Source: Escherichia phage DK-13. From it: a DNA stretch of 64,000 bases. Position numbers and translations under genes: made by a program. The DNA is taken from sequence record MT611523.1. The stretch is one strand, 5' to 3'. Position 1 is the first letter of the stretch; each line of letters opens with the position of its first letter. Below are positions 1-64,000 of this stretch, piece by piece. The notes below the pieces were generated by a model. It did no database searches. It worked only from the letters and a program-made list of their open reading frames with translations, and was not told the DNA's origin.

Positions 1-260
1 TGTCAGGAATACCATCAGCGAAAAAATAAACCAATTGGTGCATTGTATTGCACGAAAATAATTTGGACTTGACCGCAATAAGTTCTTTCCAATGGTTTAA
101 TTCTTTGTTAAGAAGCTTATGAGCAAACGTAATTCTATCATCACTATCAACAAGAAAATAACCCAGGTATTGAATGTCGTCGCTCCAAAACACCCGGTAT
201 GCCTGTGCATTTGGATTTTTACAGCGAAGTTTTTTGATAACTAAATTTCTGTTAATCATT

Positions 261-554
261 TTATTCACCTGTAACCCATTGAACAATTTTGCTATTGTCA
301 AATGAAGCATCGCAATACAGAACATAGTTATACTGCATAACGTCACCAGAAGTCAATTTGTCAGATACTTCTTTAACCATATCAGGGCGGTCACGTTTAG
401 TTATGTTCATAATATCAGCATAAATCTGATGTTCAACATCAGTCTGGTCGGCAGTCATAGACCACTCACAAAGGTCTTTATCAAGTCCAGCAGTAACTGG
501 AGCTGTACCACATGATGCTACGGTAAGAATTGCCGCGATTAATAACTTTTTCAT
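261..554 (-). CDS. sp: Periplasmic lipoprotein, Spackle (Sp/61.3)-like superinfection exclusion protein
   Basis: 97 aa; N-terminal signal peptide with lipobox-like LTVASCG; size and position in the 61.x block downstream of gene 41 match T4 sp; preceded by an early promoter cassette. Confidence 0.45.
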   Translation of the reverse strand: MKKLLIAAILTVASCGTAPVTAGLDKDLCEWSMTADQTDVEHQIYADIMNITKRDRPDMVKEVSDKLTSGDVMQYNYVLYCDASFDNSKIVQWVTGE

Positions 555-555
555 T

Positions 556-615
556 TCAATCTCCTCAGTAGTTGATAGGGATAATATACAGCATTATCCC
601 TTTGTTGTACACTAT
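556..615 (-). promoter_or_regulatory. PeSL-like early promoter cassette (family A)
   Basis: Minus strand reads GTGTAC, then inverted repeat GGGATAAT/ATTATCCC enclosing a -10-like TATATT, then conserved leader ATCAACTACTGAGGAG before the ATG at 554. Confidence 0.5.
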
Positions 616-851
616 TTTAATGCATCTTCCAGATAAATTTTGCGGAATTTGCGTTTTGTCTGACGAATCTGACGCTTGGTAGGTTTCACAGGAAATTCGA
701 AGAACTCTACGTATTCTTGTTCATAATCATTGTGGCCGACTGAAAGAACTAGTTCCCAGCTGCTTACGGTGCGTTGGATAAACATATTATGCTTACCAAA
801 AGATTTATTCCAAAAAGAACTAGGGGTAGGTTTCATTAATGCGATATTCAT
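612..851 (-). CDS. Hypothetical protein (61.4-position small ORF)
   Basis: 79 aa ORF in tight array between sp-like and dmd-like genes; no recognisable motif. Confidence 0.45.
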   Translation of the reverse strand: MNIALMKPTPSSFWNKSFGKHNMFIQRTVSSWELVLSVGHNDYEQEYVEFFEFPVKPTKRQIRQTKRKFRKIYLEDALK

Positions 852-1055
852 TTAAATTTCCTCAATGCGGGCATCATATTCAAAAACTTTATTGTCATTA
901 ACAAAGGCTTTAACCAGCGCATTATTCACTTCTGCATACTGCACTGTAACCCATTCAATCATATTTTTGTCACTAACATCCAGCGCGGTTTCTTTGGTAA
1001 ACATATTACCGTTTTCAAACCAACCAATAAATACTACGTTCTCTAATTTATACAT
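852..1055 (-). CDS. dmd: Dmd-like protein (antitoxin against RnlA/LsoA-type RNase toxins)
   Basis: 67 aa; VVFIGWF...MFTKE...QYAEVNNALVKAF resembles T4 Dmd (61.5) as recalled from memory; located in the 61.x block near gene 41. Confidence 0.4.
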   Translation of the reverse strand: MYKLENVVFIGWFENGNMFTKETALDVSDKNMIEWVTVQYAEVNNALVKAFVNDNKVFEYDARIEEI

Positions 1056-1373
1056 TTAGATTTCCTCGCAGAAGGCCCAGGCAGCGTGATAAACTGTTGC
1101 GCCTTTAGTATCATTTAAACAAACCACGTCAACCGGTGCAATCACACGATAAAGACGGGGTTCTCCTCCATATGAGCGAGCTGCTCTTCCTGCATAGATA
1201 CGTGCCAAACCAATATCTTCAGTAAAAAACACACGCCCTAAATTTTTCTTACGCCCAACTTCTGACAGAACACCAGTTGCATCAGGAGGGCAAAGCATAT
1301 TTTGGATTCCAGCATTAGAGCTTGACCCATGATAATAAACTTTGTATTCTGCCTTGCAATCAATGGTTTTCAT
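1056..1373 (-). CDS. Hypothetical protein with YHGS motif
   Basis: 105 aa ORF immediately downstream of gene 41; contains VYYHGSSS, reminiscent of H-G-S NAD-binding motifs but too short to call. Confidence 0.45.
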   Translation of the reverse strand: MKTIDCKAEYKVYYHGSSSNAGIQNMLCPPDATGVLSEVGRKKNLGRVFFTEDIGLARIYAGRAARSYGGEPRLYRVIAPVDVVCLNDTKGATVYHAAWAFCEEI

Positions 1374-1412
1374 TTTATTCTCCAGTAGTTGATAGGGTCA
1401 TTATAACATAAG
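1374..1412 (-). promoter_or_regulatory. Early promoter / conserved leader (family A, partial)
   Basis: Minus strand TTATAATGACCCTATCAACTACTGGAG directly upstream of the ATG at 1373. Confidence 0.4.
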
Positions 1413-1436
1413 AAAAAGGGGCTGTAAGCCCCTTTT
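1413..1436 (-). terminator. Rho-independent terminator after gene 41
   Basis: Hairpin GGGGC-TGTAA-GCCCC flanked by A-run and T-run, immediately 3' of the gene 41 stop. Confidence 0.6.
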
Positions 1437-1444
1437 AAAATATT

Positions 1445-2884
1445 TTAAAATTTCATTTGAGCAGCAAGGTCGTCCAGGTCGCTCCTGTTGACCCTGGTTT
1501 GTCGATTCATTTCAGCCTGGCGATTCATCTCACCGGTGGCTTCTTTAACTGTAGGGCCTTGTTTAGGAGCCGAATCATCATCAACCTCATACCAGCGCTG
1601 ATTACCTTTCTTAACACCCATCTTGAATTTATTATAGTAGTTCTTATCACCATAACGAGACTTAAGCTGTTTGATTAACTGCAGCCCCATTTGAGCGAAT
1701 TCTTCGGTCTCAACAACACCCAACATAAAGTCAGCTGTATGAGCAATACCAAAGGATTCTGCGATGTCAGCCATATCAATCTCAGCTGCAACGTTCGCGC
1801 CCCTGGTTGTCTGCGCTGCAGTCCACAGGACCACATTTTTCTCGACTGCCAGACCACGAAGTTCTTCTGCAACCATCTTAATCAGACCGTAACTATTTTC
1901 GGTAAACGTTTTCAGTCTTGAGCTTGCACAGATTGCCAGGTAGTCAACAATAATCACATCTGGTACAAACCCTTGCTTCAGCTTGTACTCGTTCAGTAAT
2001 GCACGGAAGGTGTCCGCATGAGCACCGCCAGTTGGATATTGTTTTATCTTCAGAGTCCCAAGAGTCCCGGAAGCACGCCATTTTTCCATCTTAGCTTTAT
2101 ATTCCGCCCATGACACATGACCTTCATCAATATCATCCAGAGATACATCCAGCAAGTTGGCATCAATACGTTTGGCACATACTTCTTCAGCCATTTCCAT
2201 GCTTATATAAAGCACATTATGACCAGTCTGAAGATAGTCAGCGGCTAACGAACAAAGTCCAAGGGATTTGCCGACGTTCGTCCCGGCCAGTAAAACGTTC
2301 TCTGTACCGTACTCAACCCCACCCTTTGTGATTTTATTCAGGATGTTAATACGGAACGGAACCTTCTTCGATTTGTTCAGATAAGTCTGGAATCGAGCTT
2401 CGTAATCGTTTAACCAGTCATGGCCCAGAGCGGAGTCAAAACAGATAGACAATGCATCGCGCATGATGTCGGGGATAGCACCAATATCCGGGATTCGTTT
2501 ATCACGTTTATCTTTAGGAAGTTCGGCATTACTCTGGATTTCGATAATCCTGGATGTGGCATTGAACATCGCAGACTTCTGTACATACTTCTCGGTTTCT
2601 TTAACCAACCAGTCCTGGTCTTCTGGAGTATCGGCCAGGACTCCTAAGAGTTTCTTTGTGCCTTCATATTCGACTTCAGAAAGGTCAGAACTGTCGAGCG
2701 CGATATCAAGTGCAGTCTTAGTTGGTACCGCTTGATATTCTTTTACGTGTTCGTTAATCGTATTAAAAAGGGTCTTTGCAGGACCCTTTTCAAAATATGT
2801 GTTATTCAGATATGGCCAGACTTTAACAAAATATTCCTTGTTAAAGAGTAGCTGGGATAAAATAGTTTCTACCACTTCCACCAC
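1445..2884 (-). CDS. 41: gp41 replicative DNA helicase (DnaB-like primase-helicase)
   Basis: 479 aa; DnaB-family helicase-like sequence; size and synteny with 40 and uvsX as in T4. Confidence 0.93.
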   Translation of the reverse strand: MVEVVETILSQLLFNKEYFVKVWPYLNNTYFEKGPAKTLFNTINEHVKEYQAVPTKTALDIALDSSDLSEVEYEGTKKLLGVLADTPEDQDWLVKETEKYVQKSAMFNATSRIIEIQSNAELPKDKRDKRIPDIGAIPDIMRDALSICFDSALGHDWLNDYEARFQTYLNKSKKVPFRINILNKITKGGVEYGTENVLLAGTNVGKSLGLCSLAADYLQTGHNVLYISMEMAEEVCAKRIDANLLDVSLDDIDEGHVSWAEYKAKMEKWRASGTLGTLKIKQYPTGGAHADTFRALLNEYKLKQGFVPDVIIVDYLAICASSRLKTFTENSYGLIKMVAEELRGLAVEKNVVLWTAAQTTRGANVAAEIDMADIAESFGIAHTADFMLGVVETEEFAQMGLQLIKQLKSRYGDKNYYNKFKMGVKKGNQRWYEVDDDSAPKQGPTVKEATGEMNRQAEMNRQTRVNRSDLDDLAAQMKF

Positions 2885-3213
2885 CTCTTTTTCATTTTAA
2901 TCTTATCAATTTCATCTTGTATTTGCATTGTAACACACTTTTCTACATGCACAGCAAGCTCCGCTTTGCGGTCTTCGGAAGGGGTACCGAAATCAACTGA
3001 AACTTTTCCAGATGGTTCAATTTTAATTCCGGTTACGTACACAATGTGACTGGACCCATCAGGGAGTGATAACAGAATTTCCTGTCGTACAGTTCCCATG
3101 GATTGCCGGATAATCTCCAAACTTTTTTCGTAGTAAGGTACAGAAGGAGCCTTAGCTCCCTCCGCATCTTTCTCGAAATTATCTAAATCAGATAAATCGA
3201 TATCATTCATCAA
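2869..3213 (-). CDS. 40: gp40 head vertex assembly chaperone
   Basis: 114 aa ORF between uvsX and 41 with overlapping stop/start, matching T4 synteny and size. Confidence 0.7.
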   Translation of the reverse strand: MMNDIDLSDLDNFEKDAEGAKAPSVPYYEKSLEIIRQSMGTVRQEILLSLPDGSSHIVYVTGIKIEPSGKVSVDFGTPSEDRKAELAVHVEKCVTMQIQDEIDKIKMKKRWWKW

Positions 3214-4381
3214 GGTCTTCCATCATATCTAAATCGTTTTCGATATCTGCAGCGGACGGTTTTGTCTTACCTTCAGGAGCAGAGTATTTTTCAACCTTGG
3301 AGGCAATAAGCGCATCAACTTCGGCATCAACAACAGCATTGCTATCGATTGCACCCAGTTGGTAATGGCGTTTGATTGCATCACGGAAAGGTTCGTGTTT
3401 AAACAGCGGCCCCCAGAATTCGGTGCAGTTAGTATCTTTTGCGCGCCATGATTTTTCTTCGCGGACCATTTCCCCGGTCTCAACATCAAGATATTCACGG
3501 TTATACCAACCAACTTTTGGTTTAACCACAAATCCGATTTCTATTGCCATATCAAGCAGGCCAGAATACGGGTCAATACCACCATCGAATTTTACATCAA
3601 TGAAGAATTTACTTTTCTCTTTGACCATACGAGATTTTTCGGCGTTCAGAACAAATTGGAAGCCTTCAAGTTCTTTACCAGTTTCTTTAATCTGACGTTT
3701 ACCGATAATGAATACAGTGTCCGCGGAATACATAACACCTGTGCCACCGGTCATAACGGTTTTACTGTACATCTCAATCGTCTCGATTGTATGGTTAACC
3801 GCGACACAAGGAATATCCTTGATACTAAAATAAGGGGTAACAATACGGAACAGAGATTTCAGGGATTTAGCACGAGTCATATCGCCAACGACTTTTTCGT
3901 TCATCGCATCTTCTGTTTCTTTTTTCGACGCCATGTTACCGATTGAGTCAATAAAGATAATGACTTTTTCACCACGCTCAATTGCTTCAAGCTGGTTAAC
4001 CATATCAACTTTCAATTGTTCAACCGACTGGATTGGTGTATGGATAACACGCTCCGGGTCTACTTTCATTGCACGAAGATATGCTTCTGTGATACCAAAT
4101 TCTGAATCATAGAACAAACAGATTGCGTCGGGGTATTTGTTCATATATGCAGAGACCATCGTTAAACCCATATTGGATTTAAAGTGTTTTGACGGACCAG
4201 CAAAAATAGTCAAACCTGACTGCATACCACCATCTAGTGCACCGCTGATTGCAATGTTCAGCATCGGGATTTTTGTACGAACTACATCTTTATCATTAAA
4301 GAACTTGGACTTGGTAAGAGTCGCAGTCATTTTGGATGTAGAAGCTTTAATCAAACGGGATTTCAAATCTGCAATAGACAT
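3203..4381 (-). CDS. uvsX: UvsX RecA-like recombinase
   Basis: 392 aa, RecA/Rad51-fold sequence; T4 UvsX size and position. Confidence 0.93.
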   Translation of the reverse strand: MSIADLKSRLIKASTSKMTATLTKSKFFNDKDVVRTKIPMLNIAISGALDGGMQSGLTIFAGPSKHFKSNMGLTMVSAYMNKYPDAICLFYDSEFGITEAYLRAMKVDPERVIHTPIQSVEQLKVDMVNQLEAIERGEKVIIFIDSIGNMASKKETEDAMNEKVVGDMTRAKSLKSLFRIVTPYFSIKDIPCVAVNHTIETIEMYSKTVMTGGTGVMYSADTVFIIGKRQIKETGKELEGFQFVLNAEKSRMVKEKSKFFIDVKFDGGIDPYSGLLDMAIEIGFVVKPKVGWYNREYLDVETGEMVREEKSWRAKDTNCTEFWGPLFKHEPFRDAIKRHYQLGAIDSNAVVDAEVDALIASKVEKYSAPEGKTKPSAADIENDLDMMEDLDE

Positions 4382-4460
4382 TCATTTTTTCCATAGGCAC
4401 CATTATATTTTTCTCACAGGTTTAAGATAGGATAATTATATCACTGTATTTTCAGAGCAA

Positions 4461-4589
4461 TTAACGATTGAATCCACGATTAATTGCACGTTCAACAATC
4501 TTCCGGGTCTGACGTTTGTCCCACCAGTACATAAAACCAATACCAAATGCAGACAACAGCCATAGGCTAATCAATAACATACCAATCAT
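4461..4589 (-). CDS. Small hydrophobic membrane peptide (42 aa)
   Basis: Hand-translated ORF MIGMLLISLWLLSAFGIGFMYWWDKRQTRKIVERAINRGFNR, below the 60 aa track cut-off, fills the gap between uvsX and the lipoprotein gene. Confidence 0.3.
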   Translation of the reverse strand: MIGMLLISLWLLSAFGIGFMYWWDKRQTRKIVERAINRGFNR

Positions 4590-4610
4590 AATATTCTTCT
4601 CGCAGTTTGT

Positions 4611-5114
4611 TTAGTTAATACCTTGGCGTGCTTTCTCTTTAGCTACACATTTATTAATATAGCTCAGACGGTTTTGAGCAGAACGCTGATACATATCGCG
4701 GTACTCATTAGCTTTTGGAGAACCCGTCTCTGCTGCCTGATAAGCTTCTGCGCGCATGATGTTTATCTGCATATTGATGTATGACATGCAGACCTGTGAA
4801 ATCTGGTTAACAGTATCCAGGTCATTTTGTCGCTTGGTTTCTGCTTCCAGCTTGGCAATGATTTCGTCATGCTTCGCAGCTTGCTCGCGTTTGTACTCAA
4901 TTTCTTGTTGAGCATATTTCGCGCAGTTGTTTCCACATTGATTGTTGTCGCGTTTGTAGATAAGTCCAGTACCACCTTTGAAATCAAAGGAACCATTATG
5001 CACCTGACGGTCTGCAGCAATTCGCGCTTTACCAATCTCGTTGGCATTAACAACATCACCCTGGTAAGCACAACCAGATAGCAGCATAACAGCTGCGATA
5101 GCTAACTTTTTCAT
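4611..5114 (-). CDS. Lipoprotein with coiled-coil region (occupies the T4 beta-gt/42 position)
   Basis: 167 aa; signal peptide MKKLAIAAVMLLSGC with lipobox; sits where T4 carries beta-gt and gene 42. Confidence 0.6.
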   Translation of the reverse strand: MKKLAIAAVMLLSGCAYQGDVVNANEIGKARIAADRQVHNGSFDFKGGTGLIYKRDNNQCGNNCAKYAQQEIEYKREQAAKHDEIIAKLEAETKRQNDLDTVNQISQVCMSYINMQINIMRAEAYQAAETGSPKANEYRDMYQRSAQNRLSYINKCVAKEKARQGIN

Positions 5115-5122
5115 TTTGCTTC

Positions 5123-5266
5123 CTAATTAAAACATTCATAGCGGGCTTGGAGCCCCAAAAATACCCAACCCAAAATTAAAGTTGGAATCATATGTGGAGT
5201 CATTATTGCCCAGTAGATTGACATACTAAAAAATGCAATCAGTACAATAATTGTAATTATCTTCAT
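5123..5266 (-). CDS. Small membrane protein (47 aa, imm.1-like position)
   Basis: Hand-translated MKIITIIVLIAFFSMSIYWAIMTPHMIPTLILGWVFLGLQARYECFN; its ATG overlaps the imm stop as ATGA. Confidence 0.35.
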   Translation of the reverse strand: MKIITIIVLIAFFSMSIYWAIMTPHMIPTLILGWVFLGLQARYECFN

Positions 5267-5505
5267 TTTGATTCCTTGATGATAATTACTTGTGCGTTTG
5301 ATTTACGTTCAGCAACGAGTGCCCAGATAAATGCAATAAACCATCCGACCATTGTCCAACCTAACAGAAGGTTAACAAAGAAGATTCCGCAATTACTTTT
5401 GGTACCACGCAGCAGCGCGATAATCCACGGCAGAAAATATGCCAGTGCAGCCAGGAAGAAAGAACCAGCCCCAAGAACAACAGTACCCGCAATTAATGTT
5501 TCCAT
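5263..5505 (-). CDS. imm: Imm superinfection immunity membrane protein
   Basis: 80 aa, two TM segments, YFLPWIIALLRG...NLLLGWTMVGWFIAFIWAL resembles the superinfection immunity family; directly upstream of gene 43 as in T4. Confidence 0.7.
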   Translation of the reverse strand: METLIAGTVVLGAGSFFLAALAYFLPWIIALLRGTKSNCGIFFVNLLLGWTMVGWFIAFIWALVAERKSNAQVIIIKESK

Positions 5506-5574
5506 TTTAATATCCTTAAGTTATTCATCAGTTGATGAGGTAATCATACGGCAATCCATTGCCGTTGTAAACAC

Positions 5575-8289
5575 TTAAAAGTCAAACATGTCAAAAAGAG
5601 TTGCTTTCTTTTCGTAATCAACCTTTGCAGCTTCAGAGAAACCTGTTAATGGCTTAACAAAAGTCTTCTGGAACAGTGTGTTGTAGTCCATCCACTGCAG
5701 AACCTGGTCACGGATTTCAATCGGGAGTTCAATCCCAGATGGCCATGCAATCACGGTTTCACCAAACGGGTTGCCGACTTTAAGAGGAAGTACATACACC
5801 TTTTCCCCTTCCATGATTTGCGGAACAGTCTTCAGACCTTTAGTTGCACGCATATAAGCAAGCACACCTTTGATATGAGCCGGGCACTTAAATCCAGGGA
5901 AACCACCTTCATTATATTTCTGGATGTTGTTAACCGATGATACACCTGCGATGGTCATGTAGTTAAGCTCATTAAATTCCTTATTGAATTCCTTGAAGTA
6001 TGTCTGCAGAGATTCTTCACCTTCTTGCAGCATGCGGCGGATACATTCTTTCAGAGCTTTCTGACATGCCTTTGGAGTACTCGACTTTTGAGTTTCCAGA
6101 CCCATAATTTTCAGTTTCGGAACAGCATAACGTGTGCCTTCCATATCGTACACGTTCAGCGCATAACGCTTCTTCGCCGTCCAGAATCCACCCACACCTT
6201 TAGAACCCAGCGGAGGACATGCAATCGCCTCACGGTCCATAAACATAAGGTGCTGTTTGTTGTTCATGTATTCAGCCAGCTCACGGAAAGCTTTATCGAT
6301 TGCCGGTTCCAGACGGTCTTTCGCAAACTTGTCCATGAAGTCAACCAGGTGGTTTGTATCACGGAATTTAGATTCGCCACCAACCTTTTTAATCAGGTTA
6401 TCACACTGGATATAAATGGAGTCAGTATCGCCATAGAACACATAAGTTTCGCCGCTTGTCCCACAAACACTATCGAAGTATTCGTTAACTTTACGCTCAA
6501 TCCACTGCAATGCAAGTTGTCCGAAAGATGTAATCGCGGTTGCATTTCGCAGGTCAAAGTAACGGAACCAGATATTGCCCAGAGCGCCATAACAGCTGTT
6601 GATAAGCAGCTTACGGTTAATCTGTGCGGTCATGCCTGCAACTTCTTCCATCTGCGCTTTATACAACATACCATTTAGGACTGTTTGATTCAGACCATGC
6701 AAGGTTGTTTTCATATTGTCATCAAAGTCATGACGATAATCAACTTCAGGTTCGGTTGTACCAGTTCCTGGATTGCGCAGAGCTTCCTTAATCAGTTCAC
6801 CATTACGTTGAGCCGCAAGCATATAGCCTTTGTGCTCTTTACGCTGATTAAACACCTTGGTGACTTCTGTCGGAATAATACCCGCAACATCTTTAAAATA
6901 CATCATACCATTTGGAGCACAACTAAATGTATCAGATGGACGGTCAGCAGTTCCGGCGATGTATTCATGCATTTGCGCAGGAGCAAATGAACCGGCAATC
7001 GTTTCTGGACTGATGTTAATCTGTCGGATAATGCTCGGATACAGAGATGTTAAGTCACAGCTCATTACATATTTGTACGCGTTCGGAATAGGTTCCTTAA
7101 CAAATGCACCAGGGAACGATTGACGAACATGCGATTTGGTTTCCGGAATGACTTTGTTTTGAGTCTTCAGGCTGTTAAAGATAATCGCATCCCAAGTTTT
7201 GATTGGGCTGAATACAGACTGAATCTGCATTTTTGCGTAATAACCCATTGACTGACTCAGGTTAATAAACTGCCGCTTACGGTCAATCTGCACAACACGA
7301 TAAACGTCGATGATGTTATAAGAAATATACCGCTGGTGATTTGATTCGCGCAGTTTAGAAATCGGGCCATCATACGGGAGTTTACCAACACCCAGTTCAG
7401 ATTCCGCAACATAATCCAACGAATAAGACGGTTGGTTTGTGAAGCTGAACTTTTTATACAGGTCCAGATAATCCAGAACAGAGATACCCAGAATCTGAAT
7501 GATTTCTTGTTCTTCACCAAAGCCATTGTTAATGACCTTAACTTTTGTACGACGATGTGGGCTCAGACGTTTTGCCGTAGCTTCACCAAATACATTTTTA
7601 AGGCGGTTGTAGATATATGGAATATCAAATTTCTCGATGTTCCAACCAGTTAACATAACCGGAGTTTTCTCGTTCCAGAATACCAAATACTGCTGGAGCA
7701 TTTCTTCTTCTGAATCGAAAGCCATATAAACAATTTTTTCCAGGATTTCTTCAGGGACTTCATCACCGCCGTCTTCCTGCAGCTTAGCAGCAATATCAAT
7801 AGACCATTGCTCCACAGTGGCGTATGGTGAGCCCAAAAGGTCAAAGACATAGAATTTATCGTCTACCGAATCATAGTGCGTCAGGGCATCAATAGGGTGA
7901 CGTGCTTCAGACGGTTCAGGGAACCCATCAGGAGATGTCACCTCGATATCGAAGTTAGCAACACGGATTTTACTTGAATCATATTTGATTTCGTGTGGGT
8001 AACGGTCGGACAAGTATGCGAGTTTAAAGTCATCCATACCCATAGCTTCGAGACCCATGTCATTCATTCGCTTCATCCACTGGGATGCATCACGCATGGA
8101 ATCGAATTCTTTTTTCACACAACCTTTATTATAGATGTCTGTATACTTTGCAGCCTGGCCTTCCCGGGCGTGCATAAACAAGCATGGGGCATAAGGGATT
8201 TCACGAACACGTTCATGACCATTCTTGTCAATATATCGTTCGAGTAGGTTGTCACCGATTTGTTCGATAGTTAAATAAAATTCTTGCAT
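5575..8289 (-). CDS. 43: gp43 DNA polymerase (family B)
   Basis: 904 aa; family-B polymerase-like sequence; T4 gp43 size and position; uninterrupted ORF. Confidence 0.96.
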   Translation of the reverse strand: MQEFYLTIEQIGDNLLERYIDKNGHERVREIPYAPCLFMHAREGQAAKYTDIYNKGCVKKEFDSMRDASQWMKRMNDMGLEAMGMDDFKLAYLSDRYPHEIKYDSSKIRVANFDIEVTSPDGFPEPSEARHPIDALTHYDSVDDKFYVFDLLGSPYATVEQWSIDIAAKLQEDGGDEVPEEILEKIVYMAFDSEEEMLQQYLVFWNEKTPVMLTGWNIEKFDIPYIYNRLKNVFGEATAKRLSPHRRTKVKVINNGFGEEQEIIQILGISVLDYLDLYKKFSFTNQPSYSLDYVAESELGVGKLPYDGPISKLRESNHQRYISYNIIDVYRVVQIDRKRQFINLSQSMGYYAKMQIQSVFSPIKTWDAIIFNSLKTQNKVIPETKSHVRQSFPGAFVKEPIPNAYKYVMSCDLTSLYPSIIRQINISPETIAGSFAPAQMHEYIAGTADRPSDTFSCAPNGMMYFKDVAGIIPTEVTKVFNQRKEHKGYMLAAQRNGELIKEALRNPGTGTTEPEVDYRHDFDDNMKTTLHGLNQTVLNGMLYKAQMEEVAGMTAQINRKLLINSCYGALGNIWFRYFDLRNATAITSFGQLALQWIERKVNEYFDSVCGTSGETYVFYGDTDSIYIQCDNLIKKVGGESKFRDTNHLVDFMDKFAKDRLEPAIDKAFRELAEYMNNKQHLMFMDREAIACPPLGSKGVGGFWTAKKRYALNVYDMEGTRYAVPKLKIMGLETQKSSTPKACQKALKECIRRMLQEGEESLQTYFKEFNKEFNELNYMTIAGVSSVNNIQKYNEGGFPGFKCPAHIKGVLAYMRATKGLKTVPQIMEGEKVYVLPLKVGNPFGETVIAWPSGIELPIEIRDQVLQWMDYNTLFQKTFVKPLTGFSEAAKVDYEKKATLFDMFDF

Positions 8290-8350
8290 TTGATTTCCTT
8301 TATAGTCGAGTGATTGACTTTTGTTTTATGACTTGACGCTATTATACTAC

Positions 8351-8372
8351 AAAAGGGACCGAAGTCCCTTTG
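8351..8372 (-). terminator. Hairpin terminator upstream of gene 43
   Basis: GGGAC-CGAA-GTCCC stem-loop flanked by A-run and T-run between the 75 aa ORF and gene 43. Confidence 0.5.
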
Positions 8373-8374
8373 CT

Positions 8375-8602
8375 TTAAATTTCTATTATACGACGTTCGA
8401 TAGTCGGATTACCATTTTCATCTTTAGTTCTAACCATAGCCTGGAAGACTCTCTGTCCAGGATGCAATAATTTATTGAGTTCCTTTTGAAATTCTATTTG
8501 AAGTTCTTCGGAAAGGTCAAAAATGGTTTGAGTTGGGGAAAGTCCATATATTTCTTTAAGGCGTTCACATGTTTCAATTTCATGCTTCATATCAATTACC
8601 AA
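8375..8602 (-). CDS. Hypothetical protein
   Basis: 75 aa ORF between regA and gene 43, overlapping the regA stop. Confidence 0.45.
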   Translation of the reverse strand: MVIDMKHEIETCERLKEIYGLSPTQTIFDLSEELQIEFQKELNKLLHPGQRVFQAMVRTKDENGNPTIERRIIEI

Positions 8603-8960
8603 TTGTATATTTGGCTACGAGCTTCCAGTCATCTTTTTGTTTGAATGAGATAACACGGAAGTTATTTGTTACTGCGAACAATTCATTATGCTCTTCTTCT
8701 TTGATAGCGATTAAGCCCCAGTCTTCGAGCAATTGGGCGATGGAATCACGGCGCTGATAGTCTTCGCCGTCAATATCCACCTGACGACCATCCATGCGCA
8801 GCATTTCTTTGAAGTGAACAATATAATAACGACCTTGCTTCTGGAGGATGTGGCAGCTCTGGTACAGCACACGGTCTTTATTATTTGCGATGCCCATACG
8901 GGTCAGAGTTTCTTTAACTTTCAGGAAGTCTTCAGGTTGCTTTAATGTAATTTCAATCAT
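8592..8960 (-). CDS. regA: RegA translational repressor of early genes
   Basis: 122 aa, near-colinear with T4 RegA (MIEITLK.PEDFLKVKETLTRMGIANNKD...). Confidence 0.93.
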   Translation of the reverse strand: MIEITLKQPEDFLKVKETLTRMGIANNKDRVLYQSCHILQKQGRYYIVHFKEMLRMDGRQVDIDGEDYQRRDSIAQLLEDWGLIAIKEEEHNELFAVTNNFRVISFKQKDDWKLVAKYTIGN

Positions 8961-8961
8961 T

Positions 8962-9540
8962 TTACCATTCCAATATTTGTTTTTTAATTTCTTTTTGTTC
9001 TTTCACATTACTGGTAACGGTCTTTAAGAATTCATCCGTCACCAGACCTTTTGTCTTTTTCAAAACATCTTTAAGACTACCTTTGACTTTCAATGTTTCC
9101 ATATACATCAAAGCATCATCTGCATTAATTGTATAATATTTCATTAAAAGCTTTAACACAAGCTGGACGCTGACTACATCCGGCTCAGCCTTCGCCCATT
9201 TACCATAACGCTTGCCTTGCGGAACCGCATGCAGCAAATAATTATAATGCTGTTGGTCTGTTAACCCGGAACCAATTAAGTTCATCACGTTCACCTGCAT
9301 GATGCAATCGACATGTTGGCTCAATGCGTTTTCTAACCAGAATTTATTGTAGTTTTCCGATTGAATCAGGTTCCGTGGTTTTTTACTAACGGTTATGTCA
9401 TTAAGAATCGCGAACAATTCATTTTCTGCTTTCTCTTTGTATGAATCGGACAATTCCTGAATTTTGTTAAAGTCGCGTGATTTCCACGCAACCTCATGTT
9501 CGTTTAATTGAACGTCATCATCAAAGAGACTTACAGCCAT
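8962..9540 (-). CDS. 62: gp62 clamp loader small subunit
   Basis: 192 aa ORF between regA and 44, overlapping the 44 stop; T4 synteny and size. Confidence 0.85.
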   Translation of the reverse strand: MAVSLFDDDVQLNEHEVAWKSRDFNKIQELSDSYKEKAENELFAILNDITVSKKPRNLIQSENYNKFWLENALSQHVDCIMQVNVMNLIGSGLTDQQHYNYLLHAVPQGKRYGKWAKAEPDVVSVQLVLKLLMKYYTINADDALMYMETLKVKGSLKDVLKKTKGLVTDEFLKTVTSNVKEQKEIKKQILEW

Positions 9541-10490
9541 TTCATTTCCCCAGCCAGTTGAGCAAACAGATAAGTCAAGTGAACTTCGGTATTGGCTGCA
9601 ATGCCATGATACTGATTATTCTCACCCACAATCTCATACATACGGATGATGCTTGCACCAGTCAGTTTGCCATACATTTCATCAGCCAGCTTTGCAATGA
9701 AGCTTGAATAATCATTTGCATGCTTAGGAGCCAGCCCACGGAGAACTTTAAAGTTACGGTCCTTAAGGGCATCAATCACATCATCAATTGGTGTGCGATT
9801 GTTTGTCACGATGCTCAGAATACCGGAATCGATAACACCTTTTGCAGAGTAACGGTCAAGCTCATTAATTGTCTTACGCAGGTCCGGGAAGTTATGCTTA
9901 ACCAGAGCAGCAACAACTTTCAGGTCTTCGATTTCAACGCCTTCGTTTTTACATATCGCGACTGCACGATGAATCATCTCTTTCATCATAGTAGTCTGGT
10001 CAGCTGGAGTTGCTTCACCAAACTTAATTACGCGGCAACGAGACTGCAACGGAGTGATGATACCATCGATATTGTTCGCGGTCATAATGATTGAACAGTT
10101 GCTCGAATAAGCTTCCATAAAGCTACGAAGGTGTCGTTGTGATTCAGCCAGACCCGCACGGTCAAACTCATCGATAACGATTACCTTACGGCGTCCTTCG
10201 ATTGATTTAGATGATGCAAAGCGAGTCAATTCATTACGCACAAAGTCAATTCGACAATCGGAGCCGTTAACAAACAGCATATCAGAATTCGTATCCGCAC
10301 ACATAGCTTTTGCAACTGTTGTCTTACCAGTACCAGGGGAACTACTGACCAGAATCAAGTTAGGAATCAAACCTTTTTTAACAATCGCCTCTAATGTTTC
10401 TTTATCATGAGCCGGAAGAATACACTCTGATAATGTACCTGGACGGTATTTTTGTTCCCACATGAATTCTTTGTCATTAACCGTTAACAT
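9531..10490 (-). CDS. 44: gp44 clamp loader ATPase (AAA+)
   Basis: 319 aa; Walker A SSSPGTGKTT; same length as T4 gp44. Confidence 0.95.
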   Translation of the reverse strand: MLTVNDKEFMWEQKYRPGTLSECILPAHDKETLEAIVKKGLIPNLILVSSSPGTGKTTVAKAMCADTNSDMLFVNGSDCRIDFVRNELTRFASSKSIEGRRKVIVIDEFDRAGLAESQRHLRSFMEAYSSNCSIIMTANNIDGIITPLQSRCRVIKFGEATPADQTTMMKEMIHRAVAICKNEGVEIEDLKVVAALVKHNFPDLRKTINELDRYSAKGVIDSGILSIVTNNRTPIDDVIDALKDRNFKVLRGLAPKHANDYSSFIAKLADEMYGKLTGASIIRMYEIVGENNQYHGIAANTEVHLTYLFAQLAGEMKWL

Positions 10491-10526
10491 ATATTTTCCT
10501 CATATTAGTTTCTACTTTGTACTCCA

Positions 10527-10542
10527 TGGGGCCGAAGCCCCA
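10527..10542 (-). promoter_or_regulatory. GC hairpin in 45-44 intergenic region
   Basis: TGGGGC-CGAA-GCCCCA stem-loop; on the minus strand it lacks a U-run, so it may be an RNA stability or translational element rather than a terminator. Confidence 0.35.
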
Positions 10543-10546
10543 TTTA

Positions 10547-11242
10547 TTAATCTTGGAATTCGTGGCTAGAACCTTGTTCCATTGCAATCACATAGCTTGC
10601 TTGTGTACCTTCAAACTTCGTAGCAAATTTATCGTCTTTCGCCCAAAGCATAACACGGTAATCAGCCGGAATCATTTTCATGTTCAGTTTGTTAATGATA
10701 AATTTAAACGCTGCATCACCTTCGTAATCGCCACACACCAGGGAATACAATGGACGCGCTAACTCTTTATCTTCGAGCTGATTATAACCATGGATAACAA
10801 TCTTACCGTCTTTGTTGGTGATTGCAAAAGTATCCAGTGACAAACCACCAGCCACACGCAGAAGTTGCTGCAGGTCACTACCTTTCAGGTCGAAGATAAC
10901 CTTAGCTACCGGGAAAGGAATCTTCTTAGCAGGGAACACGATAGTGCTCGGGTCAGCCGCTGGCCAGTGAATCGTTGAACGTTGGTCTTTGATAATGATA
11001 TTCGATGCATCTTCAGCCAGAGATACTTCGGCTTGGTCAGTTACCAGGCCCAGGATACTTAAGAAGCCGTTCAGGTCATAAATTGCAGCTTCAAAGTCGA
11101 TTGTATCATTGATTTCAGATTCACCATATGACGCTCCAGTCACAGAACGAGTCAGGATGGTATTACCTGGCTTAAGCATAATGCCAGAGTAAATGGAAGT
11201 GAAGTTTTTCAGAACTGCGATAGTGTCTTTAGAGAATTTCAT
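10547..11242 (-). CDS. 45: gp45 sliding clamp
   Basis: 231 aa; strong similarity to T4 gp45 (MKFSKDT...IYSGIMLKPG...NFIINKLNMKM). Confidence 0.95.
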   Translation of the reverse strand: MKFSKDTIAVLKNFTSIYSGIMLKPGNTILTRSVTGASYGESEINDTIDFEAAIYDLNGFLSILGLVTDQAEVSLAEDASNIIIKDQRSTIHWPAADPSTIVFPAKKIPFPVAKVIFDLKGSDLQQLLRVAGGLSLDTFAITNKDGKIVIHGYNQLEDKELARPLYSLVCGDYEGDAAFKFIINKLNMKMIPADYRVMLWAKDDKFATKFEGTQASYVIAMEQGSSHEFQD

Positions 11243-11272
11243 TTAATTACCTTTTATTCAAATCAAAATTAA

Positions 11273-11704
11273 TTAAGCAACAACTGCCATTTGTTTGCGG
11301 ATAGCTTCCGGAAGAGATTCAATATACTCTGGAAGTTGCGCAGCAATAATAGAACCAGCTTGGACCAGGTGGTCGTCGAAGTCAACACAGTAATCATCTT
11401 CGAGACGTTCGGAACCGTCACGGTCGATAACCAGTTTAGCACCAGCAGCCAGTGAATCGTTGTAGTGATTACGCATCAGTTCAATCCACTTATCAGATAC
11501 ATCAGTATCAATCACACCGTACAGCATGAATTTAATTTCTTGCGGCAGAGACTGCAGACGGGCAGCAGATGCTTCATCACATGCCAGGACCCAGGATTTG
11601 CGGATGCGGTTTTGGTTGTGTGGGTTGGCGTCGGTGCGGATGGTTTTAACTTGGATATCTTTAGCAGTTACGTTGTTCATAATATTCTCTCTATTCATTA
11701 TCAA
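11273..11704 (-). CDS. rpbA: RpbA RNA polymerase-binding protein
   Basis: 143 aa ORF immediately downstream of gene 45 as in T4; start codon uncertain. Confidence 0.6.
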   Translation of the reverse strand: MIMNRENIMNNVTAKDIQVKTIRTDANPHNQNRIRKSWVLACDEASAARLQSLPQEIKFMLYGVIDTDVSDKWIELMRNHYNDSLAAGAKLVIDRDGSERLEDDYCVDFDDHLVQAGSIIAAQLPEYIESLPEAIRKQMAVVA

Positions 11705-11896
11705 TTAATCAAAGTATTCATATGCAAACCAGGCATTGTGTCTGTTCGCGATTATTTTAACATATTCTTCACCGAAAGCGTTTTGTAAGTCACGTTCAGT
11801 AACAAGGTGTTCATCTTTCGAAAAGGTATTAACTAACACATATCGTTTAATTTCAGGGACAGCCAGTAAATGCTGCCCGGTTAAAAAATTGCTCAT
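11705..11896 (-). CDS. 45.2-like small protein
   Basis: ORF in the 45.2 position; internal start MSNFLT chosen to avoid overlap with the plus-strand HNH gene. Confidence 0.4.
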   Translation of the reverse strand: MSNFLTGQHLLAVPEIKRYVLVNTFSKDEHLVTERDLQNAFGEEYVKIIANRHNAWFAYEYFD

Positions 11897-11936
11897 AAAT
11901 AATATTATCCGTTGCAGTATCAAACAAGGGTCTGAT

Positions 11937-12653
11937 ATGAATTATAACATCATTTACCAAAAGCTTATTAGCAGAGCATTGAATCGCAAATTAACCACAT
12001 ACTCTGAAAGTCATCACATTATACCCCGTTGCATGGGTGGGGCAGACGACGCTTCAAATCTTGTTGATTTAACTCCCGAGGAACATTTCGTTTGTCATCA
12101 ACTGTTGGTCAAAATGCATCCAAATAATGCTTCTTTGGTCTATGCCGCGCGCATGATGACAGTTTCCTCACCAAACGCCGACAGAAGCAAAAACAAATTA
12201 TTTGGATGGCTTCGTCGTAAAAACTTGGAAGCTCAACAAAATAAAATTTTCTCCGATGAAACCAGAAAGAAAATGTCAGAATCCGCCAAATTAAAACCGA
12301 GAGTTGAATGTCCACACTGTGGAAAAACCGGTCTCGTTGGCAATATGAATCGTTGGCATTTTGATAACTGTTCCAAAGGTCCAAACAAGGTTGTTCATAC
12401 TATTCCAGAAAAACAAAAGCAAAAAATTTCAGTAGGATTAAAACAAGCTAAACATGAAATTTTAACTTGTGAATTTTGTGGTCTTGAAGGTAAAAAGTGT
12501 GTTATATCCACTCACCAACAATTCTGCAAATCCAATCCAAACCGGAAGAAAAAGGTGGACCCCAAAATTCAGTGTCCACATTGTAATGTAGTCGGTACGC
12601 CAGCCAATATGAAACGTTGGCATTTTGATAACTGCAAAATGAAGCCTCAATAA
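11937..12653 (+). CDS. Free-standing HNH homing endonuclease with three C-terminal zinc-finger repeats
   Basis: HNH motif SHHIIPRCMGG...SNLV.LTPEEHFVCH; repeats CPHCGKTGLVGNMNRWHFDNC, CEFCGLEGKKC, CPHCNVVGTPANMKRWHFDNC; opposite strand to flanking 45.2 and 46; AAGGG RBS before ATG 11937. Confidence 0.85.
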   Translation: MNYNIIYQKLISRALNRKLTTYSESHHIIPRCMGGADDASNLVDLTPEEHFVCHQLLVKMHPNNASLVYAARMMTVSSPNADRSKNKLFGWLRRKNLEAQQNKIFSDETRKKMSESAKLKPRVECPHCGKTGLVGNMNRWHFDNCSKGPNKVVHTIPEKQKQKISVGLKQAKHEILTCEFCGLEGKKCVISTHQQFCKSNPNRKKKVDPKIQCPHCNVVGTPANMKRWHFDNCKMKPQ

Positions 12654-12658
12654 GAGGC

Positions 12659-14341
12659 TCATTCCAGAACAGTAAATCGACCGACTTTTTTCATTTGAAG
12701 ATGCTGTCCATATGCTTCTGGGTCGTGTTCACGATGGCTAATGATAAACACGTTTTGACCTTCCAATTTATTAATAATTGCCTGGATAGCTTTGATGCCT
12801 TCGGCGTCAGTGGCTGAATCCATGACCTCATCCAGAATCAACGTACTAATTTGCACACCAGATACTTTCGCAGCAATATCACGCCATGTAAACAGCAATG
12901 CGATATCGATACGAGCTTTTTCACCCTGGCTAAATGATGCATAGCTGAAGTCTTCACGTCCACGAGATTTAATCGTTTCGTTGAACTCTTCATCTAACGT
13001 AAAACTATAATCAGCTTCCATAACTTTAAGATAAGCGTTTATCTGCTTATTAAAGATAGGAATATATTTCTTAATAATCGCGCCCTTAATACCAGAATCT
13101 TTCAACATATCCGTTAAGATACCACGTTGATATTTTTCCATCACAAGGTCGGATTTTTGTTTGACTATTTTATCAAGCTGGTCTTGAAGCATTTTAATGT
13201 CTGCTGCATGGTCAATAAATTCCGACTTAGCTTGCTCGATTAATGCTTTAACCTTTTTAGCTTTTTCGACAGTCTGGACTAAGGTTTGTTTCTTAGTTTG
13301 AATGTCTTGAGCTATTGTACGCTGGTTTTGTCTTGCCTTGGTATACGCATCAAATTGCTCTTGAACAGCATTCTGGCGAGCTTTATGCTTATCAGCTGAT
13401 GCATTACATTCTTCAATCTTTGACTCAATCCTGGCGACAATGGGGTCTCCTGGATGCAACTGACTGGCACAAGTCTGACAACAACCACCTTTCTCGTACA
13501 GACCAACAACCTTTCGGTAATCGTCTATCTTCGACTTAATCAGGAATGATTCCTGCTTTAACTTCGTGAGTTCATGCTCAGGGTCTTCTCCCAAGATTAT
13601 CTCGGTCAGTCTTGTTGTTGCTTCTTCGATAGTCGTCTTGATTCCACGTGCTTCTGTGGCAAGTTCATCATACATCGTTTGCAGCCGCAACAGATTATCA
13701 CCTGATAATTTTCTTTGACGGTCTTCGTTGTCCTGATAGATTTTAATCTGTTGAACAATACCATCATGCTGCACATCCATCACCTGGATTTGACTATTGA
13801 CTTCACGGATAAGAGATTTGTTCAGCTTATCCATATCGGCCAGTACAGAAACCTCTAAAAGGTCTTCGACGAGTTTTCTTCTTGCAGGAGTGGATAGGCC
13901 CATAAAAGGGGTATATCCAGCTGTGCCGAGTACGACAATCTGTTTGAAGCTTGCGTAGGACATTCCAATGAGCTGTTCAAATTCCGCTTGGAAGTCTTTA
14001 CTGCTGGCAGATTCATCAAGACGTTTACCGCCACAAGAGATTTCAAAAACATTGGGTTTTTGCCCGCGTTTGATATAGTATTCTTTTCCATCATATTCCA
14101 TCCACAATTCAACGAGCATATCTTTTTTGTTGCTCGAGTTAATCAACTGGCCTTTCTTTACATCACGGAAAGGCTTACCGAACATAGCAAAGGTAACCGC
14201 TTCAAGGAACGTAGATTTACCCGCACCATTCTTGCCGGTGACCAGAGTTTTTTGGACTTTATCCAGTTCAACAGTAATCGGTTGAGCACCAACCGACATA
14301 ATATTTTTATAGATAACTTTCTTAAGCTTAAAAGTCTTCAC
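12659..14341 (-). CDS. 46: gp46 recombination nuclease subunit (Rad50/SbcC-like)
   Basis: 560 aa; Walker A GKNGAGKST; coiled-coil middle; same size as T4 gp46. Confidence 0.95.
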   Translation of the reverse strand: MKTFKLKKVIYKNIMSVGAQPITVELDKVQKTLVTGKNGAGKSTFLEAVTFAMFGKPFRDVKKGQLINSSNKKDMLVELWMEYDGKEYYIKRGQKPNVFEISCGGKRLDESASSKDFQAEFEQLIGMSYASFKQIVVLGTAGYTPFMGLSTPARRKLVEDLLEVSVLADMDKLNKSLIREVNSQIQVMDVQHDGIVQQIKIYQDNEDRQRKLSGDNLLRLQTMYDELATEARGIKTTIEEATTRLTEIILGEDPEHELTKLKQESFLIKSKIDDYRKVVGLYEKGGCCQTCASQLHPGDPIVARIESKIEECNASADKHKARQNAVQEQFDAYTKARQNQRTIAQDIQTKKQTLVQTVEKAKKVKALIEQAKSEFIDHAADIKMLQDQLDKIVKQKSDLVMEKYQRGILTDMLKDSGIKGAIIKKYIPIFNKQINAYLKVMEADYSFTLDEEFNETIKSRGREDFSYASFSQGEKARIDIALLFTWRDIAAKVSGVQISTLILDEVMDSATDAEGIKAIQAIINKLEGQNVFIISHREHDPEAYGQHLQMKKVGRFTVLE

Positions 14342-14556
14342 AAAAGATTCCTTTTAATGTATCTTTTAGACCATTCTATCATATCATCATAATCTAAAAA
14401 GCATTCATCAAATTCAGCCATGTAAACCACTCCCTGCGCCGTTTTTGATGTGATATAAATTATTCCGACATATCTAGAATCTTCTTCGGTATAATCAATA
14501 TTTGCTACAAATTCATCATCAAGATTAAATTCAAAAGTCTTCATCATAATAAGCAT
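14338..14556 (-). CDS. Hypothetical protein (46.x)
   Basis: 72 aa ORF between 47 and 46 with overlapping stop/start. Confidence 0.45.
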   Translation of the reverse strand: MLIMMKTFEFNLDDEFVANIDYTEEDSRYVGIIYITSKTAQGVVYMAEFDECFLDYDDMIEWSKRYIKRNLL

Positions 14557-14794
14557 CCTTGATGCATGATTCAGCCATATGAATTAATGTCTCTGGAGTA
14601 TCATCTTCCATTACATTAAAGCTAAATTCCACGGCCCAATCGGTGACTACATAGACTTTGATAAGTTGACCAGTTTCCCGGTCAGTGATAGCTTCAAACC
14701 AATACTTAATAGTATTCGGTTGATTATCGTCGTCAACCACAGCACATTCGCGGATATGTTCAAGACCCGCTTCATTAAAATCATAAAGTCTCAC
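14531..14794 (-). CDS. Hypothetical protein (46.x)
   Basis: 87 aa acidic ORF between 47 and 46. Confidence 0.45.
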   Translation of the reverse strand: MRLYDFNEAGLEHIRECAVVDDDNQPNTIKYWFEAITDRETGQLIKVYVVTDWAVEFSFNVMEDDTPETLIHMAESCIKDAYYDEDF

Positions 14795-15810
14795 GGTTGC
14801 ACCTCAAGGTATAATTTGTTGGCCAATGCTTTGAGAGCTTTTGATTCTTTCTCATTGGCGTCAGGTAATGCATCGATATATTCTGCCATCATATCTGTTA
14901 AGCGTTTTATGTCTAACTCTTCATCAGAGTCTGATGTGTCAACACTGTTATCAACCTTATTGACAACACGCAATTCATGCACACGCTTTTCTAATTCAGA
15001 TTCGAACTTGGTCAGGTCTTTATCGACTTTTTCTACAATAACACGGACTGATAAGTCTTTGAAGTCGTCGTAGTTAATAGTTTCGTTTGGATAGAAAATC
15101 TTCCGATGCCAGGTGGTTTCATTCGGAATAAATTTCATCTCTTCGGTTTCGGTATCAAATTCCCAGAACCCGCGCGGGTCGTTCTCGTCACCTGCTGTTA
15201 ATGTCCATGGTGTCCCGATGTACTTAACGTTTGCAGCTTCTGAAATTGTGTGGAAGTGACCAGACCAAACTTGCTTGTACTTCTTAAGGAAATCAGGCTC
15301 AAGTCCGTGGGATTTCAATCCTTTATAGAAATAAAACCCGGTTAATTCCCAGTGACCGATGCAATATTCAGCCCCAGAAGTTTTGATATGTTGGTGAATG
15401 TCAGTTGCGTTCTCGTCACACATCCATGGAATCATATCAATCTGACAACCGTCAAAATCAACAGTCGTTGGCTTATCGTAGATTTTAACATGGTCATACT
15501 TATTCAGGAGTTCAGTGATAGCATTAGGATGAATCTTATTCTTCAGATTCATGTCATGGTTCCCGACTATCGTGTGCATAGTAATTCCTGCTTCACGAAG
15601 GAGTTCCATAATCTCACGGCTGAATTCCATCGTCTTATGCGTTACGGCCTTACGGACGTCAAAAATATCACCATATTGAATCCAGACTTTAATCCCATTC
15701 GCTTTGGAATATGCAATCGCCTGTAAAATACCATCGCGTTGAATGTTTTGAGCCCATGGGTCGTCAGCTTTGACACCTAAGTGCCAATCACCTAAATTTA
15801 AAATTTTCAT
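14791..15810 (-). CDS. 47: gp47 recombination nuclease subunit (Mre11/SbcD-like)
   Basis: Calcineurin-like phosphoesterase motifs (GDWHLG, GNHD); start taken at MKILNLGDWHLG, giving 339 aa as in T4. Confidence 0.93.
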   Translation of the reverse strand: MKILNLGDWHLGVKADDPWAQNIQRDGILQAIAYSKANGIKVWIQYGDIFDVRKAVTHKTMEFSREIMELLREAGITMHTIVGNHDMNLKNKIHPNAITELLNKYDHVKIYDKPTTVDFDGCQIDMIPWMCDENATDIHQHIKTSGAEYCIGHWELTGFYFYKGLKSHGLEPDFLKKYKQVWSGHFHTISEAANVKYIGTPWTLTAGDENDPRGFWEFDTETEEMKFIPNETTWHRKIFYPNETINYDDFKDLSVRVIVEKVDKDLTKFESELEKRVHELRVVNKVDNSVDTSDSDEELDIKRLTDMMAEYIDALPDANEKESKALKALANKLYLEVQP

Positions 15811-15993
15811 AAGCCAAGCGCCGTTATCGCAGTGCAAAATAAAATTATTGAAATGAACCCGTCAGGAGTGGAAAAGAATCCTATCCAACAAGCTCTTGTG
15901 AATGTGTAGAATGCCATGAATAGCACGACATATCCTAAAAATAATTCCATATACTCTCCTCAGTTGGTTCATTTTATCATCCCGAATATAAAG

Positions 15994-16018
15994 CAAAAAA
16001 GGAAGCACTAGGCTTCCT
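15994..16018 (-). terminator. Rho-independent terminator
   Basis: AGGAAGC-ACTAG-GCTTCCT hairpin followed on the minus strand by TTTTTT, at the stop of the small ORF 16008-16181. Confidence 0.5.
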
Positions 16019-16181
16019 TTCCAATTAATACACCATACAGAGGTTCATGAGAAGACCTGAACTTGATAGGCTTATAGGTAATAGTACCTTCATTTTCTGC
16101 TTTAATACGAGCAGCTTCAAATTGAAGAATCATCTCGTTTTTGTCAGATTTAATCTTATCAAAATCCGTCGAATTCGTCAT
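16008..16181 (-). CDS. Small hypothetical protein (57 aa)
   Basis: Hand-translated ORF MTNSTDFDKIKSDKNEMILQFEAARIKAENEG... with AAGAGG RBS, in the region where T4 carries alpha-gt. Confidence 0.35.
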   Translation of the reverse strand: MTNSTDFDKIKSDKNEMILQFEAARIKAENEGTITYKPIKFRSSHEPLYGVLIGKEA

Positions 16182-16239
16182 TCATATGACCTCTTAAAAA
16201 TCTGGATGTTCGTCGTTCATTAGCCACCTGTCCATGTTA

Positions 16240-16440
16240 TCATCGTTGCCACCATTTCTTAAGTTGATGAGAATCGACCCAAACCTTGGCTACAGGCTCA
16301 ATCTGAAAAATACCATCAGAATATTGGCCCATCATTTTGTATTCGGTTTCGGTTTGCTTGATACAGATATTACCGTATGAGCGAAGTCTGAAAGCGGCTC
16401 CAACAAGAAGCCGTTTAAAAGGTTTATTTACTAATGCCAT
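16240..16440 (-). CDS. Hypothetical protein
   Basis: 66 aa ORF in minus-strand array between 47 and 55. Confidence 0.4.
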   Translation of the reverse strand: MALVNKPFKRLLVGAAFRLRSYGNICIKQTETEYKMMGQYSDGIFQIEPVAKVWVDSHQLKKWWQR

Positions 16441-16735
16441 TTACGATTTCCCAAATTTGTTTGCGAGTAGAATCCCACATCAACTTAATCAGGTCTTCCG
16501 TAACTGGTTGGCGGTAAATTCCACGCAGTTTAACAAGAGCATATTTGTATGCTTCAAAATTGTTTTCCAGCACTGCCCCTTGAGCATGCTTATTCAGTCG
16601 TGCAATTTCACGAGCATTCTTTTTCAGAATCTTCGCTGCTTGACTGGTTGCTTCGAGTGCGTTCGCTTCTTCGAGACGTTCCTGTGCTTCTTCAATCTGC
16701 TTATCGGTCAGTTGAGAAATATCTGGAGCTTGCAT
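16424..16735 (-). CDS. Hypothetical protein
   Basis: 103 aa ORF in minus-strand array between 47 and 55. Confidence 0.45.
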   Translation of the reverse strand: MQAPDISQLTDKQIEEAQERLEEANALEATSQAAKILKKNAREIARLNKHAQGAVLENNFEAYKYALVKLRGIYRQPVTEDLIKLMWDSTRKQIWEIVNGISK

Positions 16736-16736
16736 A

Positions 16737-17006
16737 TTAATCCTTGGGAGTTAACTCAATTGTAAAATATAGATTAGCATTATCCACATGATAACGGTAA
16801 TCAACGTTATTGTCCGGAGAAGTAAATTCCAGATTCCGGACGTTTAAAGGGTCGATATCAATTGGAAGACCTTTTATGTCTCGCAGATAAAGTTTAATGA
16901 AATATGGGAGAGCCGTAAAGTCTTCCTCGATTTTATCTAAAAAATCGGTAATATCAAATTGATGTTCCATATAAAAAATCCAAATCACCCTCTTTATCTT
17001 TGGCAC
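16737..17006 (-). CDS. Hypothetical protein
   Basis: 89 aa ORF just downstream of gene 55; start uncertain, overlaps the 3' end of 55. Confidence 0.4.
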
Positions 17007-17511
17007 TCTTATCAGACCCTGGCGCTTTAACTAAGGAGGATTCGTACTGTGTCATTTTGTCATAGATGTCCTGGATAAATGTTTCATCAGCCAGAGCCAC
17101 CATATCGTCATCACGTGAATCATATACGTTATGGACGAAGTAGCTATATTTCTTTGCCATTTCTTTACGTTCTTTTTTGATACGCTGAACGAAAGCATTG
17201 AAGCAAGCCATTGTTATGTAAGCATGTGGATTATCGTATTTTGTTTCGTCGAAGTTGTGAAGACCTTTTATTGCGGCCTCAATACCGTCAGCAATCATTT
17301 CTTGCTTCCAGGATTGGGTATATCCGGAGAAGTTGAAACGTTTGCTAAGACCTTCGGCTATAAGCATAATCGCCAGACCAATAACATCGTTCTGGCGAAT
17401 AATTTTGTTCGGGTCGGTGTTCGCATTCAGCTTCTGTTTCCACTCCGAAATAGCTTTCAAAAGCTCTTTATTATTTACATAGTTATTCTTGGTTAATTTA
17501 ATTTCGTTCAT
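16954..17511 (-). CDS. 55: gp55 late-transcription sigma factor
   Basis: 185 aa; near-colinear with T4 gp55 (NYVNNKELL...[40 protein letters not shown]). Confidence 0.95.
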
Positions 17512-17559
17512 ATCGCCTCACTTAGTATATGAATATTATATCATCCTTTATACAAAGCA

Positions 17560-17826
17560 TTAGCGAAGTAAACAGTAAGCCTGAAAGACCTTCTCCATAA
17601 TTGCCTTAAATTCATGGATGTCAATATAAGGGATAACCTCGGCATCACTAATGAATTCCATCAAACGGTCATGCTCGTTGCGGTATTGTCCTTCATTCAA
17701 CATGCCGATATGGGACTCCCAAGAGCCATACCCTTCTACGTGTGGGAAGAATGTTATTTTCATGAATTCATCCACCCAAAACGTTCCCAGGTCCTGGATG
17801 GATATCATTGTATGATTGATGTGCAT
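17560..17826 (-). CDS. Hypothetical protein (55.x)
   Basis: 88 aa ORF in tight minus-strand array. Confidence 0.45.
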   Translation of the reverse strand: MHINHTMISIQDLGTFWVDEFMKITFFPHVEGYGSWESHIGMLNEGQYRNEHDRLMEFISDAEVIPYIDIHEFKAIMEKVFQAYCLLR

Positions 17827-18092
17827 CAGTACACCAATTGGGCAGCTTCTAAAACATCATCAAGCTTATCAAACTGGTCAATATAATCAATCCCACCAAC
17901 TTCATCTTTAGCATACAACCAATATTGGTGAAATTCATATTCAATAATAAAGTGGTCACCTTCAATCTGGAGAACGCCAGCATTATTAAATTGAACTGCA
18001 TAACCCGTAAAGCGAACATCATTCAGGAGTTCTTCTTTCATAGTAATCATTTCCAAGTTTTTATCGTAATTAGAGAGTTTTATTTTAATCAT
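17826..18092 (-). CDS. Hypothetical protein (55.x)
   Basis: 88 aa ORF in tight minus-strand array. Confidence 0.45.
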   Translation of the reverse strand: MIKIKLSNYDKNLEMITMKEELLNDVRFTGYAVQFNNAGVLQIEGDHFIIEYEFHQYWLYAKDEVGGIDYIDQFDKLDDVLEAAQLVY

Positions 18093-18348
18093 TTAAGTAG
18101 TCCAGGAATTCGTCTAATGTCATGCCTTCCGCCCAAGCTTCCCAAGCATCGATTTTAGTGTACTTGGTTTTAGTACACATAGGATAGATTTTGAATTCAT
18201 ATCCCATTGAAATGAAATAATTTAAAGTCCTTTGTAAATAGTAACCTTGACTAATTTTATGAGCTCGGCGAATTCCATTAGCATACGTATGTTTGTATGA
18301 TACTATTACCGCAACACCTTCAGGTAATTCAATAGCAGGACACATCAT
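18085..18348 (-). CDS. Hypothetical protein (55.x)
   Basis: 87 aa ORF in tight minus-strand array. Confidence 0.45.
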   Translation of the reverse strand: MMCPAIELPEGVAVIVSYKHTYANGIRRAHKISQGYYLQRTLNYFISMGYEFKIYPMCTKTKYTKIDAWEAWAEGMTLDEFLDYLND

Positions 18349-18671
18349 TTCGCACCCTTAACAATTTTCAGGTCAACAAAACCTTTCTTACGTTGGGAAT
18401 TCATACGCTTGATGGCTTTGTCAGAAACTTCTTTGTTTTCACGTGGAAGCGGCAGACCAAACGCTACTACATCAAATTCATTCAGGATATACTGAACAAG
18501 ACTTTCACGAATACGCGCTTTACCCATTGTCTGACCTTCTGCAATAATCAACTTCTGTACATCGCCTTCCCACTGGTCCAGAATCTCAGGGGTAACGAAA
18601 CCAGATTTCATCAGAGTGTTAACTTTAGCAAATGCGAAATTAGCGATGATGTTAGTGATAGATGCAGTCAT
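18345..18671 (-). CDS. Hypothetical protein (55.x)
   Basis: 108 aa ORF in tight minus-strand array. Confidence 0.45.
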   Translation of the reverse strand: MTASITNIIANFAFAKVNTLMKSGFVTPEILDQWEGDVQKLIIAEGQTMGKARIRESLVQYILNEFDVVAFGLPLPRENKEVSDKAIKRMNSQRKKGFVDLKIVKGAK

Positions 18672-18743
18672 GATATATTCCTCAGTCTCATTAAATTAAA
18701 ATTTTATTATCCTGGGGCCATTATACCATGACCCCGTTGGTTT

Positions 18744-18941
18744 TTACTGCGCTTTAGCGCCTTTCCAACCTTCATACATCATCGCGGCGGAAATTAATAT
18801 TGCTCCTGCACATTTTGAATAATAGAGATTCCAAAACCAGTTTAGAAAAACTTCATCATCAATACCTTGAGCTATCATATTTTCAAAGAACTGACGACGA
18901 GATTCAGCAATTCGCTGTGATAATTTAGATTGTGGATTCAT
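18744..18941 (-). CDS. Small membrane-anchored protein
   Basis: Internal start MNPQSKL with GAGG RBS chosen to resolve overlap with the upstream ORF; hydrophobic C-terminus. Confidence 0.4.
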   Translation of the reverse strand: MNPQSKLSQRIAESRRQFFENMIAQGIDDEVFLNWFWNLYYSKCAGAILISAAMMYEGWKGAKAQ

Positions 18942-18948
18942 ATTTTCC

Positions 18949-19242
18949 TCAGCTGTAACGATAACACTCGTTTGATTTACGTTTTGCAACACGATGAGAA
19001 GTATTATAATCCAAATCATCCTCAACGTATACATCTTTTTTCAACTGACGAACTTCTTTACGCAGTTGACGATTCATCTCATTCTTGACTTCTGAATCAA
19101 CGCCACGCATACGCTTCCATTTGTCTGAACGGAAGATATTTTCTTCAACTTGTTCTTGACTTACACCATCAGGCGCCTGACGACGCCCTGAATAATAAAA
19201 ATCTTTTACAGACAATTCTTTGCGACGAATAGTTTTACCCAT
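18949..19242 (-). CDS. Hypothetical basic protein
   Basis: 97 aa Lys/Arg-rich ORF. Confidence 0.45.
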   Translation of the reverse strand: MGKTIRRKELSVKDFYYSGRRQAPDGVSQEQVEENIFRSDKWKRMRGVDSEVKNEMNRQLRKEVRQLKKDVYVEDDLDYNTSHRVAKRKSNECYRYS

Positions 19243-19244
19243 AG

Positions 19245-19499
19245 TTACCTCAGCAGTTTGTATCCAATAAGATTTTTAATGTACTGGATATCTTTGACAT
19301 CCAAATCCAACTTAAGGTCTTTCAGACGGTCACCCAGGGTCAAAAAGGTTACATGTTTCCAATTCTTCACTGGGCAACAATAAGTCTTAGGACCATTTGC
19401 AATTTCAATATTCTTATCAGTGACGGTGAGAAAAATCAGGCGCTCATCATCCAGATTAAGGGTAATGATATTTTTCATTGAGTGTAATTTCAGGCTCAT
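19245..19499 (-). CDS. Hypothetical protein
   Basis: 84 aa ORF. Confidence 0.45.
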   Translation of the reverse strand: MSLKLHSMKNIITLNLDDERLIFLTVTDKNIEIANGPKTYCCPVKNWKHVTFLTLGDRLKDLKLDLDVKDIQYIKNLIGYKLLR

Positions 19500-19675
19500 A
19501 ATTTAATTTCCTTAGCTACTGAACAAAATACACCACGGTCACAAATCATTTTAATATTAAGGTCAATTATGGTATACCACACATCCAGGCTAGATATTTC
19601 AGTTACTAGAACAGCTTTGCCGTTGATTGAATAATACTGGTTGACTTTAATTTCTTTATCTTGGATAGTCATTAT

Positions 19676-19745
19676 GTTTTCCTCATCAGTAGTTGATGGG
19701 ATAATGATACATCATTCAAAGGGGCTTGTACACCCCTTTTTTAAT
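19676..19745 (-). promoter_or_regulatory. PeSL-like early promoter cassette (family A) with stem-loop
   Basis: Hairpin AGGGG-CTTGTACA-CCCCT containing a -35-like TGTACA, short inverted repeat AATGAT/ATCATT, conserved leader ATCAACTACTGA..GAGG. Confidence 0.5.
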
Positions 19746-20058
19746 CTTCAATTAAGTCCTGGTCATACCCCAGGGATATCAGTTTTGTTTTAAAGGCAGG
19801 AATATTGGTCATTTTTTCATCATTGACAAAAATCACCGGGTAACGAATGTTAAGGGTAGGATATCCAGCACGCTTAGCCAGAGACACGATTAAAGGCCTG
19901 TCATAAGCGATTTCAGAGCCTTGTTTGTTAAGGACTGAATAGAATGTATAAGGAAGGTTTAAGGAGCCCAGAAGGCTCCTGACGTGCATACAACCAGGGC
20001 ATCGACCGACTTCTTCGGGGATACCATAGATTTCAATCTTAGTCGAGTTTTGGCCCAC
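19741..20058 (-). CDS. nrdH: NrdH-like glutaredoxin/thioredoxin-fold redoxin
   Basis: 105 aa; CPGC redox motif; adjacent to nrdG/nrdD as in T4. Confidence 0.6.
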   Translation of the reverse strand: MGQNSTKIEIYGIPEEVGRCPGCMHVRSLLGSLNLPYTFYSVLNKQGSEIAYDRPLIVSLAKRAGYPTLNIRYPVIFVNDEKMTNIPAFKTKLISLGYDQDLIED

Positions 20059-20338
20059 AGGAAATCACTCCTTGGTAGTTCCAGGTTTTAATAACTTCTT
20101 CATCGCTGGCAGTTGCGTACGGGACATAAACCTGTACAAGAAAACCCGTGTCATCGAAAGAGAAATAAACCGTCGGTTTGATTCCGTGAATCTCTGATAG
20201 AGCATAGATGTCTTTAAGGTCTTCTTCCTTATCGACAAAGAATTCCGGGTTCAGGTCGCAGTCATGGAAGTACCATTCATCGCCGAACTTGTCCCATGCG
20301 GTCCAATTAATAGTTACATATTCTTCAAAACGTTTCAT
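20039..20338 (-). CDS. Hypothetical protein
   Basis: 99 aa ORF between nrdG and nrdH. Confidence 0.45.
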   Translation of the reverse strand: MKRFEEYVTINWTAWDKFGDEWYFHDCDLNPEFFVDKEEDLKDIYALSEIHGIKPTVYFSFDDTGFLVQVYVPYATASDEEVIKTWNYQGVISCGPKLD

Positions 20339-20574
20339 TCTTTCACCTTCATCATTTTAGCAATAACACTATGGACAGCCTGGATTCGTTTGTCGAACTC
20401 AGACCCTTCAAGACCCTTTTCAGTACTCAGGGCACCAATCATCACAAACAGCAATCCAAATGGGATAACCAGGATTAAAAGGCACACAATAAACAGAACA
20501 AATGTAATATTGGCCAGAATATCTGCTGCAGCATTACGAAATTTATACATATTTACCCTTAATTGATTAACCAA
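20335..20574 (-). CDS. Small membrane protein
   Basis: 79 aa with a long hydrophobic segment. Confidence 0.45.
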   Translation of the reverse strand: MVNQLRVNMYKFRNAAADILANITFVLFIVCLLILVIPFGLLFVMIGALSTEKGLEGSEFDKRIQAVHSVIAKMMKVKE

Positions 20575-20664
20575 GCATTGATAAGCACTAAACTATACTG
20601 CGAATAAAATTCTGGACCAAAATGAAAAATCATATCATTTATAGTATCCATAATATAATTAAAT

Positions 20665-21135
20665 TTAATCATGTTTCCACACCCCATTGGTATTTGACCA
20701 AAGTCGCTGATTATCTGACCCTCGCCACAGTTTTTTGGTCGGAAGATTTTTCTCATACTTCCCATCAATAATAACATCAACATATTTAAGCATTTCTAGT
20801 TGTTTAATATCTTCAAACTTATATCCTGTCCACAGCCAAATGTTTTTATTGGGATAAAGATTTTTAATAGTTTGAACCACAGAGTGAATAACATCTCGGT
20901 TATCAGGATAGAGAGGGTCTCCTCCAGTTATAGTTAATCCTTCTATATAATCATTATTCAAACATTCAATTAATTGTTCTAGTGTTTCACCAGTGAATGG
21001 AACACCATTTCTAGCATTCCATGTTGATTTATTATAACACCCTTCGCATTTATGCAAACAACCTGTAACGAAAAGAACGACCCTACATCCAGGGCCATTC
21101 ACAAAATCGCAAGGATAAAATCTATCATAATTCAT
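20665..21135 (-). CDS. nrdG: NrdG anaerobic ribonucleotide reductase activating protein (radical SAM)
   Basis: 156 aa; Cys cluster CLHKCEGC; same size as T4 NrdG; overlaps the nrdD stop. Confidence 0.9.
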   Translation of the reverse strand: MNYDRFYPCDFVNGPGCRVVLFVTGCLHKCEGCYNKSTWNARNGVPFTGETLEQLIECLNNDYIEGLTITGGDPLYPDNRDVIHSVVQTIKNLYPNKNIWLWTGYKFEDIKQLEMLKYVDVIIDGKYEKNLPTKKLWRGSDNQRLWSNTNGVWKHD

Positions 21136-22949
21136 TGGTGTTTAACCCTATGCATGATTTCTTTATTTTTGCCGAGATTAAATCCGCGTTCGTTCGGATT
21201 TCCCAAATAGCCGCATGTTCTTCTTATTGTGTTCATCTTTTTAGGGTCAGTTTCTCCACAAATAGAACAAACAAATCCGTTTTCAGTAGGAGTCATTTCA
21301 TGGGTACTTCCACATGTAAAACATTTATCCACTGGCATATTAACACCAAAATAATCTAAATGCTGTGCAGCATAATCCCATACAGCCTCAAGACCTTTTA
21401 GGTTATTTTTCATATCAGGAAGTTCAACATAAGAAATGTGACCGCCTGTCGCAATGAAATGATATGGGGCTTCACGAGAAATCTTTTCAAACGGGGTAAT
21501 ATTTTTTTCTACTGAAACATGGAAACTGTTAGTGTACCAGCCTTTATCGGTAACATCTTTTACACTTCCATATTTTTCGGTATCAAGTTTACAGAAGCGA
21601 TAGCACAGGTTTTCAGCAGGAGTAGAATACAAACTAAAAGCAAATCCGGTTCTTTCAGTCCACTGCTTAAGACGAGCATTCATTTTAGTCAAAATTTCTT
21701 GCCCAATATCACGACCGGCAAGAATATTCAATTCGTGAATACCGATGTATCCTAGGGACACTGAACTTCTACCGTTTTTAAATAACTCAATTATATCATC
21801 ATCAGGTTTAAGACGAACCCCGAATGCACCTTCTTGGTAAAGAATAGGAGCAACAGTCGCTTTAACTCCTTTTAAGGAACTAATTCTACACATCAAAGCT
21901 TCAAAACATAAATCCATTCGCTCATTGAACAATTCAGTAAATTTCTGTTCATTGAACTGTGTTCCAATATAAGAATCTAACGCAATACGAGGAAGATTCA
22001 GTGTTACAACACCAAGATTATTACGTCCATCAAGAATTTCATTACCAGTCGAATCTTTCCATACGCCCAAGAAACTACGGCAACCCATTGGAGAAACAGG
22101 AATAGATGAACCGGTGATAGCTTTATTGTTCTTAGCCGAAATGATGTCAGGATACATTCTTTTGCTTGCACACTCTAGAGCAAGCTGCTTAATATCATAG
22201 TTCGGGTCGTCTTTATAAAGATTAACACCTTCTTCAACAAACATAACAAGCTTAGGGAAAATAGGAGTTATCCCATCGCGACCGAGACCTTTAATACGAT
22301 TTTTCAGAATTGCTTTCTGAATCATTCGTTCGGTCCAGTCAGTTCCGGTACCAAATGTAATTGTTACAAAAGGCGTTTGTCCGTTTGAACTAAAGAGAGT
22401 ATTTACTTCATATTCATAAGCTTGGAATGCATCATATACGTCTTTTTCTGTTTTAGATTGAGCATAATTCAACGCATCAGTGATTTGCCATTTTTCCGCG
22501 TCCTCAATATGTTTCGCATAGGTACGTTTAACATAAGGAGAAAGTACTTTATCTACATTCGCAAAAGTCGTTCCGCCATATTGATGGGAAGCAACCTGCG
22601 CAGTAATTTGTGCCATAATTGCAGTAGCAACACTGATTGATTTAGGAGTTTCAATCTGTGCATTACCGAGCTTAAACCCGTTCTCAAGCATTCCTTTTAA
22701 ATCTACTAAACAGCAATTAGTAAATGGAAGAGCAGGGGAATAATCAATATCATGGAAATGAATAATTCCGCTTTCATGTGCTTTCATAATAAAAGACGCG
22801 ACCATATTTTTGGCAATGTGTTTAGATACAATACCAGCCATAAGGTCACGTTGAGTTGGAAAAACACGAGAATCTTTATTAGCATTCTCGTTTAAAAGGT
22901 CTTTATTAGTTTTATGAATCAATCCTTCAATTTCGTTTTCAATTGTCAT
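21132..22949 (-). CDS. nrdD: NrdD anaerobic ribonucleoside-triphosphate reductase
   Basis: 605 aa; C-terminal glycyl-radical motif RTCGYLG and Zn-ribbon cysteines; single uninterrupted ORF. Confidence 0.95.
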   Translation of the reverse strand: MTIENEIEGLIHKTNKDLLNENANKDSRVFPTQRDLMAGIVSKHIAKNMVASFIMKAHESGIIHFHDIDYSPALPFTNCCLVDLKGMLENGFKLGNAQIETPKSISVATAIMAQITAQVASHQYGGTTFANVDKVLSPYVKRTYAKHIEDAEKWQITDALNYAQSKTEKDVYDAFQAYEYEVNTLFSSNGQTPFVTITFGTGTDWTERMIQKAILKNRIKGLGRDGITPIFPKLVMFVEEGVNLYKDDPNYDIKQLALECASKRMYPDIISAKNNKAITGSSIPVSPMGCRSFLGVWKDSTGNEILDGRNNLGVVTLNLPRIALDSYIGTQFNEQKFTELFNERMDLCFEALMCRISSLKGVKATVAPILYQEGAFGVRLKPDDDIIELFKNGRSSVSLGYIGIHELNILAGRDIGQEILTKMNARLKQWTERTGFAFSLYSTPAENLCYRFCKLDTEKYGSVKDVTDKGWYTNSFHVSVEKNITPFEKISREAPYHFIATGGHISYVELPDMKNNLKGLEAVWDYAAQHLDYFGVNMPVDKCFTCGSTHEMTPTENGFVCSICGETDPKKMNTIRRTCGYLGNPNERGFNLGKNKEIMHRVKHQ

Positions 22950-23419
22950 TTTAAACTCTTTCTAAGCTGCTTCTTAAATGAAGCCATTAATTGTGTTTTT
23001 GTGTCAGATTCATTATAAGTCATACCGTTCAAAAGCATTTCCCGAATCATTTCTTCTTTCCCCAGACGACCGAACTCTTTGGCTTTGTCTGTTACAAAAT
23101 TGGGGTGAATATTGTTTTCGGTATAATCAGATTTCAGATAGACAAGCAAACTCTCCAACCATTCCAGGTAGTCAACATTGCGACCTTTCAGACCCGAACG
23201 GCTGAACTTATGCTTCATTTGCCCTTCTGTTCCATTGCACAGATTGCATAGTAACCCGCGAACCTTACCAGCTTTTGGCCCGTTCAATTCGTGGTCATGG
23301 TCAAGATGGTTGGCCTGAACATCGGAGTCCAAATCACGGTGGCAAATTGGACACTTACCAGCTTGTGCATCATAAAGTTTTTGTTTTTCTTCTTTGTATA
23401 ATTTGCCAGTCAACAACAT
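22946..23419 (-). CDS. 49: gp49 endonuclease VII (Holliday junction resolvase)
   Basis: 157 aa; CPICHRDLD...HLDHDHELNG...LLCNLCN zinc/HNH-like motifs typical of T4 EndoVII; same length. Confidence 0.9.
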   Translation of the reverse strand: MLLTGKLYKEEKQKLYDAQAGKCPICHRDLDSDVQANHLDHDHELNGPKAGKVRGLLCNLCNGTEGQMKHKFSRSGLKGRNVDYLEWLESLLVYLKSDYTENNIHPNFVTDKAKEFGRLGKEEMIREMLLNGMTYNESDTKTQLMASFKKQLRKSLK

Positions 23420-23454
23420 AATAAACCCTTACCATTATTAGATAAGGGTATTTA

Positions 23455-23640
23455 TTATTTTTCAAATGTGCTATAGAACGAACGATGCAACCGTTTAAAT
23501 TGACGAATCATCTTTTTGGTAGGACGAGTATACAATCCCACACAGGTGGCCATAAACTGGTCAGTAGGACTTCCTTTAATAAGAAGTTTCCAGACCTTGT
23601 CACCGTTTAACTTTTCGGTATAGACTAATTTAGTTTTCAT
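23455..23640 (-). CDS. Hypothetical protein
   Basis: 61 aa basic ORF. Confidence 0.4.
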   Translation of the reverse strand: MKTKLVYTEKLNGDKVWKLLIKGSPTDQFMATCVGLYTRPTKKMIRQFKRLHRSFYSTFEK

Positions 23641-23939
23641 ACAGCCTCAAATTCATTATCATCGTTAGTCCAAAAACACCAGAATGCAGATTTGGTGCCT
23701 TCATACATTTCTTTGGTGTATTCATATACCTTACCATTGAACTCAATAGCAGTCACACCAATGATTTCAGGATTGCCCCAGGGAGAAATCTCCACCTTCA
23801 AGATTTTAACTTTTGCACCTTCACAGAGCTTACCAGATTCAAAACCGCGATTTCCGTTTAATTCAGGCCAGTCAACATAATGGTCAACGGTTTCTTCAGT
23901 AATACGAACAGTTTTACCTTCAAATTCAAATAAATTCAT
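23637..23939 (-). CDS. Hypothetical protein
   Basis: 100 aa ORF. Confidence 0.45.
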   Translation of the reverse strand: MNLFEFEGKTVRITEETVDHYVDWPELNGNRGFESGKLCEGAKVKILKVEISPWGNPEIIGVTAIEFNGKVYEYTKEMYEGTKSAFWCFWTNDDNEFEAV

Positions 23940-24112
23940 CAGAATGCCTCATCAGAAAAGCGGAGTTGAGCTTCAAGCCAATGAATGTAGTCAGCTGCAG
24001 CAAAAATTAAAGCAGATTCTTCATCGGGTAACTTATGAGAATCTGACAATTCGTAAAGTGAATGCTCAATCAGACGGCCTTTGTGACGGCCAACTTCAAT
24101 TTTGGTACTCAT
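23939..24112 (-). CDS. Small hypothetical protein (57 aa)
   Basis: Hand-translated ORF MSTKIEVGRHKGRLIEHSLYELSDSHKLPDEES...; stop overlaps the start of the downstream gene. Confidence 0.3.
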   Translation of the reverse strand: MSTKIEVGRHKGRLIEHSLYELSDSHKLPDEESALIFAAADYIHWLEAQLRFSDEAF

Positions 24113-24228
24113 ATCCAAACTCCATATCGATTAACTCATTGTTTGAAGGTTCATTATAATCTATTTCGGAATCGTTGTAAACAGGTTCCTCTGGCTCGAC
24201 AGTTTCAAATCTACATACAAACCAAGGT

Positions 24229-24999
24229 TTATTCATTATTCTTTTTCCTAGCATCAGAAGCAGCTTTTCTTCTAGTTCTAGTCCTTTCTAAATCAGCAGC
24301 AATCAAATTAGCTATATTAGTAACCGGATTACCAAATTCATCATAAGTAATATATTTCCAAGCATATCCAAATGTATGATTTCTCTCATTAAGCAGGCAC
24401 CTTTTAATAGCGCTGCCTGCTTTATAAATTGAAAGAAATTTAGCTGCATCTGGTAAATAATCAAAAGTTTCTACCAATTCACCTGAACTTAAATCAAATG
24501 CACCAAAAAGCTCAATAGTGTATTTACTCCTATCAAGACTGGCTTTAGCTTCATGCTTTAAGTGGTTTATTTCTTTTAGAATTTTAAGGTCTAATTGTCC
24601 TGGTATTTTATCTATCTGTACACCCATTCTAGATAAAGCATACCCCATTTTATAGTTTCCTGATTTGGCCAACCAATAGTGAGCCATAATATGGCTTTCT
24701 ATACTTAGATTTACAAGATTCCATTTAGACGTTTTAAATTCAGGAAATAAGGATTTAGGTAATATATGGTGAGACTCGGTTTTACCTTTTATTAAAGGCC
24801 CGGAAGACTCTATTAAAGAGAAATAGTTTTCAGCAAATTGCCAATAAGGCAATTTGCTTTTAAGAAGTTCTTTAATTTCGTCTAAGGTTTTAGTAGGCTT
24901 AACGGTCACTCCAATAGCTTGATACTTCAAAATCAGGCTCGCCGTCGTCCCAGTACCAGGGACCCACCGGATGCCAATCGCCATGCTTATCTTCTTCAT
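24229..24999 (-). CDS. Free-standing HNH homing endonuclease with C-terminal DNA-binding module
   Basis: HNH motif ESHHILPKSLF...WNLVNLSIESHIMAHYWL; C-terminal region resembles homing-endonuclease DNA-binding modules; inserted between 49 and nrdC; start uncertain. Confidence 0.7.
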   Translation of the reverse strand: MKKISMAIGIRWVPGTGTTASLILKYQAIGVTVKPTKTLDEIKELLKSKLPYWQFAENYFSLIESSGPLIKGKTESHHILPKSLFPEFKTSKWNLVNLSIESHIMAHYWLAKSGNYKMGYALSRMGVQIDKIPGQLDLKILKEINHLKHEAKASLDRSKYTIELFGAFDLSSGELVETFDYLPDAAKFLSIYKAGSAIKRCLLNERNHTFGYAWKYITYDEFGNPVTNIANLIAADLERTRTRRKAASDARKKNNE

Positions 25000-25207
25000 A
25001 TTCTATAGATTCAAGCCCAACGTATTGCCATTGGACTTCATAAGCAGTGCCCCCGATTACAACAGTGTTCTCACCATACGGGTTAGCCACAGCAAAGTCA
25101 ATACCTTCTTCCTTTGCCAGGGCTACCATGTATTCATAGAGTTTATATTCCAGGTCGTCTTCGTTGCCGTCACCCAGATAAATTGTTTGTCCGTCTAATT
25201 CACTCAT
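24899..25207 (-). CDS. Hypothetical acidic protein
   Basis: 102 aa, Asp/Glu/Trp-rich; 3' end overlaps the HNH ORF. Confidence 0.4.
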   Translation of the reverse strand: MSELDGQTIYLGDGNEDDLEYKLYEYMVALAKEEGIDFAVANPYGENTVVIGGTAYEVQWQYVGLESIEYEEDKHGDWHPVGPWYWDDGEPDFEVSSYWSDR

Positions 25208-25393
25208 AATTCCACCATAAATTCGTCAATCATTTAAAGTTCCAGAATGAAGCACCGACCAGAAATAAAGGCCAACAAATCATAGACGTCAGCCACCAAC
25301 AAAAATCACCTGCACCGAAATCATCTAATTTAGCTAGGGTCTTAGCATAACCAATACCGATGATAAGATACAAAATACCCAACAATAATTCAA

Positions 25394-25657
25394 TCATTTA
25401 AAATATTCTCGCAGTTGGTCAAAGCCACCAATATGACTTCCATCAGGGGCAAATACTTGCGGCATGGTCAAACCAATTTGGGATTCGCGACCAAGCGCAA
25501 CCAGGAGTTGAGCAATCTTCTCATCATCAAACACACCTTTTTCCGGCATAACATTGATGAACTCGTAAGGTTGTTTTTTAACGTCAAGTAAACGTTTTGC
25601 ATTGTCGCAGAAAACGCAACGATGAATGTTTGAATCGTAACCATATACTTTAAACAT
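25394..25657 (-). CDS. nrdC: NrdC thioredoxin
   Basis: 87 aa; near-colinear with T4 thioredoxin ([22 protein letters not shown]...[26 protein letters not shown]). Confidence 0.92.
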
Positions 25658-25895
25658 CTTGAATTCCTAATACTTGTTTGAATACTTCAGAGCGGTCGAG
25701 CTCTGTTCCGGTTTCTTTAAGATGTGCATTTCTGATATCATGCACTTCAGTAAGGATATTATTATACGAACGAGTTAAAGCAGATTTCAATACCGAATAA
25801 CTATCCGGAAATTTACCATGTTCTTTATAATAGGCCAGAGTTAATTCACGGACCACCCTTTCAGCGGTCTCAACATATTCTTTACGCTTTGCCAT
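25650..25895 (-). CDS. Hypothetical protein (nrdC.x)
   Basis: 81 aa ORF. Confidence 0.45.
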
Positions 25896-26208
25896 TATCT
25901 ACAATCTCATTATAAGCGGTATGGGCTGCTATTACAATACGCTCTTCTGGCGGTAAGTTTGTATTTGGCTGGTTCAATAAAGCCGAATTGGCGCAGATTT
26001 TAAAAACAGTAATGTCATAATCAATTGAAGCTTGAATATTACGATGGATGGAATCTATACTAACTGTTGTACCGCAATCTTCAACGTATTGGAGACATAT
26101 TCGGGTCGTTAATTCCTGAAGTTCTTTAAACAAGCCTTTCATCTCATCAGTCTCAATGATATTTTGACTTTTAAATGGGTTTAAATTATTCATTTTCTTC
26201 TCGCTCAA
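25882..26208 (-). CDS. Hypothetical protein (nrdC.x)
   Basis: 108 aa ORF. Confidence 0.45.
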
Positions 26209-26524
26209 ATCGGTGTTTACAATGTCTGCATTTATAACGAAGATTACTAGTCTGCCAATGGACTAACTGGACCTGCTCAGTTCCACATTCTGGACAGTTT
26301 GGAATACGCTTAGAAGCACGTTCACGGCGTCGAACCATAGTCATTACCATATCCCAATCAGTAACCTGACTATAATCGTCACAGCCATGAATCTTTCCCA
26401 ACTGCACAAGGTCAGCACCCTCAGCGTTTTCAATAAATTTTAAAAGACCTTTATTAACCCCCGCAGCGGGGGTCCATTCTGGAAATGCAGTTTCTGCAAT
26501 ATCTTCAGCTAAACGTTGTTTCAT
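26186..26524 (-). CDS. Zinc-ribbon protein
   Basis: 112 aa; C-terminal CPECG...CRHCKH four-Cys ribbon. Confidence 0.45.
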   Translation of the reverse strand: MKQRLAEDIAETAFPEWTPAAGVNKGLLKFIENAEGADLVQLGKIHGCDDYSQVTDWDMVMTMVRRRERASKRIPNCPECGTEQVQLVHWQTSNLRYKCRHCKHRFEREENE

Positions 26525-27510
26525 TTCAGCAGCTCCAGAGCCTGTTCCAGTTTATCCAGACGATTAGTTGATTCTTCCCAAAGTCGCTTGGCTTTGGTAT
26601 AGTCTTCAGTTGCCTTTTTATTAACAGCAAGAGCTTTATTATACGCCATTTCCAGAGCAACAATTTCAGGCGCTTTTTGTTCCACTGGCTCATTATTCAG
26701 ATTATCAATCAGGTCTTCAAGGGTGGTTTCTTGTGGTGCATTCATAATTTCCTCACTTTTCTTTTTATAAATTTCTGCAACAGTTGGTTGTTTTGCACAT
26801 TTAACTTCATGCAATGTCGTCACAATTTTCCAACCTTTCCAACCATGAGTACTGGTGATAGGGTCTACTTTAATTTTTTCAACAGTACGCATATAGTTAA
26901 GGGCACACTGCAGCTGATGAGTAAGAACGCATGCAACGTCAAGATACTTTTTGACATTTTCTGGAGTAGCCACTGGTGTAAAGAACTCATACTTAACTGT
27001 AATAATTACCTGGTTTTCACCAGACTCTTTAACATTTATCATGTGCCCAGCCAGATGGGAGATAGTGCGATAATCGCCACCCATCAATTTTGTCGCTGAT
27101 TTGATGATAGACATTTTGTTATCTCTGAATTCACGAGCCCAACAATTTGCGAATTCAGAAGCAGTATAGCCTTGTTTATCAAGATAGTATTTTTCAACAT
27201 CGCCAAACCAATGATATCCAATTGTACCTTTACCACGTCTGGATTCAACACCAAACTTGTTAAGAATGTCTTTATTAACCAGGTATGCCAGGACTCGGGA
27301 ACTTTTAAAAGTTTTCTTGATATCATCGTTACCAGCACGACTCGCAATAGTTGCAATGTCTTTCTTGAAGCGGCCAGATGCAACAATCGTCGAGTCAATC
27401 TGATTTAACCAATAATTGATAATTAAAAGGATAGCCGATTCGCCTATCAATGGTTTTACTTTTGTGTCGATAGTTGCGTTAAAGGCCTGGATATATTCGT
27501 TACGTGTCAT
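26521..27510 (-). CDS. Hypothetical protein with C-terminal coiled coil
   Basis: 329 aa; heptad-rich C-terminus ending LDKLEQALELLK. Confidence 0.5.
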   Translation of the reverse strand: MTRNEYIQAFNATIDTKVKPLIGESAILLIINYWLNQIDSTIVASGRFKKDIATIASRAGNDDIKKTFKSSRVLAYLVNKDILNKFGVESRRGKGTIGYHWFGDVEKYYLDKQGYTASEFANCWAREFRDNKMSIIKSATKLMGGDYRTISHLAGHMINVKESGENQVIITVKYEFFTPVATPENVKKYLDVACVLTHQLQCALNYMRTVEKIKVDPITSTHGWKGWKIVTTLHEVKCAKQPTVAEIYKKKSEEIMNAPQETTLEDLIDNLNNEPVEQKAPEIVALEMAYNKALAVNKKATEDYTKAKRLWEESTNRLDKLEQALELLK

Positions 27511-27568
27511 AGTGTTCTCCTCATAAAGTAGGAATTCATTATACTCCCTCCATCCTTGGAAGTAAACA

Positions 27569-28468
27569 TTATTTTAATGCTTTGATTGCAGCTTGCAATT
27601 TATTGCGTTGTTTTTCCATGTTCTTGATGCGATTCAGAACATCCTGGATACCCTTTTTCTCATCTTCAATCAGACCATTTAAACGGTTGACTGATTCCTG
27701 GATAGCATCAGCATGATGTTTCTCAATAGGCTTCATTGACGGGTTAAAGCTAGCCGATTGGTCTTTCCATTGGTACATATTTTTAACGCCCAGCGGTGAA
27801 ATAGGCTGTGTTTTATATTGTCCTGCAAATGCTGGACCATATTCTGCAGTAGGGATACGTTCTGCCATTTCTGGTTCCTTTTTCTCTTGATAAGGAGCAT
27901 AAGACAAAAGATATTCCTTTGTCAGTTTAATATCGATAGTTACGGTTTTAAGGAATTTTTCCGTTTGGTGGATATAATTGGTATCTTCATCAAACGTGTA
28001 CGATTCAACAGCATGGCGCATATAAAGCAGCGCAATACCCATAACCTCTTTAAAGTTATGACAAAGAGCAACATCGCCCTTGGTGGTTGGTTTGAACTTA
28101 ATCTGTACACCATCATTCTTGATATTGATAATCAAGTTGTCAGAGTTAAAATTATAGTTCTTGATGTTAACCGGAGCTTTACGAATACGAAATCCGCCGG
28201 CCAGAATTTCCTTGATACTCTTACGAACCGTGGCACCAAACAAAAACGCTGGGCGGCGGCAGTAATCATTCAGAGAGTTAATTCTTACAATACGTTGACC
28301 ATACCCCTGGGTAGCAGAACCTGATTTGATTTTGCCAAAGTTAACCAAAGAATTCATTGCGATAAGACGAGTCACACGACCGTCATGTGGTTCATAACTA
28401 CTAGCATATTCAGCGCGAGTTTTAATTTTCATATCATAGTCCAAATAATTTTTCATAGAATTTAGCAA
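27569..28468 (-). CDS. Hypothetical protein with C-terminal coiled coil
   Basis: 299 aa; C-terminus ending KLQAAIKALK. Confidence 0.5.
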   Translation of the reverse strand: MLNSMKNYLDYDMKIKTRAEYASSYEPHDGRVTRLIAMNSLVNFGKIKSGSATQGYGQRIVRINSLNDYCRRPAFLFGATVRKSIKEILAGGFRIRKAPVNIKNYNFNSDNLIINIKNDGVQIKFKPTTKGDVALCHNFKEVMGIALLYMRHAVESYTFDEDTNYIHQTEKFLKTVTIDIKLTKEYLLSYAPYQEKKEPEMAERIPTAEYGPAFAGQYKTQPISPLGVKNMYQWKDQSASFNPSMKPIEKHHADAIQESVNRLNGLIEDEKKGIQDVLNRIKNMEKQRNKLQAAIKALK

Positions 28469-28649
28469 TAGGCCAAAACACCATCATAATTGCCCAAACA
28501 AACCAAAGCAGAGGCCATACTAGTGTAATGAATACTGCGTCATAGCTTGATTCAATTTCGATTGGATTCCAATCACCCGATTTATGAATGATAATGGTCG
28601 TTATGAATCCTAGCACAAAATAAAGGAGAATAAAACCTACTATTTCCAT
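28434..28649 (-). CDS. Small membrane protein
   Basis: 71 aa, two hydrophobic helices. Confidence 0.45.
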   Translation of the reverse strand: MEIVGFILLYFVLGFITTIIIHKSGDWNPIEIESSYDAVFITLVWPLLWFVWAIMMVFWPIAKFYEKLFGL

Positions 28650-28733
28650 ATTAACCTACAATATTTGAGAATATCAGCCACAGAATACCTGTGGCAACGA
28701 TTACATAACCAAGAACAGCAAGCCATTCCATTA

Positions 28734-29579
28734 TTAATCCTTAAGCAATTCAATGACGTTCATCAGTTTCTGACGTTCAGCTTTCGCTGCACTGTTCAAC
28801 CCTGACAGGCGGAAAATTTCATCATCTTGTTGCTGGATGGTGATGTTAAGTTCTTCAATCTGTTTAGTGAAAAGCTCAATTTGCTCTGAATATTTTTCAT
28901 TGCTTCGCACTGGAACAGGTTCCATTTTAGGAGCTTGTTCTGAAGGACTGACTTCAACTTGGTCTTTAATTTGACATAATTTAATACGCTGGACGCCTCC
29001 AGTTTTAACATCATAAAAGGTAAGAACACCATGGCATTCCAGTACAGACAACGCCAAACGAAGATGGAATTTCCAGTTTTCGTATTGACATCCACTAAAA
29101 GAAGAAATACTGTATTCACCTTCATTTTGACCTTTAATAACATTAAATAGTTTATAATCTAAAGAATTATTGGTTTTAAAGGTCATTTGTTTATCTTGAC
29201 CACTTGCAAGACGCGCGCCAAGCGCCAGTAAACGACGTTGGTTCTTCCAAAGGTCTTTGACCACTTCATCAAATGTCATGGTGCTAATCGCACGACCATA
29301 AAGGTCATAGCCTTTGTTATAATTTTTAAGTAGAATTTTAGCATTAGCACGAGACAACATACCTGAACGATGAAGAGATTTCATGACTCGGTCTTCTAAT
29401 GTAAGCAATCCTGTTGTTTTATTAAAGATTTTAGTGAATTCAGCAGAATTAGTACAAACATTGAACTTATCCCACATCATATATAGAACCTTTAAAACCA
29501 CATCTTTAGTACTTGGAATACTGTTAAATTTAACAACTTTTTTAACTTCAGAACGAATTTCATTAATTGCTTGCGACAT
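28734..29579 (-). CDS. Hypothetical protein with C-terminal coiled coil
   Basis: 281 aa; C-terminus ending KLMNVIELLKD. Confidence 0.5.
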   Translation of the reverse strand: MSQAINEIRSEVKKVVKFNSIPSTKDVVLKVLYMMWDKFNVCTNSAEFTKIFNKTTGLLTLEDRVMKSLHRSGMLSRANAKILLKNYNKGYDLYGRAISTMTFDEVVKDLWKNQRRLLALGARLASGQDKQMTFKTNNSLDYKLFNVIKGQNEGEYSISSFSGCQYENWKFHLRLALSVLECHGVLTFYDVKTGGVQRIKLCQIKDQVEVSPSEQAPKMEPVPVRSNEKYSEQIELFTKQIEELNITIQQQDDEIFRLSGLNSAAKAERQKLMNVIELLKD

Positions 29580-29642
29580 AATAATTTCCTCAATAGATTA
29601 ATCAAAGGTCAGAACCATTATACCATCCTTGGTATAAAGCGT

Positions 29643-30167
29643 TTATGCGAGAACCGTCTTTAAACGCTCTTCAAACTTCTGAAGGAGTACCTGGCGCTCT
29701 GCTCTTTGTTTGGTATAGGTTTCAATACGCTCTGAAGTGAGATTGTATTGTTCATTAACTGATTCCCGCATGAATTCAGGAATCTCTTTACATGCTTTGA
29801 TTTCATTGAACTTATCAAGCACCGCTTGTTGTTCAGCAATCAGACCATCATAATATTGGATATCTGATTTGATGTTTTGTACATCAGATTCAGTAGGCAT
29901 ATTTTTCTTCGCTCTTGCCGCTTGATATTCTGCATTAGTCTCTCTTGACCAGAACAAAGAGCGGTTTTTGTTGGTGTTTTTATACACATCAACAATACCA
30001 ACTGAATCAACAGTCGCAATCCAGTTCCAGGCGTTTTTATAAGTCTGACCACCTGATACTGTAATCTCACCCGCACAAGCAACATCATTAAAGAACTTAC
30101 TTTGTGCTTCTGATTTAAAATTACCATTATTGTAATTAATCAGATTAAAGATTGATTTGGCTTCCAT
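29643..30167 (-). CDS. Hypothetical protein
   Basis: 174 aa ORF preceded by a family-B promoter cassette. Confidence 0.5.
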   Translation of the reverse strand: MEAKSIFNLINYNNGNFKSEAQSKFFNDVACAGEITVSGGQTYKNAWNWIATVDSVGIVDVYKNTNKNRSLFWSRETNAEYQAARAKKNMPTESDVQNIKSDIQYYDGLIAEQQAVLDKFNEIKACKEIPEFMRESVNEQYNLTSERIETYTKQRAERQVLLQKFEERLKTVLA

Positions 30168-30235
30168 TTTATTCTCCAGTATTTGGTAACTCAGTATGGG
30201 AACATTATACGTCTATCCCCATACTATGTACACAT
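30168..30235 (-). promoter_or_regulatory. PeSL-like early promoter cassette (family B)
   Basis: Minus strand GTGTACAT...TATAATGTTCCCATACTGAGTTACCAAATACTGGAGAATAAA then ATG. Confidence 0.45.
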
Positions 30236-30538
30236 TTAATTAAAAGTTCTTTCAGTATTTTCACCGCTGAACCAGACGCTCTTAACGGCTTGCTGGGCGC
30301 GATGGAGCTGCTCTGCCATATAAACACCAAGGGCCTCAGCTTTACGTGCCCTGTGAGCTTCTGCGGCGACTATTTGCAACTTATCCATCATGATAAGAGC
30401 TTTACATTTCTCCTTCAGAGCATATCGCTTCTTCTCTTCTGGGGTTTTGACCATTCCTCTTAACTTGTGCATTTTCAACTTAAAATGGTCAGCAGATTTC
30501 AGACATGCCTCAATCATGTCAAGTTCATACTTTTTCAT
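30236..30538 (-). CDS. Hypothetical protein
   Basis: 100 aa basic ORF. Confidence 0.45.
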   Translation of the reverse strand: MKKYELDMIEACLKSADHFKLKMHKLRGMVKTPEEKKRYALKEKCKALIMMDKLQIVAAEAHRARKAEALGVYMAEQLHRAQQAVKSVWFSGENTERTFN

Positions 30539-30544
30539 AATTCC

Positions 30545-30751
30545 TCACTTGCGACGACGTTTTGGTAATGGTTTAGGGAAGAACATTGCTTTACCTGCAG
30601 GGGTCAAAGTCACACGCAAAGCATTACCAATACCAAGGGATGCTTTAACCAGACCTTTGGCTTTTAACTCACCAAATGCTTGACGTTGTTCAGGGTCACG
30701 AGTGTTAACCATCAGACCTTTTTCACCAGCAGCTTTGATTAATTCTAACAT
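30545..30751 (-). CDS. Small basic protein
   Basis: 68 aa, C-terminal KPLPKRRRK tail. Confidence 0.45.
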   Translation of the reverse strand: MLELIKAAGEKGLMVNTRDPEQRQAFGELKAKGLVKASLGIGNALRVTLTPAGKAMFFPKPLPKRRRK

Positions 30752-30830
30752 TTTATTCTCCGTTTGTTTATTTGGTAACTCAGTATGGAATCATTATGCC
30801 TCATGACCATCTGGTTGTACACATATACTA
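30752..30830 (-). promoter_or_regulatory. PeSL-like early promoter cassette (family B)
   Basis: Minus strand GTGTACA-N18-CATAATGATTCCATACTGAGTTACCAAATAAACAAACGGAGAATAAA then ATG; shares the intergenic region with the divergent plus-strand collagen-like gene. Confidence 0.45.
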
Positions 30831-30868
30831 AATAAAAATACTTAATAAAACCATAAAGGAGAAAGTTT

Positions 30869-31615
30869 ATGATTTTATCCGGAAGAACTGTTGATGAACT
30901 CAATGAAAAAGTCCAGGCTGCCTTGGCTGATAATTGGTATTTGTTTGGTTCTACTATGGTGTTGCCGAATACCCCTACAGATAGCAAAGAGCGTTTTTTC
31001 CAAACTATGTCCAGCTCGGAAACTCAGATACCGGGTCCGCCTGGTCCCAAAGGAGAACCGGGTGTACCCGGACCAAAAGGAGACCCAGGTGGGGATGGAA
31101 AATCTTCTTATCAGATATGGCTTGACTTGGGAAATACAGGAACTGTTGATGATTTTTTAACTGATACAGCAGGAAAGAGGGAAAAATCCGAGGTGTTTTG
31201 GAGTGGTATAAACGTTCTATTAACTAATGGTACGACTTCAAACATAATTAGTGTTTTAAAGGGGATTCCACCGACTGCAGGGACTCTATCTCCGTTTTTT
31301 AGAACCACTGATGATAAGTTGTGGCCATATAACCAAGACAGAAGCCTAATGTTTAAACTCAACCTTATTGGTAATTTTGCAGGAGCCTCGCAAGCTCGAA
31401 GTATAACATTAAATTTCGTTGGAACCAACGGAAACACTTATATACAGAATCGTCCGGAAAATGCTACAGATATTTTGTCTTTTACAACGTTCTTTAGCAT
31501 TGATAAAGATGGGGCAATGGCAACCAATGGTACAGCTATAACTGTTATGCCAAATGGCGGCAACTTTACAATAACCTCCGCATTGTTAGTAGCCGAACAA
31601 ACAGTGACTTCATAA
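30869..31615 (+). CDS. Collagen-like repeat fibre protein (Gly-X-Y repeats plus globular C-terminal domain)
   Basis: 248 aa; GPPGPKGEPGVPGPKGDPGGDG followed by SSYQIWLDLGNTGTVDDFL (post-collagen fibre motif); strong RBS AAGGAGAAAGTTT-ATG; only plus-strand gene in a 59 kb minus-strand block. Confidence 0.7.
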   Translation: MILSGRTVDELNEKVQAALADNWYLFGSTMVLPNTPTDSKERFFQTMSSSETQIPGPPGPKGEPGVPGPKGDPGGDGKSSYQIWLDLGNTGTVDDFLTDTAGKREKSEVFWSGINVLLTNGTTSNIISVLKGIPPTAGTLSPFFRTTDDKLWPYNQDRSLMFKLNLIGNFAGASQARSITLNFVGTNGNTYIQNRPENATDILSFTTFFSIDKDGAMATNGTAITVMPNGGNFTITSALLVAEQTVTS

Positions 31616-31640
31616 ACAAAAAAGGGCCATCCGGCCCTTA
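31615..31640 (-). terminator. Hairpin terminator at convergent gene ends
   Basis: AGGGCC-ATCC-GGCCCT stem-loop; U-run follows on the minus strand; lies directly 3' of the plus-strand collagen-like gene stop as well. Confidence 0.55.
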
Positions 31641-31880
31641 GATTGCACTCCAAAAATTATGGAATCTTATAGTATTGATAGCCCAGTTAACAAACCTGCG
31701 AGTTTGTTTGGGAGTTGGTTTGCATATGTACTTATTGTTGATTCGTCTGCCAGTTTCCCGACAGACTGCTTCGAGATACCAGCGCCGACCTTTATTAGGT
31801 CTTCCGTATGATAAGAAGACCTTCATTTCTTCATTAACGATAATAGGAATTGTGGTTGTCAAGGTATACCTCTTCAACAA
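31638..31880 (-). CDS. Hypothetical basic protein
   Basis: 80 aa ORF; overlaps the 3' end of the NTase gene. Confidence 0.4.
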   Translation of the reverse strand: MLKRYTLTTTIPIIVNEEMKVFLSYGRPNKGRRWYLEAVCRETGRRINNKYICKPTPKQTRRFVNWAINTIRFHNFWSAI

Positions 31881-32844
31881 ACTTGTCCCAGAACTTCATG
31901 TCTACCTTATCAGGCATACCATTCTTAGCAGCCTGGATGGCCAGAACTTCAACTAAATCGACAGTATCTTCAAGAAGTTCTTGAACTTCTTTAAATGGTA
32001 ATTCACCAGCTTTAATCAGCTTAATGATAGAGGCTTCACGCAATGGGAATACCAAGTCACCTGTTTGGTAGATTTCCATCAATTGATACCCTGCACGATA
32101 AGCATGGCTCAGTGCTTTCCAATCAATACCTTCGTTAGCTTCTGCTTTACGAGCACGTTCACCATATTCGGCGTCGAGTTTATTCAGAGATTGCTTGAGC
32201 TCGATTAATGACAGAGTAGTTTGGTATTTACGACCGAGGACAGTATAGAACGTTTGAGGACCTGTTTTCTCATGGTTATGAAATACCCATTCGCAGAACT
32301 CGTTTTCAGGGAGTCTGTGTTTGATATCTTCTACCTTAGTACGTCGTTGCTTAGCGGAACCATCTTCTTGATAGTCAACCCATTGTTCAGGAATCTGGTT
32401 AACAATTTCCAATACACCACGCAGTGCAGCCAATCGAGAACCTTTAACACCATATTTGGAAGCTTGCTTACGGACGTACCCCAAATAGGCTTTCATGTTA
32501 GTTGTATAGAACCGTGAACGGTTGTCCTGAATAAACTTCCATACATCTGGTAAATCGGATTTGACTACCAGGTCAGCCGGGGTGTGAATCATATCCAGAG
32601 CAACGGTTTCGCCATCGGCCGCCAGTTTAAAGAAATATTTCAGACTATAAAGTTCATGGTCAACATCATCTTTTGTATTTTTGGTGGCCGTGTTATTCGT
32701 GTTCAGGTTGGTATGGTTCATCGCCGTCCCAAGTAGAATATCACGAGGATGCGGAACAAAGATTTCTTTAAAATCGACATCAGATTCTGGGGTACTTGTT
32801 CCATAAAGGTGGCTACCGAAGTAGCCTTTCATAACTGTTCTCAT
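31834..32844 (-). CDS. Predicted nucleotidyltransferase (Pol-beta superfamily)
   Basis: GSHLYGTSTPESDVDF matches the G[SG]-x9-13-DxD NTase signature with a downstream acidic residue (VALDMIH); start taken at MRTVMKGYFG, overlapping the upstream stop as ATGA. Confidence 0.55.
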   Translation of the reverse strand: MRTVMKGYFGSHLYGTSTPESDVDFKEIFVPHPRDILLGTAMNHTNLNTNNTATKNTKDDVDHELYSLKYFFKLAADGETVALDMIHTPADLVVKSDLPDVWKFIQDNRSRFYTTNMKAYLGYVRKQASKYGVKGSRLAALRGVLEIVNQIPEQWVDYQEDGSAKQRRTKVEDIKHRLPENEFCEWVFHNHEKTGPQTFYTVLGRKYQTTLSLIELKQSLNKLDAEYGERARKAEANEGIDWKALSHAYRAGYQLMEIYQTGDLVFPLREASIIKLIKAGELPFKEVQELLEDTVDLVEVLAIQAAKNGMPDKVDMKFWDKFVEEVYLDNHNSYYR

Positions 32845-33293
32845 TTTTTGTCCTCGAAGTGGATTACAGGACACATCTTAGATTTACGAGCTTTAATGTA
32901 TTGAATAACGATGTTTTCTTTAGTTTCCTTTCCTTCACGTTTGGCTAGAATACGTTGCCATTCCTTTTCTTCTTTACGTAAATCATACCATGCGTGTAAA
33001 TTCATCGCACCTAATGCCAAACCAATGGATAGTGCAATAATAAGAGCTATTGCAACCAACCCTAAAACAAACCCTAGACTCAACAGAACAGGAGTACTTA
33101 ATACAAAGAAATTCTCTAATACACCAACGCCTGCAACAGTTAATCCGAAAAGCGTACCACCTGCAACAACAGCACAAGCAAAACAAGCCCAAACCATTTT
33201 CCAGAAATAAGCACATAGAGAGTGCGGTCGAGAATGACTGTCATAAAAACGGTCATGTAATTTAACGTGCCAAGAGTTTGCATTGATAATCAT
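32841..33293 (-). CDS. Membrane protein
   Basis: 150 aa; two to three hydrophobic helices, basic C-terminus. Confidence 0.5.
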   Translation of the reverse strand: MIINANSWHVKLHDRFYDSHSRPHSLCAYFWKMVWACFACAVVAGGTLFGLTVAGVGVLENFFVLSTPVLLSLGFVLGLVAIALIIALSIGLALGAMNLHAWYDLRKEEKEWQRILAKREGKETKENIVIQYIKARKSKMCPVIHFEDKK

Positions 33294-33303
33294 AATATTT
33301 TCC

Positions 33304-33864
33304 TTAAGAGTTCATAGTTGGGATAACAGAGTTCAGATAAGAGACTAAAACTTTTAGCTCGTCCTTAGTAAATACCACTTCATTAAAACCATCGTGTACT
33401 TGGGTAATACATAGTTGGTCACGACCGCCATGTTGAACAACAGCCAGTTCAGTATTATAATTCAATTCTTCTTCGTCGCCATCAAAGGTTTCACTGGAGC
33501 GAATCAGCGCATCTTGACCTGGTACTTTCCATTCAACTTCTGGCTTGCATTCTTCCTGGAAGAGTTTGAAAATACAATCAAAGAATTTATCAGAATCGCT
33601 AATGCTTAAGCATTCTGTATCGGTTTCAATATTAAACCCATCTTCATTTTTATAAACTTTGACCCATAAATCATAATTGATATCAAACGATGCACTATGA
33701 CGTCCACCAAGATAATCCTGTTTATCTAAAACCTTTAAATCATAAAGCGGTTTAATATCTTGGATAGTCAGTACGATTTTATCGTCTTCTTGACAAAGTT
33801 CAATTGCATTATTAACTACTTCAGCGGTCAGTTCGCCAAACAATTCAGTTGTTTCAATAATCAT
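33304..33864 (-). CDS. Hypothetical acidic protein
   Basis: 186 aa ORF. Confidence 0.5.
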   Translation of the reverse strand: MIIETTELFGELTAEVVNNAIELCQEDDKIVLTIQDIKPLYDLKVLDKQDYLGGRHSASFDINYDLWVKVYKNEDGFNIETDTECLSISDSDKFFDCIFKLFQEECKPEVEWKVPGQDALIRSSETFDGDEEELNYNTELAVVQHGGRDQLCITQVHDGFNEVVFTKDELKVLVSYLNSVIPTMNS

Positions 33865-33874
33865 TTTCTGTTCC

Positions 33875-34165
33875 TCAACGGTTATGTTTTAAAATACTAT
33901 AAAGTGCTTCTACTTGGCTTGCATCCAGGTAAATAACATCATCATCTTGCTCAATGGAAATCCCACCGGTATTTCCTTTAACAAAATTACATTCGCATAC
34001 TTCAACTGGGCGGTATACGTCACCAACTGGATGCTCAGGCTCCAGAACAATCACACCATTTTCAGAATTACCACTTGGGTCATATAACATTACAGTTTCC
34101 TCGCTAACCATGAAAAGAATAAACCAATTAAAACAGGCCCTACAGCCATTGTTAACCAAGCCCAA
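33875..34165 (-). CDS. Hypothetical protein
   Basis: 96 aa ORF. Confidence 0.4.
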   Translation of the reverse strand: MGLVNNGCRACFNWFILFMVSEETVMLYDPSGNSENGVIVLEPEHPVGDVYRPVEVCECNFVKGNTGGISIEQDDDVIYLDASQVEALYSILKHNR

Positions 34166-34181
34166 GGTTCAAGATAGTAAA

Positions 34182-34439
34182 TCATCTCATGCTCCTGTGC
34201 CAGCAATTTCGTGGCTCACGTTTAAAAATTTTGTCGTGCATTGATTGACAACCAACACAATATATCACACCTTTAATCGCTTGTCTCCGCGCTTCAGGAA
34301 TTTTTTCGTCGCAGTCAAAACAGAATTCAGCAGACTCCCTTTCAACTGCAACTTGTGCTCTCGCATGGGTGATAGCGGCTTGGACAACCGCTTCCATCTC
34401 TAACTGTTCAGCACCATCTTTTGCAAATCCAACAGCCAT
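34182..34439 (-). CDS. DksA/TraR-family C4 zinc-finger protein
   Basis: 85 aa; CFDCDEKIPEARRQAIKGVIYCVGCQ matches the TraR/DksA C-terminal zinc finger. Confidence 0.5.
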   Translation of the reverse strand: MAVGFAKDGAEQLEMEAVVQAAITHARAQVAVERESAEFCFDCDEKIPEARRQAIKGVIYCVGCQSMHDKIFKREPRNCWHRSMR

Positions 34440-34621
34440 TATTCTTTCAACTCATTCAGATAAGCAATTAATTCTTCTTTAGAACTATTCAAATCACGCT
34501 TGCACTGCTCTATTCCAGAATATGAATAACCTTCACAATATTCAACAGCCAGGTCATTAGCAGCATTTTCAATATGCCATGCGAGTTTAATAATTTTTTC
34601 AATTTGTTCAGTAGTTAACAT
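34439..34621 (-). CDS. Hypothetical protein
   Basis: 60 aa ORF; start overlaps upstream stop. Confidence 0.4.
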   Translation of the reverse strand: MLTTEQIEKIIKLAWHIENAANDLAVEYCEGYSYSGIEQCKRDLNSSKEELIAYLNELKE

Positions 34622-34625
34622 AATG

Positions 34626-34862
34626 TCACCAGTATTTGTTAATGGTAGAAATTAATTCTTGGACTTGAGTGGTCTTCAGCTTGCACCCACAACCCTTTAA
34701 GGTGTCTTTAAGGAGCCATGGTTCCTTGAGCTCATCCTTTTCCAGGCGGATTCTATATCCGCGGTAATCAGCAAATATGCTTCCGTCATCAAATATCTTA
34801 ATTTCAAGAATATGATTATTGGTTTCATATTCCAATGAAACCATGGTATTTGTAAGTTTCAT
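34626..34862 (-). CDS. Hypothetical protein
   Basis: 78 aa ORF. Confidence 0.4.
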   Translation of the reverse strand: MKLTNTMVSLEYETNNHILEIKIFDDGSIFADYRGYRIRLEKDELKEPWLLKDTLKGCGCKLKTTQVQELISTINKYW

Positions 34863-35065
34863 TATTCCACCACATATGATAATGAGAAAATTGCTGATGA
34901 AAGATGGGTAGCATCTTCTTCACACAGTTCAAATGGAGCTTTCTGTAAGAGTTCAACCACTTCTTCATCAGTGGCACTGTCCATAAAGATTGCATAATTA
35001 TTAAGATAGATAACAACCTCATCACCAGTATTAACTGCATCAATCTTGATATTTTTAATTCTCAT
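34862..35065 (-). CDS. Hypothetical protein
   Basis: 67 aa ORF preceded by a family-A promoter cassette. Confidence 0.45.
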   Translation of the reverse strand: MRIKNIKIDAVNTGDEVVIYLNNYAIFMDSATDEEVVELLQKAPFELCEEDATHLSSAIFSLSYVVE

Positions 35066-35130
35066 TGTGTTCTCCTCAGTAGTTGATGGGATAATAGTAC
35101 ACCCTTTTTATGGTGATGTAAACCCCCTAA
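35066..35130 (-). promoter_or_regulatory. Early promoter cassette (family A)
   Basis: Minus strand GTTTAC-N18-TACTAT then conserved leader TATCCCATCAACTACTGAGGAG then ATG. Confidence 0.5.
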
Positions 35131-35132
35131 AT

Positions 35133-35160
35133 GAAAAAAGGTCCACCCGAAGGCAGACCT
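35133..35160 (-). terminator. Rho-independent terminator
   Basis: GGTC...GACC hairpin followed on the minus strand by TTTTTT, just 3' of the gene ending at 35167. Confidence 0.5.
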
Positions 35161-35166
35161 TTTGAA

Positions 35167-35550
35167 TTACTCTAGTGTTAACAGATACTTAGTCTGAAAG
35201 AAAACTCCAACGATATCGTCCAGAGTCGATTGAATAGCCTTGGGTACAACTTTATAGACTCTTTCCGAGCTTTTAATCATTTCATCTAAAAACAAAATTG
35301 TATCTTTCGGCAAGTCCGAGGCGGACGGTAATGCAGCTTTGTATTGTTTCCCGCTGTAACCTAACCATTGCTCACTGAACTGGTCGAGTGGACCTTGGAT
35401 TTCTGTGAAGTAGAAATCATAAGCTTTATGGCGGGCGTAACTTTTGGTTTCAAGATGGGCGGACTTAAAATAAGCCAAAGAGACTAACAACCACCCAATA
35501 TATGAATCCACCTCAGACCCACGACCCGTTACGAAATCATCAAATTTCAT
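35167..35550 (-). CDS. Hypothetical protein
   Basis: 127 aa ORF. Confidence 0.5.
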   Translation of the reverse strand: MKFDDFVTGRGSEVDSYIGWLLVSLAYFKSAHLETKSYARHKAYDFYFTEIQGPLDQFSEQWLGYSGKQYKAALPSASDLPKDTILFLDEMIKSSERVYKVVPKAIQSTLDDIVGVFFQTKYLLTLE

Positions 35551-35833
35551 CTTCCAATTTTACCTTCATTAATTTAGCGTACTCTCTCGCCGCAGCTTTA
35601 CCATCGCTTTTGCAGGTAATTTCAGTTTCGCATTGGCTTTTGTTGTTCCATTCAGTCTTGATAAACGCCCAGAACTGTTCGGATTGGTGCACGCTTGGTT
35701 CTTTGAATTGCGAATAAATCTTCATCGCACTATCTGCATATTGGGTAAACTTCCCATCTGTTGCAGAGGACAGATTTGGACCTAAACAGCCCAGGATTAT
35801 TAGACTTAATGAAAGTCCTCGAATAAGGTCCAT
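35540..35833 (-). CDS. Secreted/periplasmic protein
   Basis: 97 aa; signal peptide MDLIRGLSLSLIILGCLGPNLSSA. Confidence 0.5.
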   Translation of the reverse strand: MDLIRGLSLSLIILGCLGPNLSSATDGKFTQYADSAMKIYSQFKEPSVHQSEQFWAFIKTEWNNKSQCETEITCKSDGKAAAREYAKLMKVKLEDEI

Positions 35834-35905
35834 AAGGACTCCTATTGTTGGTCATGATTACGCTTTGCAGCCTTAACATAGCGGAATACTAGTTAGTAAC
35901 TGTAT

Positions 35906-36181
35906 TTATAATCTTTTAAAATTAAAGCAGTACTCTGAAAATAAACTTGCAAAATTACGTTCGACCCAGACCCGTTGTTTTGGGCTGGTAATCGTTGACA
36001 AATAGTACGCTTGTTGCAGGCTTATTCCGTTTTTATTCGGGCACTCTTTGTTGAACGAGTGATAGGTACTTGCAACGATTTCGACTTCGCGCTCATACCT
36101 TTCCTGGTCCTGTTGCATAGGAACAAAAACCAAAACCAGGAATATCAAAATAGAGATATACGTCCAAACCTTGTATACCAT
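35906..36181 (-). CDS. Membrane-anchored protein
   Basis: 91 aa; N-terminal hydrophobic helix. Confidence 0.45.
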   Translation of the reverse strand: MVYKVWTYISILIFLVLVFVPMQQDQERYEREVEIVASTYHSFNKECPNKNGISLQQAYYLSTITSPKQRVWVERNFASLFSEYCFNFKRL

Positions 36182-36188
36182 GCGAACC

Positions 36189-36761
36189 TCAGCTTGTTAA
36201 TTCGAGCCAATGTTTTCTGCACAAAGATACGTACGATTCATTCCCACCGACCAATACTTGCTCGCCGTCCTTTACAGCAGCACCGTCGATTACTCGAGCG
36301 GTCATGGTTGCTTTCCGGCCGCAATGACAGACGCCCTTTAATTCAACCAGTTTATCCGAAATAGCCAGAAGTCTGGCCGAACCGGGAAATAATTGACCCC
36401 GAAAATCTGTTCTTAACCCGTAACACATAACGGGAATATTGTAATTATCAACCACTTGAGCTAACTGGTCAATTTGCTCTGGTAACAAAAATTGAGCTTC
36501 ATCGACCAGGACACAATGGATATCCTTTTGAGACTCGGCCCATTTATAGAATTCAAACAGGTTCATGTCGGCCGTTACCAGGTTTGCTTCCTGGCTAATA
36601 CCGATGCGTGATTTAATTTCGCCTTCCGAGTCCCGATTATCAATAACAGGTTTTAGCAAAAGCACACTCATTCCACGCTCTTTATAGGAATAAGCTGCAG
36701 TCAGCAATGAAGCTGTTTTGCCTGCATTCATTGCTGCGTAATGATAAATTAAACTCGCCAT
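36189..36761 (-). CDS. tk: Thymidine kinase
   Basis: 190 aa; P-loop AAMNAGKTASLL and C-terminal Cys zinc ribbon; T4 Tk-like. Confidence 0.9.
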   Translation of the reverse strand: MASLIYHYAAMNAGKTASLLTAAYSYKERGMSVLLLKPVIDNRDSEGEIKSRIGISQEANLVTADMNLFEFYKWAESQKDIHCVLVDEAQFLLPEQIDQLAQVVDNYNIPVMCYGLRTDFRGQLFPGSARLLAISDKLVELKGVCHCGRKATMTARVIDGAAVKDGEQVLVGGNESYVSLCRKHWLELTS

Positions 36762-36770
36762 ATCACCTTC

Positions 36771-36956
36771 TTAAAGCGTATTCACATAAGCTATTAATTC
36801 GTTTTCTTTCGCATCAAATCGATTGGCAAATTCTTCCTGATGTTCGGCATCTATTGGACCGTATTCATCATAAAAGGCGTTTGCTTCTGTATGCTCATCC
36901 AAAAGCTCATGGATAAGCTCAAATAATCTACTTTTCTGACTAATGCTTAAACTCAT
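36771..36956 (-). CDS. Hypothetical protein (tk.x)
   Basis: 61 aa acidic ORF. Confidence 0.4.
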   Translation of the reverse strand: MSLSISQKSRLFELIHELLDEHTEANAFYDEYGPIDAEHQEEFANRFDAKENELIAYVNTL

Positions 36957-37159
36957 TTCGGTTCCCCATATCGCACAAATTTAGGATGTTCGCAATAACC
37001 AGAATGAAAACCTTCACCCTTATGATTAGAACATCCTTTATTAGAACAGTACCACCAGTAATCAAATTCACATTCCATTTCATCGTTGCACAAAGCTGCG
37101 ATTACTGGCCATTCACATTTTTCACATTTGGCCGTTTTAAGAATTCGGGCTTGGCTCAT
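36953..37159 (-). CDS. Cys-rich small protein (tk.x)
   Basis: 68 aa with multiple CxxC-like motifs. Confidence 0.45.
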   Translation of the reverse strand: MSQARILKTAKCEKCEWPVIAALCNDEMECEFDYWWYCSNKGCSNHKGEGFHSGYCEHPKFVRYGEPK

Positions 37160-37332
37160 AATTCAATTCCGTCCATAGCCAAAATTCTTTTTCGTTGGGC
37201 CTTGAGAGCCTCGGCAGCTTGGTCATAATCTTCTTTACTGCCGTGGGGTTGTAAAGCTGCCACCTTTTTAGCTAAATGAATAAGCTTATCTAAGTTTTCA
37301 ACAATACGTTCTTGTTCTTCATTCAGGCTCAT
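37156..37332 (-). CDS. Small hypothetical protein (58 aa)
   Basis: Hand-translated ORF MSLNEEQERIVENLDKLIHLAKKVAALQPHGSKEDYDQAAEALKAQRKRILAMDGIEL; stop overlaps the next start; coordinates approximate. Confidence 0.3.
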   Translation of the reverse strand: MSLNEEQERIVENLDKLIHLAKKVAALQPHGSKEDYDQAAEALKAQRKRILAMDGIEL

Positions 37333-37783
37333 AATCCACCACTATCAAATCAATGTCAGGGGTAAAAATATCAATTAACATAGAGACCTTTTCCCAATCT
37401 CCACCTGCAATACCACATCCAATCCGTGGGATATAAACCACTGGTCGGAATAGTGTTCCTTCACTCAGGACTCGATTTAATTCTACCATACAATTTACTA
37501 AAGCATGATAATCAAGATTTGGTCCTGGTTCATATTGGGTGTAAAGATTAAAGCAAGTTGACGGACCTCGGGAATATTTGAAAACAATAGACATATCGCC
37601 TAGTTTTCCTCTGTAACCATAGTCGGTTGAGGTTTTGTCTATTTCTAAAATCCTTGGATAAGCCTTCGCCAACTGACCAGCTACTCCTGAACCCATTGTA
37701 TGGAAGCAATTGCAACCATGTGCAATGTTTTTACCACTAAGAAAGAGGGCGACGATATCGCCCTTAATATACTGGGTAATCAT
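37319..37783 (-). CDS. Macro-domain-like protein (putative ADP-ribose binding/processing)
   Basis: 154 aa; GDIVAL...NIAHGCNCFHTMGSGVAGQL and IPRIGCGIAGGDWEKV align to the two glycine-rich ADP-ribose-binding loops of macro domains. Confidence 0.5.
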   Translation of the reverse strand: MITQYIKGDIVALFLSGKNIAHGCNCFHTMGSGVAGQLAKAYPRILEIDKTSTDYGYRGKLGDMSIVFKYSRGPSTCFNLYTQYEPGPNLDYHALVNCMVELNRVLSEGTLFRPVVYIPRIGCGIAGGDWEKVSMLIDIFTPDIDLIVVDYEPE

Positions 37784-38139
37784 TTAGAGTTCAACCCTCT
37801 ATTATATGAATCCACTAACCTGTCAACCATACTGGTGCAGGCCGCCTTATATTTTGCACTTGAAAGAATGCAATCCATTTCAAATAATTTCTTTTCATAT
37901 TTGTTGGATAATACATTCTTTTTCAAAAGTGTATGTTCAACATCATTTTGGCCATCTTTATATGCCGCGGTGAGCTTGGCGCTGAACTGGATTACACAAT
38001 CCACATTGCTTGGTGCGCAATAATCTTTAGCCGTCCTCGTTGCATATTCTATGATGCTGTTGTTGTCATCGCTCTGTACTGAAGCTATTCCTCCCATGCT
38101 GAATACTAACCCTATGGCTAAAGTGATAACTCTTACCAT
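37780..38139 (-). CDS. Secreted/periplasmic protein
   Basis: 119 aa; signal peptide MVRVITLAIGLVFSMGGIASV; several Cys. Confidence 0.5.
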   Translation of the reverse strand: MVRVITLAIGLVFSMGGIASVQSDDNNSIIEYATRTAKDYCAPSNVDCVIQFSAKLTAAYKDGQNDVEHTLLKKNVLSNKYEKKLFEMDCILSSAKYKAACTSMVDRLVDSYNRGLNSK

Positions 38140-38141
38140 TT

Positions 38142-38684
38142 TTAATCCACCGTTTTTAATAGGCCTCGTGATTTTAAGTAGTTAGCTTTTTCTAGGACCT
38201 GTGAAGCATACGTATTACCAGCTTTCACATTCCATCCTGCGTTATATGATGATAGTGTTTTCCTTATATCCCCCTTATGAATATTCAACCAGTATGAAAG
38301 CTCAATGTAAGCCCAGCGTGCACTGTTCTCTCTCTTGCTTATCATCTTGATTATTTCTTTATCTGTCATTGTCCACCCAACCTGTTTCACGCGTTCGCGC
38401 ACGGTTGGAAGATAATTTTGGAATATACCATATGCATGATGCTTATCTTTATTTAATCCAGTATTAATCCCAGCAGAACTCTCCTGCCAGGTTAAACCAG
38501 CCATGATATATCCCAAACCATTATGTTGGTGCGGATTTTCTTTGTACTTACCATTTTTCTGGAACTGTTCTCCAAACGCATAAGCATATTGGAGGTTTTC
38601 CATTTGTTCATTACTGAAAGTAGGCTCTACGCTATGGGCAGACATACTAACTGTCAATAGTAAGGTGGCGATTACTTTTTTCAT
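38142..38684 (-). CDS. Secreted lytic-transglycosylase-like protein
   Basis: 180 aa; signal peptide MKKVIATLLLTVSMSAHS; WQESSAGI...AYGIFQ and SSYNAGWN resemble the SLT motifs ES...GLMQ and YN.G. Confidence 0.45.
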   Translation of the reverse strand: MKKVIATLLLTVSMSAHSVEPTFSNEQMENLQYAYAFGEQFQKNGKYKENPHQHNGLGYIMAGLTWQESSAGINTGLNKDKHHAYGIFQNYLPTVRERVKQVGWTMTDKEIIKMISKRENSARWAYIELSYWLNIHKGDIRKTLSSYNAGWNVKAGNTYASQVLEKANYLKSRGLLKTVD

Positions 38685-38694
38685 GAATTCCCCA

Positions 38695-39153
38695 TTAGAT
38701 ATAAATCACTTTTGTGCTAATTTTTCCTTCCAGACGATTAGAGTTAACAAACGCCATACGACAACACATGGTCGGAGACTTCCCAGGAATAGCGGGGTTA
38801 ACTGTCATTCCTAACCACAGGTTCTTGTCCGTGATTTCCAGACGAAGTGGACGGTAGTTCACATTCGGGTCAATTTGTGCTTCAACTTCCGGGAGTGGTT
38901 TCATCTCCAAGAATTCAACGATTTCTTTTACATGTGGTGTGATTTTTCCAAACAAGTCAAAAACATATTGTTCATCAATTTCACGTTGGATTGCACGGTC
39001 CAACAGGTGTGGACTGTACTTAATGAAGAATGCCTCAAGGCCTGCTTCTTTACAAGCCTTGTTGATAGCATTATTAATTTTGAGGAACTCCGTTTCAAAA
39101 ATGCGACGAAGTTTATTGCGGCGAATGTAAACACTTGAATCGATAGTAGTCAT
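38695..39153 (-). CDS. regB: RegB sequence-specific endoribonuclease
   Basis: Start at MTTIDSS gives 152 aa; strongly similar to T4 RegB (IRRNKLRR.FE.EF..INN...YS.HLLDRAIQREIDE.YVF.LF...CRMA..NS.RL.GK). Confidence 0.85.
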   Translation of the reverse strand: MTTIDSSVYIRRNKLRRIFETEFLKINNAINKACKEAGLEAFFIKYSPHLLDRAIQREIDEQYVFDLFGKITPHVKEIVEFLEMKPLPEVEAQIDPNVNYRPLRLEITDKNLWLGMTVNPAIPGKSPTMCCRMAFVNSNRLEGKISTKVIYI

Positions 39154-39209
39154 GATTATCTCCTTTTGTTTGATGGGATAATCATAACTCATTTCAATCT
39201 GCTTGTACA

Positions 39210-39789
<580 letters not shown>

Positions 39790-39793
<4 letters not shown>

Positions 39794-40008
39794 TTTACTT
39801 CCTCATCAGATGCAGTATCATATTCTACCAAACGAAGGCCATCATATCCACCACGAACAGAGATATATGTGCTCGGATAAACAATTTCTTTACCGTTCCA
39901 TTGGCCGCCGTCCCAACATTCCATAAAGTCTTGTTCGCCTTGTCCCTGGAACCAATCAACAAACATCTTCAGAGCTTCATCAGAGCCTTCAATTGTCAAT
40001 TTAGACAT
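39790..40008 (-). CDS. Hypothetical protein
   Basis: 72 aa ORF. Confidence 0.45.
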
Positions 40009-40297
40009 ATTTTTTCCAATCAGAAATCATATGAATCTCTTGGTCATAAGTCAAGAGACTACGAGTAATAATACCCTTACAAGGCCCAGAAATAAATTCC
40101 AGAGTAAAGTAAGGAACCTGTTTCATTAATCGGATGCTTGGCGCATGACATCTAAAACGAGAGCCCTTAAAGGGCCCTGTCATGAATACATATTCTAATG
40201 GATAGAAATAAGCATATTCGAAATTTGTAGTAAGGTCCTCTCTTCGGACCTTACGTGAGAAATAGCAGAACTCAAAAAGTTCTTCATCAGTCATCAT
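40001..40297 (-). CDS. Hypothetical protein
   Basis: 98 aa ORF. Confidence 0.45.
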   Translation of the reverse strand: MMTDEELFEFCYFSRKVRREDLTTNFEYAYFYPLEYVFMTGPFKGSRFRCHAPSIRLMKQVPYFTLEFISGPCKGIITRSLLTYDQEIHMISDWKKYV

Positions 40298-40821
40298 TGC
40301 ATTCCTATCACAAAGAACAGTGGCAGAGGTTTAGAACCTTGGCACATAAATTTATTCATCATTGTCTGATAAGCTTCATAGAACTTATCCATCGCTGGTA
40401 GGCGAATAGGCTCTTCAATAATAATCAATAATCGGGTAACAGACAGTCCACGATATTTGTGAAAATGATCTTCATCTAAAAATGAACGAACAGTATCATA
40501 TACAACAAAACCAGGTCGTTCAACATTAAGATGTGGCTGTGCTTTAGAAACCCGCTTTATTATATCACAGATTTCTCGTGAGCGATGCGAAGAACTCGAC
40601 ATAACAATTACATCATTACCCTTAGAAACCCAATCCGCAGCAAATTGTGCAATGGCACTTGTTTTACCTGTTTGCCTTCCGCCGTCAAGTCTAAGAGTAC
40701 CAAACTCTTGCATTCTTGAAGCGGGTTCATACCAGGTGTATTGGTCTGAATCTAAGCGTTCAATGGCGCGTTCAGCGAAGGCGTGCATTAAGGTTAGATA
40801 AATGGGAGTTAAAAATTTCAT
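40294..40821 (-). CDS. P-loop NTPase-like protein
   Basis: 175 aa; Walker A-like GGRQTGKTS. Confidence 0.5.
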   Translation of the reverse strand: MKFLTPIYLTLMHAFAERAIERLDSDQYTWYEPASRMQEFGTLRLDGGRQTGKTSAIAQFAADWVSKGNDVIVMSSSSHRSREICDIIKRVSKAQPHLNVERPGFVVYDTVRSFLDEDHFHKYRGLSVTRLLIIIEEPIRLPAMDKFYEAYQTMMNKFMCQGSKPLPLFFVIGMQ

Positions 40822-40981
40822 AGTTGCCTCTTAGTTGTGGGGCCGTTCCTTGGCACATAATTCATCCGTGTATCCGTATGTAAACCCTTTACCGCACTTG
40901 GGCTCGACCTTATTACAGGTAGGGAAAGGTCCATCACTCAGAGGACGCAACGTTCATGAGGAGAGGGTCGGCTTGCCTTTA

Positions 40982-41290
40982 TTAGAAAGAACCAGAGCCT
41001 TTAATTGTGTTCTGGCGACCTTTATTTTCTAATTCAGAATGGTCGATTTCGTATGCTTGTGCTACACCAAAGGCCTTTTTAACTTTAGCTAAAGAACCTT
41101 TAGATGTAACAATATTAAAAGTATTACCTTTGGTAAAATCAACCAAATCAACCAAATCAACTTGTACACCCTGTTTACCGAGGCTTGCGACAATAGCATC
41201 AACATATTGTTGGTCTAAAGTACCTTGGACTCCAATTTGGAATGCTTTAGGGGCTTTGGCTTCTGTGATAAATTCTTGATAAGTTTTCAT
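40982..41290 (-). CDS. Internal protein (capsid-targeted, IP family)
   Basis: N-terminus MKTYQEFITEA matches the T4 internal-protein capsid targeting sequence; start taken at that Met. Confidence 0.6.
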   Translation of the reverse strand: MKTYQEFITEAKAPKAFQIGVQGTLDQQYVDAIVASLGKQGVQVDLVDLVDFTKGNTFNIVTSKGSLAKVKKAFGVAQAYEIDHSELENKGRQNTIKGSGSF

Positions 41291-41338
41291 TTTATATTCC
41301 ATTGTTTGGCTGATAAAATCATTATACAACCTTTTTAG

Positions 41339-41755
41339 TTAAGCGTACACAGCTTTCCCATAGTATTTGTACCAAGCAGGCTTTTGAGAAATTTTCTCAT
41401 TCAGTCTGGCTTGACTGATTTCAATTGACCAGATTGATGGTTGATAATCATTCTTCCATTCATCAGGAATATCAGTTAAATCTTGGGTAGAAATATCTTT
41501 TATGTTAAACCCTCGCTTTAAACATTCCGCAATAAGTTCTTGATGCCGGTTTTTAAGGAACAAAAGCTTATCATAAAAGAAGGTGACATGACCAGTCCCT
41601 AAAAGGAAAGATGATGGGATTTTAAAGTCAGAAACCTTTTTACCATTTTGCACATGCTTACGAACAGCACCAAACACGCGAGGAAGCTCACGATATTCAG
41701 CCATAAGGTGTTGGTCAGCAAGTTCAGATACCAGGGTCAAATTAATGCGAGTCAT
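41339..41755 (-). CDS. denV: DenV endonuclease V (pyrimidine dimer DNA glycosylase)
   Basis: 138 aa; near-identical to T4 endo V over most of its length ([35 protein letters not shown]...). Confidence 0.95.
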
Positions 41756-41812
41756 GTTTGTTCTCCGTAGTTGATAGGGTCATTATAACCCTATCGTTTG
41801 GAGATGTACATC
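41756..41812 (-). promoter_or_regulatory. PeSL-like early promoter cassette (family A) with stem-loop
   Basis: Inverted repeat GATAGGGT/ACCCTATC enclosing TATAAT, then leader CAACTACGGAG before the denV ATG. Confidence 0.5.
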
Positions 41813-42080
41813 ATTTCTTAGAGTATTGACCCATAAGTTTAGCGATATCACCCAATTTCTGATTAAACAAATAATCCACTTCTTTGCCAGATTTATCTAC
41901 AATTTGCCACTGGCCATTTCCTTTGTTACCAAAGGTCCAATCACCAACTTTAAATGAAGTTCCATTAACTTTTTTAATAGAAGTAAACTCAAAGCCTTCT
42001 TTCTTAGCTAAAAATGCCATGCGGCTTTCATCTGATTCATTTAATACAGATTCAGCCAAAAATTCTTGATACGTTTTCAT
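41811..42080 (-). CDS. Internal protein (capsid-targeted, ipII/ipIII position)
   Basis: 89 aa; N-terminus MKTYQEFLAES; located between e and denV as ipII/ipIII in T4. Confidence 0.65.
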   Translation of the reverse strand: MKTYQEFLAESVLNESDESRMAFLAKKEGFEFTSIKKVNGTSFKVGDWTFGNKGNGQWQIVDKSGKEVDYLFNQKLGDIAKLMGQYSKK

Positions 42081-42088
42081 ATTTTACC

Positions 42089-42580
42089 TTATTTGTATGC
42101 GTCAAAAGTTCCGGTGCGGAAAGTTTCAATAACTCGTTTAGCCCGGTTCGGAGTCTGGACTTTATACCATCTTGAGTCTGCCAGTTCCTTGGCAGCCGCT
42201 TCCCATGATTTAGCCTTCAGCAATCGCATACCCTTAGGAAAACCAGCAACACCAGCAACACCCATCTGGAATACCATATTAATGAGTGCACAACGACGAA
42301 CTTCATCAAGTACATCATAAACAGGTTTTAAGACAGGATGCCTCAAGATTCCGGCTTTAGCTTTTTCGACCGAACGGTTAAACAATGTTTCAGCTTCGTG
42401 CTGGGTTATGCGACCATTACAGACGCGACCCATGAGCTTATCGAGCTCAGCACGAGCAACATCTTTTGATGGGTTCTTAGTTATCAGTTGCCCAATACCA
42501 ATGGTCCAAAAACCTTCGGTATCTTTATACAAATCTAACTTACAACCTTCATCTATGCGTAACATTTCGAATATATTCAT
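42089..42580 (-). CDS. e: Lysozyme (endolysin, gene e)
   Basis: 163 aa; strongly similar to T4 lysozyme ([12 protein letters not shown]...YKDTEG..TIGIG...[17 protein letters not shown]). Confidence 0.96.
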
Positions 42581-42583
42581 AAT

Positions 42584-42601
42584 ACCCCCTTATATAGGGG
42601 T
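42584..42601 (-). promoter_or_regulatory. Translation-initiation hairpin upstream of gene e
   Basis: CCCC...GGGG stem-loop sequestering the AAGGGGG RBS immediately upstream of the e ATG, comparable to the known T4 e regulatory hairpin. Confidence 0.45.
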
Positions 42602-42606
42602 ATTTA

Positions 42607-43068
42607 TTATCCGAAAATTTGAGTCATTACCTTGTACATCGATTTGCCCATCACATACTGCCATTGACTCGGTTTAATCAGAGCAAATGCATCGAACTCT
42701 GGAACCGAACTACCATCCGGGAAGGTATGATAGGCAGAGCATTTACTATGTCTGAACTGCTCATGCTCGACCGGAACCGTGTACAGAAACAGGTGAAGAT
42801 TTTTGTTATCTGAATAACGGAATTCACCCAGGTCCTTTAAGAATGCTGGGTCATATTGGGTAAACCCGGTTTCTTCTTCGGTTTCACGGATAGCAGCTTC
42901 AATCGGGGATTCACCAGCTTCAACATGACCCTTAGGGATGTCCCATTTGTGTGCAGGCATACCTGGTTTACGAGAACCAGTCACACGACCCATGAATAAC
43001 TCTTTATCTTCAGTCATGAAAATAATACCAGCAGATAATTCTTTCACCTTGTTTTTCTTACTCATCAT
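42607..43068 (-). CDS. nudE: NudE Nudix hydrolase
   Basis: Nudix box GHVEAGESPIEAAIRETEEETGF; start at MMSKKNK gives about 153 aa; adjacent to e as T4 e.1. Confidence 0.8.
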   Translation of the reverse strand: MMSKKNKVKELSAGIIFMTEDKELFMGRVTGSRKPGMPAHKWDIPKGHVEAGESPIEAAIRETEEETGFTQYDPAFLKDLGEFRYSDNKNLHLFLYTVPVEHEQFRHSKCSAYHTFPDGSSVPEFDAFALIKPSQWQYVMGKSMYKVMTQIFG

Positions 43069-43294
43069 CGCGTTCCCAAGATTTTTTAAAGATTTCAGCC
43101 ATAATAATTTCGATGCGTGTTTCTGTTGAAGGCGATTCACTATCAGAAGTTTGAACTCTGTATTCAGAAATCGGGCAGAACAAGTCCAGGTCAATTTCTA
43201 AATCATCTTTGATTTCAATTTCGGGTGTACCTGTATCATAGGAATACAGATAAGAATCACATGACTCAGATTTAATATAAATTGCAATACTCAT
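43058..43294 (-). CDS. Hypothetical acidic protein
   Basis: 78 aa ORF. Confidence 0.45.
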   Translation of the reverse strand: MSIAIYIKSESCDSYLYSYDTGTPEIEIKDDLEIDLDLFCPISEYRVQTSDSESPSTETRIEIIMAEIFKKSWERDDE

Positions 43295-43875
43295 TTACGG
43301 CATTCCTCAATAAAAGAATTTAATGTATTTTTCTTAGCGATATCGTCGTATACCTTTTTAACTTTAGAAATACGAAAAGGTACTTCAATAGCCATAGTCC
43401 ATAAAAATGATGCAATAAGACCTAAGATAGCGGCAGAAATCGCTGAAGCGAATACACAAATAGGCAGGTCGTTATCTGTTGTCAGGAAAAACCCTAGGAG
43501 TGGGAAAAATAATATCCCCATCCAAACATAGAACCTAGAACTCACTAATTTGTCATATTCATCACTCCAGGTACGAAATCCATATTTCTTACTATAAGAA
43601 ATTAATGGGTCGGGTGTCTGTTCTTTGAGTGGTTCCGGTTGATACCCATTAACAATATATCCCATTTTATATTCCTTAATTAAAAGCTCTTTCACATGAC
43701 GATTACATCGCGACCAATCAACGTTTTCAACCTTGATTCCTTCATCACCATCATCAAGGTCCGCCCAATATCTTTTGGTAATCATAAATTCGTCTCTTGA
43801 GACAATAATTCCGGCATTTTCTGGGCGACGGATGAAGTTTACATCAACACCCATACAACCAGGTTCATACAGCAT
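43291..43875 (-). CDS. Membrane protein
   Basis: 194 aa; two TM helices; C-terminus ...NSFIEECRK. Confidence 0.5.
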   Translation of the reverse strand: MLYEPGCMGVDVNFIRRPENAGIIVSRDEFMITKRYWADLDDGDEGIKVENVDWSRCNRHVKELLIKEYKMGYIVNGYQPEPLKEQTPDPLISYSKKYGFRTWSDEYDKLVSSRFYVWMGILFFPLLGFFLTTDNDLPICVFASAISAAILGLIASFLWTMAIEVPFRISKVKKVYDDIAKKNTLNSFIEECRK

Positions 43876-44561
43876 TACCAGCCCTCCATAGGGAATTCCA
43901 GATAAACTTGAGCATTAACGCGGATTTCGTTTGTAATCTTTTTAACACGGTCAGTGTTACGAGATACACGACCAAACCAACGCCAACCGTTACTTACTGC
44001 GCGAGAACCTGTATGCCATGTCTGCCAATCAAACTGGAGCAACGTGCGGTCAGGAGCATCCCACTTGGTTAATTCATTGGACTCAATTTTTTCCAGAACT
44101 TCTTTATGCCACTGGCGATAGATAAGTTCGCCTTCAGGAATCTGACTAAATTGCGCAGTTCCGGTTGCAAAATAAGTAGGACACACATCAGCGTTAACAA
44201 GACCAAGAATATGTTCAGAATGGTAACGAGGATTATCATAATCAGGTTGCCCTGCGGTAATAAAGTGTTGACCAACCGGAATATCCGGGCGTGGTACATC
44301 ATCATGGTGATAACCTGGGATAGCGGGGTACCAACCAGGCATCAGCATATGAACCCGAGAATCAAATACAACCTGGTCGGTGTTCCAATCATCCGGCAGA
44401 CTCATGATAAAGCTACGAGTAATAGGGCCACCATTGTCAAAAGCGAAAGCCAATGAGCTGTTAAAGAACATAGTTTCGTTTTTGATTTTATCATTAGAAA
44501 TTTTACCAGCGAAACTGCCTACTGCATGAGCTTGAGAATTAAAAGTTTTTGGACCGTTCAT
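43875..44561 (-). CDS. Hypothetical protein
   Basis: 228 aa Trp/Pro-rich ORF. Confidence 0.5.
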   Translation of the reverse strand: MNGPKTFNSQAHAVGSFAGKISNDKIKNETMFFNSSLAFAFDNGGPITRSFIMSLPDDWNTDQVVFDSRVHMLMPGWYPAIPGYHHDDVPRPDIPVGQHFITAGQPDYDNPRYHSEHILGLVNADVCPTYFATGTAQFSQIPEGELIYRQWHKEVLEKIESNELTKWDAPDRTLLQFDWQTWHTGSRAVSNGWRWFGRVSRNTDRVKKITNEIRVNAQVYLEFPMEGW

Positions 44562-44620
44562 AATATTTTCCTCATTGATTGTGGGACCATTGTGTCATAG
44601 CCCCACTTGGATGTACACAA

Positions 44621-45580
44621 TTATTTTTCGAAAGGGCGAATTAAATGCTGGTTAGCTTTGAAACGTTTAACATAGTCTTCGTGACCCAGGGTGTTATACA
44701 TATTAACCACTTCCTGGTAATGTTCCCAGGCATACTCACGGAACCATCCAGAAGTAATGGAGGTGCAGACTTTTTCCAGCGCAATATGGAAGCTCACGGA
44801 TGGAGAGATATTGAACTCATTGGGAACCTGCGAACGCTCCAGAGCAAGTACACATGCTTCTTCATAAACCCCTGCCAGTTTAATAATCTCAGGGAGTGCT
44901 TCAAATTTTTCACGCGAGGTCATAACTTCTGAATCATCTTTCATATAGAACTTATATGCAGGCTTATCAGCAAGCGCCACGGCCTCGTGGATGGAGTCAT
45001 GGTCAAGGGTATAGATTGTATCATTAAAGAAAGTTTTCTTGCCCACGTCTAGTTTAGGGTGACTATATGACAATGTTTCTGCCTGGCGCTGCAGCATGAT
45101 TTTATGCAGTTCGTCATTAAGAACAACACCCTTATTGCGAAGGTAATTAATATGACTCATAGTCTTCAGGAAGAATGGATTGTTCTTCAGGTAACGATGA
45201 GACAATTTAATTGCCAGACAAATATCAGGAGTCGCCCAATAGAAACCTGTAAGACGGTCTTTCTTAATATGATTTTCAGCGTATTTCAAGAGACGATAAC
45301 TTGAGGTAAAATCTTCCTCTTGCAACTCATCAGTCAGCTCACGAACGCTTGTCAGCGCGCGGACAATGTACGCTTCAAAATAGGTTTCTTTACCATTGTG
45401 CATACATTTAAAAGCTTGGACATCAGGGTTATCCACAGGAACATGAGCACCGAACATACGTGCTTTAAAGTGGTTCCAGGAGCCCTGGTCAGCGATAAAG
45501 TCCCAATCAGAGTTTTCAATTTTCTGACTTTCAATCAGACCAGAGTTATGTAATGCACGAGAACCAATAACTAACATCAT
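44621..45580 (-). CDS. Hypothetical protein
   Basis: 319 aa ORF preceded by a family-A promoter cassette. Confidence 0.5.
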   Translation of the reverse strand: MMLVIGSRALHNSGLIESQKIENSDWDFIADQGSWNHFKARMFGAHVPVDNPDVQAFKCMHNGKETYFEAYIVRALTSVRELTDELQEEDFTSSYRLLKYAENHIKKDRLTGFYWATPDICLAIKLSHRYLKNNPFFLKTMSHINYLRNKGVVLNDELHKIMLQRQAETLSYSHPKLDVGKKTFFNDTIYTLDHDSIHEAVALADKPAYKFYMKDDSEVMTSREKFEALPEIIKLAGVYEEACVLALERSQVPNEFNISPSVSFHIALEKVCTSITSGWFREYAWEHYQEVVNMYNTLGHEDYVKRFKANQHLIRPFEK

Positions 45581-45655
45581 AATATTTTCCTCATTAGTTG
45601 ACGAGATAATGATACTACGTTTCTTTAGACTTGTATACTAAATCTTGTACATAAT
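45581..45655 (-). promoter_or_regulatory. Early promoter cassette (family A variant)
   Basis: Minus strand TGTACA...GTAGTATCATTATCTCGTCAACTAATGAGGAAAAT then ATG. Confidence 0.4.
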
Positions 45656-45681
45656 TTTCTTATCACATCCTTGTGATTAAA

Positions 45682-45909
45682 TTATTTTCCTAACGAAATA
45701 CGAGTAGGTTTTTTGCCAAAATATTCTTCATAAGAACCATCTAAACGACCCGCTTTAGACCGACAGTATGAATCGTACTTTTTGTAATAAGTCATCTCAG
45801 TATTATAACGCGGGTGTCTATCAGCCATAATAATACTTAATGGCCAACCTTTGGCATAATCGCGAAGACCATTTATTTTACTAATGTATCTTTTCTTTAA
45901 TTTTAGCAT
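45682..45909 (-). CDS. Hypothetical basic protein
   Basis: 75 aa ORF. Confidence 0.45.
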   Translation of the reverse strand: MLKLKKRYISKINGLRDYAKGWPLSIIMADRHPRYNTEMTYYKKYDSYCRSKAGRLDGSYEEYFGKKPTRISLGK

Positions 45910-46127
45910 GAGCTCGGGTACCAGATTTTACCGTCGGCGCGGGCAACGAAGGTACGACCAGCTTCTTCGCCGTAACAAGAGCTATTCAGCCAATCTTCAA
46001 GACGAACTTCACCGTCATAATCATCTAGCTCAACACCAAAATCCTGAGCAGAAGCCATATCTTTTACTTTCTTATACAGGGCAGCCAGTTCAAGAGCAGC
46101 TTTTTCTAATTCGTTAATATCAGTCAT
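45903..46127 (-). CDS. Small protein, WVSSSxEC-tail family (divergent member)
   Basis: 74 aa, ends GKIWYPSSC; last of four tandem paralogs. Confidence 0.5.
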   Translation of the reverse strand: MTDINELEKAALELAALYKKVKDMASAQDFGVELDDYDGEVRLEDWLNSSCYGEEAGRTFVARADGKIWYPSSC

Positions 46128-46136
46128 TTTTATTCC

Positions 46137-46349
46137 TTAGCATTCGTAAGAGGAGGACACCCAAGAGGTACCACTAATTGTAATACAACCATTATAAAGC
46201 GTAATATGTCGTTCTAGGTCACGAACACCATCAATGTAGATATCAGCTTCTTCGCGTTCTTCTTTACAAATCTGGATAACGTTTTCAATAGCTGCCGCGG
46301 CAGTACGGATTGCACAATCTAATTCACGAGACATATAATTCCTTAACAT
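46137..46349 (-). CDS. Small protein, WVSSSxEC-tail family
   Basis: 70 aa, ends GTSWVSSSYEC. Confidence 0.5.
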   Translation of the reverse strand: MLRNYMSRELDCAIRTAAAAIENVIQICKEEREEADIYIDGVRDLERHITLYNGCITISGTSWVSSSYEC

Positions 46350-46624
46350 TCAGAAGAGGAGGACACCCAACCGCCATTTTCCAGGTCAGTTGTATAGTCA
46401 TGAGTGTTAACAATAGCCCATTCAGGATGGCCATATTCTTCCCAATGGGCAAGGTCAGCTTTCAAGGCACCAAGAGAATAATAGTCACCGCCCATACCGC
46501 GAGCAGGGTATATATTAAAATGAGTCTCATATTTGTTTGCAATTTCCTCGGCACGCCGAATAGCTTTATGGATGTCATTTACTGCGTTAGCCAGTTCTTT
46601 ATTTTTACGGTAATCATTCACCAT
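46343..46624 (-). CDS. Small protein, WVSSSxEC-tail family
   Basis: 93 aa, ends ENGGWVSSSSEC. Confidence 0.5.
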   Translation of the reverse strand: MVNDYRKNKELANAVNDIHKAIRRAEEIANKYETHFNIYPARGMGGDYYSLGALKADLAHWEEYGHPEWAIVNTHDYTTDLENGGWVSSSSEC

Positions 46625-46633
46625 AACGTTTCC

Positions 46634-46924
46634 TTAGCACATTGCCGAAGAGGAGACCCAAGCACCAACTGTAACGACACCGTTTTCAACTTCACCGCCG
46701 TTGTTTTCAATTTCATCTTTAAACCACTGGGAGCATTCATAACCGACAGGATAATATGTACGGCCTGAACCATAATCACCGGTACCGAATTGGATACCAT
46801 ATTCATCTGCGATTTCTTCGCAGTGTTTTTCAATTTCAGAGGTCTTATTTAGAAGAGAATAGATGGCTTTTTCTGCAGATTTCTCATCATAATACTTGGG
46901 GATAGCAATTTCAATTTTATTCAT
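46634..46924 (-). CDS. Small protein, WVSSSxEC-tail family
   Basis: 96 aa, ends VGAWVSSSAMC; shares YY..G and ENGG motifs with 46343-46624. Confidence 0.5.
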   Translation of the reverse strand: MNKIEIAIPKYYDEKSAEKAIYSLLNKTSEIEKHCEEIADEYGIQFGTGDYGSGRTYYPVGYECSQWFKDEIENNGGEVENGVVTVGAWVSSSAMC

Positions 46925-47274
46925 GATTTACATTCCTTAATAAAGGTTTCAAGGTCATTACGTTTTGTTTTGTCTAGGAACTTATTATACTCAGCCATTG
47001 CCGAAGCATATCTCTTACGGCTAGGAGCATTCACTGCATTTGTGTGACAGATATCATAAACAACCGGGATAAAATAAGCCACAACAGCCGGAGCAATTAT
47101 CATAAAGAAGCCCATCTCAATAGGCATGACTCCCTCGATTGCAGCCATAACCGTGGTCATTACCAGACCAACCAAACCACCGAGCATACCGGTGACAATT
47201 CCCAATAATAAATTGCCGCCAATATCATATTCAGCCAATTGATAAACATGTGATGCAAGACTAGGCCGTTCCAT
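46921..47274 (-). CDS. Membrane protein
   Basis: Start at MERPSLAS (AAGGAGG RBS); two TM helices; C-terminus ETFIKECKS. Confidence 0.5.
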   Translation of the reverse strand: MERPSLASHVYQLAEYDIGGNLLLGIVTGMLGGLVGLVMTTVMAAIEGVMPIEMGFFMIIAPAVVAYFIPVVYDICHTNAVNAPSRKRYASAMAEYNKFLDKTKRNDLETFIKECKS

Positions 47275-47620
47275 TACGAACCTCCTTAATAAATTCTTCG
47301 GCACATTTAATTTTGTGCTCTTCTTGTAGGGAAACACATTTTTGTTCCCACGCTTTAACTCGCCCACGATAACCTTTATTCATATGATTTTGATGCCACA
47401 CGTTTATCAATATCATGCTCAGGACTGTAATAAAAGGTGCTGCAATTATTAGTGACCAGGCGACTCCAACACTGATAATATCCATATCCCCACAAACCAC
47501 CATCATTATAACCCCAACAATGCACATGGACAAAGCTCCAAATGGAGGCATAAGGTCTTTATCAATCTTGTCTGCGTATACAAATTTTTCTGGTTTACTT
47601 GGCAGATATAACGTTCGCAT
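47261..47620 (-). CDS. Membrane protein
   Basis: Start at MRTLYLPSK; two TM helices; C-terminus EEFIKEVRNGTA. Confidence 0.45.
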   Translation of the reverse strand: MRTLYLPSKPEKFVYADKIDKDLMPPFGALSMCIVGVIMMVVCGDMDIISVGVAWSLIIAAPFITVLSMILINVWHQNHMNKGYRGRVKAWEQKCVSLQEEHKIKCAEEFIKEVRNGTA

Positions 47621-48167
47621 TTTGAACCCCTTTAGCATATTCACGACATTCAGCAATAAAACGATTAAGCTTACGTTTCCGTTTACGACCCTCTAATGTA
47701 TACTCAGCCGCCAAATCAAGAAGCTCATCTTTATCATAATTTTTAATATCAGTATAAGTTGGGCGGCGGTCAACCATTCCAAAGTGGTCACCATTTTCCA
47801 ACATCAAATAACACACCAAATGGTCATCATCGTCCGCATTAATAAGCTGCTTATAATCACTTGGTTCATTTAACGCATACACAGAATAACTCAGCCCAGC
47901 GAATTCCACTCGTTGAATACCCAGATTTACGTCAATAATTTCCAAGGCATCTGCAAAAGAAAGGTCTTCAGCTAAAGCAAAAATAAAAGGCAATTTGGTA
48001 GTATCGCCGCGACTTGTTGTTCTTCTTAAGAAATCATTGGAATAGCCCAAGTCGCGGCGGATTCTATAAAGAACTGTGTTAGTTTCAGTGGCAAGACCAC
48101 TACCGCCAAACCATTCCACATTTGATAAAAGATTATCATATAAAGTCATAATTTTCTCCTCTCCCAA
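47595..48167 (-). CDS. Hypothetical protein
   Basis: 190 aa; C-terminus contains NRFIAECREYAKG. Confidence 0.5.
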   Translation of the reverse strand: MGEEKIMTLYDNLLSNVEWFGGSGLATETNTVLYRIRRDLGYSNDFLRRTTSRGDTTKLPFIFALAEDLSFADALEIIDVNLGIQRVEFAGLSYSVYALNEPSDYKQLINADDDDHLVCYLMLENGDHFGMVDRRPTYTDIKNYDKDELLDLAAEYTLEGRKRKRKLNRFIAECREYAKGVQNANVISAK

Positions 48168-48191
48168 TTAGGGGGCTTTGCCCCCTTTATC

Positions 48192-48785
48192 TTACTTAAG
48201 TGAATTAATGTATTCTTCAATGTCAGCGGACGTGGTATCCACACCAACCTGTGGGCCTTTGAAGGTTTCAACACGCATCAGAGTGTCTTCAATATCAATC
48301 TTAGTCAATGCAGCGATTTCAACAACATCATCTGCAGTCGCAATACCCAGGGCAGATACCTTACGGGTTTCGCGGATGTATTCCAGTTTAACAGCTAGTT
48401 CCTGACGAGAATCATCCAACTCTTTAACTTTCAATTTAATTTCATTACGCATTTCAACATAATCATCTGCCTTCTTACGAAGTTGTTTAGCAGTACGACG
48501 ATACAGGAGACCCAGTTTAGCATGGACCTGGACATCCGCACCATCAGCAATCAGTTTGCGGATTTCACGCTCTTTTGAAGCGGCGAGTTGGTCTTTTTCA
48601 TTCGCTAACTCACGGATGCGTTTTTCTTCATTAACCGACTTAACGTGGGCGGTCTGGAGCTCAGTAATCTTGTCAATCAGGGTAGACGCTGCTTGAGTAT
48701 ATTGGTCTTCAATAGACAGATTTTTTGTCATTGCAGTACCCAGTTTGGAGCGGATGAATTCAACAAGTTTCTTTAAAGTATTCAT
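48192..48785 (-). CDS. Coiled-coil protein (possibly PspA/IM30-like)
   Basis: 197 aa, almost entirely heptad-rich, charged; resemblance to PspA is tentative. Confidence 0.45.
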
Positions 48786-48862
48786 GGTATTTCCTTCAGT
48801 TGGTTAATATTTTATTATCCAATGTTTTATTGTGTAACTCAGTATGGAATCATTATGCCTTA
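48786..48862 (-). promoter_or_regulatory. PeSL-like early promoter cassette (family B) with stem-loop
   Basis: Hairpin GGGGG-TATACAAG-CCCCC, then CATAATGATTCCATACTGAGTTACAC leader. Confidence 0.45.
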
Positions 48863-48892
48863 AAGCAGGGGGCTTGTATACCCCCTTTTGAA

Positions 48893-49336
48893 TTAAATTT
48901 CAAATTCTTTGCGGAAGTTGGAAGCATAAGACTGAACTGATGCTTTGTTGAATCCAAACTCACGCACAATCATATCAATAACAGCTCTGCGAGCAGCACC
49001 ATTAGACATATTAACAGTTTTGAACATATCATAGCATAAATCTTTGTTGCTCATACCGGAGCGTTTAGGTGCCTTACGTTCAGCTTTTGGTTCAGTCTTA
49101 GGAGTAGGTTTAACTTCTGGTTTAACCTGTCCATCATTCAGACCTTTAAAAATTTTACCTGCCAGAGTTGCCAGTTTAGCAGCTTCGCCACGAGTGATAC
49201 CAAATACTGCCGGGTTAAATGAAATACCTTCAGCTGTCAGACGTTTGAAGAACATACGTGCGGCGGATTGTGCTTCAGCTTCAGAAGAGTTGTTTAATGC
49301 CAGTTTAATGTACTTAACCAGTTTTGAAGTTTTCAT
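48893..49336 (-). CDS. Hypothetical protein with conserved C-terminal domain (paralog A)
   Basis: 147 aa; C-terminal NGAARRAVIDMIVREFGFNKASVQSYASNFRKEF shared with 49789-50214. Confidence 0.5.
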   Translation of the reverse strand: MKTSKLVKYIKLALNNSSEAEAQSAARMFFKRLTAEGISFNPAVFGITRGEAAKLATLAGKIFKGLNDGQVKPEVKPTPKTEPKAERKAPKRSGMSNKDLCYDMFKTVNMSNGAARRAVIDMIVREFGFNKASVQSYASNFRKEFEI

Positions 49337-49409
49337 TTTATTATCCCGTTTGTTTATTTGGTAACTCAGTATGGAATCATTATGTCTTAGTTAAATTCCA
49401 AAGTACACA
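49337..49409 (-). promoter_or_regulatory. PeSL-like early promoter cassette (family B)
   Basis: Minus strand ...CATAATGATTCCATACTGAGTTACCAAATAAACAAACGGGATAATAAA then ATG. Confidence 0.45.
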
Positions 49410-49706
49410 TTAATTTTCAGAAGTTGGGAAATAAACTTCAAAGTCATACATGTTTACTACCGCAGACGCGATTGCCTGGTACTGCATACCTAAGAAAGTT
49501 TTCTTATTCTTGCGCCACAAGTTAACCATTTCTGTTTTGATGCATGCCAGGGAATAGTTGGATGCAGGATACTGTTTGATGATTGCAACAACTTCTTCAG
49601 AAGCAGTTTCACACAATTCATTCAGTTGAGCTTCAATTTTAGCAGAAATGATTGCTTTGTTTTCTTCTTGAGCTTGGGTAGCGTGCCATGCAGGTGCGTT
49701 AAACAT
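49410..49706 (-). CDS. Hypothetical protein
   Basis: 98 aa ORF. Confidence 0.45.
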   Translation of the reverse strand: MFNAPAWHATQAQEENKAIISAKIEAQLNELCETASEEVVAIIKQYPASNYSLACIKTEMVNLWRKNKKTFLGMQYQAIASAVVNMYDFEVYFPTSEN

Positions 49707-49788
49707 TTTATTCTCCAGTGTTTTATTTGGTAACTCAGTATGGGATAATTATACACTATCCCACCTGGAAGTAAAACACTTTTCTCAA
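49707..49788 (-). promoter_or_regulatory. PeSL-like early promoter cassette (family B)
   Basis: Minus strand ...TATAATTATCCCATACTGAGTTACCAAATAAAACACTGGAGAATAAA then ATG. Confidence 0.45.
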
Positions 49789-50214
49789 TTATTTTTGAGC
49801 TTTGCGGAAGTTGGAAGCATAAGACTGAACAACAGTCTTTTTGATATCATGGGTGTTAACCAGAACATCAATCAGGGCGCGGCGAGCTGCACCATCTGCC
49901 ATATCAATTTCTGCAAATGCCTGGAAGCAAATGTCGCGGGCGTTACCAGATTTAGACTGGATTTTTTCTTCTTTAACTTCTTCAATTGGGAATTCAATCA
50001 TTTCAGCTTGGATTAATTCAATGATAGATTCTTTTGACTGTTTGGTGTTTACCTTCAGTTCAGAATTAAGGGACTTGGCGATGGCAACAATCTGGGTTGA
50101 AGTCAGATGAATAAGTGCATCTTCACGAATGCAGATTTCACATACTTCGTCAGCAACCATTTTGTTGGTGATGCGGGTAACAGAGAATGCAGAGGTCAGG
50201 GTCAGAAAGTTCAT
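49789..50214 (-). CDS. Hypothetical protein with conserved C-terminal domain (paralog B)
   Basis: Start at MNFLTLTS; C-terminal DGAARRALIDVLVNTHDIKKTVVQSYASNFRKAQK. Confidence 0.5.
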   Translation of the reverse strand: MNFLTLTSAFSVTRITNKMVADEVCEICIREDALIHLTSTQIVAIAKSLNSELKVNTKQSKESIIELIQAEMIEFPIEEVKEEKIQSKSGNARDICFQAFAEIDMADGAARRALIDVLVNTHDIKKTVVQSYASNFRKAQK

Positions 50215-50295
50215 TTTATTTCTCCAAAGTTTTGTTTGATTCAGTGTGTAACTCAGTATGGAATCATTATGCATCCAGTCAATTCGGATGTACAC
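50215..50295 (-). promoter_or_regulatory. PeSL-like early promoter cassette (family B)
   Basis: Minus strand GTGTAC-N18-CATAATGATTCCATACTGAGTTACAC... Confidence 0.45.
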
Positions 50296-50331
50296 TACTT
50301 TTTGAAGAAAATTTCAAATTTATTCGGGGTA

Positions 50332-50354
50332 TAAAAAAGCCCGCATTGCGGGCT
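50332..50354 (-). terminator. Rho-independent terminator
   Basis: AGCCCGC-ATT-GCGGGCT hairpin followed on the minus strand by TTTTTT. Confidence 0.6.
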
Positions 50355-50355
50355 G

Positions 50356-50910
50356 TTAGTTCTTATAAAAGCGGAACGGATTTATATGAAAGGCGAGCAT
50401 AGCCTTAGGGATTGGTCGGGACAGAAGACTCTTGAGCTTCCAGCCACAATAAACGCGCAGATAAAAGGTGATTCCACCGACCTTGAGATAAGGAACAGAA
50501 GCAAAAACACCCCAGGCATTATCCGTCCACATAAAGAGCCATCCGTGATGAGCTTTATCCGGGGAGCCGGATTCAACATCAGGATTACCTTTATAATGGA
50601 ATTCTGAATTGCAATCACGACCGAGCTTGTGGTAAGCAAAATTGTATGCTTTGTTTCGCCAGAGCCAAGCCACTCGTTGGAAGTAAACACCTAACGGCCA
50701 TTTTCGGATTTTTGACCAACGCTCGATATGACCCCGGTCGCCATCAATCGGATTATCATAAGTCATCATCCAATCAAACCCGAACGGAAGTTTACCAGTC
50801 TTTTTATTATGGAACGGAACTACAAATGGAGCCAGGATAACGGCCAGAATCATGGAGATAAAATCCAGTGGAACTAACAGAATCCAACTCAAATATTTTA
50901 ACAGTTTCAT
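50356..50910 (-). CDS. Membrane-anchored protein (possible late gene)
   Basis: Start at MKLLKYLSW; N-terminal TM helix; Trp-rich; preceded by a TATAAATC late-promoter-like motif. Confidence 0.5.
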   Translation of the reverse strand: MKLLKYLSWILLVPLDFISMILAVILAPFVVPFHNKKTGKLPFGFDWMMTYDNPIDGDRGHIERWSKIRKWPLGVYFQRVAWLWRNKAYNFAYHKLGRDCNSEFHYKGNPDVESGSPDKAHHGWLFMWTDNAWGVFASVPYLKVGGITFYLRVYCGWKLKSLLSRPIPKAMLAFHINPFRFYKN

Positions 50911-50938
50911 ACGTTTCTCTTTAGTTGATTTATAAAAA

Positions 50939-50962
50939 AGCCCCAACCTTTCGGAAGGGGCT
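50939..50962 (-). terminator. Rho-independent terminator
   Basis: GC-rich hairpin GCCCC...GGGGC followed on the minus strand by a T-run, downstream of the gene ending at 51000. Confidence 0.55.
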
Positions 50963-50999
50963 ATACCTTGTCGGGGTTCCACCTGCAAGGCAAGTGTTC

Positions 51000-51383
51000 T
51001 TATCCGCGAGCGAATGCCATTGCAGCGCGTTCGTTGGCACGGTCAGTGATGTTCAAGAATTTATCACGAGCGATTTCGATTGGAGCACCAACCCAGTCAG
51101 CAGCACCATTACCTGGAGACTGTTTAGGGCGAACCATATAAGTTGAAACTTTGGAACCGGCTAGTTTGGCACCTGGTGCCGCGGCATTTTTAACGTCTTT
51201 AGCTTTGATGCCAAACCCAGTTACGATACCCCAAGAAACACCATTAACGGGTTTCTTGAACATAACACGGTCACCAATTGAAACACCGGCTTTTTCTGGA
51301 GCCACTAAAGAAAATTTGCCAGCTTCAGTCAGTACGGATTCGGTGATGGTATTGCGATTTAAAAATTCTGCATATGTAAGCAT
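51000..51383 (-). CDS. Internal-protein-like late protein (degenerate capsid targeting sequence)
   Basis: 127 aa; N-terminus MLTYAEFLN resembles the IP targeting sequence; exact late-promoter consensus 31 nt upstream; Ala/Gly-rich, locally GC-rich. Confidence 0.5.
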   Translation of the reverse strand: MLTYAEFLNRNTITESVLTEAGKFSLVAPEKAGVSIGDRVMFKKPVNGVSWGIVTGFGIKAKDVKNAAAPGAKLAGSKVSTYMVRPKQSPGNGAADWVGAPIEIARDKFLNITDRANERAAMAFARG

Positions 51384-51414
51384 TTTGTTTTTCCATTATT
51401 AGGGTTGTTGTTAA

Positions 51415-51422
51415 TATTTATA
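51415..51422 (-). promoter_or_regulatory. Late promoter (TATAAATA)
   Basis: Exact T4 late-promoter octamer TATAAATA on the minus strand, about 31 nt upstream of the ATG at 51383. Confidence 0.5.
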
Positions 51423-51620
51423 TTCCATAGTACCGGATGCACCATCCGCTCGGATTTCTCATACTACCGGGCGCACCGCCCGCTCTGGAAAAACTCCGTA
51501 AAAGGGTGCGCCGTTTCTGCTGTGATATAAGGGGACATCAACAAATCGTAAAGATTTATTAATGTCAGTCCTTAAACAGGGAACATCAGTCCGACGACTT
51601 ACCGGTAGCGACCCGGTTTC
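51423..51620 (-). ncRNA. Putative structured small RNA region (tandem hairpin repeats)
   Basis: GC-rich non-coding stretch next to the tRNAs; two about 34 nt direct repeats each forming a hairpin (CGGATG-CAC-CATCCG and CGGGCG-CAC-CGCCCG) with compensatory AT to GC changes; no convincing ORF. Confidence 0.3.
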
Positions 51621-51860
51621 TCATTCAATTGTAATAGCTAATTTGACTTTAACAACCTTATAATTGGAATCAAGGTCATTGAATTCCATAAAATTTGTTG
51701 CTAGTCTGCGAGTCGGGAAACTTAGATATTTATTATGTTCAGGTGGAGCAGTTAATGCAAACCATGGGACTTGTTTATCATTTTCGTCAAACTCATCAAA
51801 GCTATAAACCAGCTCGTTGCTGGTTATATCCATAACTGCATATGATTCACTAATAACCAT
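51621..51860 (-). CDS. Hypothetical protein
   Basis: Start at MVISESY to avoid overlap with tRNA-Arg; acidic. Confidence 0.4.
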   Translation of the reverse strand: MVISESYAVMDITSNELVYSFDEFDENDKQVPWFALTAPPEHNKYLSFPTRRLATNFMEFNDLDSNYKVVKVKLAITIE

Positions 51861-51875
51861 AATATCCTCAGTAAT

Positions 51876-51952
51876 TGGTCGGGGTGGTGGGATTCTAACC
51901 CACAACCTACGGTTTAGAAGACCGTTGCTCTATACAATTGAGCTACACCCCG
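51876..51952 (-). tRNA. tRNA-Arg (anticodon TCT)
   Basis: Hand-folded cloverleaf: acceptor CGGGGTG/CACCCCG, D stem GCTC/GAGC, anticodon stem ACGGT/ACCGT with loop CTTCTAA, T stem GTGGG/CCCAC, encoded CCA. Confidence 0.85.
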
Positions 51953-52028
51953 GGTGGCCCCATCCGGACTTGAACCGGAAACCTGCCAGTTATGAGCCGG
52001 ATGCTCTAACCAATTGAGCTACAGGGCC
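51953..52028 (-). tRNA. tRNA-Ile2-like (anticodon CAT; AUA-decoding after lysidine modification, or Met)
   Basis: Hand-folded cloverleaf: acceptor GGCCCTG/TGGGGCC, anticodon loop CTCATAA, T arm TCCGG-TTCAAGT-CCGGA; overall resembles E. coli tRNA-Ile2; abuts tRNA-Arg. Confidence 0.8.
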
Positions 52029-52033
52029 TAAAA

Positions 52034-52309
52034 TTAAATTACAAATCCAGCGGGAGCATTATCATCTTTAACCATATGCTGAATTGTATGATAAGTCATT
52101 TCTTCTGGTGCAACCAGATAAGCCGCCGTATTAACCAACGGGATTAATTTGACTTTATTGAATGTTGAACAACCAATTGACATAAAGGTTTCGCCTGTTG
52201 GATGCTGAATTTCTCCAAATTGACACTCGTACGAGATAGAGCAACGTTTGGTAGTGGTTGTCTTTGTTTTAGGGTCATAAAAAGCTAATTTTAATACTAA
52301 CATAAACAC
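52034..52309 (-). CDS. Hypothetical protein
   Basis: 91 aa ORF immediately upstream of the tRNAs. Confidence 0.4.
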   Translation of the reverse strand: MFMLVLKLAFYDPKTKTTTTKRCSISYECQFGEIQHPTGETFMSIGCSTFNKVKLIPLVNTAAYLVAPEEMTYHTIQHMVKDDNAPAGFVI

Positions 52310-52424
52310 CTCAAGTAAAATTAAGTAAAGTAAGTTTGATTAATAGCACATGCTATTATGAAAGATTCTTTGAGGGAAGAACCTTTGGTAATAGAGGGTA
52401 CTTATTAATAATAACGTGTTTTTG

Positions 52425-52907
52425 TTAAAGCATATCAAGCCCTTTAACAGATGGGATTCGGATTTCTTCTTCGATTATATATAGCTTAACATAAGAAATT
52501 ACACGCATGAAATCGCCATCATATTCGCAAGCCATACCAAGGAGCTCAGTAAGGGCTTCATTCAGGTAGTATGCTTCTTCATCATCATTCAGCAAGGCTT
52601 CCAAATCTGCAATACCAAGAACTTTATCCAAAAATTCATAAGTCAACTGGCCAGATTTTACGCCAGATGCAATGTGGGCGATAACCAAGTGTTTAACCAC
52701 ATCCCATTCTGAATTACCACATTTATTGCGGTTGTTACAATGCGAACCATGGAAAAGTTCCAGGATATATTTGTACTGTTGGATTTCTTGTTCTTCTACG
52801 CCAAATACCGTTTGGGTTTTATAGTTGTCACCATCATTTTCCCAGGTTTCAATTTCAATCACATAACCTTTAGGGATGGTCTGTCCAAATTTGATATTCA
52901 TTCGCAT
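52425..52907 (-). CDS. Hypothetical protein
   Basis: 160 aa ORF. Confidence 0.5.
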   Translation of the reverse strand: MRMNIKFGQTIPKGYVIEIETWENDGDNYKTQTVFGVEEQEIQQYKYILELFHGSHCNNRNKCGNSEWDVVKHLVIAHIASGVKSGQLTYEFLDKVLGIADLEALLNDDEEAYYLNEALTELLGMACEYDGDFMRVISYVKLYIIEEEIRIPSVKGLDML

Positions 52908-53287
52908 GTTCCTGCATCAACAATAGTATGTGTATTGGCATTGACAATCTGCCACCAGTCAAAACGGTTGGAACCATAACAAGGCTTCTTCTCGTTTTCT
53001 TTAATTATATCACGCAGTTCATCTTCAGTTGCAGCCTTCGCGATAAGGTCATCATAACCGCCACGAGGATAATAGCTATCACCAGCAAAGAGCAAAAAGT
53101 TTGTTTTGATATTCTTGAATTCTTCAAGAGTAATAACTGTTCCACCAGGTTGAACAATATCTACATAACTATATCCTAATTTCTGTGCTTCATTTACCGC
53201 TTCGAGCAGGGTGTCGTGTGCCCACCCAATTTGGCAATCTGGTTTTTCAGATGGATTTGCCTGATAATCCGCATACACTTTATACAT
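52898..53287 (-). CDS. Hypothetical protein
   Basis: Start at MYKVYADY to avoid overlap with the upstream ORF. Confidence 0.45.
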   Translation of the reverse strand: MYKVYADYQANPSEKPDCQIGWAHDTLLEAVNEAQKLGYSYVDIVQPGGTVITLEEFKNIKTNFLLFAGDSYYPRGGYDDLIAKAATEDELRDIIKENEKKPCYGSNRFDWWQIVNANTHTIVDAGTCE

Positions 53288-53288
53288 T

Positions 53289-53546
53289 TTACTCACCTTT
53301 AGAGATTTTATCCATAACGAAAGAGATTGAACCAATTAAAAATGCAACTACTAAAGAGATTATATTCTCAGAAGTTGAAAGCATATTCAACATAAAGCCA
53401 GCAAACATGCTAAAACCAAAAGCGGTAACAGCAACAAGGGCAGTAACATTTCTAATTAATTCGCAACGTTTCATTTTATTCTCCTCACTTTTTGATAGGT
53501 CTAGGTTATGATATACTAGACCAGTAACTGTTTTATTCAGCACCAA
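53289..53546 (-). CDS. Small membrane protein
   Basis: 85 aa, two hydrophobic helices. Confidence 0.45.
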   Translation of the reverse strand: MVLNKTVTGLVYHNLDLSKSEENKMKRCELIRNVTALVAVTAFGFSMFAGFMLNMLSTSENIISLVVAFLIGSISFVMDKISKGE

Positions 53547-53754
53547 CGGCTTTCAAAAGTTTTTTAAGGTTGACAATACCACGGGCAGAGAAAGTAACCT
53601 TACCACCTGTTTCAGATACAGAACCTGTAAGTTTTGCCAATTTATCATTTGGTAACTTTTTAAAATCCTTCAGTGTACCATCAAAAGTTTTAGATTGAAT
53701 CGGCAATTCGTCATGCATTTTAGCTTCGTTAATAAATTCTTGATACGTTTTCAT
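53533..53754 (-). CDS. Internal protein (capsid-targeted), array member 5
   Basis: 73 aa; N-terminus MKTYQEFINEA; own family-A promoter cassette upstream. Confidence 0.6.
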   Translation of the reverse strand: MKTYQEFINEAKMHDELPIQSKTFDGTLKDFKKLPNDKLAKLTGSVSETGGKVTFSARGIVNLKKLLKAVGAE

Positions 53755-53811
53755 TTTTTGACCCTCAGTAGTTGATGGGATAATTATACGCTATCCCATT
53801 TAAAAGTACAC
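53755..53811 (-). promoter_or_regulatory. PeSL-like early promoter cassette (family A) with stem-loop
   Basis: Minus strand GTGTAC-N17-TATAAT inside inverted repeat GGGATA/TATCCC, then leader ATCAACTACTGAGGG. Confidence 0.5.
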
Positions 53812-54066
53812 TTATTTTTTAGGGATACGATAGTAACGCATCTCAACATCTTTCTGCTTGTACCACTTTTTGATAAGGTCTTCAGAACCGCTAATAGTAA
53901 CGATGTCATAACGACCATCATGCGATACTTCAGCACTTAACTGCATGAAATTGTCCAGTGAACGACGGAATTCCTCATTGGAAAAACTGCCACGCGGCGA
54001 ACCAACATAAGCAAACTCAACTTTTGCATTTGCAGATTCAGTAATAAATTCTTGATAAGTTTTCAT
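53812..54066 (-). CDS. Internal protein (capsid-targeted), array member 4
   Basis: Start at MKTYQEFITES; own family-A promoter cassette upstream. Confidence 0.6.
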   Translation of the reverse strand: MKTYQEFITESANAKVEFAYVGSPRGSFSNEEFRRSLDNFMQLSAEVSHDGRYDIVTISGSEDLIKKWYKQKDVEMRYYRIPKK

Positions 54067-54122
54067 GTAGTCTCCAGTAGTTGATGAGATAATCATACTA
54101 CAGTTATCCCATCGCGTATACT
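54067..54122 (-). promoter_or_regulatory. PeSL-like early promoter cassette (family A)
   Basis: Minus strand ...GGGATAACTGTAGTATGATTATCTCATCAACTACTGGAG then ATG. Confidence 0.45.
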
Positions 54123-54365
54123 TTATTTTAAGTCTTCCAGACGTTTTTTCATCTTGGTGCCGTTCTTAGCAATTTCACCCGCGTCTGAACAAAGAGCAAG
54201 GAGAGCTTTAACTTTACCCTGGTCGCCTTTAAAAGATGATGCATCTACAGAATCGGCAAGTTCTTTGATACGTGCAAACAGGCGCTCTGCTTCAGCAAGG
54301 GCTTGACCAAGTTTAACTTCCATGCCATGGGAAGATTCTGTTATAAATGTTTGATAAGTTTTCAT
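54123..54365 (-). CDS. Internal protein (capsid-targeted), array member 3
   Basis: 80 aa; N-terminus MKTYQTFITES. Confidence 0.6.
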   Translation of the reverse strand: MKTYQTFITESSHGMEVKLGQALAEAERLFARIKELADSVDASSFKGDQGKVKALLALCSDAGEIAKNGTKMKKRLEDLK

Positions 54366-54373
54366 TTGAAGCC

Positions 54374-54646
54374 TTATTTAAGATAAATTGCATATTTTTT
54401 ATAACCAGCTGTCTCATGACGGAGACCCTTGTCATTGGCAAAACGCTCAATGTTATTAATTTGGTTCTGGTCAAGTTCTGAAATGTCAAACGCGAAAAAG
54501 TTGCGTTTGTTACCAATTGTTATATGGTCAGTCAAGTCAATGCTATACAGGTGATTGATATTGTCAATCATAGATTTGACTGCTTTACTAATTTTTACTT
54601 CTTCATTCAGTTGTGACTCGTTGAAAAATTCATTGAAAGTTTTCAT
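54374..54646 (-). CDS. Internal protein (capsid-targeted), array member 2
   Basis: 90 aa; N-terminus MKTFNEFFNES. Confidence 0.55.
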   Translation of the reverse strand: MKTFNEFFNESQLNEEVKISKAVKSMIDNINHLYSIDLTDHITIGNKRNFFAFDISELDQNQINNIERFANDKGLRHETAGYKKYAIYLK

Positions 54647-54654
54647 AAGAAACC

Positions 54655-54987
54655 TTATTTATAAAGTTTTGCCAGTTCTTTACGTCCACGAGCAGACATA
54701 ATAAATTGTTCATCGCCAATTTTAAAATATGCCATACCACCGTCAACAGCGATACCAATTTCTTTAGTACCTTCTTTGCCTTTCCACTTGCCACCAGATT
54801 TCAGGACAGCTTCAACTGCAGCTTTGGAATATTTGGACGTTTGAAAACGTTCATTACCAATCTGAAAGAAAACACCATCTGCATTTTTGGTTAAACCAAA
54901 TTTCAGAGAGCCTTCACTATCATCAATTGATTTAGTCTCATTGATGGCGGATTCAGCTAAAAACTCGTTGTAAGTCTTGATGTTCAT
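54655..54987 (-). CDS. Internal protein (capsid-targeted), array member 1 (ipI position)
   Basis: 110 aa; N-terminus MNIKTYNEFLAES; immediately downstream of acb1/57B, where T4 carries ipI. Confidence 0.55.
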   Translation of the reverse strand: MNIKTYNEFLAESAINETKSIDDSEGSLKFGLTKNADGVFFQIGNERFQTSKYSKAAVEAVLKSGGKWKGKEGTKEIGIAVDGGMAYFKIGDEQFIMSARGRKELAKLYK

Positions 54988-54999
54988 TTTAACTCCGTT

Positions 55000-55027
55000 T
55001 GTTCGTTAGTGTAGGTGCATAATACTG
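55000..55027 (-). promoter_or_regulatory. Perfect 11-bp-stem hairpin between acb1 and the IP array
   Basis: GTGTAGGTGCA-GTATTAT-GCACCTACAC on the minus strand; no U-run after it, so probably an RNA processing or stability element rather than a terminator. Confidence 0.4.
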
Positions 55028-55047
55028 CACCTACACTCATTTGTATA

Positions 55048-55738
<691 letters not shown>

Positions 55739-55739
<1 letters not shown>

Positions 55740-56416
55740 TATATTACCTTATTAATTTTATCAAAAAGTTCTTCGAGTGTGCCATCGTTTTTAATAACAA
55801 TGTCACTAGCTAGTGGTGGAAGTCCAGCTTCCGTAATGTGTGTATCAGTAGAATGATTTGCTTCATCGCGTTCTACAAAGATTATTGTAGCACCCATCGC
55901 CCGAAGCGAATCAAGTTCGTTCTTTTGACGAACATCTGGGACAACGTAATATTTATATCCAGAATAGAGGTTGTCAAGATAATCGCACGCAAAAGTTTTA
56001 ATCCAAAACATGCTGTCGAACTCTGTACAAACGATGTCAGTTCCAAGGGTCTGCATGAAACGTCTAACTGTCCAGGGCTCAACATTATTTAGTGTGTGAA
56101 ATTCAATGATTTTACGAACCATATCTGGATTCGGAAGGTCAAGATTGTATTGTTGTTTCAACCATTCAAGAGCATCAACCAGAAGAATATAAGCTTCGGT
56201 GTTGTTCATTATCAAGGTTTTTTCACGGTCATAACCTTGTCCATCAAAATTTTCCAGGGTCAAATTGTGTGGCAGGTCTTGACGAATCCACGCTTTATAA
56301 AGCGCTTCTTTAATCGGACCTGCAAGCTGCCACTTTGTTCCGTTTTGACTAATAACATAATCAGCAGTCGTATCTTTACCACTGCGTTTTTTACCCACAA
56401 TCGCAATTAATTTCAT
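55739..56416 (-). CDS. 1: gp1 deoxynucleoside monophosphate kinase
   Basis: 225 aa; P-loop GKKRSGKDT; T4 gene 1 position between 57A and 3. Confidence 0.88.
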
Positions 56417-57012
56417 ACGTTTCTCATAGATGGATGCATTGACTTAGACCTGATTTCCTGTTGCATTGCTGCATTACTATCAATCTGTGGTCTACCTTCT
56501 ATTATTATACCATCAATTTCTACAGCAAAAGACTTAAAATTAAAAGTTGCTGTTGCAATGATAGCCGGGTCAGAATCTTCTTTATACGAATACTGAATCT
56601 CTGACAGGTCGGACGGCCATGCTCCATAGTAATGGATTGACATGACAATTTTGTCCTTGTTGTTATCTAAGATATGAAGCGTGACCGCTTCGGGGCGACC
56701 CTTCGGATGCCATGCTTTTGATTCGTGTGTGATGTAGTTGTTGAGCGAGAGCATCCATTTATAGATATCAAGCCATGCTCTTAAGTCTTTGTCACACAGA
56801 AAGTTAACAATCAGCGGGTCGAATTCTATTGTACTACCAGGAAGACTGGAGCGATTTATGCCTTGTGTTCCGCCAGGAACATCCGTCACAGGAATGTGAA
56901 CTCCTGGGAGGGTAACGTCTTGAACGTTGAGTTTAAAGGTCTGTGTGAGGTTTGAATCGCTCACCTCTAATATAAAGTTAGTCGTGTTAGTTTGATTATA
57001 TAAACCTGACAT
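56413..57012 (-). CDS. 3: gp3 tail tube terminator / sheath stabiliser
   Basis: Start at MSGLYNQ; position between 1 and 2 as in T4. Confidence 0.6.
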   Translation of the reverse strand: MSGLYNQTNTTNFILEVSDSNLTQTFKLNVQDVTLPGVHIPVTDVPGGTQGINRSSLPGSTIEFDPLIVNFLCDKDLRAWLDIYKWMLSLNNYITHESKAWHPKGRPEAVTLHILDNNKDKIVMSIHYYGAWPSDLSEIQYSYKEDSDPAIIATATFNFKSFAVEIDGIIIEGRPQIDSNAAMQQEIRSKSMHPSMRNV

Positions 57013-57097
57013 AGTGCACCTTGTTTGCTTTAAAACAATCAGTGTTATAATGGTTCTAGACCTTTTGTCCTTACCAATAACACTGACCGATAATAGA

Positions 57098-57931
57098 TTA
57101 TGAATTTCTCCATACTTTCTGGGAAGAGAATCTTTTGCCTTTCGACATAAATTGTTGCAACGGAAGCATAACAACGTTTGCCCAGTCGCTGGGCTTGATT
57201 TCAGTGATAGTACCTTTTATATTGCCAGGTATATATGCTTTAATCATCTGGTCAGCCCCTTTAAATCCCTTCACCTTTGACCAATCAATCTTCAGATGAG
57301 TCTTGTTCGTAATCGTAGGAGTATTAGCATATTGCTTAAGAAGTTCCTCAAGGAACTCTTGACGTGCCTTCGGTGGAATATAGTGCAAGTTCAAACCATA
57401 CATCAAATTGTGCTTACCTAGCCCAAGATAAATGATTAACGGATATTTGTCCCAGTACGGAAGAGTATCCTTATGCTTTGCATCATAGATATAAGCATAA
57501 ATCTTACCCGGTTGAGGTTTAGCCGTTACGTGGCCGCGAACTGATTTCTTAATTGTCTCTGCGAACCATCTGGCGGATTTGGTGTTGCTTGCAGCGCCTT
57601 CGTTAGCAATCTTATCTCTTATGCTCTTTCTAAAGCTATTCACCATTATCAGCTGACGTTCAGCCTTCGTAAGTTTACCGGCAGGTTTCTTTTTGAGCTT
57701 GGATACTTTATAAGCAGTCTGAATTCTCGAATGATATCTTGACATGCTTTTGGTAAAGGTCGAATAGTTGATTCCTTTCTCTTCAGCAAACTTCTTCGAG
57801 GTCATTCCCTTTTCTTTTGCTGTATAAAATTCAACCCCTATTTCAACCCATTGTTGTTCTGATTTACTGGGTTTCGGACCTGGTTTATCTGCAGATTCAT
57901 TGATAAATGTAAAAATACTCATCCTTTCCAT
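57098..57931 (-). CDS. 2: gp2 DNA end-protector protein
   Basis: 277 aa (T4 gp2 is 274 aa); basic; position between 3 and 4. Confidence 0.7.
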
Positions 57932-58647
57932 CCTTCTATAAAATTAATCAAATCATTTTTTAAATAGTATGGTAAGGTTTCTGTATAGCCATCGACCATA
58001 ATATCTTTATTCAAATAACCTCTGTCTTTTATATATAAAACAGATATTGCGGATTCTAACATTTTGGCTTGTGCACCCAGTTCAAATTCTCGATAATATA
58101 ATTTGGAACTAATGCATTTGGAAAAATGATTTTGCTGCCACAATCTAAAATCATGATTGGAAGTTATACCATACTTTAAAGCAGTTCCGCCTGGATATTC
58201 TATTTTATTAACATAAACAATAGCAGGTTTCTTTGCGTTAAATCCTTTGTGACAACAGTTTGGACATCCTTTGTTTTTTGTTGTAAAGTTGTTTAGATTT
58301 GTAATCCAACTGGTTGAACATGTAGAACACTTTATATAGGCTTTTGATTTTGTAAAAGTTGAATATGTGGTATCCCATTTATCAAAACTATACAATGGAT
58401 TCACGGAATTTATTCTTGTGATTGCATCTAATTCAGATATTAATTTGCTTTCACCATAAGAACGTTTTAAATTACAATTAGAACACCAACTTTTTGTTTT
58501 TAACTTATGCTTTAAAACAGTTGCTTTGTATTTGCATGTTTCTTCACATATAAAGCACTTTACAAATATCAAAGTTTTTGATTTATTAAAATCGCCTTGT
58601 CCCACTATCTCGCCATTTGTGATGTTAAAATCTGAACAATCGTACAT
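57919..58647 (-). CDS. Zinc-finger protein with GIY-YIG/T5orf172-like nuclease module (putative mobile endonuclease)
   Basis: 242 aa; two Cys clusters; [24 protein letters not shown]...R resembles the GIY-(10-11)-YIG pattern; markedly AT-rich coding DNA; inserted between genes 2 and 4. Confidence 0.5.
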
Positions 58648-59099
58648 TATAAACCCTTATATCCCATTTTTCTAAGCGCATCTTCAGTAATCAATCTAAA
58701 CTGGATGCCCATTTTATCGGCTACGGCCTGCGCTGCTTTCCACTTATCCTTGTTAACGGCCCAAGTGTACATTTCGTTCATAAACCTCTTCTTACTTGCG
58801 GCGGTCGTATTGACTGGTTTTGCCGGCGGCCTTGTTTCCTTTTTGGGTTTGACCTCAAAGAAAAACTGTTGTCCATTTGAGAATTTCACCCACATATCCA
58901 TGTAATATCTGCGTTTTTTACCATCCGCATTACTGAAATATGGAATAATTACGGTCTCAGAGCCCCATTGTATCACATCTGGATGATTATCTAACCAATT
59001 AAATACAAATTTTTCCCAATTTGACCTGTATGTGATTTTCTTCCAGTCTCCTTTGTACTTGGCAACGTTTTTTGGCTGCCACTTCCCGGAGTATGCCAT
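58647..59099 (-). CDS. 4: gp4 head completion protein
   Basis: 150 aa (same as T4 gp4); divergent from gene 53 with late promoter upstream. Confidence 0.7.
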   Translation of the reverse strand: MAYSGKWQPKNVAKYKGDWKKITYRSNWEKFVFNWLDNHPDVIQWGSETVIIPYFSNADGKKRRYYMDMWVKFSNGQQFFFEVKPKKETRPPAKPVNTTAASKKRFMNEMYTWAVNKDKWKAAQAVADKMGIQFRLITEDALRKMGYKGL

Positions 59100-59127
59100 A
59101 TAGCCTCCTAATAAATATTGATATACT

Positions 59128-59139
59128 TATTTATAAATG
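59128..59139. promoter_or_regulatory. Overlapping divergent late promoters for genes 4 and 53
   Basis: Minus-strand exact TATAAATA (59128-59135) upstream of gene 4; plus-strand TATAAATG (59132-59139) upstream of gene 53 RBS GGAGG. Confidence 0.5.
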
Positions 59140-59147
59140 GAGGCTTT

Positions 59148-59750
59148 ATGCTTTTTTCATTTTTTAACCCAATTGATTATGATGCTAAAACAATCAGAAA
59201 AAACTCGGCATCATTAACGAAAGAAGACGTCTTAAGCATCCCAATGACTGACATCTTCAGAAACTATCGTGCCTATTTTGATAAGGTTGCGGTTAATTAT
59301 ACACCGAAAACATATTACATCGCTGGAGCTCCAAGACCTGAAGAACTTGCATATCAGCTCTATGGTAATACTCAACTCTATTGGGTTCTCCTTATGCTTA
59401 ATGATATCTATGACCCGTATTATGGTTGGATATGTTCACAAGAATCATCGTATCAGGCATCAATTCAACGCTATTCGAATATAGGTGGTAATCAGGTTCT
59501 TTATCATGTAAATGAAGATGGTGAAAAATTCTGGAATCTTGTTTCTTATCCTGATAATCCGTACACCTGGTATGATAAAGGTGATAAGAATAAATTGTAC
59601 CCACAATATGAAGGTCCATTAGCTGCAGTAGATATCTATGAAGATGCTATTCGTAAAAATGAATATAAACGAGAAATAAAGATAATCGACCCTAATGATA
59701 TCGAATCATTTATTTCGGCATTAATCCGTGAGATGGAGAAGTCATTATGA
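59148..59750 (+). CDS. 53: gp53 baseplate wedge protein
   Basis: Start at MLFSFFNPIDYD; strongly similar to T4 gp53 (IPMTDIFRNY...TYYI.G.PRPEELA...LYWVLLM.ND.YDPYYGW). Confidence 0.9.
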   Translation: MLFSFFNPIDYDAKTIRKNSASLTKEDVLSIPMTDIFRNYRAYFDKVAVNYTPKTYYIAGAPRPEELAYQLYGNTQLYWVLLMLNDIYDPYYGWICSQESSYQASIQRYSNIGGNQVLYHVNEDGEKFWNLVSYPDNPYTWYDKGDKNKLYPQYEGPLAAVDIYEDAIRKNEYKREIKIIDPNDIESFISALIREMEKSL

Positions 59751-61489
59751 TTAATATGTCAGATAATGTAAGTTGGTTCGTCGGTGTTGTCGAAGACCGA
59801 ATGGACCCACTTCAACAAGGTCGAGTCCGTGTCCGTGTATGGGGTATGCATCCATATGAGAAATCGCAAGGACCTGTAAAAGGTATCAGAACTGAAGACC
59901 TGCCATGGATGTCTGTACTGATGCCAACATCATCTGCATCAGTTTCTGGTATTCAAACTGCAATGACCGGTATGGTGCCAGGGACTCAGGTATATGGTCA
60001 CTTTTTAGACAAGTGGAAACTCAACGGACTTGTTATTGGTACGTATGGTTCAACCTCAAGACAAAAAGCAAATCCCAACGAAGGCTTCTCTGACCCCACA
60101 GGACAATATCCACTTTATGTAGGTAATGATGCTGCTGCGCTCAACCGAGGCGGTGAGGTCGGTTACGATGCAACTTCGAACGTAATTCAGGATGCAAACA
60201 CCGATGTAGGTATTAACCCTGATGGCCTTGATTTGAGTCAAGTTAAGCCAGATGATAATCCTAATTTCACAATTGAAAATATGCTTCACCGTGATGAAGG
60301 TCTTCGTTTGAAAGTATATTGGGACACCGAAGGTTATCCTACTATAGGTATAGGACACTTAATTGCACCACAACCTATTAGAGATATGAATCAGATAAAC
60401 AAAATATTATCTAATCAAATAGGCCGTGAAGTTAAAGGTAACCCTGGTGCAATATCAATGGACGAGGCTTCTAAGTTATTCCAGGAAGACCTTAAAAAAG
60501 TTCAAAACGATATAGGCCGGCATAGTGTTGTAGGCCCGGTTTACAATAAAGAAAACCGTTCGAGACAAATGGCTCTTGAAAACATGGCTTTCCAAATGGG
60601 ATTGGGTGGATTGGCTAAATTCCGTGGAATGCTTAGCGCAATGTTAGTAGGTGATTATAAAAAAGCATTTGAGGAAGCTCGTAATTCAGTATGGTTTAAC
60701 CAAACTAAAGGCCGTGCATCAAGGGTGTCAATGATTATCCTCACAGGTAACATGGAATCATATGGTATTATGGCCCCTAAAGAAAGGTCATTTAAAGGGC
60801 GTTCATATAGGATGATTCAAACCTTTGTAGCCCCTGCAAATTCTGACCCAGCCGACCCGTGGACTCCAGAAGATACGAGGATTCTGTTTAAAGAGCCAGA
60901 ATCCAGTTACAAGGGCGAATATCCTTATGTGCAGACAATGCAAACTGAAGGCGGTCATATTCAGGAATTCGATAATACCCCTGGACAAGAACGTTATCGA
61001 CTGATTCACCCGACCGGTTCCTACGAGGAAGTTGCACCAGATGGTCGTAAGACTTCGAAGACGGTAGCTGATGGTTATTATATGACCCAGGGTGATTCGA
61101 GTACTTATGTTGGTGGTAATAATAAAGTCAACGTTGGTGGTGATGAAACCTATTACAATATGGCTAATGTTCGACGTCAGACCGATGGAAACGAAAGCAT
61201 TCATATTCGTGGGAATGAAACCAAAACCATTGAAGGTGACGGTACAATTATTGTCAAAGGTAATGTAAGTATTCTGGTCGAAGGTAATGCTGAAATAACT
61301 GTTAAAGGTGACGCAAAAACTCTTGTCGAAGGTAACCATGATTATACGGTAAATGGTAATGTCAAATGGTCCGTTAATGGAAACGTTGATATGACCGTGG
61401 CTGGCAATTGGTCCGAAACAATGTCAACAATGAGTTCTATTGCATCTGGTCAATATACTATTGATGGTTCGAGGATTGACATTGGCTAA
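59747..61489 (+). CDS. 5: gp5 baseplate hub and tail lysozyme (cell-puncturing device)
   Basis: 580 aa; central lysozyme domain (GLRLKVYWDTEGYPTIGIGHLI) and C-terminal VxGxxxxx beta-helix repeats. Confidence 0.95.
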   Translation: MINMSDNVSWFVGVVEDRMDPLQQGRVRVRVWGMHPYEKSQGPVKGIRTEDLPWMSVLMPTSSASVSGIQTAMTGMVPGTQVYGHFLDKWKLNGLVIGTYGSTSRQKANPNEGFSDPTGQYPLYVGNDAAALNRGGEVGYDATSNVIQDANTDVGINPDGLDLSQVKPDDNPNFTIENMLHRDEGLRLKVYWDTEGYPTIGIGHLIAPQPIRDMNQINKILSNQIGREVKGNPGAISMDEASKLFQEDLKKVQNDIGRHSVVGPVYNKENRSRQMALENMAFQMGLGGLAKFRGMLSAMLVGDYKKAFEEARNSVWFNQTKGRASRVSMIILTGNMESYGIMAPKERSFKGRSYRMIQTFVAPANSDPADPWTPEDTRILFKEPESSYKGEYPYVQTMQTEGGHIQEFDNTPGQERYRLIHPTGSYEEVAPDGRKTSKTVADGYYMTQGDSSTYVGGNNKVNVGGDETYYNMANVRRQTDGNESIHIRGNETKTIEGDGTIIVKGNVSILVEGNAEITVKGDAKTLVEGNHDYTVNGNVKWSVNGNVDMTVAGNWSETMSTMSSIASGQYTIDGSRIDIG

Positions 61490-61499
61490 TATACTTCCA

Positions 61500-62021
61500 A
61501 TGAGCACTGACCTAGGAGACTCCATGGAAGGAGACTCAATCGATGTTACGTTTACGGCTCAATTAGAAACAAACGAAACATTAGTCGAAATAAATATAAC
61601 TGAATATGAGGCCACCCCTGGCGTTAATGTTGAGGAGAATCATCTTTATGGTGTTTATGAATCCGTGTTCGGATTCGCAGATGATGCACTTAAATATCGG
61701 CTTAATGATGAATTCAAAACTGCCGGTTCATGGGAAGACCTTCCTACCGATAAGAGTACTCAATTGTATCTCTGGAGGGCCCCAGCGAGCCTCCAGAAGG
61801 TCTTTTCATACACGGTAACCCTAACCTATGACTTTCAAGAAGAGAGCTCTGGTGGAGACACAGGGAGCTCTGGTGGCAGTAATAGCCGTGCAGGTAATGA
61901 GACCGACCCACCTCCTGCTCCAGTAAGAAAAACAATGACAAAAGTTTACACAAAAACTATCGTTGGTAACTGGTCAAGATGGGCAGATAAATTGCGTTCA
62001 TACGTATACGCGAGGGATTAA
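61500..62021 (+). CDS. gp5.1-like protein
   Basis: Start at MSTDLGDS just after the gp5 stop; position between 5 and 5.4. Confidence 0.55.
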
Positions 62022-62314
62022 TGGCTGGATTAAGTTTTAATCAATGTGTTACAGCAGGTCACGAAGCATGGCCACCGACTGTAATTAATGCAACTCAAGG
62101 TAAAGTATTCACCGGCGGAATTCCGGTGTTAGTTGCCGGAGACCCTATTACCGAGCATACCGAAATTAAAAAACCATATGAAACTCACGGTGGAGTAACA
62201 CAACCGCGCACATCAAAAGTATTTGTTACCGGTAAGAAAGCTGTTCAAATGGCAGACCCGATTTCATGTGGTGATACTGTGGCTCAAGCCTCATCAAAAG
62301 TCTTTATAAAATAG
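62021..62314 (+). CDS. 5.4: gp5.4 PAAR-repeat tail spike tip
   Basis: 97 aa (same as T4 gp5.4); immediately upstream of gene 6. Confidence 0.8.
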
Positions 62315-62322
62315 GAAATAAA

Positions 62323-64000
62323 ATGGCTACTCCTACGAATTACCAATTAACAAGAACCGTTAACGCTATCCCAAAAGTATTTGTGGGAGCTACGTTTGAA
62401 GAAATTAAAAAGAACATCATCGACTGGTTATCAAGCCAGGATGAATTTAAGGATTATGATTTCGTCGGTTCGCGAATGAATATCCTGATTGATATGCTTG
62501 CATACAATACATTGTATATGCAACAGTTTGCTAACACGGCAGTTTACGAATCATTTATCGGAACTGCAAATCTAAGGTCTTCGGTTGTTCAGGCTGCACA
62601 GGATAATGGTTATCTTCCATCTTCACGTTCGGCCGCAAAGACTTCGGTTATGTTGACATGTTCTCATGCTCTGCAACCATCGAATATTGAAATCCCACGA
62701 GGAACTAAATTCCTGGCATATGCTCGTGATACATCAGCTGACCCTTATGTTTTTGTTACCACGGAAAACGTTATCGCGGTTAAAGACATTAACAACCAAT
62801 ACCTTCCGATTGTATCTCTAGCCCAGGGCCGTATTATTCGTACAGAACTTTTATATGACCCGAAACAACCTATTCTTATTCGCGACCCGGATATCGACCG
62901 CAAAGAAGTTAAGTTATATGTGAACGGTGTTGAGTGGGTTGACTGGACGAACAAATCAATGGTCCATGCTGGTTCGACTTCCACCATATTTTATATGCGT
63001 GAAACAATCGATGGCTATACTGAATTTTTCTTCGGTGAAGGTGAATCCACCAAATCTGTAGCCGGCGGCGTTATGGAAGCCAACTATATTGGCGGTCTCA
63101 AACCTGTGCAAGATTCGACAATTGTTATTGAATATCTTCGTACCTCAGGGGCAGATGCAAACGGTGCAATTGATTTCAGTTATGCTGATACTTTGTCCTA
63201 TATAACAGTGGATAAAATTACTGAAAACTACAACGACGACCCTGATTATGTCGGTGCTGATGGTGGTGGTGACCCGGAAGATATCGAACGAATCCGTGAA
63301 CTGGCTGTTGTTAAACGTGAAGCACAGATGCGTGCTGTCACCGGGACGGATTATGATACCTTCGTATCCGAAAGATTTGGCTCAATCGTGCAAGCCGTAC
63401 AGACGTTTACAGACGCAAATAAACCTGGGTATGCGTTTATATCAGTTAAGCCTAAATCGGGCTTGTATCTCACCGCAGTGCAGCGTGAGGACATCCAGAA
63501 CTACCTTAGCGAGTTCAACGTATCAACAATTACACCCTCGGTAATTTCTCCGGATTATTTGTTCCTTAAACATAATATCAAAGTATCTTATGCGCTGAAC
63601 AAATTACAAGAATCTGAACAATGGTTGCAAGCACAAATCATTAATCAGATTGACCGTTATTATATCGATGAAGTTGAAATCTTTAACAGAAGTTTTGCTA
63701 AGTCAAAAATGCTTACGTATGTGGATAATACTGACCATAGTATTCTTGGTTCATCTGCAACCATTTCGATGGTGCGTGAAGTCCTGAACTTCTTTAAGAC
63801 TCCAGAATCCGGCATTAAATACTATAACCAGTATGGCAACCGTTCAGTCGAATCAAGTGAATTTGAATTTGTTCCGACCACAGGTGAAGCCTATAACGTT
63901 CGCATTGTTGCAACTGATAAAGATTCTCGTGGTGATGGTAAAATGGTAATTGGTCCATTCCGTCCAGGCGATGTTATTGAAAATGTAAACATCCAGCCTT
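62323..64000 (+). CDS. 6: gp6 baseplate wedge protein (partial, runs off window end)
   Basis: ATG at 62323 with AGGAAA RBS; translation MATPTNYQLTRTVNAIPKVFVGATFEEIKKNIIDWL... matches the T4 gp6 N-terminus; absent from the ORF track because no stop occurs in the window. Confidence 0.85.
   Translation, partial: MATPTNYQLTRTVNAIPKVFVGATFEEIKKNIIDWLSSQDEFKDYDFVGSRMNILIDMLAYNTLYMQQFANTAVYESFIGTANLRSSVVQAAQDNGYLPSSRSAAKTSVMLTCSHALQPSNIEIPRGTKFLAYARDTSADPYVFVTTENVIAVKDINNQYLPIVSLAQGRIIRTELLYDPKQPILIRDPDIDRKEVKLYVNGVEWVDWTNKSMVHAGSTSTIFYMRETIDGYTEFFFGEGESTKSVAGGVMEANYIGGLKPVQDSTIVIEYLRTSGADANGAIDFSYADTLSYITVDKITENYNDDPDYVGADGGGDPEDIERIRELAVVKREAQMRAVTGTDYDTFVSERFGSIVQAVQTFTDANKPGYAFISVKPKSGLYLTAVQREDIQNYLSEFNVSTITPSVISPDYLFLKHNIKVSYALNKLQESEQWLQAQIINQIDRYYIDEVEIFNRSFAKSKMLTYVDNTDHSILGSSATISMVREVLNFFKTPESGIKYYNQYGNRSVESSEFEFVPTTGEAYNVRIVATDKDSRGDGKMVIGPFRPGDVIENVNIQP

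Follow-up and report, generated by a model that had tools for sequence, protein, structure and literature searches.

The Dmd protein of phage T4 (gene 61.5) inhibits the host RNase toxins RnlA and LsoA. Genes in this part of the T4 genome follow the order 41, dmd, 61.4, sp, with a gap of 58 bp between gene 41 and dmd that holds no ADP-ribosyltransferase (ART) gene. The T4 genes dmd and tifA (gene 61.4), of which the latter encodes TifA, an inhibitor of the toxin ToxN, form an early operon within an 'anti-TA island' (Srikant et al. 2022, 10.1101/2022.04.14.488369). An ART gene beside dmd has been described before: an ART of the p0068 family and Dmd were predicted to form a toxin-antitoxin pair in phages of Escherichia, Shigella and Salmonella (Iyer, Burroughs, Anantharaman and Aravind 2022, Viruses 14:1977, PMC9503650). 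The boundaries of accessory cassettes can be compared with PeSL elements (Arbiol 2010, Comeau 2014; PMC2839356, PMC4122927), each of which consists of a G+C-rich stem-loop and a sigma-70-type early promoter and which are repeated in hyperplastic regions (PMC4122927). The rifampin ADP-ribosyltransferase Arr binds NAD through H19 and Y49, and its C-terminal part carries the DPN[VL] motif (D84) as well as the rifampin-contacting residues S99 and V140 (PMC6092378).

The window analysed here is a 64,000-nt stretch of the genome of Escherichia phage DK-13 (MT611523.1). Two ORFs with products of 67 and 105 aa are encoded on its minus strand, within the gene order uvsX, 40, 41, the 105-aa ORF, dmd, a tifA-like gene and sp (Table 1). 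The sequence-only reading had correctly found the 105-aa ORF between the Dmd-like ORF and gene 41 but had placed both upstream of gene 41; because all genes here lie on the minus strand, they are downstream of it in the direction of transcription. The 105-aa gene, dmd and the tifA homologue form a tightly packed run of three, with the 105-aa gene first. At 1053-1058 the sequence TAAATG joins the stop codon of the 105-aa gene directly to the dmd start codon, and another TAAATG at the next boundary makes the dmd stop abut the tifA-like start. Other ORFs were discarded: a plus-strand ORF at 865-1059 (64 aa) and two internal minus-strand ORFs at 1142-1234 and 1238-1363 cover parts of the conserved genes, in antisense or in another frame, and have no support.

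Table 1. Features of the dmd region in the DK-13 window
Feature	Position	Strand	Basis
Second PeSL-like element closing the cassette: promoter-like TGTACA, 17 nt, TATATT, plus hairpin AGGGATAAT...ATTATCCCT	577..611	-	Consensus match
TifA (T4 gene 61.4) homologue, 79 aa, DUF7279	612..851	-	Pfam DUF7279, identity to T4 gp61.4
dmd, 67-aa Dmd antitoxin homologue	852..1055	-	Pfam PF17587, PDB matches, T4 identity
Predicted ART-fold protein, 105 aa, Arr-related	1056..1373	-	Full-length phrog_2110 match, AF2 model, family profile, conservation
Conserved leader CCCTATCAACTACTGGAG with GGAG ribosome-binding site before the ART ATG	1374..1397	-	Sequence
Promoter-like site of sigma-70 or T4 early type: CTTACA, 17 nt, TG-n-TATAAT	1400..1428	-	Consensus match
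G+C-rich hairpin with T-run AAAAGGGGCTTACAGCCCCTTTTT, immediately following the stop codon of gene 41	1413..1436	-	Terminator scan, sequence

The resemblance of the 67-aa product to T4 Dmd, noted in the sequence-only reading, is borne out by direct comparison. BLASTP aligns the two proteins at 57% identity (E=3e-23), and the Pfam Dmd model (PF17587) is matched at E=1.1e-20 over model positions 3-59 of 60, with a score of 74.1 bits where the cutoff is 27. PHROG 2102 (E=1e-33) and the Dmd chains in the PDB (5i8j, E=9e-22; T4 Dmd 5hy3_B, E=5e-17) agree, and on these alignments we identify the ORF as a genuine Dmd homologue. Clear homology and near-equal length are accompanied by conserved synteny: dmd follows gene 41 and has the 61.4/tifA homologue as its next downstream neighbor, and the promoter-like site stands where T4 has its early promoter. 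The product of the next gene matches Pfam DUF7279 (E=9e-20) and T4 gp61.4 (45% identity, E=1e-16), by which we recognize it as a TifA homologue. The locus thus resembles the T4 dmd-tifA operon in its location, in both anti-toxin genes and in the position of the promoter-like site, but here the operon is led by an additional predicted enzyme gene that is absent in T4.

We conducted structural and profile analysis of the 105-aa protein. It matches phrog_2110, a family annotated as of unknown function, over its full length (E=1e-58), and scans with Pfam, NCBIfam and PADLOC returned no match, Pfam none even at E<=1. The AF2 model has a mean pLDDT of 85.9, and its structural neighbors are almost all ARTs. 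The top match, the RNA 2'-phosphotransferase Tpt1, covers 75 of 179 residues and involves the ART lobe alone. Searches of PDB sequences with phmmer and with a narrow profile of T4-like members (A1) found nothing, while a broadened family profile (A2) reached Arr-ms at E=1.3e-4 over Arr residues 13-82, aligning H15 with H19, the ExGR motif with E40-x-G-R43, F49 with Y49, and T51 with T51. More distant members of the family exceed the gathering cutoff of 25 of the Pfam Arr-ms model PF12120 (27.5-31.5 bits, model positions 1-67 of 99); the window protein stays below it. This shows, at the level of profile alignment, a relation to Arr by homology and not by membership of PF12120. The 105-aa protein is, judged by alignment and model together, a minimal ART fold homologous to the N-terminal NAD-binding half of Arr.

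Assignment to Arr proper was rejected, as the matches stop at model position 67 of 99 and the C-terminal part with D84-P-N-[VL] is absent. Compared with Arr (143 aa; PDB 2hw2, 9iaf, 9iba), the phage protein also has Phe in place of Y49, and a K-K-N loop extension is specific to the phage family. Membership of Tpt1/KptA (PDB 9ld3, 7kw9) was rejected as well: only one lobe is matched, and 105 residues leave no room for a second. Tpt1 has a separate RNA-binding N-lobe and an Arg-His-Arg-Arg catalytic tetrad, neither of which has a counterpart in the phage protein, and no sequence-level match to Tpt1 appeared in the PDB searches with phmmer and profiles A1 and A2.

The motif YYHGSSS at residues 13-19 had been read as the H-G-S element of an ART-type NAD-binding site, and the structural neighbors, the alignment with H19-G20-T21 of Arr-ms and the conservation pattern all agree with this reading. 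The H-G-[ST] motif, H15-G16-S17, lies on strand 1. H15, G16 and Y60 are present in all 97 family representatives, and at position 17, 85 of them have T and 12 have S, the residue of the window protein. The residue aligned to the conserved NAD-site tyrosine (Arr Y49, DT Y54) is F in 95 representatives and Y in two, so that the aromatic ring is kept and the hydroxyl lost; T51 is kept in 94/97. The invariant Y60 follows F49 by 11 residues, a spacing which we take to match that between the two tyrosines of DT and PARP1. We infer that H15-G16-S17, F49-x-T51 and Y60 are the putative NAD-site residues. The only acid conserved throughout the family is E38 (96/97), which sits in the flexible loop joining strand 1 to strand 2 and is part of the invariant motif E38-x-G-R41-K-K-N44. 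A counterpart of the catalytic acids Arr D84 or DT E148 was sought in region 80-105, and there no acid is invariant across the 97 representatives: position 82 (D82) is acidic in about 56% of them, and position 84 is E in 53/97 and V in the window protein. E103 is found in 12/97, all from the T4-like clade, and E103/E104 were rejected as the catalytic glutamate on account of this confined conservation. Catalysis is only putative because no acid is conserved at the position of Arr D84.

The sequence-only reading described the 105-aa ORF as an extra gene wedged into a conserved operon. It is extra relative to T4, but as an insertion it is no rarity: by tblastn, 609 phage records contain it, and the ART-dmd arrangement had been published (PMC9503650). 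A profile search gives 243 cluster representatives at E<=1e-3. Among T4-like phages infecting Escherichia, Klebsiella, Acinetobacter, Aeromonas, Enterobacter and Vibrio it is a conserved accessory gene of wide distribution, and identity is 59-89% over members that range from coliphages to Aeromonas phages, a degree of conservation which suggests purifying selection on the family. The same domain also occurs inside virion-associated or polyvalent phage proteins. There it is combined with portal and 2H/Acb1-like domains, with ART-PolyVal, to which NUDIX may be added, with a minor-tail/tape-measure domain (a protein of 3924 aa), with CHAP, or with GNAT plus Toprim. From genomic context, the 105-aa protein probably belongs to the 'p0068-like' family of Iyer et al. 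2022, in whose system an ART of the HY-[EDQ] clade likewise lies immediately upstream of dmd in T-even phages of the same hosts. Our literature search found no experimental paper on the 105-aa ART family; the papers that it turned up under the name 'p0068' were all unrelated, and the name is absent from the 2021 jumbo-phage paper.

The promoter-like site just upstream of the ART gene is the best promoter match between positions 200 and 1700 (10/12 plus TG). Alignment of the upstream regions of T4, JK45 and SP18 puts it at the position of the T4 early promoter upstream of dmd; since the ART gene precedes dmd here, this putative promoter stands one gene further upstream than in T4. The hairpin overlaps it, and together they match, at consensus level, a terminator-like stem-loop and promoter in a PeSL-type composite element. 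At the other end, the second PeSL-like element is followed by a leader and then by the sp gene. This leader, at 561-580, has the same 15 nt as that of the ART gene, and the window has five copies on its minus strand where 0 would be expected. The locus shares the stem-loop-plus-promoter architecture of PeSL cassettes, with PeSL-like elements at its boundaries at consensus level only. Another such element lies at about 35160-35072 in the window.

Proximity of the ART gene and dmd could reflect a phage type II toxin-antitoxin pair, in which the ART would be the toxin and Dmd both its antitoxin and an inhibitor of RnlA and LsoA. Exactly this arrangement was the subject of the published prediction for Escherichia, Shigella and Salmonella phages (PMC9503650). 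We examined the distribution of both genes by scanning IMG/VR with the T4-like alignment A1, which gave 66 ART loci, and looking for Dmd within 3 kb. Dmd was found near the ART gene in 10 loci and was the very next gene in all 10; their junctions abut or overlap by 4 nt, as they do in SP18, JK45 (a 4-nt overlap) and ABTNLS3. Such coupled junctions wherever both genes occur also have the look of a toxin-antitoxin pair, an observation that counts against independence of the two genes. The order of ART gene and dmd is also like that of rnlA-rnlB, where the toxin gene comes first. However, no Dmd lies within 3 kb in the other 56 loci, nor nearby in 7 of 11 ART-carrying loci inspected in GenBank. 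Among 17 IMG/VR loci in which the ART gene directly follows gp41, 8 have no Dmd although their ART proteins are 78-91% identical, and in Kanagawavirus IME523 the identical GAGGAAATCTAAATG junction is kept but the small ORF that begins there is a different one. Nor is any other partner conserved: clustering of the genes downstream of the ART gene in the IMG/VR loci gives 27 unrelated groups, and in 13 loci a downstream ORF is missing altogether. Most Dmd-carrying phages, T4 included, seem to lack the ART gene; Dmd matches come mainly from phages of Escherichia, Shigella, Yersinia, Salmonella and Citrobacter, and the ART gene extends beyond this range into Klebsiella, Acinetobacter, Aeromonas and Vibrio phages. 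Adjacent genes with a coupled junction are thus found, but neither strict co-occurrence nor a conserved substitute partner is. Tight packing is general among T4-like early genes, and a lytic phage would have no obvious need to guard its host from a toxin. What is new here is that the ART-Dmd pairing is not obligate, and the distribution lends no support to an obligate form of the relationship predicted by Iyer et al.; we consider a toxin-antitoxin pair unlikely. The functional link to Dmd that the sequence-only reading implied is weak, since phages with just one of the two genes are common.

The fold itself permits two other readings. As the closest family by sequence, Arr, is a small-molecule ART and the phage protein is very small, with no obvious substrate-recognition domain, it could modify a metabolite or antibiotic in the style of Arr and rifampin, or consume NAD+ by hydrolyzing it or an NAD-derived immune signal. 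We find this quite improbable: the part of Arr that is matched ends before the rifampin-contacting S99 and V140 and the DPN[VL] region (PMC6092378), the catalytic D84 is not conserved, and copies of the domain are also found in polyvalent virion proteins that are injected, beside effector domains directed at macromolecules. The lack of an invariant acid at the canonical catalytic position and the replacement of the canonical Tyr by Phe at position 49 would also suit an inactive ART fold acting as a binder, whether by soaking up signals derived from NAD+ or ADP-ribose, as a sponge does, or as a structural inhibitor of a host factor. Small phage proteins are often sponges or stoichiometric inhibitors. 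Nevertheless, retention of the NAD-site signature HG[ST], the aromatic-x-T motif and Y60, plus E38 and R41, over 97 diverged representatives is more typical of an enzyme, and the family is found among enzymatic effector domains in polyvalent proteins, which makes a pure binder very improbable in our judgment.

Instead, we favor the reading, to which we give about an even chance, that the 105-aa protein is an early NAD-dependent effector directed against the host or its defenses and independent of Dmd. On this reading the region as a whole would be an early cassette of three genes, carried by a T4-like phage (Gaprivervirus/SP18-like) and situated in the hyperplastic 'anti-TA island' that follows gene 41. 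A PeSL-type stem-loop-plus-promoter would precede the ART-dmd-tifA cassette, whose three genes would be tied together by the TAAATG junctions. The ART would bind NAD+ via H15-G16-S17, F49/T51 and Y60 and, soon after infection, transfer ADP-ribose to a host or defense macromolecule, thereby acting as a host-takeover or counter-defense effector without involving Dmd. The two genes would be neighbors because they share an early promoter in a hot spot of accessory genes, and not because Dmd is a cognate antitoxin. An effector role is favored because the domain recurs in virion-associated and polyvalent phage proteins, early expression because the promoter-like site takes the position of the early dmd promoter of T4, where dmd-tifA is an early operon, and independence because T4 dmd occurs without an ART gene and many ART loci are without Dmd. 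The apparent purifying selection on the family is in line with such a role; that the window protein reaches no Pfam ART model counts against it.

More speculatively, three cues hint at RNA, nucleic acid or a nuclease-associated factor as the target: the loop E38-x-G-R41-K-K-N44 is basic and invariant, Tpt1 is the top structural match, and both operon partners are directed against RNase toxins. The protein might be a third, enzymatic counter-defense factor of the anti-TA island, a minimal ART that would disable a host defense component early, such as an RNase toxin or some other effector of abortive infection, or its RNA substrate; this is possible but doubtful. Such an activity would resemble that of AcrF11 (PDB 6kyf), a small phage ART that inactivates a CRISPR effector. 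AcrF11 is only 20% identical to the 105-aa protein over 75 residues, comes from a different phage lineage and genomic context, and shows no sign of a common target.

The ART gene is more useful to follow than dmd, as it represents a widespread, strongly conserved family, lies in the anti-toxin hot spot that is best known in T-even phages and is predicted to be co-transcribed with homologues of two proven anti-TA factors. Since the distribution argues against an obligate pair, the published toxin-antitoxin idea can be tested with a sharper expectation. An enzyme that neutralizes host defense or modifies RNA would be a fourth type of T-even ADP-ribosyltransferase beside Alt, ModA and ModB and would define a minimal ART scaffold of about 100 residues; a counter-defense function would add a new substrate class to the Arr-related ART clade. 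If the enzyme does neither, this is just one more conserved accessory gene. The Dmd homologue is routine here, close relatives being already annotated with Dmd; it exceeds T4 Dmd by 7 residues and carries RIEEI as a C-terminal tail.

A T4-like phage of the SP18/JS98 type (Tevenvirinae, Gaprivervirus) is the source of the window; over bases 1-3300 its identity with phages MN01, TH40 and SP18 is 97%, and all genes from uvsX to spackle lie on the minus strand. The sequence-only reading had singled out a 67-aa Dmd-like ORF and a 105-aa ORF with a YYHGSSS motif. The coordinates and lengths it gave for both, and the motif at residues 13-19 of the 105-aa product, are exact; its placement of the two ORFs upstream of gene 41 is reversed, since on the minus strand both lie downstream of gene 41 along transcription. 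Mechanical ORFs at 865-1059 (+), 1142-1234 (-) and 1238-1363 (-) are antisense to or out of frame with dmd and the 105-aa gene, and have no gene support.

Features of the uvsX-spackle region and copies of the leader repeat in the window
Feature	Position	Strand	Remark
uvsX	3203-4381	-	
gene 40	2869-3213	-	
gene 41 (helicase)	1445-2884	-	
G+C-rich hairpin and T-run	1436-1413	-	immediately past the stop codon of gene 41
promoter-like site	1428-1400	-	CTTACA, 17 nt, TG-n-TATAAT; best consensus match in the region; overlaps the hairpin
105-aa ORF (ART)	1056-1373	-	
67-aa ORF (dmd)	852-1055	-	
79-aa ORF (TifA homologue)	612-851	-	45% identity to T4 TifA (gene 61.4), E=1e-16; Pfam DUF7279
spackle	261-554	-	
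leader CCCTATCAACTACTG(R)GGAG	561-580, 1378-1397, 35072-35091	-	each after a stem-loop and early-type promoter, before a start codon (PeSL-like cassettes)
leader CCCTATCAACTACTG(R)GGAG, further copies	19682-19701, 41760-41779	-	

By sequence comparison the 67-aa ORF is confirmed as an ordinary Dmd, as had been proposed. It matches Pfam Dmd (E=1.1e-20), the Dmd PHROG (E=1e-33) and the solved Dmd chains 5i8j (E=9e-22) and 5hy3_B (T4 Dmd, E=5e-17), shares 57% identity with T4 Dmd across 60 residues, and is annotated as dmd in close relatives. Dmd matches occur in 797 phage records, chiefly from phages of Escherichia, Shigella, Yersinia, Salmonella and Citrobacter, the majority of T4 type. In an IMG/VR copy of a VR20-like phage (L013 3532-3873), the 113-aa ORF that comes next after dmd has a Dmd-like motif, YNALVEAFVDDKLIHKVD, at its C terminus and may represent a longer, second paralogue of Dmd; no counterpart of it exists in the window.

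The 105-aa sequence alone matched no Pfam, NCBIfam or PADLOC model, and the family behind its one full-length PHROG match has no assigned function. Searching 1.8 billion representatives with a profile returned 243 relatives, several distant members of the family pass the Pfam Arr-ms gathering score, and a profile widened with distant relatives matches the rifampin ADP-ribosyltransferase Arr-ms (PDB 2hw2, 9iaf) with E=1.3e-4. In this alignment H15-G16-S17 corresponds to the Arr HGT motif (H19-G20-T21), E38-x-G-R41 to E40-x-G-R43, F49 to Y49 and T51 to T51. In Arr, H19 and Y49 bind NAD and D84 is catalytic (PMC6092378); the earlier guess of an H-G-S element of the ADP-ribosyltransferase (ART) fold was therefore right. 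Structural neighbours of the protein's model belong almost only to the ART superfamily (PARPs, cholera- and pertussis-like toxins, DarT, RES toxins). Among 97 representatives the invariant or near-invariant residues are H15, G16, [TS]17, P29, P30, T33, E38, R41, K43, N44, F49, T51, A57, Y60, A61, R63, G69, G70 and G91; E103 is conserved in the T4-like clade only (12 of 97).

The protein is, on this alignment, a homologue of Arr and not an Arr itself. Only the N-terminal two-thirds of the Arr model are matched, and the phage protein (105 aa, against 143 aa in Arr) lacks an equivalent of Arr's C-terminal part, where the DPN[VL] motif lies along with residues that contact rifampin, S99 and V140 among them (PMC6092378). 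Tyr at Arr position 49 is Phe in the phage protein, and no acidic residue is conserved in the family at the place equivalent to D84. The protein may nevertheless be catalytically competent.

The ART stop codon and dmd start codon abut in a TAAATG junction, as do the dmd stop and the start of the 79-aa TifA homologue, which directly follows dmd and is translationally coupled to it. TifA of T4 inhibits the ToxN toxin. In T4, dmd and tifA form an early operon of two genes, which Srikant et al. report to be driven by an early promoter; they named the region, in which they count adfA (61.2) as well, the "anti-TA island" (10.1101/2022.04.14.488369). The promoter-like site of the window, followed by a GGAG ribosome-binding site, aligns with promoter-like sequence 5' of T4 dmd (GTTTAC ... 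TATAGT), and the early dmd-tifA unit would therefore begin with ART in this phage. By consensus matches, the hairpin-plus-promoter arrangement is of the same type as the promoter-early stem-loop (PeSL) elements of T4-like hyperplastic regions (PMC2839356, PMC4122927). The 15-nt leader CCCTATCAACTACTG is present in 5 copies on the minus strand of the window (0 expected), one of them ahead of spackle, so that repeats bracket the three-gene ART-dmd-tifA cassette; the two bracketing copies could serve as recombination substrates. Compared with window positions 1374-1444, Shigella phage SP18 (L001 4206-4835) has two additional ORFs, a hypothetical one and one with a goF-like annotation, inserted between the ART promoter and gene 41, both missing from the window phage; the indel falls exactly at the PeSL-like element.

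Far from being a rare insertion, the ART gene has tblastn matches in 609 phage records (Escherichia 215, Klebsiella 116, Acinetobacter 68, Aeromonas 62, Enterobacter 29, Vibrio 14, others), a few already annotated 'putative ADP-ribosyl transferase' or 'rifampin ADP-ribosyl transferase'. The sequence-only reading is partly right: its Dmd and its ART fold stand, its rare insertion and position relative to gene 41 do not. Iyer, Burroughs, Anantharaman and Aravind (2022) predicted a type II toxin-antitoxin system of a 'p0068-family' ART (HY-[EDQ] clade) and Dmd in Escherichia, Shigella and Salmonella phages, with a speculated RNA target (PMC9503650); its gene arrangement is identical to the one seen here. 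Both the Dmd gene and its adjacency to ART had already been recorded, in publications as well as in GenBank entries. Our literature search found no experimental study of the 105-aa ART family. What the present analysis contributes is residue-level evidence for the relationship to Arr, the anatomy of the three-gene early operon and its PeSL arrangement, and distribution data that speak against an obligate pairing of ART with Dmd.

The published toxin-antitoxin model was set against the distribution of the two genes. Of 66 IMG/VR ART loci, 10 have Dmd, always as the very next gene, and the remaining 56 have none within 3 kb. Dmd is also absent nearby in 7 of 11 ART-carrying GenBank loci inspected (phages of Klebsiella, Acinetobacter, two Aeromonas genera and Vibrio, Enterobacter Kanagawavirus and Erwinia Roskildevirus), and in T4, where dmd lies 58 bp past gene 41, ART is missing. 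Even where ART directly follows gp41 (17 loci), eight lack Dmd despite an ART 78-91% identical to that of the window, the next gene being a Cys-rich 46-aa ORF, a lipoprotein-like ORF or a secreted 188-aa protein; Kanagawavirus IME523 retains the identical GAGGAAATCTAAATG junction, leading into another gene. Clustering of the ART-downstream genes gives 27 unrelated groups, and at 13 loci no ORF follows ART. That each gene is common without the other, with no conserved substitute partner, argues against an obligate pair, though a facultative interaction is possible where both occur. We regard the toxin-antitoxin model as unlikely.

The best-supported reading, to which we give roughly an even chance, is that ART works early as an NAD+-dependent effector, without Dmd, and that its target is a macromolecule of the host or of a defence system. 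The ART domain also occurs inside large phage proteins of virion-associated or polyvalent type, next to a portal domain and a 2H/Acb1-like domain, ART-PolyVal (alone or with NUDIX), a minor-tail/tape-measure domain, CHAP, or GNAT and Toprim; polyvalent proteins probably enter the host along with phage DNA. Pointing the same way are the early promoter-like site, the location in an anti-defence hot spot, and AcrF11, a counter-defence enzyme from a phage that is also small and has the ART fold. An invariant basic loop, resemblance to Tpt1 and two operon partners that counter RNase toxins weakly suggest a nucleic-acid or nuclease-linked target. Activity on a small molecule, or as an NADase, appears improbable beside this effector reading, and an ART fold kept as a non-catalytic binder more improbable again.

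Two further small ORFs recur near ART. The Cys-rich acidic ORF of 41-46 aa (MEEFECVVCGCS...CLDCD; IME523, L010 2289-2414; Salmonella phage ABTNLS3, L012 2178-2318; L016 3318-3458) has a Cys pattern that looks like a zinc ribbon and is mobile in the locus, lying directly after ART where there is no dmd and, in ABTNLS3, separating dmd from tifA. Klebsiella/Slopekvirus-type phages (L004 2815-2991; IMG/VR L029, L031, L032, L035, L036, L038-L040) have another ART neighbourhood, in which a conserved 55-58-aa transmembrane protein always follows ART with a 4-nt overlap; it is the second commonest ART-downstream partner, behind Dmd.

Follow-up and report, generated by a model that had tools for sequence, protein, structure and literature searches.

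T4 carries its cytosine-modifying genes at two canonical loci, and the question raised here is what has become of these genes, and of the cytosine itself, in a T4-like phage where both loci are short. The 64,000-nucleotide stretch of Escherichia phage DK-13 (MT611523.1) which was analysed, hereafter the window, belongs to a Gaprivervirus, being 94-100% identical to phages P479, VR7, VR20 and SP18. In T4 the gene orders are uvsX-segA-b-gt-42-imm-imm.1-43 and 47-47.1-a-gt-mobB-a-gt.2..5-55, so the T4 layout given in the preliminary description, with beta-glucosyltransferase and dCMP hydroxymethylase (gene 42) between uvsX and imm and alpha-glucosyltransferase between genes 47 and 55, is right. 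The first of these loci in the window is made up of the following features, all located on the minus strand:

3203..4381 (-), uvsX recombinase, the left flank of the canonical b-gt/42 locus; a 392-aa ORF, 98-99% identical to uvsX of P479 and VR7
4461..4589 (-), a 42-aa ORF with one transmembrane segment, lying where Dhakavirus has its 4.2-kb cytosine-modification cluster; 100% identical in P479 and VR7, absent from VR5, no PHROG match
4611..5114 (-), a 167-aa lipoprotein of unknown function with a signal peptide and an LLSGC lipobox; phrog_1754, E=6.6e-47; 51% identical to VR5_047
5123..5266 (-), a 47-aa membrane ORF, annotated as 42.1 in VR7; phrog_3610, E=7.6e-27
5263..5505 (-), imm, superinfection immunity protein; Pfam PF14373 (Imm_superinfect), E=1e-17; 52% identical to T4 Imm
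5575..8289 (-), gp43 DNA polymerase, the right flank; a 904-aa ORF, 99-100% identical to gp43 of P479 and VR7

The second locus is made up of:

14791..15837 (-), gp47 recombination nuclease subunit, the left flank of the canonical a-gt locus, named after the VR7 annotation
15807..15950 (-), orthologue of T4 47.1, 78% identical to it; phrog_6693
16008..17006 (-), orthologues of T4 a-gt.2, a-gt.3, a-gt.4 and a-gt.5 (16008-16181, 16240-16440, 16424-16735 and 16737-17006), found by tblastn in T4 order with E from 1e-13 to 1e-22 and assigned to PHROGs of unknown function; a-gt and mobB are missing between 47.1 and a-gt.2
16954..17511 (-), gp55 late sigma factor, the right flank, 100% identical to gp55 of P479 and VR7

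The observation made in the preliminary description, namely that only a 167-aa lipoprotein and two tiny membrane peptides lie between uvsX and imm and only small ORFs between 47 and 55, is thus confirmed in both coordinates and gene content. Its wording needs one correction, as the loci are not occupied by other genes: the modification genes, together with the T4 homing endonucleases segA and mobB, are simply missing, while the small flanking genes are those of T4 or of the sister genus Dhakavirus. In Dhakavirus VR5 the same gap between uvsX and the lipoprotein gene holds a five-gene cluster of 4.2 kb, which includes a thymidylate synthase (TS) homologue whose sequence we read as having Asp at the position of E. 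coli ThyA residue 177 and Glu at ThyA 143, a kinase, a HAD phosphatase and an RmlA/kinase fusion. This cluster belongs to the arabinosyl-5-hydroxycytosine system of RB69, DLP3 and Dhakavirus (Lee et al. 2026, PMC13326640), another component of which is a DNA arabinosyltransferase of the RB69 ORF003c type. The neighbouring lipoprotein, 47-aa ORF and imm are shared with VR5, but no remnant of the cluster was detected in the window, where the interval between uvsX and gp43, the place of the UDP-arabinose synthesis genes, holds only the three small ORFs and imm.

The preliminary description offered three alternatives without choosing among them, namely that the cytosine is unmodified, that the modification genes are kept elsewhere, or that a different chemistry is used, and this interpretation is partly supported. 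The possibility that the genes are kept elsewhere was considered first, since roughly 105 kb of the genome lie outside the window and T4-like genomes are mosaic, with some ORFs of the window absent from P479. A tblastn search of the window with T4 gp42, b-gt and a-gt gave only chance hits with E>0.1. The complete genome of P479, the closest relative (98-100% identical across most genes of the window), contains no gp42, a-gt or b-gt according to tblastn at E<0.1 or phmmer, and neither do the 146 of 169 kb (86%) of VR7 that were scanned; searches with VR5_043 in addition to T4 gp42 likewise found nothing in these sequences. The absence of gene 42 has been noted in two papers (2021 and 2025), in which the base is called unknown, and is reported for the genus. 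Furthermore, the number of phage records with the short uvsX-43 region, 32, is the same as the number of records with the td gene variant described below. On the basis of the complete P479 genome and the scanned 86% of VR7, relocation is rejected, and it is very improbable that this particular phage keeps the genes outside the window.

The second alternative, unmodified cytosine as in the RB49-like phages, would require gp56 to serve only as a dUTPase and alc and denB to have drifted to other roles. The lack of gp42 and glycosyltransferases is consistent with it, and gp56 homologues also exist in Krischvirus and Pseudotevenvirus, the two gp42-lacking genera scored as probably high-transducing in Table 4 of PMC12115623. 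However, P479 and VR7 retain gene 56 (dCTPase), which is 76-77% identical to T4 gp56, as well as alc, denA, denB, cd and frd, with alc and denB being intact. The Krischvirus relatives, treated in the literature as phages with unmodified cytosine, also have no gp42 and no glucosyltransferases, but they lack alc and denB (PMC12115623). Moreover, published restriction digests report modified, non-glycosylated cytosines in the DNA of VR7 grown on BL21(DE3) (PMC6326788 and its supplement). BL21(DE3) is a dcm- strain. An Asp-type thymidylate synthase of the kind described below would also be a poor dTMP synthase. Unmodified cytosine is thus disfavoured and seems very unlikely.

The third alternative, a different chemistry, is supported and can now be made specific. 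The only thymidylate synthase homologue of Gapriverviruses, the td gene product, encoded next to frd and outside the window, so that for DK-13 it is inferred from relatives, has Asp at the position of E. coli ThyA Asn177, the change being the classic switch from dUMP to dCMP. The Td proteins of P479 and VR7 read ...LGLPFDIGSY..., where T4 Td (PDB 1TIS) and E. coli ThyA read ...LGLPFNIASY.... Out of 24 catalytic or folate-contact positions compared, only position 177 separates the Gaprivervirus enzyme from T4 Td and other T4-like Td proteins, with Leu143, Cys146, His147, Glu58, Tyr94 and the folate-contact residues checked all matching T4 Td. The Gaprivervirus Td is 65-67% identical to those of T4 and VR5, whereas the latter two are 81% identical to each other. 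Asp was found in P479, VR7 and all four Gaprivervirus protein clusters, including the SP18 cluster of 73 members, and in a 69%-identical Td on one metagenomic T4-like contig, while 115 of 115 other T4-like Td sequences have Asn, as do T4, VR5 and RB49, the last of which has no gp42, alc or denB (PMC12115623). Acinetobacter phages 133 and ZZ1, named in PMC8056088 as also lacking gp42 while keeping denB, alc and the dCTPase, both have Asp177, Leu143 and His147, and no gp42 was found by tblastn in 130 of the 160 kb of phage 133.

What product such an enzyme would make is suggested by the residues it shares with T4 Td. A bulky Leu143 excludes water, whereas hydroxymethylases and 5-hydroxy-dCMP synthases have Asp or Glu there (PMC13326640). 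The match to T4 Td at Leu143, His147 and all other catalytic and folate-contact residues checked predicts a methyl rather than a hydroxymethyl product. The Gaprivervirus enzyme is a close relative of Td and not a gp48-type protein, and no VR5_043-like protein is present. It could be argued that the Asp177 Td acts instead as a dCMP hydroxymethylase, giving unglucosylated 5-hydroxymethylcytosine as in T4 gt- mutants, since Asp177 is shared with Asp179 of T4 gp42 (PMC8670742), gp56, gp1, alc and denB constitute the T4 hydroxymethylcytosine toolkit, and VR7 behaves towards BREX like T4-147, which has hydroxymethylcytosine only. Against that, Leu143 is retained, His147 and the whole folate and hydride-transfer set are those of a reductive thymidylate synthase, and in the BREX paper (PMC6326788), where the digests included samples pre-incubated with T4 beta-glucosyltransferase, the legend calls T4-147 hydroxymethylated but VR7 only modified. 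This reading is considered unlikely.

Another possibility is that the base, perhaps an undescribed one, is made by an enzyme not recognisable by sequence, and that the Asp177 Td is incidental or merely has relaxed specificity. Many ORFs of unknown function remain, and gp1 is about 50% diverged from the gp1 of both T4 and VR5. Nevertheless, Pfam scans covering most ORFs of unknown function of at least 70-85 aa in the window and in the remaining early regions of P479 showed no methyltransferase, no ThyX, no second TS-fold protein and no glycosyltransferase. The Gaprivervirus-specific ORFs, that is, those absent from VR5, are all small non-enzymes, homing endonucleases or NrdDG, and the ORF annotated in VR7 as deaminase-like has no deaminase motif. 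The recurrence of Asp177 in exactly the three groups reported to lack gp42 while keeping alc and denB is hard to call incidental, so this explanation remains doubtful. A more radical version, also unlikely though not excluded, is that the DNA carries a cytosine derivative other than 5-methyl-, 5-hydroxymethyl- or 5-hydroxycytosine, made either by the Asp177 Td through unexpected chemistry, as happened with the flavin-dependent 5-hydroxy-dCMP synthases, or by an enzyme among the unannotated early ORFs.

Two further genes of the window would take part in the proposed pathway:

55739..56416 (-), gp1 dNMP kinase, which would have to phosphorylate the modified dCMP; phrog_139, E=5.8e-59; only about 50% identical to both T4 gp1 and VR5 gp1, although 99-100% identical within Gaprivervirus
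36189..36761 (-), thymidine kinase, a possible salvage route to dTMP if Td no longer makes dTMP; Pfam TK, E=1.1e-56

Taken together, it seems more likely than not that in this genus, the whole of which lacks T4 gene 42, the glucosyltransferases and the Dhakavirus cluster, cytosine is still replaced but by a different route, with a recruited Td acting as a predicted dCMP C5-methyltransferase. In this view, gp56 hydrolyses dCTP and dCDP to dCMP; Td(Asp177), with methylene-tetrahydrofolate, makes 5-methyl-dCMP and dihydrofolate, the latter being recycled by Frd; gp1 and the host NDP kinase make 5-methyl-dCTP; gp43, which would have to accept this nucleotide, incorporates it to give unglycosylated 5-methylcytosine DNA; and Alc, DenA and DenB would then act only on host cytosine DNA, on the assumption that 5-methylcytosine DNA is spared by Alc and DenB. 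As the conversion of the only Td leaves the phage without its own dTMP synthase, dTMP is assumed to come from deamination of 5-methyl-dCMP by Cd, from host ThyA or from Tk. The gene content, the residue pattern and its distribution across phages are established by the present analysis, whereas the dCMP methylase activity of the enzyme, the identity of the base in virion DNA and the source of dTMP are inferred. Residues 177 and 143 are diagnostic rules drawn from mutants and a few natural enzymes and are not proof of product, and the published VR7 digests, which say only that the cytosines are modified, are consistent with 5-methylcytosine but not specific to it. It should also be mentioned that fully methylated DNA should be a target of McrBC, McrA and Mrr, yet one Gaprivervirus (RZ) lists K-12 MG1655 as host, and only a weak Arn-like ORF (phrog_3151, E=2e-4) was seen in P479. 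The link to candidate anti-restriction genes suggested in the preliminary description is no more than plausible; the window has seven internal-head-protein paralogues, and P479 has the weak Arn-like ORF.

The proposed system shares with the T4 glucosyl-hydroxymethylcytosine system the genome architecture, the flanking genes and the logic of purging dCTP and attacking cytosine DNA, with gp1 in the window and gp56, Alc, DenA, DenB, Cd and Frd in P479 and VR7, but the C5-modifying step is proposed to be carried out by the Td homologue, and no sugar would be attached. The 5-methylcytosine DNA of Xanthomonas phage XP12, made by a dCMP methyltransferase, and the engineered dCMP methylases ThyA N177D and L. 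casei N229D, the latter two being the only precedent for such activity, provide an analogy, involving a TS-fold enzyme with Asp at the specificity position, pre-replicative synthesis of 5-methyl-dCMP and predicted complete replacement of cytosine. Here the enzyme is the phage's own, and only, Td orthologue in a T4-like myovirus, embedded in the T4 gp56/gp1/Alc/DenB network.

While the absence of gene 42 had already been published, the Asp177 variant of Td and its distribution are new, and this single-residue reading of the td gene gives a concrete and directly testable answer to an open question in the literature, where advice on the therapeutic use of these phages has been withheld for that reason. 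If it is correct, these phages would be expected to be sensitive to methylation-dependent type IV restriction (McrBC, McrA, Mrr) and to BREX and resistant to many type II enzymes, methylation-dependent or methylation-sensitive sequencing and cloning methods would be expected to behave differently on their genomes, and it could be predicted which annotation pipelines mislabel the gene as thymidylate synthase. A whole genus of T4-like coliphages, at least two Acinetobacter T4-like lineages and one metagenomic lineage would then replace cytosine with 5-methylcytosine, and they would do so by re-purposing their own thymidylate synthase, giving up both gp42 and a dedicated dTMP synthase.

The 6-kb slice around the locus of interest matches 32 phage records over at least 80% of its length, the best of which are Escherichia phage P479 (98.4%), CJ20, vB_EcoM_RZ, VR20, SP18 and VR7 (94%), all of them being T4-like myoviruses of the genus Gaprivervirus. 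Nearly all genes of the window lie on the minus strand, and the G+C content is about 40%. The gene order at the first of the two canonical loci for cytosine hypermodification genes, and the genes flanking the second one, are as follows:

1445-2884, gp41, followed by gp40
3203-4381, uvsX
4461-4589, a 42-aa ORF with one transmembrane segment
4611-5114, a 167-aa lipoprotein with an LLSGC lipobox
5123-5266, a 47-aa membrane ORF
5263-5505, imm (Pfam Imm_superinfect, E=1e-17)
5575-8289, gp43
14791-15837, gp47
16954-17511, gp55

In T4 the same stretches read uvsX-segA-b-gt-42-imm-imm.1-43 and 47-47.1-a-gt-mobB-a-gt.2...a-gt.5-55, whereas between gp47 and gp55 the window contains orthologues of T4 47.1 (78% identity), a-gt.2, a-gt.3, a-gt.4 and a-gt.5, in the T4 order. 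The observation made in the preliminary description, that the canonical loci do not hold the T4 modification genes, is therefore right, although, more precisely, the modification genes and the T4 homing endonucleases are simply missing from an otherwise T4-like arrangement. A tblastn search with T4 gp42, b-gt, a-gt and gp56 finds nothing in the window, gp56 being located just upstream of the window's start in the relatives.

To find out whether the missing genes are located elsewhere, the complete P479 genome (172 kb) and 146 of the 169 kb of VR7 were examined. Neither holds a gp42, a-gt or b-gt homologue by tblastn at E<0.1, while both have gp56 with 76-77% identity to that of T4, and phmmer with T4 gp42 and with its divergent Dhakavirus homologue VR5_043 picks up only the td gene in complete P479, and only weakly. 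Both genomes keep alc, denA, denB, cd, frd, td and gene 1. This gene content has been described previously: it was noted in 2021 that Gapriverviruses lack any known base-synthesis enzyme yet have DenA, DenB, Alc and the dCTPase, and "an unknown protein" was proposed (PMC8056088). Experimentally, VR7 DNA was digested by Gordeeva et al. with modification-sensitive enzymes, with and without T4 beta-glucosyltransferase, leading to the conclusion that T4 and VR5 are glycosylated, that T4-147 is hydroxymethylated and that "VR7 has modified cytosines", which are unglycosylated, with VR7 being fully sensitive to BREX (PMC6326788). These restriction data, however, say only "modified".

In the sister genus, Dhakavirus VR5 carries five genes (4.2 kb) between uvsX and the lipoprotein gene, coding for a TS homologue only 24% identical to T4 gp42, a P-loop nucleotide kinase, a HAD phosphatase, an RmlA/kinase fusion and one more protein. 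The TS homologue, as read from its sequence, has Asp at ThyA position 177 and Glu at ThyA position 143. This matches the arabinosyl-5-hydroxycytosine cluster characterised in RB69 and DLP3 and extended to Dhakaviruses by Lee et al. 2026 (PMC13326640), whose list does not include Gapriverviruses. In the window, homology to VR5 runs through uvsX and about 65 bp upstream and then stops, with no remnant of the cluster left.

A replacement enzyme was then sought among the ORFs of P479 and of the window which have no VR5 counterpart. These are short membrane or acidic peptides, NrdD/NrdG, homing endonucleases and two paralogous proteins of about 145 aa, and the 266-aa ORF next to gene 39 is a GIY-YIG endonuclease. 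The loci of the window that are relevant here, together with one further dioxygenase-like candidate, are:

20665-22949, minus strand, the anaerobic ribonucleotide reductase genes nrdG and nrdD, present here and in P479 but absent from VR7 and from Dhakavirus VR5
11736-12653, plus strand, 24229-24999, minus strand, and 57919-58647, minus strand, three ORFs read as homing endonucleases, two of which give MobB hits and show HNH-like motifs, the third having been called by eye; they are variably present among close relatives, which marks the mosaic parts of the window
48893-49336 and 49789-50295, minus strand, two paralogous ORFs sharing the C-terminal motif NGAARRA.ID..V....K..VQSYASNFRK
43875-44561, minus strand, a 228-aa protein (phrog_1843) with an HxD...H...R pattern

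The VR7 homologue of the ORF at 49789-50295 is annotated as similar to a cytidine/deoxycytidylate deaminase, but the ORF has neither a zinc-deaminase motif nor a Pfam hit, so this annotation looks spurious. The 228-aa protein, with its 2OG-Fe(II)-oxygenase-like pattern, was considered as a TET-like 5-methylcytosine oxidase, and one source names it a phytanoyl-CoA dioxygenase (PhyH) family protein. It is 70-98% conserved across Escherichia, Citrobacter, Aeromonas, Serratia, Erwinia and Klebsiella phages, which is unusually high for a phage accessory gene, and it is therefore not specific to this chemistry. Pfam scans of about 110 further ORFs, most of them of unknown function, concatenated into pseudo-proteins and covering the window and the other early regions of P479, show no methyltransferase, no ThyX, no radical-SAM protein other than NrdG, no glycosyltransferase and no second TS-fold protein. 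Two other ORFs of the window were noted for their domain content:

30869-31615, plus strand, a 248-aa ORF on the opposite strand inside the early-gene block, with a collagen-like G-X-Y run followed by an Sf6-type tail-needle-knob domain (PF16532, E=2.7e-31), present in 8 Gapriverviruses (RZ 99.8%, YenM_P8, EAWsc9 and others) but absent from P479, VR7 and VR5
39515-39793, minus strand, a small ORF with an Acb2/Tad1 hairpin domain (PF24729, E=1.3e-13), a family comprising sponge proteins that sequester cyclic-nucleotide immune signals

The lead is provided by a single residue in the Td protein, the gene for which lies outside the window and is thus inferred for this phage from its relatives. The Td protein of P479 and VR7 reads YQRSVDVFLGLPFDIGSYG, where VR5 Td, T4 Td (PDB 1TIS) and E. 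coli ThyA read LGLPFNIASY, and the changed residue, which is 187 in P479 numbering, corresponds to ThyA Asn177, which was verified by numbering the E. coli sequence. The Asn177->Asp substitution (Asn229->Asp in L. casei) is the classic mutation that turns thymidylate synthase into a dCMP methylase, T4 gp42 has Asp179 at this position, and in metagenomes Asp177 TS homologues associate with cytosine-modified viral contigs (PMC8670742). A second rule was added by Lee et al., according to which a bulky Leu143 excludes water and gives a methyl product, whereas hydroxymethylases and 5-hydroxy-dCMP synthases have Asp or Glu there. In the Gaprivervirus enzyme Leu143, Cys146, His147, Glu58, Tyr94, Arg21/126/127/166, Ser167, Asp169, His207, Tyr209 and the folate-contact and C-terminal residues all match T4 Td, and among 24 checked positions only 177 separates it from T4 and other T4-like Td.

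Among the 120 best database homologues, Asp occurs only in the four Gaprivervirus clusters at 86-98% identity, including the SP18 cluster of 73 members and Yersinia phage P8, and in one 69%-identical protein of 292 aa from a 5.4-kb metagenomic contig (SRR24146912; positions 3953-4831), where it lies in a T4-like frd.2-frd-td context and represents a further, uncultured lineage with the same switch. All the other sequences, 115 of 115, have Asn. Megablast finds this td in exactly 32 phage records, which is the same number as that of the records carrying the short uvsX-43 region. The Gaprivervirus Td is 65-67% identical to T4 and VR5 Td, while those two are 81% identical to each other, suggesting accelerated change after a functional shift.

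The correlation was tested independently with Acinetobacter phages 133 and ZZ1, named in PMC8056088 as the other phages that have DenB, Alc and the dCTPase but no gp42. Their Td proteins (30517-31464 in the stretch of phage 133 examined, L014, and 15347-16279 in that of ZZ1, L015) read GKPFDIASY and GMPFDIASY, again with Asp177 together with Leu143 and His147. In phage 133, tblastn finds no gp42 in 1-80 kb or 110-160 kb, that is, in 130 of its 160 kb, which contradicts Table 4 of Petrov et al. 2010, where this phage is listed as having a gene 42 allele. RB49 (Krischvirus), in contrast, is reported to lack gp42, alc and denB (PMC12115623, Table 4), and its Td has Asn. The P479 Td is closer to the Asn-type T4 and VR5 enzymes (65-67%) than to the Acinetobacter Asp-type ones (53%), so the switch probably arose more than once.

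The preliminary description had left three alternatives, and its interpretation is supported in part: that the modification genes are kept elsewhere is rejected on the basis of the complete P479 genome and 146 of the 169 kb of VR7, that cytosine is unmodified is disfavoured, and that a different chemistry is used is supported. While the absence of the genes is already published as an unexplained feature of the genus, no prior statement of the Asp177 Td explanation was found in the searchable literature, and this explanation reduces a stated open question to the identity of one base and the activity of one enzyme.

If the DNA is indeed fully methylated, it should attract McrBC, McrA and Mrr, yet one Gaprivervirus lists MG1655 as its host. 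Candidate products which might counter such restriction, a role that is only conjectured here, are:

40982-41329, 41811-42080, 53533-53754, 53812-54096, 54123-54365, 54374-54646 and 54655-54987, all on the minus strand, seven paralogous small proteins, most sharing an MKTYQEF-type N-terminus, six of which match internal head/virion protein PHROGs and the seventh phrog_3966 (unknown function), making them candidate injected anti-restriction proteins
P479 67958-68239 (17958-18239 in the P479 stretch L006), outside the window, a 93-aa acidic ORF at the arn position next to asiA, absent from VR5, which weakly matches the PHROG for the inhibitor of McrBC restriction (phrog_3151, E=2e-4)

Besides gp43, two genes of the window would or might take part in the proposed pathway:

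55739-56416, gp1
36189-36761, Tk

In the mechanism proposed, gp56 would supply dCMP and remove dCTP, after which Td(Asp177) would methylate dCMP with methylene-tetrahydrofolate, the dihydrofolate being recycled by the adjacent Frd. Only the gene content and the residue pattern are demonstrated by this analysis, whereas the activity of the enzyme, the identity of the base, the dTMP route and the assumption that Alc and DenB spare methylated DNA are inferred. The 5-methyl-dCTP would then be made by gp1 and the host NDP kinase. The gp1 protein is only about 50% identical to both T4 and VR5 gp1, although its neighbours are 75-95% conserved, which suggests co-adaptation but is not diagnostic. The nucleotide would be incorporated by gp43, with the DNA staying unglycosylated, and dTMP would come from Cd acting on 5-methyl-dCMP, a deamination route comparable to that of phage XP12, from host ThyA, or from Tk.

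Follow-up and report, generated by a model that had tools for sequence, protein, structure and literature searches.

An HNH endonuclease gene that runs antisense to the genes on either side of it raises the question of what kind of element it is, how it reached its present position and which sequence its product would cut. The locus was examined within a window of 64,000 nucleotides (64 kb), the whole stretch of DNA analysed, from Escherichia phage DK-13 (MT611523.1), a T4-like phage belonging to the genus Gaprivervirus. An intact open reading frame, starting with ATG at position 11937 and ending with TAA at 12651-12653, lies antisense within the minus-strand run 62-44-45-rpbA-45.2 / 46-46.1-46.2-47 (Table 1), and all of its neighbours are on the minus strand, in agreement with the preliminary description of this locus as a plus-strand HNH gene interrupting a minus-strand operon. 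Names of the neighbouring genes were taken from the DK-13 open reading frame list and the annotation of Escherichia phage P479 (98.5% identical) and SP18. The 2.6-kb stretch spanning the reading frame is 98.5% identical to P479, and 93-95% identical to SP18, CJ20, RZ and VR20. A longer TTG-started frame (11736-12653) was rejected as the gene, since it overlaps 45.2 and every orthologue begins with MNY at the ATG.

Table 1 Features of the endonuclease locus in Escherichia phage DK-13, numbered from the first base of the 64-kb window
Feature	Position	Strand	Remarks
Gene 62	8962-9540	-	
Gene 44	9531-10490	-	
Gene 45	10547-11242	-	
rpbA	between gene 45 and 45.2	-	
Gene 45.2	11705-11896	-	
Cassette left edge	11885-11896	-	first codons of 45.2, MSNF instead of MADF
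Late-promoter-like element CATAAATA	11894-11901	+	one mismatch to TATAAATA; 36 nt upstream of ATG
Shine-Dalgarno-like AAGGG	11926-11930	+	6 nt before ATG
Predicted HNH homing endonuclease gene	11937-12653	+	free-standing, 238 aa, ATG to TAA
Protein layout			Mob-type HNH domain (~aa 1-105), linker, then three C2HC zinc fingers
Zinc finger 1	12309-12371	+	CPHCGKTGLVGNMNRWHFDNC; C125, C128, H141, C145
Zinc finger 2	12468-12527	+	CEFCGLEGKKCVISTHQQFC; C178, C181, H193, C197; aligns with I-TevIII finger I
Zinc finger 3	12573-12635	+	CPHCNVVGTPANMKRWHFDNC; C213, C216, H229, C233; aligns with I-TevIII finger II
Hairpin AGCCTC-AATAA-GAGGCT	12643-12659	.	convergence of endonuclease gene and gene 46
Gene 46	12659-14341	-	
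Putatively co-converted tract	12660-12854	-	last ~65 codons (~195 nt) of gene 46
46.1 and 46.2	between gene 46 and gene 47	-	
Gene 47	14791-15837	-	

Searches against PHROGs assigned the product to phrog_655 'homing endonuclease' (E=8e-67), and its C-terminal part also matched phrog_12324 'intron-like DNA endonuclease'. By BLASTP, residues 1-105 are 46% identical to RB3 MobE (E=2e-25), with the motif MNYxxIY...SHHIxPxCxGG...NL..L...EH common to the DK-13 protein and T4/RB3 MobE, while a second alignment of 93 columns (E=9e-12) pairs residues 154-236 with residues 180-266 of I-TevIII at 37% identity. A Foldseek comparison with viral models recovered T4 MobB (2.9e-10), MobC (1.1e-8) and many 'Mob-like' proteins. 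The family assignment rests on these PHROGs, BLASTP and Foldseek results, because no Pfam or NCBIfam model matched either the whole protein or its fingers above cut-off; NUMOD3 (PF07460) reached 11.9 bits over the linker (residues 102-117), below its cut-off of 20.4, and precomputed PF07460 hits are present in many homologues. A sequence search of the PDB returned weak HNH-motif matches at most. A total of 3,683 homologues were found at E<1e-5.

HNH nucleases are characterised by a general-base His in an HH dipeptide, followed by an Asn, a metal-binding His or Asn, and a beta-beta-alpha core. The DK-13 protein has these hallmarks of an HNH (beta-beta-alpha-Me) nuclease. An AlphaFold (AF2) model with a mean pLDDT of 88.6 predicts the beta-beta-alpha HNH core, which matches 5h0o_A and 8w1p_G, and H26, H27, N41, H50 and H54 are invariant among 30 aligned orthologues (40-77% identity); a loss of catalytic residues was looked for and none was found. 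The catalytic residues of I-TevIII are H26, H27, N39 and H48 (PMC1865063), and their spacing is the same in the DK-13 protein (H26, H27, N39/41, H48/50). The two HNH domains are nevertheless not aligned by BLASTP, which argues that the DK-13 catalytic module is of the Mob type. Given the N-terminal HNH homology to MobE, and a free-standing intergenic position with variable presence among close relatives, the gene is, judging from its sequence, an intact Mob-type HNH homing endonuclease gene. It is an already-annotated kind of T4-like selfish gene, the 100% identical protein of P479 and PSD2001 being labelled 'homing endonuclease' in GenBank.

Three finger motifs were found in the C-terminal part of the protein, the number originally reported, each of the form C-x2-C-x11/12-H-x3-C. 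These are C2HC fingers and not the Cys4 repeats first described, as the third ligand is an invariant His (H141, H193, H229), and Pfam zinc-ribbon models all scored below cut-off. All 12 zinc ligands are invariant in the 30 orthologues, and each finger is modelled as a beta-hairpin followed by a helix. The near-identity noted earlier between two of the repeats applies to the second halves of fingers 1 and 3 (NMxRWHFDNC), identical at 29 of 30 bases, and does not extend to the whole fingers, identical at only 14 of 21 residues. No further stop-free copy of the pattern was found in any frame of the 64-kb window. Tandem motifs with this spacing (x2/x11-12/x3) are of the I-TevIII type, and the alignment takes in fingers 2 and 3 together with the spacer. 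The CX2CX12-13HX3C fingers of I-TevIII, at residues ~209-266, bind one zinc each and are required for DNA binding, and its dimer interface lies within the C-terminal ~75 aa, the finger region (PMC1865063). By analogy, the DK-13 array is plausibly a DNA-binding module, as had been suggested. I-TevIII itself is encoded in the RB3 nrdB intron and has two fingers, whereas the DK-13 protein is free-standing and has three. Finger number ranges from 0 to 4, mostly one, among the best 120 of the 3,683 homologues; within these 120, the three-finger 238-aa form is typical of the orthologues nearest to DK-13.

The C-x2-C-x12-H-x3-(H/C) spacing and the predicted beta-hairpin plus helix are also the basis for a comparison with the classical eukaryotic zinc finger, of which the C2HC fingers might be a phage counterpart, forming a modular and re-assortable DNA-reading array. 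We consider this improbable. If true, how long a target the enzyme reads, and how specifically, would depend on the number and arrangement of its fingers, and conversion between fingers within the gene would redirect it to new sites. The element would also be aiming at the gene for the very protein, a Rad50-like nuclease subunit, by which its own breaks are processed.

The gene is sporadically distributed. It is present in only five of ~41 gaprivervirus records (P479, PSD2001, MN01, Yersinia phage vB_YenM_P8 and TH15), so that its presence at this site in all relatives, which was also looked for, is not what was found. Comparison of the 45.2-46 junction with gene-less relatives, as the preliminary description had proposed, identified an empty site in ~36 records (RefSeq duplicates counted), including SP18, VR7, VR20, VR25, VR26, CJ20 and RZ; the DK-13 segment from ~11888 to 12660 stands in place of ~45 bp of SP18. 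The reading frame is intact in all six carriers, DK-13 included, with 97-100% protein identity. The T4 site is empty, as stated earlier (45.2 at 33058-33246, gene 46 at 33302-34984), but close T4 relatives carry the same gene there. One of these is Tequatrovirus RB32, whose ORF054w (60% identity) occupies the same 45.2/46 site, antisense, and was annotated in 2006 as 'putative site-specific intron-like DNA endonuclease, similar to mobB'; it was listed among 'mob-like HNH' genes in 2010 (PMC2993671). Further orthologues with the same site and orientation are found in Dhakavirus MX01 and FB (73-77% identity) and in Klebsiella Marfavirus pzk-kv8 (73.5% identity), while JS98 and Marfa also lack the gene at 45.2/46. 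RB32 ORF054w and the other orthologues share with the DK-13 gene a length of 238 aa, three fingers, an upstream TATAAATA or its one-mismatch form and a 3' hairpin; at 60-77% identity they differ from the gaprivervirus allele, which is marked by CATAAATA and by a gene 46 tract haplotype of its own. Copies at ≥60% identity occur in ~128 phage records; a match to gene 46 is found in ~1,400 T4-like genomes. In the literature searched, no work on an endonuclease between 45.2 and 46 came to light, nor any cleavage or expression data or experiments on the DK-13 protein or its orthologues.

An alignment of ~11.6 kb around the site, comprising the six carriers and four non-carriers, was used to count positions at which all carriers agree on a base absent from every non-carrier (n=54). 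Of these fixed differences, 41 of 54 fall within 12660-12854, the end of gene 46 next to the endonuclease gene; six were found in the first three codons of 45.2 (11885-11893), seven at the insertion edge and one elsewhere. Across 12660-12860, carriers are 94-100% identical to one another and 69-83% identical to non-carriers, and beyond 12860 all genomes are 94-100% identical. The tract is not a general hot spot, since non-carriers are 98-100% identical to one another across it. Relative to SP18, it contains 30 synonymous and 13 non-synonymous codon changes, and the Walker B (LILDEV) and H-loop (FIISHR) motifs of the Rad50/SbcC-like ATPase specified by gene 46 fall within it. Nothing closer than 75% to the gene 46 tract was found in 50,697 phage records, and the donor lineage therefore appears to be unsampled.

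The same cassette occurs on different genomic backgrounds. TH15 is 97-100% identical to the non-carrier VR7 throughout the region except for the cassette, and DK-13 carries the same cassette on a CJ20/SP18-like backbone, so the cassette has moved between backbones. As the cassettes, tract included, are 96.6-100% identical among carriers despite these different backbones, spread inside Gaprivervirus does look recent, judged on sequence identity. In this respect the earlier view of a recent invasion holds; the association of gene and site, on the comparisons between genera given above, is old and widespread. MN01 has a short non-carrier patch (12725-12740) within the tract, as expected of what heteroduplex repair would leave.

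One-sided tracts of the same kind were observed in the other genera, extending over ~240 nt in RB32/T4, 240-300 nt in MX01 and FB versus JS98, and ~180 nt in pzk-kv8/Marfa. In all four genus pairs, the end of gene 46 shows 180-300 nt at 55-85% identity followed by an abrupt rise, to 92-100% in three pairs and 80-98% in the more divergent pzk-kv8/Marfa pair, while only ~10-15 nt differ on the 45.2 side in each pair. On the right, the tract stops at the invariant block TTTACxTGGCGTGATATTGC, and this limit may mark the first usable homology rather than nearness to the cut. Across the genera, no single block distinguishes every carrier from every non-carrier; the codons for MKKVGRF (GTTGGTCGATT) were considered as a candidate and are weak, since MX01 retains the non-carrier sequence there. 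The shared cassette and the four one-sided tracts are natural-population evidence for unidirectional transfer with flank co-conversion, and we read the tract as the signature of homing with co-conversion. Because the conversion is one-sided (~195 nt of gene 46 against ~10 nt of 45.2) in four genera, the cut site is probably within the last ~200 nt of gene 46 and not at the 45.2/46 junction, and the tract probably holds a resistant version of it.

Putative expression signals were identified on both sides of the gene. A perfect TATAAATA, the T4 late-promoter element, lies upstream of the orthologues in RB32, MX01, FB and pzk-kv8, ~30-40 nt before the ATG in spacers that have otherwise diverged, either overlapping the antisense start codon of 45.2 or lying next to it. 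Gaprivervirus copies instead have CATAAATA, with C for T at the first position (-13), and the first three bases of CATAAATA are the antisense start codon (CAT) of 45.2. Among T4-like late promoters, conservation is lowest at this position (PMC1524935). As TATAAATA is not enriched in the 64-kb window (five matches versus 5.2 expected, all on the minus strand), the case for a promoter is carried by its conservation among orthologues, from which we infer that CATAAATA is the late promoter of the HNH gene; given the C at the first position, expression from it may be weak. A generic scan for sigma-70 promoters and terminators found nothing above chance near the gene. With a late promoter on the late strand, the gene would be expressed late only, free of read-through from early or middle transcripts, and endonuclease-specific promoters in T4 are middle or late (PMC2988022). 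An AGGA or AAGGA stands in the orthologues at the place equivalent to the DK-13 Shine-Dalgarno-like sequence.

The hairpin between the endonuclease gene and gene 46 contains the endonuclease stop codon in its loop and is abutted by the gene 46 stop codon. It has a predicted energy of -14 to -17 kcal/mol in a 44-nt context (ViennaRNA), and is kept in MX01, FB and pzk-kv8, with a version of different stem sequence in RB32. Read in the direction of gene 46, the hairpin runs into a U-rich tail (UUCAUUUUG), for which reason it looks like a terminator for gene 46 transcripts, and it may keep early and middle transcripts from running antisense across the endonuclease gene. On the opposite side, the cassette has replaced the strong ribosome-binding site, GAGG, that precedes 45.2 in genomes with an empty site.

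Taken as a whole, we consider it likely that the gene encodes an active, late-expressed Mob-type homing endonuclease that cuts or nicks inside the 3' end of gene 46 and is copied together with a resistant, recoded version of that end. The mobile unit would comprise the late-promoter-like element, the endonuclease gene, the hairpin, the recoded end of gene 46 (~195 nt) and the first codons of 45.2. Late in a mixed infection, gp55-RNA polymerase would transcribe the gene from (C/T)ATAAATA, on the strand opposite to its early and middle neighbours, and the three I-TevIII-type C2HC fingers of the product would bind, in the genome of a gene-less co-infecting relative, an extended site within the conserved 3' end of gene 46. 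The MobE-like HNH domain would then nick the bound DNA, as MobA and MobE do, or, alternatively, the protein would make a double-strand cut if it dimerises through its finger domain like I-TevIII. Resection of the break and its repair off the carrier genome would copy both the endonuclease gene and whatever lies between cut and insertion, and the many, mostly synonymous, changes in the copied stretch would make the carrier's own gene 46 resistant. Such a one-sided footprint is expected of 'intronless homing', documented for SegG/gene 32 (PMC2988022) and MobE/nrdB (PMC2790892).

A target at the junction itself, as proposed in the preliminary description, would imply that the enzyme recognises the empty 46/45.2 junction, much as endonucleases encoded in introns recognise the place where the intron inserts, that insertion destroys the site and that the gene 46 tract is hitch-hiking donor DNA. 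The insertion does replace the entire junction (~45 bp in SP18), in JS98 and Marfa gene 46 and 45.2 overlap tightly, by ATGA, at the empty junction, and the tract ends on the right at the first invariant block, as if homology alone set its limit; the high divergence of a hitch-hiking tract would also shield it from erosion by recombination. The empty junctions are, however, unlike between genera, with a 34-55 bp spacer in SP18 and T4 versus a 4-nt overlap in JS98 and Marfa, and orthologues have invaded all of these differing types, which argues against a conserved junction target. Two-sided conversion would also be expected from a cut at the junction, whereas the 45.2 side is converted for only ~10 nt in all four pairs, and the characterised free-standing endonucleases of T4 cut within neighbouring conserved genes (PMC2988022) and co-convert the sequence on their flanks. 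We therefore regard a junction target as rather unlikely, and a cut within gene 46 as the better reading of the one-sided tracts.

It is very unlikely that the gaprivervirus gene is instead a decaying or domesticated passenger, unexpressed and immobile, with its promoter damaged to CATAAATA. Such a passenger would persist only by linkage, or because the cassette supplies a terminator and a start region to the neighbouring genes. The late-promoter mismatch is confined to the gaprivervirus lineage, and with the 45.2 ribosome-binding site replaced and a terminator-like hairpin supplied after gene 46, clean deletion might be costly, as has been argued for promoters embedded in T4 endonuclease genes (PMC2988022). 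Against decay are the intact and near-identical reading frames of all six carriers, the intact catalytic and zinc residues, the tolerance of position -13, the most tolerant in the late promoter (PMC1524935), and the occurrence of the same cassette on at least two backbones, which requires recent transfer. That the 3' end of gene 46 diverged apart from homing, by selection arising from convergent transcription or from overlap with the endonuclease gene, or by ordinary mosaic recombination, is hardly credible. T4-like genomes are mosaics, and other stretches of gene 46 vary too, for example 13160-13960 between SP18-like and VR7-like genomes; but linkage of the tract to the endonuclease gene is complete, whatever the backbone and in all four genera, and the tract begins exactly at the end of that gene and is nearly invariant among non-carriers.

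Homing into gene 46 would place the DK-13 gene alongside known T4 systems, with several differences. Like MobE, which is associated with nrdB (PMC2790892), it is free-standing between conserved genes, sporadic, and accompanied by co-converted flanks. In contrast to mobE, it lies at 45.2/46 with gene 46 as its probable target, has an apparent late-type promoter of its own where mobE is promoterless, and encodes a C-terminal domain of three C2HC fingers without detectable similarity to that of MobE. Its antisense placement sets it apart from the T4 endonuclease genes, of which only segD is not oriented like its neighbours (PMC2988022). SegG/gene 32 offers a parallel in the account given in PMC2988022, citing Liu et al. 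2003, of an intergenic endonuclease gene with a distant cut in a conserved neighbour, one-sided co-conversion and marker exclusion. SegG is, however, a GIY-YIG enzyme making double-strand breaks, while the DK-13 nuclease is of the HNH type with a cut site that we infer from the tracts.

New to this group of genes are the correction of the finger chemistry to C2HC, the narrowing of the predicted target to the 3' end of gene 46, and a natural record of homing, in which one cassette is found on different backbones and a one-sided tract of ~200 nt in four genera. In the orthologue group, an HNH domain that resembles MobE and is probably a nickase is combined with the finger domain of I-TevIII; in I-TevIII itself, dimerisation and double-strand cutting depend on that domain. 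This combination makes the group well suited to studying how HNH enzymes that nick DNA bring about homing (PMC2988022).

In the non-carriers JS98 (Dhakavirus) and Marfa (Marfavirus), whose 45.2/46 site is empty, the stop codon of gene 46 and the start codon of 45.2 overlap in the sequence ATGA, an arrangement that suggests translational coupling of the two genes. Insertion of the endonuclease gene has placed gene 46 and 45.2 approximately 770 bp apart in MX01, FB and pzk-kv8, and in these carriers 45.2 is without an obvious ribosome-binding site. In the window, the endonuclease gene and gene 46 converge exactly at a hairpin, which three other genera have conserved and which RB32 retains with a different stem sequence. 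Its U-rich tail is present on the gene-46 sense strand only, and the structure may be a one-directional terminator introduced by the cassette.

Two Dhakavirus carriers differ in the third finger of the endonuclease, which reads CPHCGKQGNSGNMNRWHFDNC in MX01, similar to that protein's own finger 1, and CPHCDKVGIPANMKRWHFDNC in FB, similar to finger 3 of the window. Their gene 46 tracts share 68-78% identity. Together, these differences suggest either separate acquisitions or conversion between fingers. Within gene 46, five representatives of the non-carriers were compared at the codons for MKKVGRF: SP18, VR7 and T4 read GTTGGTCGATT, and JS98 and Marfa each depart from it by one base. These codons carry a synonymous change, e.g. 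CGA to AGA, in all of the five carrier representatives except MX01. This pattern provides a weak lead to the codons as a candidate part of the recognition site.

Coordinates of features in the window and in relatives
Feature	Sequence	Position	Strand	Remark
Extra gene, gene 45/rpbA site	VR26 (L002)	739-1371		annotated 'putative DNA endonuclease'
Extra gene, gene 45/rpbA site	TH15 (L003)	~745-1605		annotated 'putative DNA endonuclease'
Gene 45/rpbA site	window	11243-11272		empty
Gene 46/45.2 overlap	JS98 (L020)	1689-1692		ATGA
Gene 46/45.2 overlap	Marfa (L021)	1701-1704		ATGA
Hairpin	window	12643-12659		
Gene 46 MKKVGRF codons	window	~12672-12700		
Gene 46.1	window	14338-14556		also L015 and L018, ~7600
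Second Mob-like HNH endonuclease ORF, 256 aa	window	24229-24999	-	motif + phrog_655

The small gene 46.1 was found in the window, P479 and RZ; the annotations of SP18 and VR7 do not include it, 46.2 there directly following gene 46. Identity between the window and CJ20 falls to 62-80% at 14100-14400.

The second HNH ORF of the window encodes the motif ESHHILPK...NLVNL...SH and matches phrog_655 (PHROG, E=1.2e-28), to which the endonuclease gene at 11937-12653 also belongs. No C2HC fingers were found in its product, for which a Pfam search returned no match. The ORF probably represents a further homing endonuclease gene of the free-standing kind.

VR26 and TH15 have an additional gene of ~630-850 bp between gene 45 and rpbA, the VR26 product having no match in Pfam or PHROG. 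Since this gene is absent from the window, the replication-gene block contains, within 1.5 kb, a minimum of two endonuclease sites that are filled in some genomes and empty in others.

Follow-up and report, generated by a model that had tools for sequence, protein, structure and literature searches.

The minus-strand open reading frame (ORF) between gene 49 and nrdC of Escherichia phage DK-13 is very probably a free-standing homing endonuclease gene of the T4 Mob (HNH) family, which forms a homing cassette of ~0.7 kb at the 49.3/49.1 junction of a Gaprivervirus-type phage. All positions refer to the window, i.e., the whole analyzed stretch of 64,000 nt (record MT611523.1). The encoded 226-aa protein matches PHROG 655, "homing endonuclease" (E = 1e-28), and the preliminary description of a free-standing HNH endonuclease gene was upheld, with the exception of its 5' boundary. 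The gene as such is already known: its annotation as a putative homing endonuclease in phage VR7 dates from 2010, DK-13 carries an annotation of it as well (QMV33996.1, identical protein), and the T4 Mob family is well described. The counterpart in vB_EcoM_VR7 is VR7ORF086c (YP_004063767.1/ADR32461.1; UniProt E5FIS9; "putative homing endonuclease / HNH endonuclease"), a 681-nt gene at the same 49.3/49.1 site that encodes an identical protein. Its background differs, with flanks that are 9-11% diverged, a 49.3 end of the empty-site haplotype, and no nrdD adjoining gene 49.

The mechanism that we propose is modeled on MobE of T4, a member of the same family with a distant sequence and a different locus (nrdA/nrdB). 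MobE is promoterless and translationally coupled to its upstream gene; its nicks fall in the 5' part of nrdB, the downstream gene, which is polymorphic there in mobE+ phages (PMC2790892). By analogy, the window gene would belong to the nrdC-49.3-49.1-pin transcript, and coupling to 49.3 would provide for a low level of translation. During mixed infection, the enzyme would nick or cut the DNA of cassette-free relatives, the most likely site being the 5' end of 49.1 or its vicinity, and recombinational repair would copy the cassette into the recipient (intronless homing), together with the recoded, presumably cleavage-resistant, first ~8 codons of 49.1. In the lineage of the window, the cassette would have replaced gene 49.2.

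The 49.3/49.1 junction and diversity of the cassette

The window belongs to a T4-like coliphage of the Gaprivervirus group and is ~94% identical to RZ, UPEC07, SP18, and similar phages; the phage collection contained no record identical to it. The surroundings of the endonuclease gene are encoded on the minus strand throughout, with all neighbors co-oriented (Table 1). Gene 49 is followed by a DUF7279 ORF, two PinA-like ORFs, 49.1, the HNH ORF, 49.3, a 55-aa ORF, and nrdC, which confirms the claimed position between gene 49 and nrdC. The claimed proximity to the anaerobic RNR genes also holds, but nrdD is intron-free here. The nrdD ORF is uninterrupted, and an Rfam scan of the whole window returned two adjacent tRNA genes (51879-52028, minus strand) as its sole hits and no group I intron, so that the window lacks the T4 nrdD intron with I-TevII.

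Table 1. Features of the endonuclease gene, its product, and its neighborhood in the window.
Feature	Position	Strand	Remarks
nrdD	21132-22949	-	uninterrupted, 605 aa
Gene 49, endonuclease VII	22946-23419	-	
gp49.1, downstream gene	24096-24236	-	PHROG 2382, E = 5e-26; ATG 24236 overlaps the endonuclease stop (ATGAATAA); AGGA 24246-24249; alternative ATG 24254
Recoded 49.1 5' end	24207-24228	-	KPWFVCRF vs KPWYTARW; accompanies the endonuclease gene
Homing endonuclease CDS, 226 aa	24229-24909	-	GTG start 24909; TAA stop 24229-24231; 681/681 nt identical to VR7ORF086c
Basic C-terminal helix (predicted), residues 199-225	24235-24315	-	...DLERTRTRRKAASDARKKNN; absent from homologues
C-terminal DNA-binding module (predicted), residues ~133-188	24346-24513	-	NUMOD1/I-HmuI-NUMOD-like by transitive homology
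HNH catalytic core (predicted), residues 45-77	24679-24777	-	ESHHILPKS...WNLVNLSIESHIMAH
Perfect 11-bp inverted repeat, 5-nt loop	24832-24858	-	51 nt downstream of GTG, in the 5' coding region
gp49.3, upstream gene	24899-25207	-	PHROG 4203, E = 2e-45; annotated 49.3 in VR7/JS98; alignment A1; last 11 nt overlap the endonuclease start (GTGACCGTTAA)
Spurious 30-codon N-terminal extension	24910-24999	-	3' coding part of gp49.3 in another frame
nrdC	25394-25657	-	

In VR7 (L001/L011), gene 49 is followed by a small ORF, 55.8, and nrdH, and nrdD (and nrdG) are absent from this position, whereas nrdD abuts gene 49 in the window and most relatives. A Logan contig from SRR23258051 (L016), which is one of the cassette carriers, has a gene for a 358-aa SegE-like GIY-YIG endonuclease (3549-4625) between the DUF7279 ORF and nrdD, at the usual place of gene 49, and no endonuclease VII gene was called in that stretch. 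The Lon inhibitor PinA, a single protein in T4, corresponds to two ORFs in swapped order in the window (23637-24118, minus strand): the upstream 59-aa ORF (23939-24118, minus strand) matches PinA residues 102-145, and the downstream 100-aa ORF (23637-23939, minus strand) weakly matches residues 21-79. The latter has ~45% DNA identity to its VR7 counterpart, which marks a hypervariable slot. An "EAWsc9 transposase" annotation in the interval was rejected, since it is the small DUF7279 ORF. Inside the conserved part of 49.1, we noted a strong sigma-70-like promoter consensus (TTTACA-17-TATAAT, 11/12; 24153-24181, minus strand), which is kept in aligned related phages and may drive the downstream pin-like genes.

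The endonuclease gene lies exactly at the 49.3/49.1 junction, where three alleles occur in related phages, i.e., empty, 49.2, and endonuclease (alignments A1 and A4). The empty site (RZ, JS98, and VR26) reads ...TGG TGT GAC CGT TAA, and 49.1 is annotated from the overlapping GTG (GTG ACC GTT AAG CCA TGG..., MTVKPW...). The 49.2 allele (SP18, UPEC07, and T4) holds a 321-nt gene, within whose 3' end 49.1 begins as MDYAIKPW. In the endonuclease allele (window and VR7), the insert comes after GTGACCGTTAAGCC, so that the endonuclease takes over the former 49.1 GTG and the first five codons (MTVKP), while its own last codons hold AGGA-N9-ATG (24249-24234), restarting 49.1 as MNKPW. For this new 49.1 start, the gene caller chose a 46-aa form (L008, L016, and L017) and the VR7 annotation a 52-aa form. 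Among 174 records of the phage collection matching the site, a single phage (VR7, two records) carries the endonuclease, the rest being empty or 49.2. Eight further carrier sequences, all with the gene between 49.3 and 49.1, were recovered from NCBI, ENA, and Logan; exact-sequence look-ups located the gene in DK-13 and in several ENA/Logan assemblies.

Identity between the window and VR7 extends over 735 nt (24175-24909), compared to 9-11% mismatches in the adjoining 49.3 and 49.1/pin DNA. Across nine carriers, the mean pairwise difference was 0.68% in the gene, 8.5% in 49.3, and 5.3% in the rest of 49.1, and it was 0% in the scored 24-nt segment 24205-24228, which contains the 22 recoded nucleotides. 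On either side of the cassette, and in several backgrounds, polymorphism returns within 1-6 nt. The GC content of the gene (32.6%, window mean 39.5%) is below that of 99% of same-size windows. The contrast between a near-invariant gene plus recoded 49.1 start and diverged flanks fits a cassette that spreads between phage lineages. Comparative genomics of the 49-nrdC interval, proposed earlier as a check, thus yielded three alleles at one site and a low-diversity cassette, and the claim of an independent mobile element is supported by presence/absence polymorphism and by a diversity ~10-fold lower inside the gene than in the flanks.

The allele of the window is recombinant: as far as GTGACC, its 49.3 end follows the haplotype of phages with 49.2, which is why the cassette most likely displaced 49.2 in this lineage. 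Of the eight other carriers, seven show the empty-site haplotype and one, L016, combines both as a mosaic; an empty-site phage with the 49.3-end haplotype of the window was not found, the best contiguous match being 94%. The joint would then lie at the edge of homology, as break repair across heterology would produce.

The same pattern might in principle arise if co-infecting phages exchanged the cassette by homologous recombination of the ordinary kind, followed by selection, with no contribution of the enzyme's own activity, for instance if the gene benefited the phage through competitor-marker exclusion or stimulation of local amplification (as reported for SegB). T4-like genomes are mosaic, and the window shares another VR7-identical tract of 180 nt (23275-23454); an anti-defense role of SegB is reported in PMC13096335, and PMC10448857 describes nuclease genes as often located at exchange boundaries. 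However, the low diversity is limited precisely to the heterologous block, with polymorphism resuming immediately beside it, as repeated break-initiated conversion across heterology predicts, and the protein belongs to a bona fide homing endonuclease family whose member MobE has been shown to be mobile (PMC2790892). We therefore regard purely passive spread as unlikely; the two views are not mutually exclusive, and both can hold.

Family, domains, and integrity of the protein

An exhaustive HMMER search of 1.84 billion proteins returned 701 cluster representatives at E ≤ 1e-3, which, like the PHROG match, lies far outside what chance would give, and a word-indexed protein search returned one near-identical cluster only. 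There was no direct match to Pfam (including HNH PF01844/PF13392) or NCBIfam even at E ≤ 10, which says little, as Mob-type HNH domains are not covered by these models (Pfam HNH models matched 0 of 54 family members). Sequence searches of the PDB with the protein or its halves gave no match, and the family profile gave only a marginal Cas8f-HNH match there (E = 3.2). A peptide-pattern search of IMG/VR yielded no relatives, and the exact DNA pattern of the HNH core had no match in JGI metagenomes or IMG/VR. Since direct profile and PDB matches are lacking, the domain assignments rest on the family alignment, transitive homology, and predicted structure.

By these means, three parts can be assigned to the protein: a nuclease domain of the HNH (beta-beta-alpha-metal) type at the N-terminus, which is intact, a single NUMOD-like module for DNA binding, and a basic helix at the end. 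An alignment of 32 sequences revealed the conserved HNH pattern TExHHILPKS...WN.V.LS...H..AH with invariant H48, P51, N64, L68, H73, and H77; all of these, as well as H47, are present in the window protein, so the HNH core proposed earlier retains its catalytic-motif residues. An AlphaFold2 model built from 54 sequences was confident (mean pLDDT 88.6). In it, residues 44-82 form a beta-beta-alpha core followed by a helical linker, residues 135-186 a beta-beta-alpha-alpha-beta module, and residues 199-225 a long basic helix, the HNH motif being surrounded by the beta-hairpin and alpha-helix fold. The terminal helix was modeled with pLDDT 79-94, while homologues stop at WKYI; the DNA encoding it also holds the new ribosome-binding site and ATG of 49.1.

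The C-terminal module, likewise suggested in the preliminary description, can be traced through relatives. Residues 127-188 are 50% identical to residues 219-277 of MobC of Yersinia phage PST (BLASTP), a segment that matches PF22083 (E = 2e-4; 8e-5 in P0002) and PF07453 below the gathering score. Furthermore, residues 137-190 match repeats in P0012 and P0015, which score PF22083 at 2.5e-27 and PF07453 at 1e-21, and the module also matches repeated modules in P0009 and in GIY-YIG Seg-type proteins with strong scores for these models. Direct matches to PF07453 or PF22083 were not obtained at E ≤ 10, neither with the whole protein nor with residues 127-195 alone. The region ~127-188 thus aligns with the I-HmuI_NUMOD-like/NUMOD1 segment of MobC and with Seg-type repeats.

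Regarding its affiliation, the sequence evidence identifies the protein as a compact member of the Mob family with the MobC type as nearest relative. BLASTP gave E-values of 8e-27 for PST MobC and 9e-13 for T4 MobB (28% identity), and Foldseek against viral models (BFVD) ranked VR7 E5FIS9 (100%) first, followed by MobC-type, MobB, MobC, MobD-like, and MobE-like proteins. Like other Mob proteins, it has an HNH domain at the N-terminus that is homologous to those of MobA-E, joined to a DNA-binding C-terminal part of the variable kind, and its gene is free-standing between conserved co-oriented genes, outside any intron or intein. The intron-encoded class (I-HmuI or I-TevIII type) does not apply, with no group I intron present and the ORF overlapping protein genes at both ends; I-HmuI (PDB 1U3E), the intron-encoded HNH nicking endonuclease of Bacillus phage SPO1, shares 13% identity with the window protein and no sequence-level match.

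MobC (279 aa in PST, 210 aa in T4) is the closest named relative; the PST protein is 65% identical in the HNH core and 50% in the C-terminal module. Like the window gene, mobC is free-standing and co-oriented, overlaps its upstream gene, and resides in the anaerobic RNR neighborhood (PMC2988022), but its site lies between nrdD and nrdG instead of 49.3 and 49.1. The NUMOD3-like linker repeats of MobC (~120 aa) have no counterpart in the window protein, whose basic C-terminal helix is in turn absent from MobC, and PST mobC has no 5' hairpin. Its activity is entered as "ND", with unknown target, in PMC2988022.

The gene had been described as the second HNH gene of the window, and another family member is indeed encoded at 11934-12653 (plus strand). 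This Mob-like ORF comprises 239 aa from ATG (MNYNIIYQKL...SESHHIIPRCMGG...) with two CPHCG...RWHFDNC zinc-ribbon repeats, matches the family profile (E = 1.6e-18) and weakly the Pfam HNH model, and lies on the strand opposite to its neighbors, just upstream of a gp46-like gene (12659-14341, minus strand).

The gene could also be an inactive relic, an open ORF that lacks a working nuclease and is kept only as the carrier of the 49.1 start signals. For many Mob genes of T4, activity has never been observed (PMC2988022), the protein is devoid of the NUMOD3 linker repeats of MobC-type relatives, and removal of the cassette would take away the ATG and ribosome-binding site of 49.1, which favors retention. 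Nevertheless, we consider a relic quite improbable. A frameshifted or truncated HNH domain, named earlier as the sign of a pseudogene, was not found; all catalytic-motif residues are intact, all nine gene copies are open, and the two gene haplotypes differ at 10-13 sites with a pN/pS of 0.18 (window vs L008), which indicates purifying selection on the endonuclease gene. In addition, the near-identical cassette occurs in backgrounds differing by 5-12% at its edges, which argues for recent repeated transfer.

Translation start and expression signals

The preliminary description had placed the gene at 24229-24999. A 256-codon ORF is present there on the minus strand and contains the quoted motif ESHHILPKSLF...NLVNLSIESHIMAHYWL; the ORF and motif are thus borne out, but the gene does not include the 5' 90 nt (24910-24999). 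The predicted overlap with a 102-aa acidic ORF was confirmed, this ORF being gp49.3, and the start, earlier deemed unclear, could be settled. Five codons upstream of the GTG equivalent to 24909, this reading frame has a TAA in both VR7 and Logan contig L008, and homologues start at about residue 8-12 of the 226-aa form, from which we derive a CDS with an 11-nt overlap with gp49.3. The equivalent of GTG 24909 was also chosen by the VR7 annotators and by an independent gene caller in L008 and L011-L015. The first 30 codons of the 256-codon ORF are an accident of the 49.3 allele of this phage, their sequence being identical to 49.3 of phages without the endonuclease gene. That the product is instead a 256-aa protein from ATG 24999 (or ATG 24984), with an extra N-terminal segment overlapping gp49.3, is scarcely credible: the frame is open from 24999 in the window and likewise for a few codons upstream in L016, but VR7, L008, and L017, with identical or near-identical genes, have the TAA before the GTG, the first ATG of the long ORF is ACG in VR7, the extra segment consists of 49.3 coding sequence that endonuclease-free phages also have, and homologues begin near the start of the short form.

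Automatic calls of the endonuclease ranged from 139 aa (internal ATG; L017, 2501-2920) via 226 aa to 233 aa (upstream TTG; L016, 2501-3202). As the ORF is intact throughout, the GTG start misleads gene callers. The 139-aa call had raised L017 as a decayed copy, which was rejected, since its translation is the intact 226-aa ORF and the short call an artifact of start choice.

At the GTG start, a GGAG directly abuts the codon and there is no well-spaced Shine-Dalgarno sequence; an obvious promoter or ribosome-binding site of the gene's own was not detected. The nearest T4 late promoter (TATAAATA) is located at 35903, with none nearby, and two MotA-box-like TGCTT sites upstream (25254 and 25046) lack a convincing -10 element. 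Folding of 24860-24970 gave no start-masking hairpin (z = +0.27), and no intrinsic terminator was found on the coding strand inside the gene. From its sequence, the gene looks like a promoterless cassette that is read from upstream promoters and translated by coupling. The T4 literature reports the same promoterless and coupled arrangement for mobE, segF (11-bp overlap), mobA, and mobC (PMC2988022, PMC2790892), and many free-standing endonuclease genes of T4 have no translation initiation region of their own (PMC2988022).

The inverted repeat in the 5' coding region folds at -27 kcal/mol (z = -6.1), and three such hairpins occur in the 64 kb compared to ~0.45 expected, the others at 1414-1436 and 55008-55037. 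L008, which has the other haplotype, carries a 9-bp version, and GCAAATTGCC, the half-site of this internal palindrome, shows no enrichment in the remainder of the window. Without a U-tract, the hairpin is not a canonical terminator, in contrast to the regulatory RNA structure in the 5' coding region of mobE, which is an intrinsic terminator with a U-tract (PMC2790892). By analogy with the internal terminators of mobE and segF, it may nonetheless damp expression.

The recoded 49.1 start as a possible target, and implications

Directly after the endonuclease stop, 10-11 of 22 nt differ from endonuclease-free phages (CCTTGGTTTGTATGTAGATTT vs CCATGGTATACCGCTCGATGG). Among 827 phage records with a 49.1 match, the endonuclease-free records listed reach at most 88.6% amino acid identity, compared to 93.5% for VR7, so none of those listed carries the recoded segment. 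An exact search for the segment gave no match in IMG/VR or JGI metagenomes.

By analogy with MobE, we infer that the recoded segment marks or adjoins the target of the enzyme. It may just as well be a fragment of a foreign 49.1 allele that hitch-hiked along, and not an immunity determinant; T4's own 49.1 shares two of the variant codons, CCT and AGA. A more specific version of the target reading is tentative and in our view rather doubtful: the 22 recoded nucleotides would be the enzyme's own target in cleavage-resistant form, the cut would fall within ~25 bp of the insertion point, and the hairpin would be a dedicated expression brake. Intron-encoded endonucleases cut near their insertion point, unlike the characterized free-standing enzymes of T4. 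The latter often cut hundreds of bp from their own gene (PMC2988022), which counts against a proximal target. If the specific version were true, this compact enzyme of 226 aa would represent a minimal Mob endonuclease of natural origin, and its target in phages without the gene could readily be predicted (CCATGGTATACCGCTCGATGG).

As the enzyme is small and its target can be guessed from comparative data, it offers an easy entry point to MobC-like enzymes, for which no targets are known. For the biology of these phages, the locus would provide a clean natural example of how a promoterless selfish gene enters an operon without harm to its neighbors, the endonuclease borrowing the start codon of the downstream gene and returning a new one. 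One site accommodates three alternative alleles, i.e., empty, gene 49.2, and endonuclease, and a homing cassette would account for a sharp island of low diversity in otherwise diverged phage genomes.
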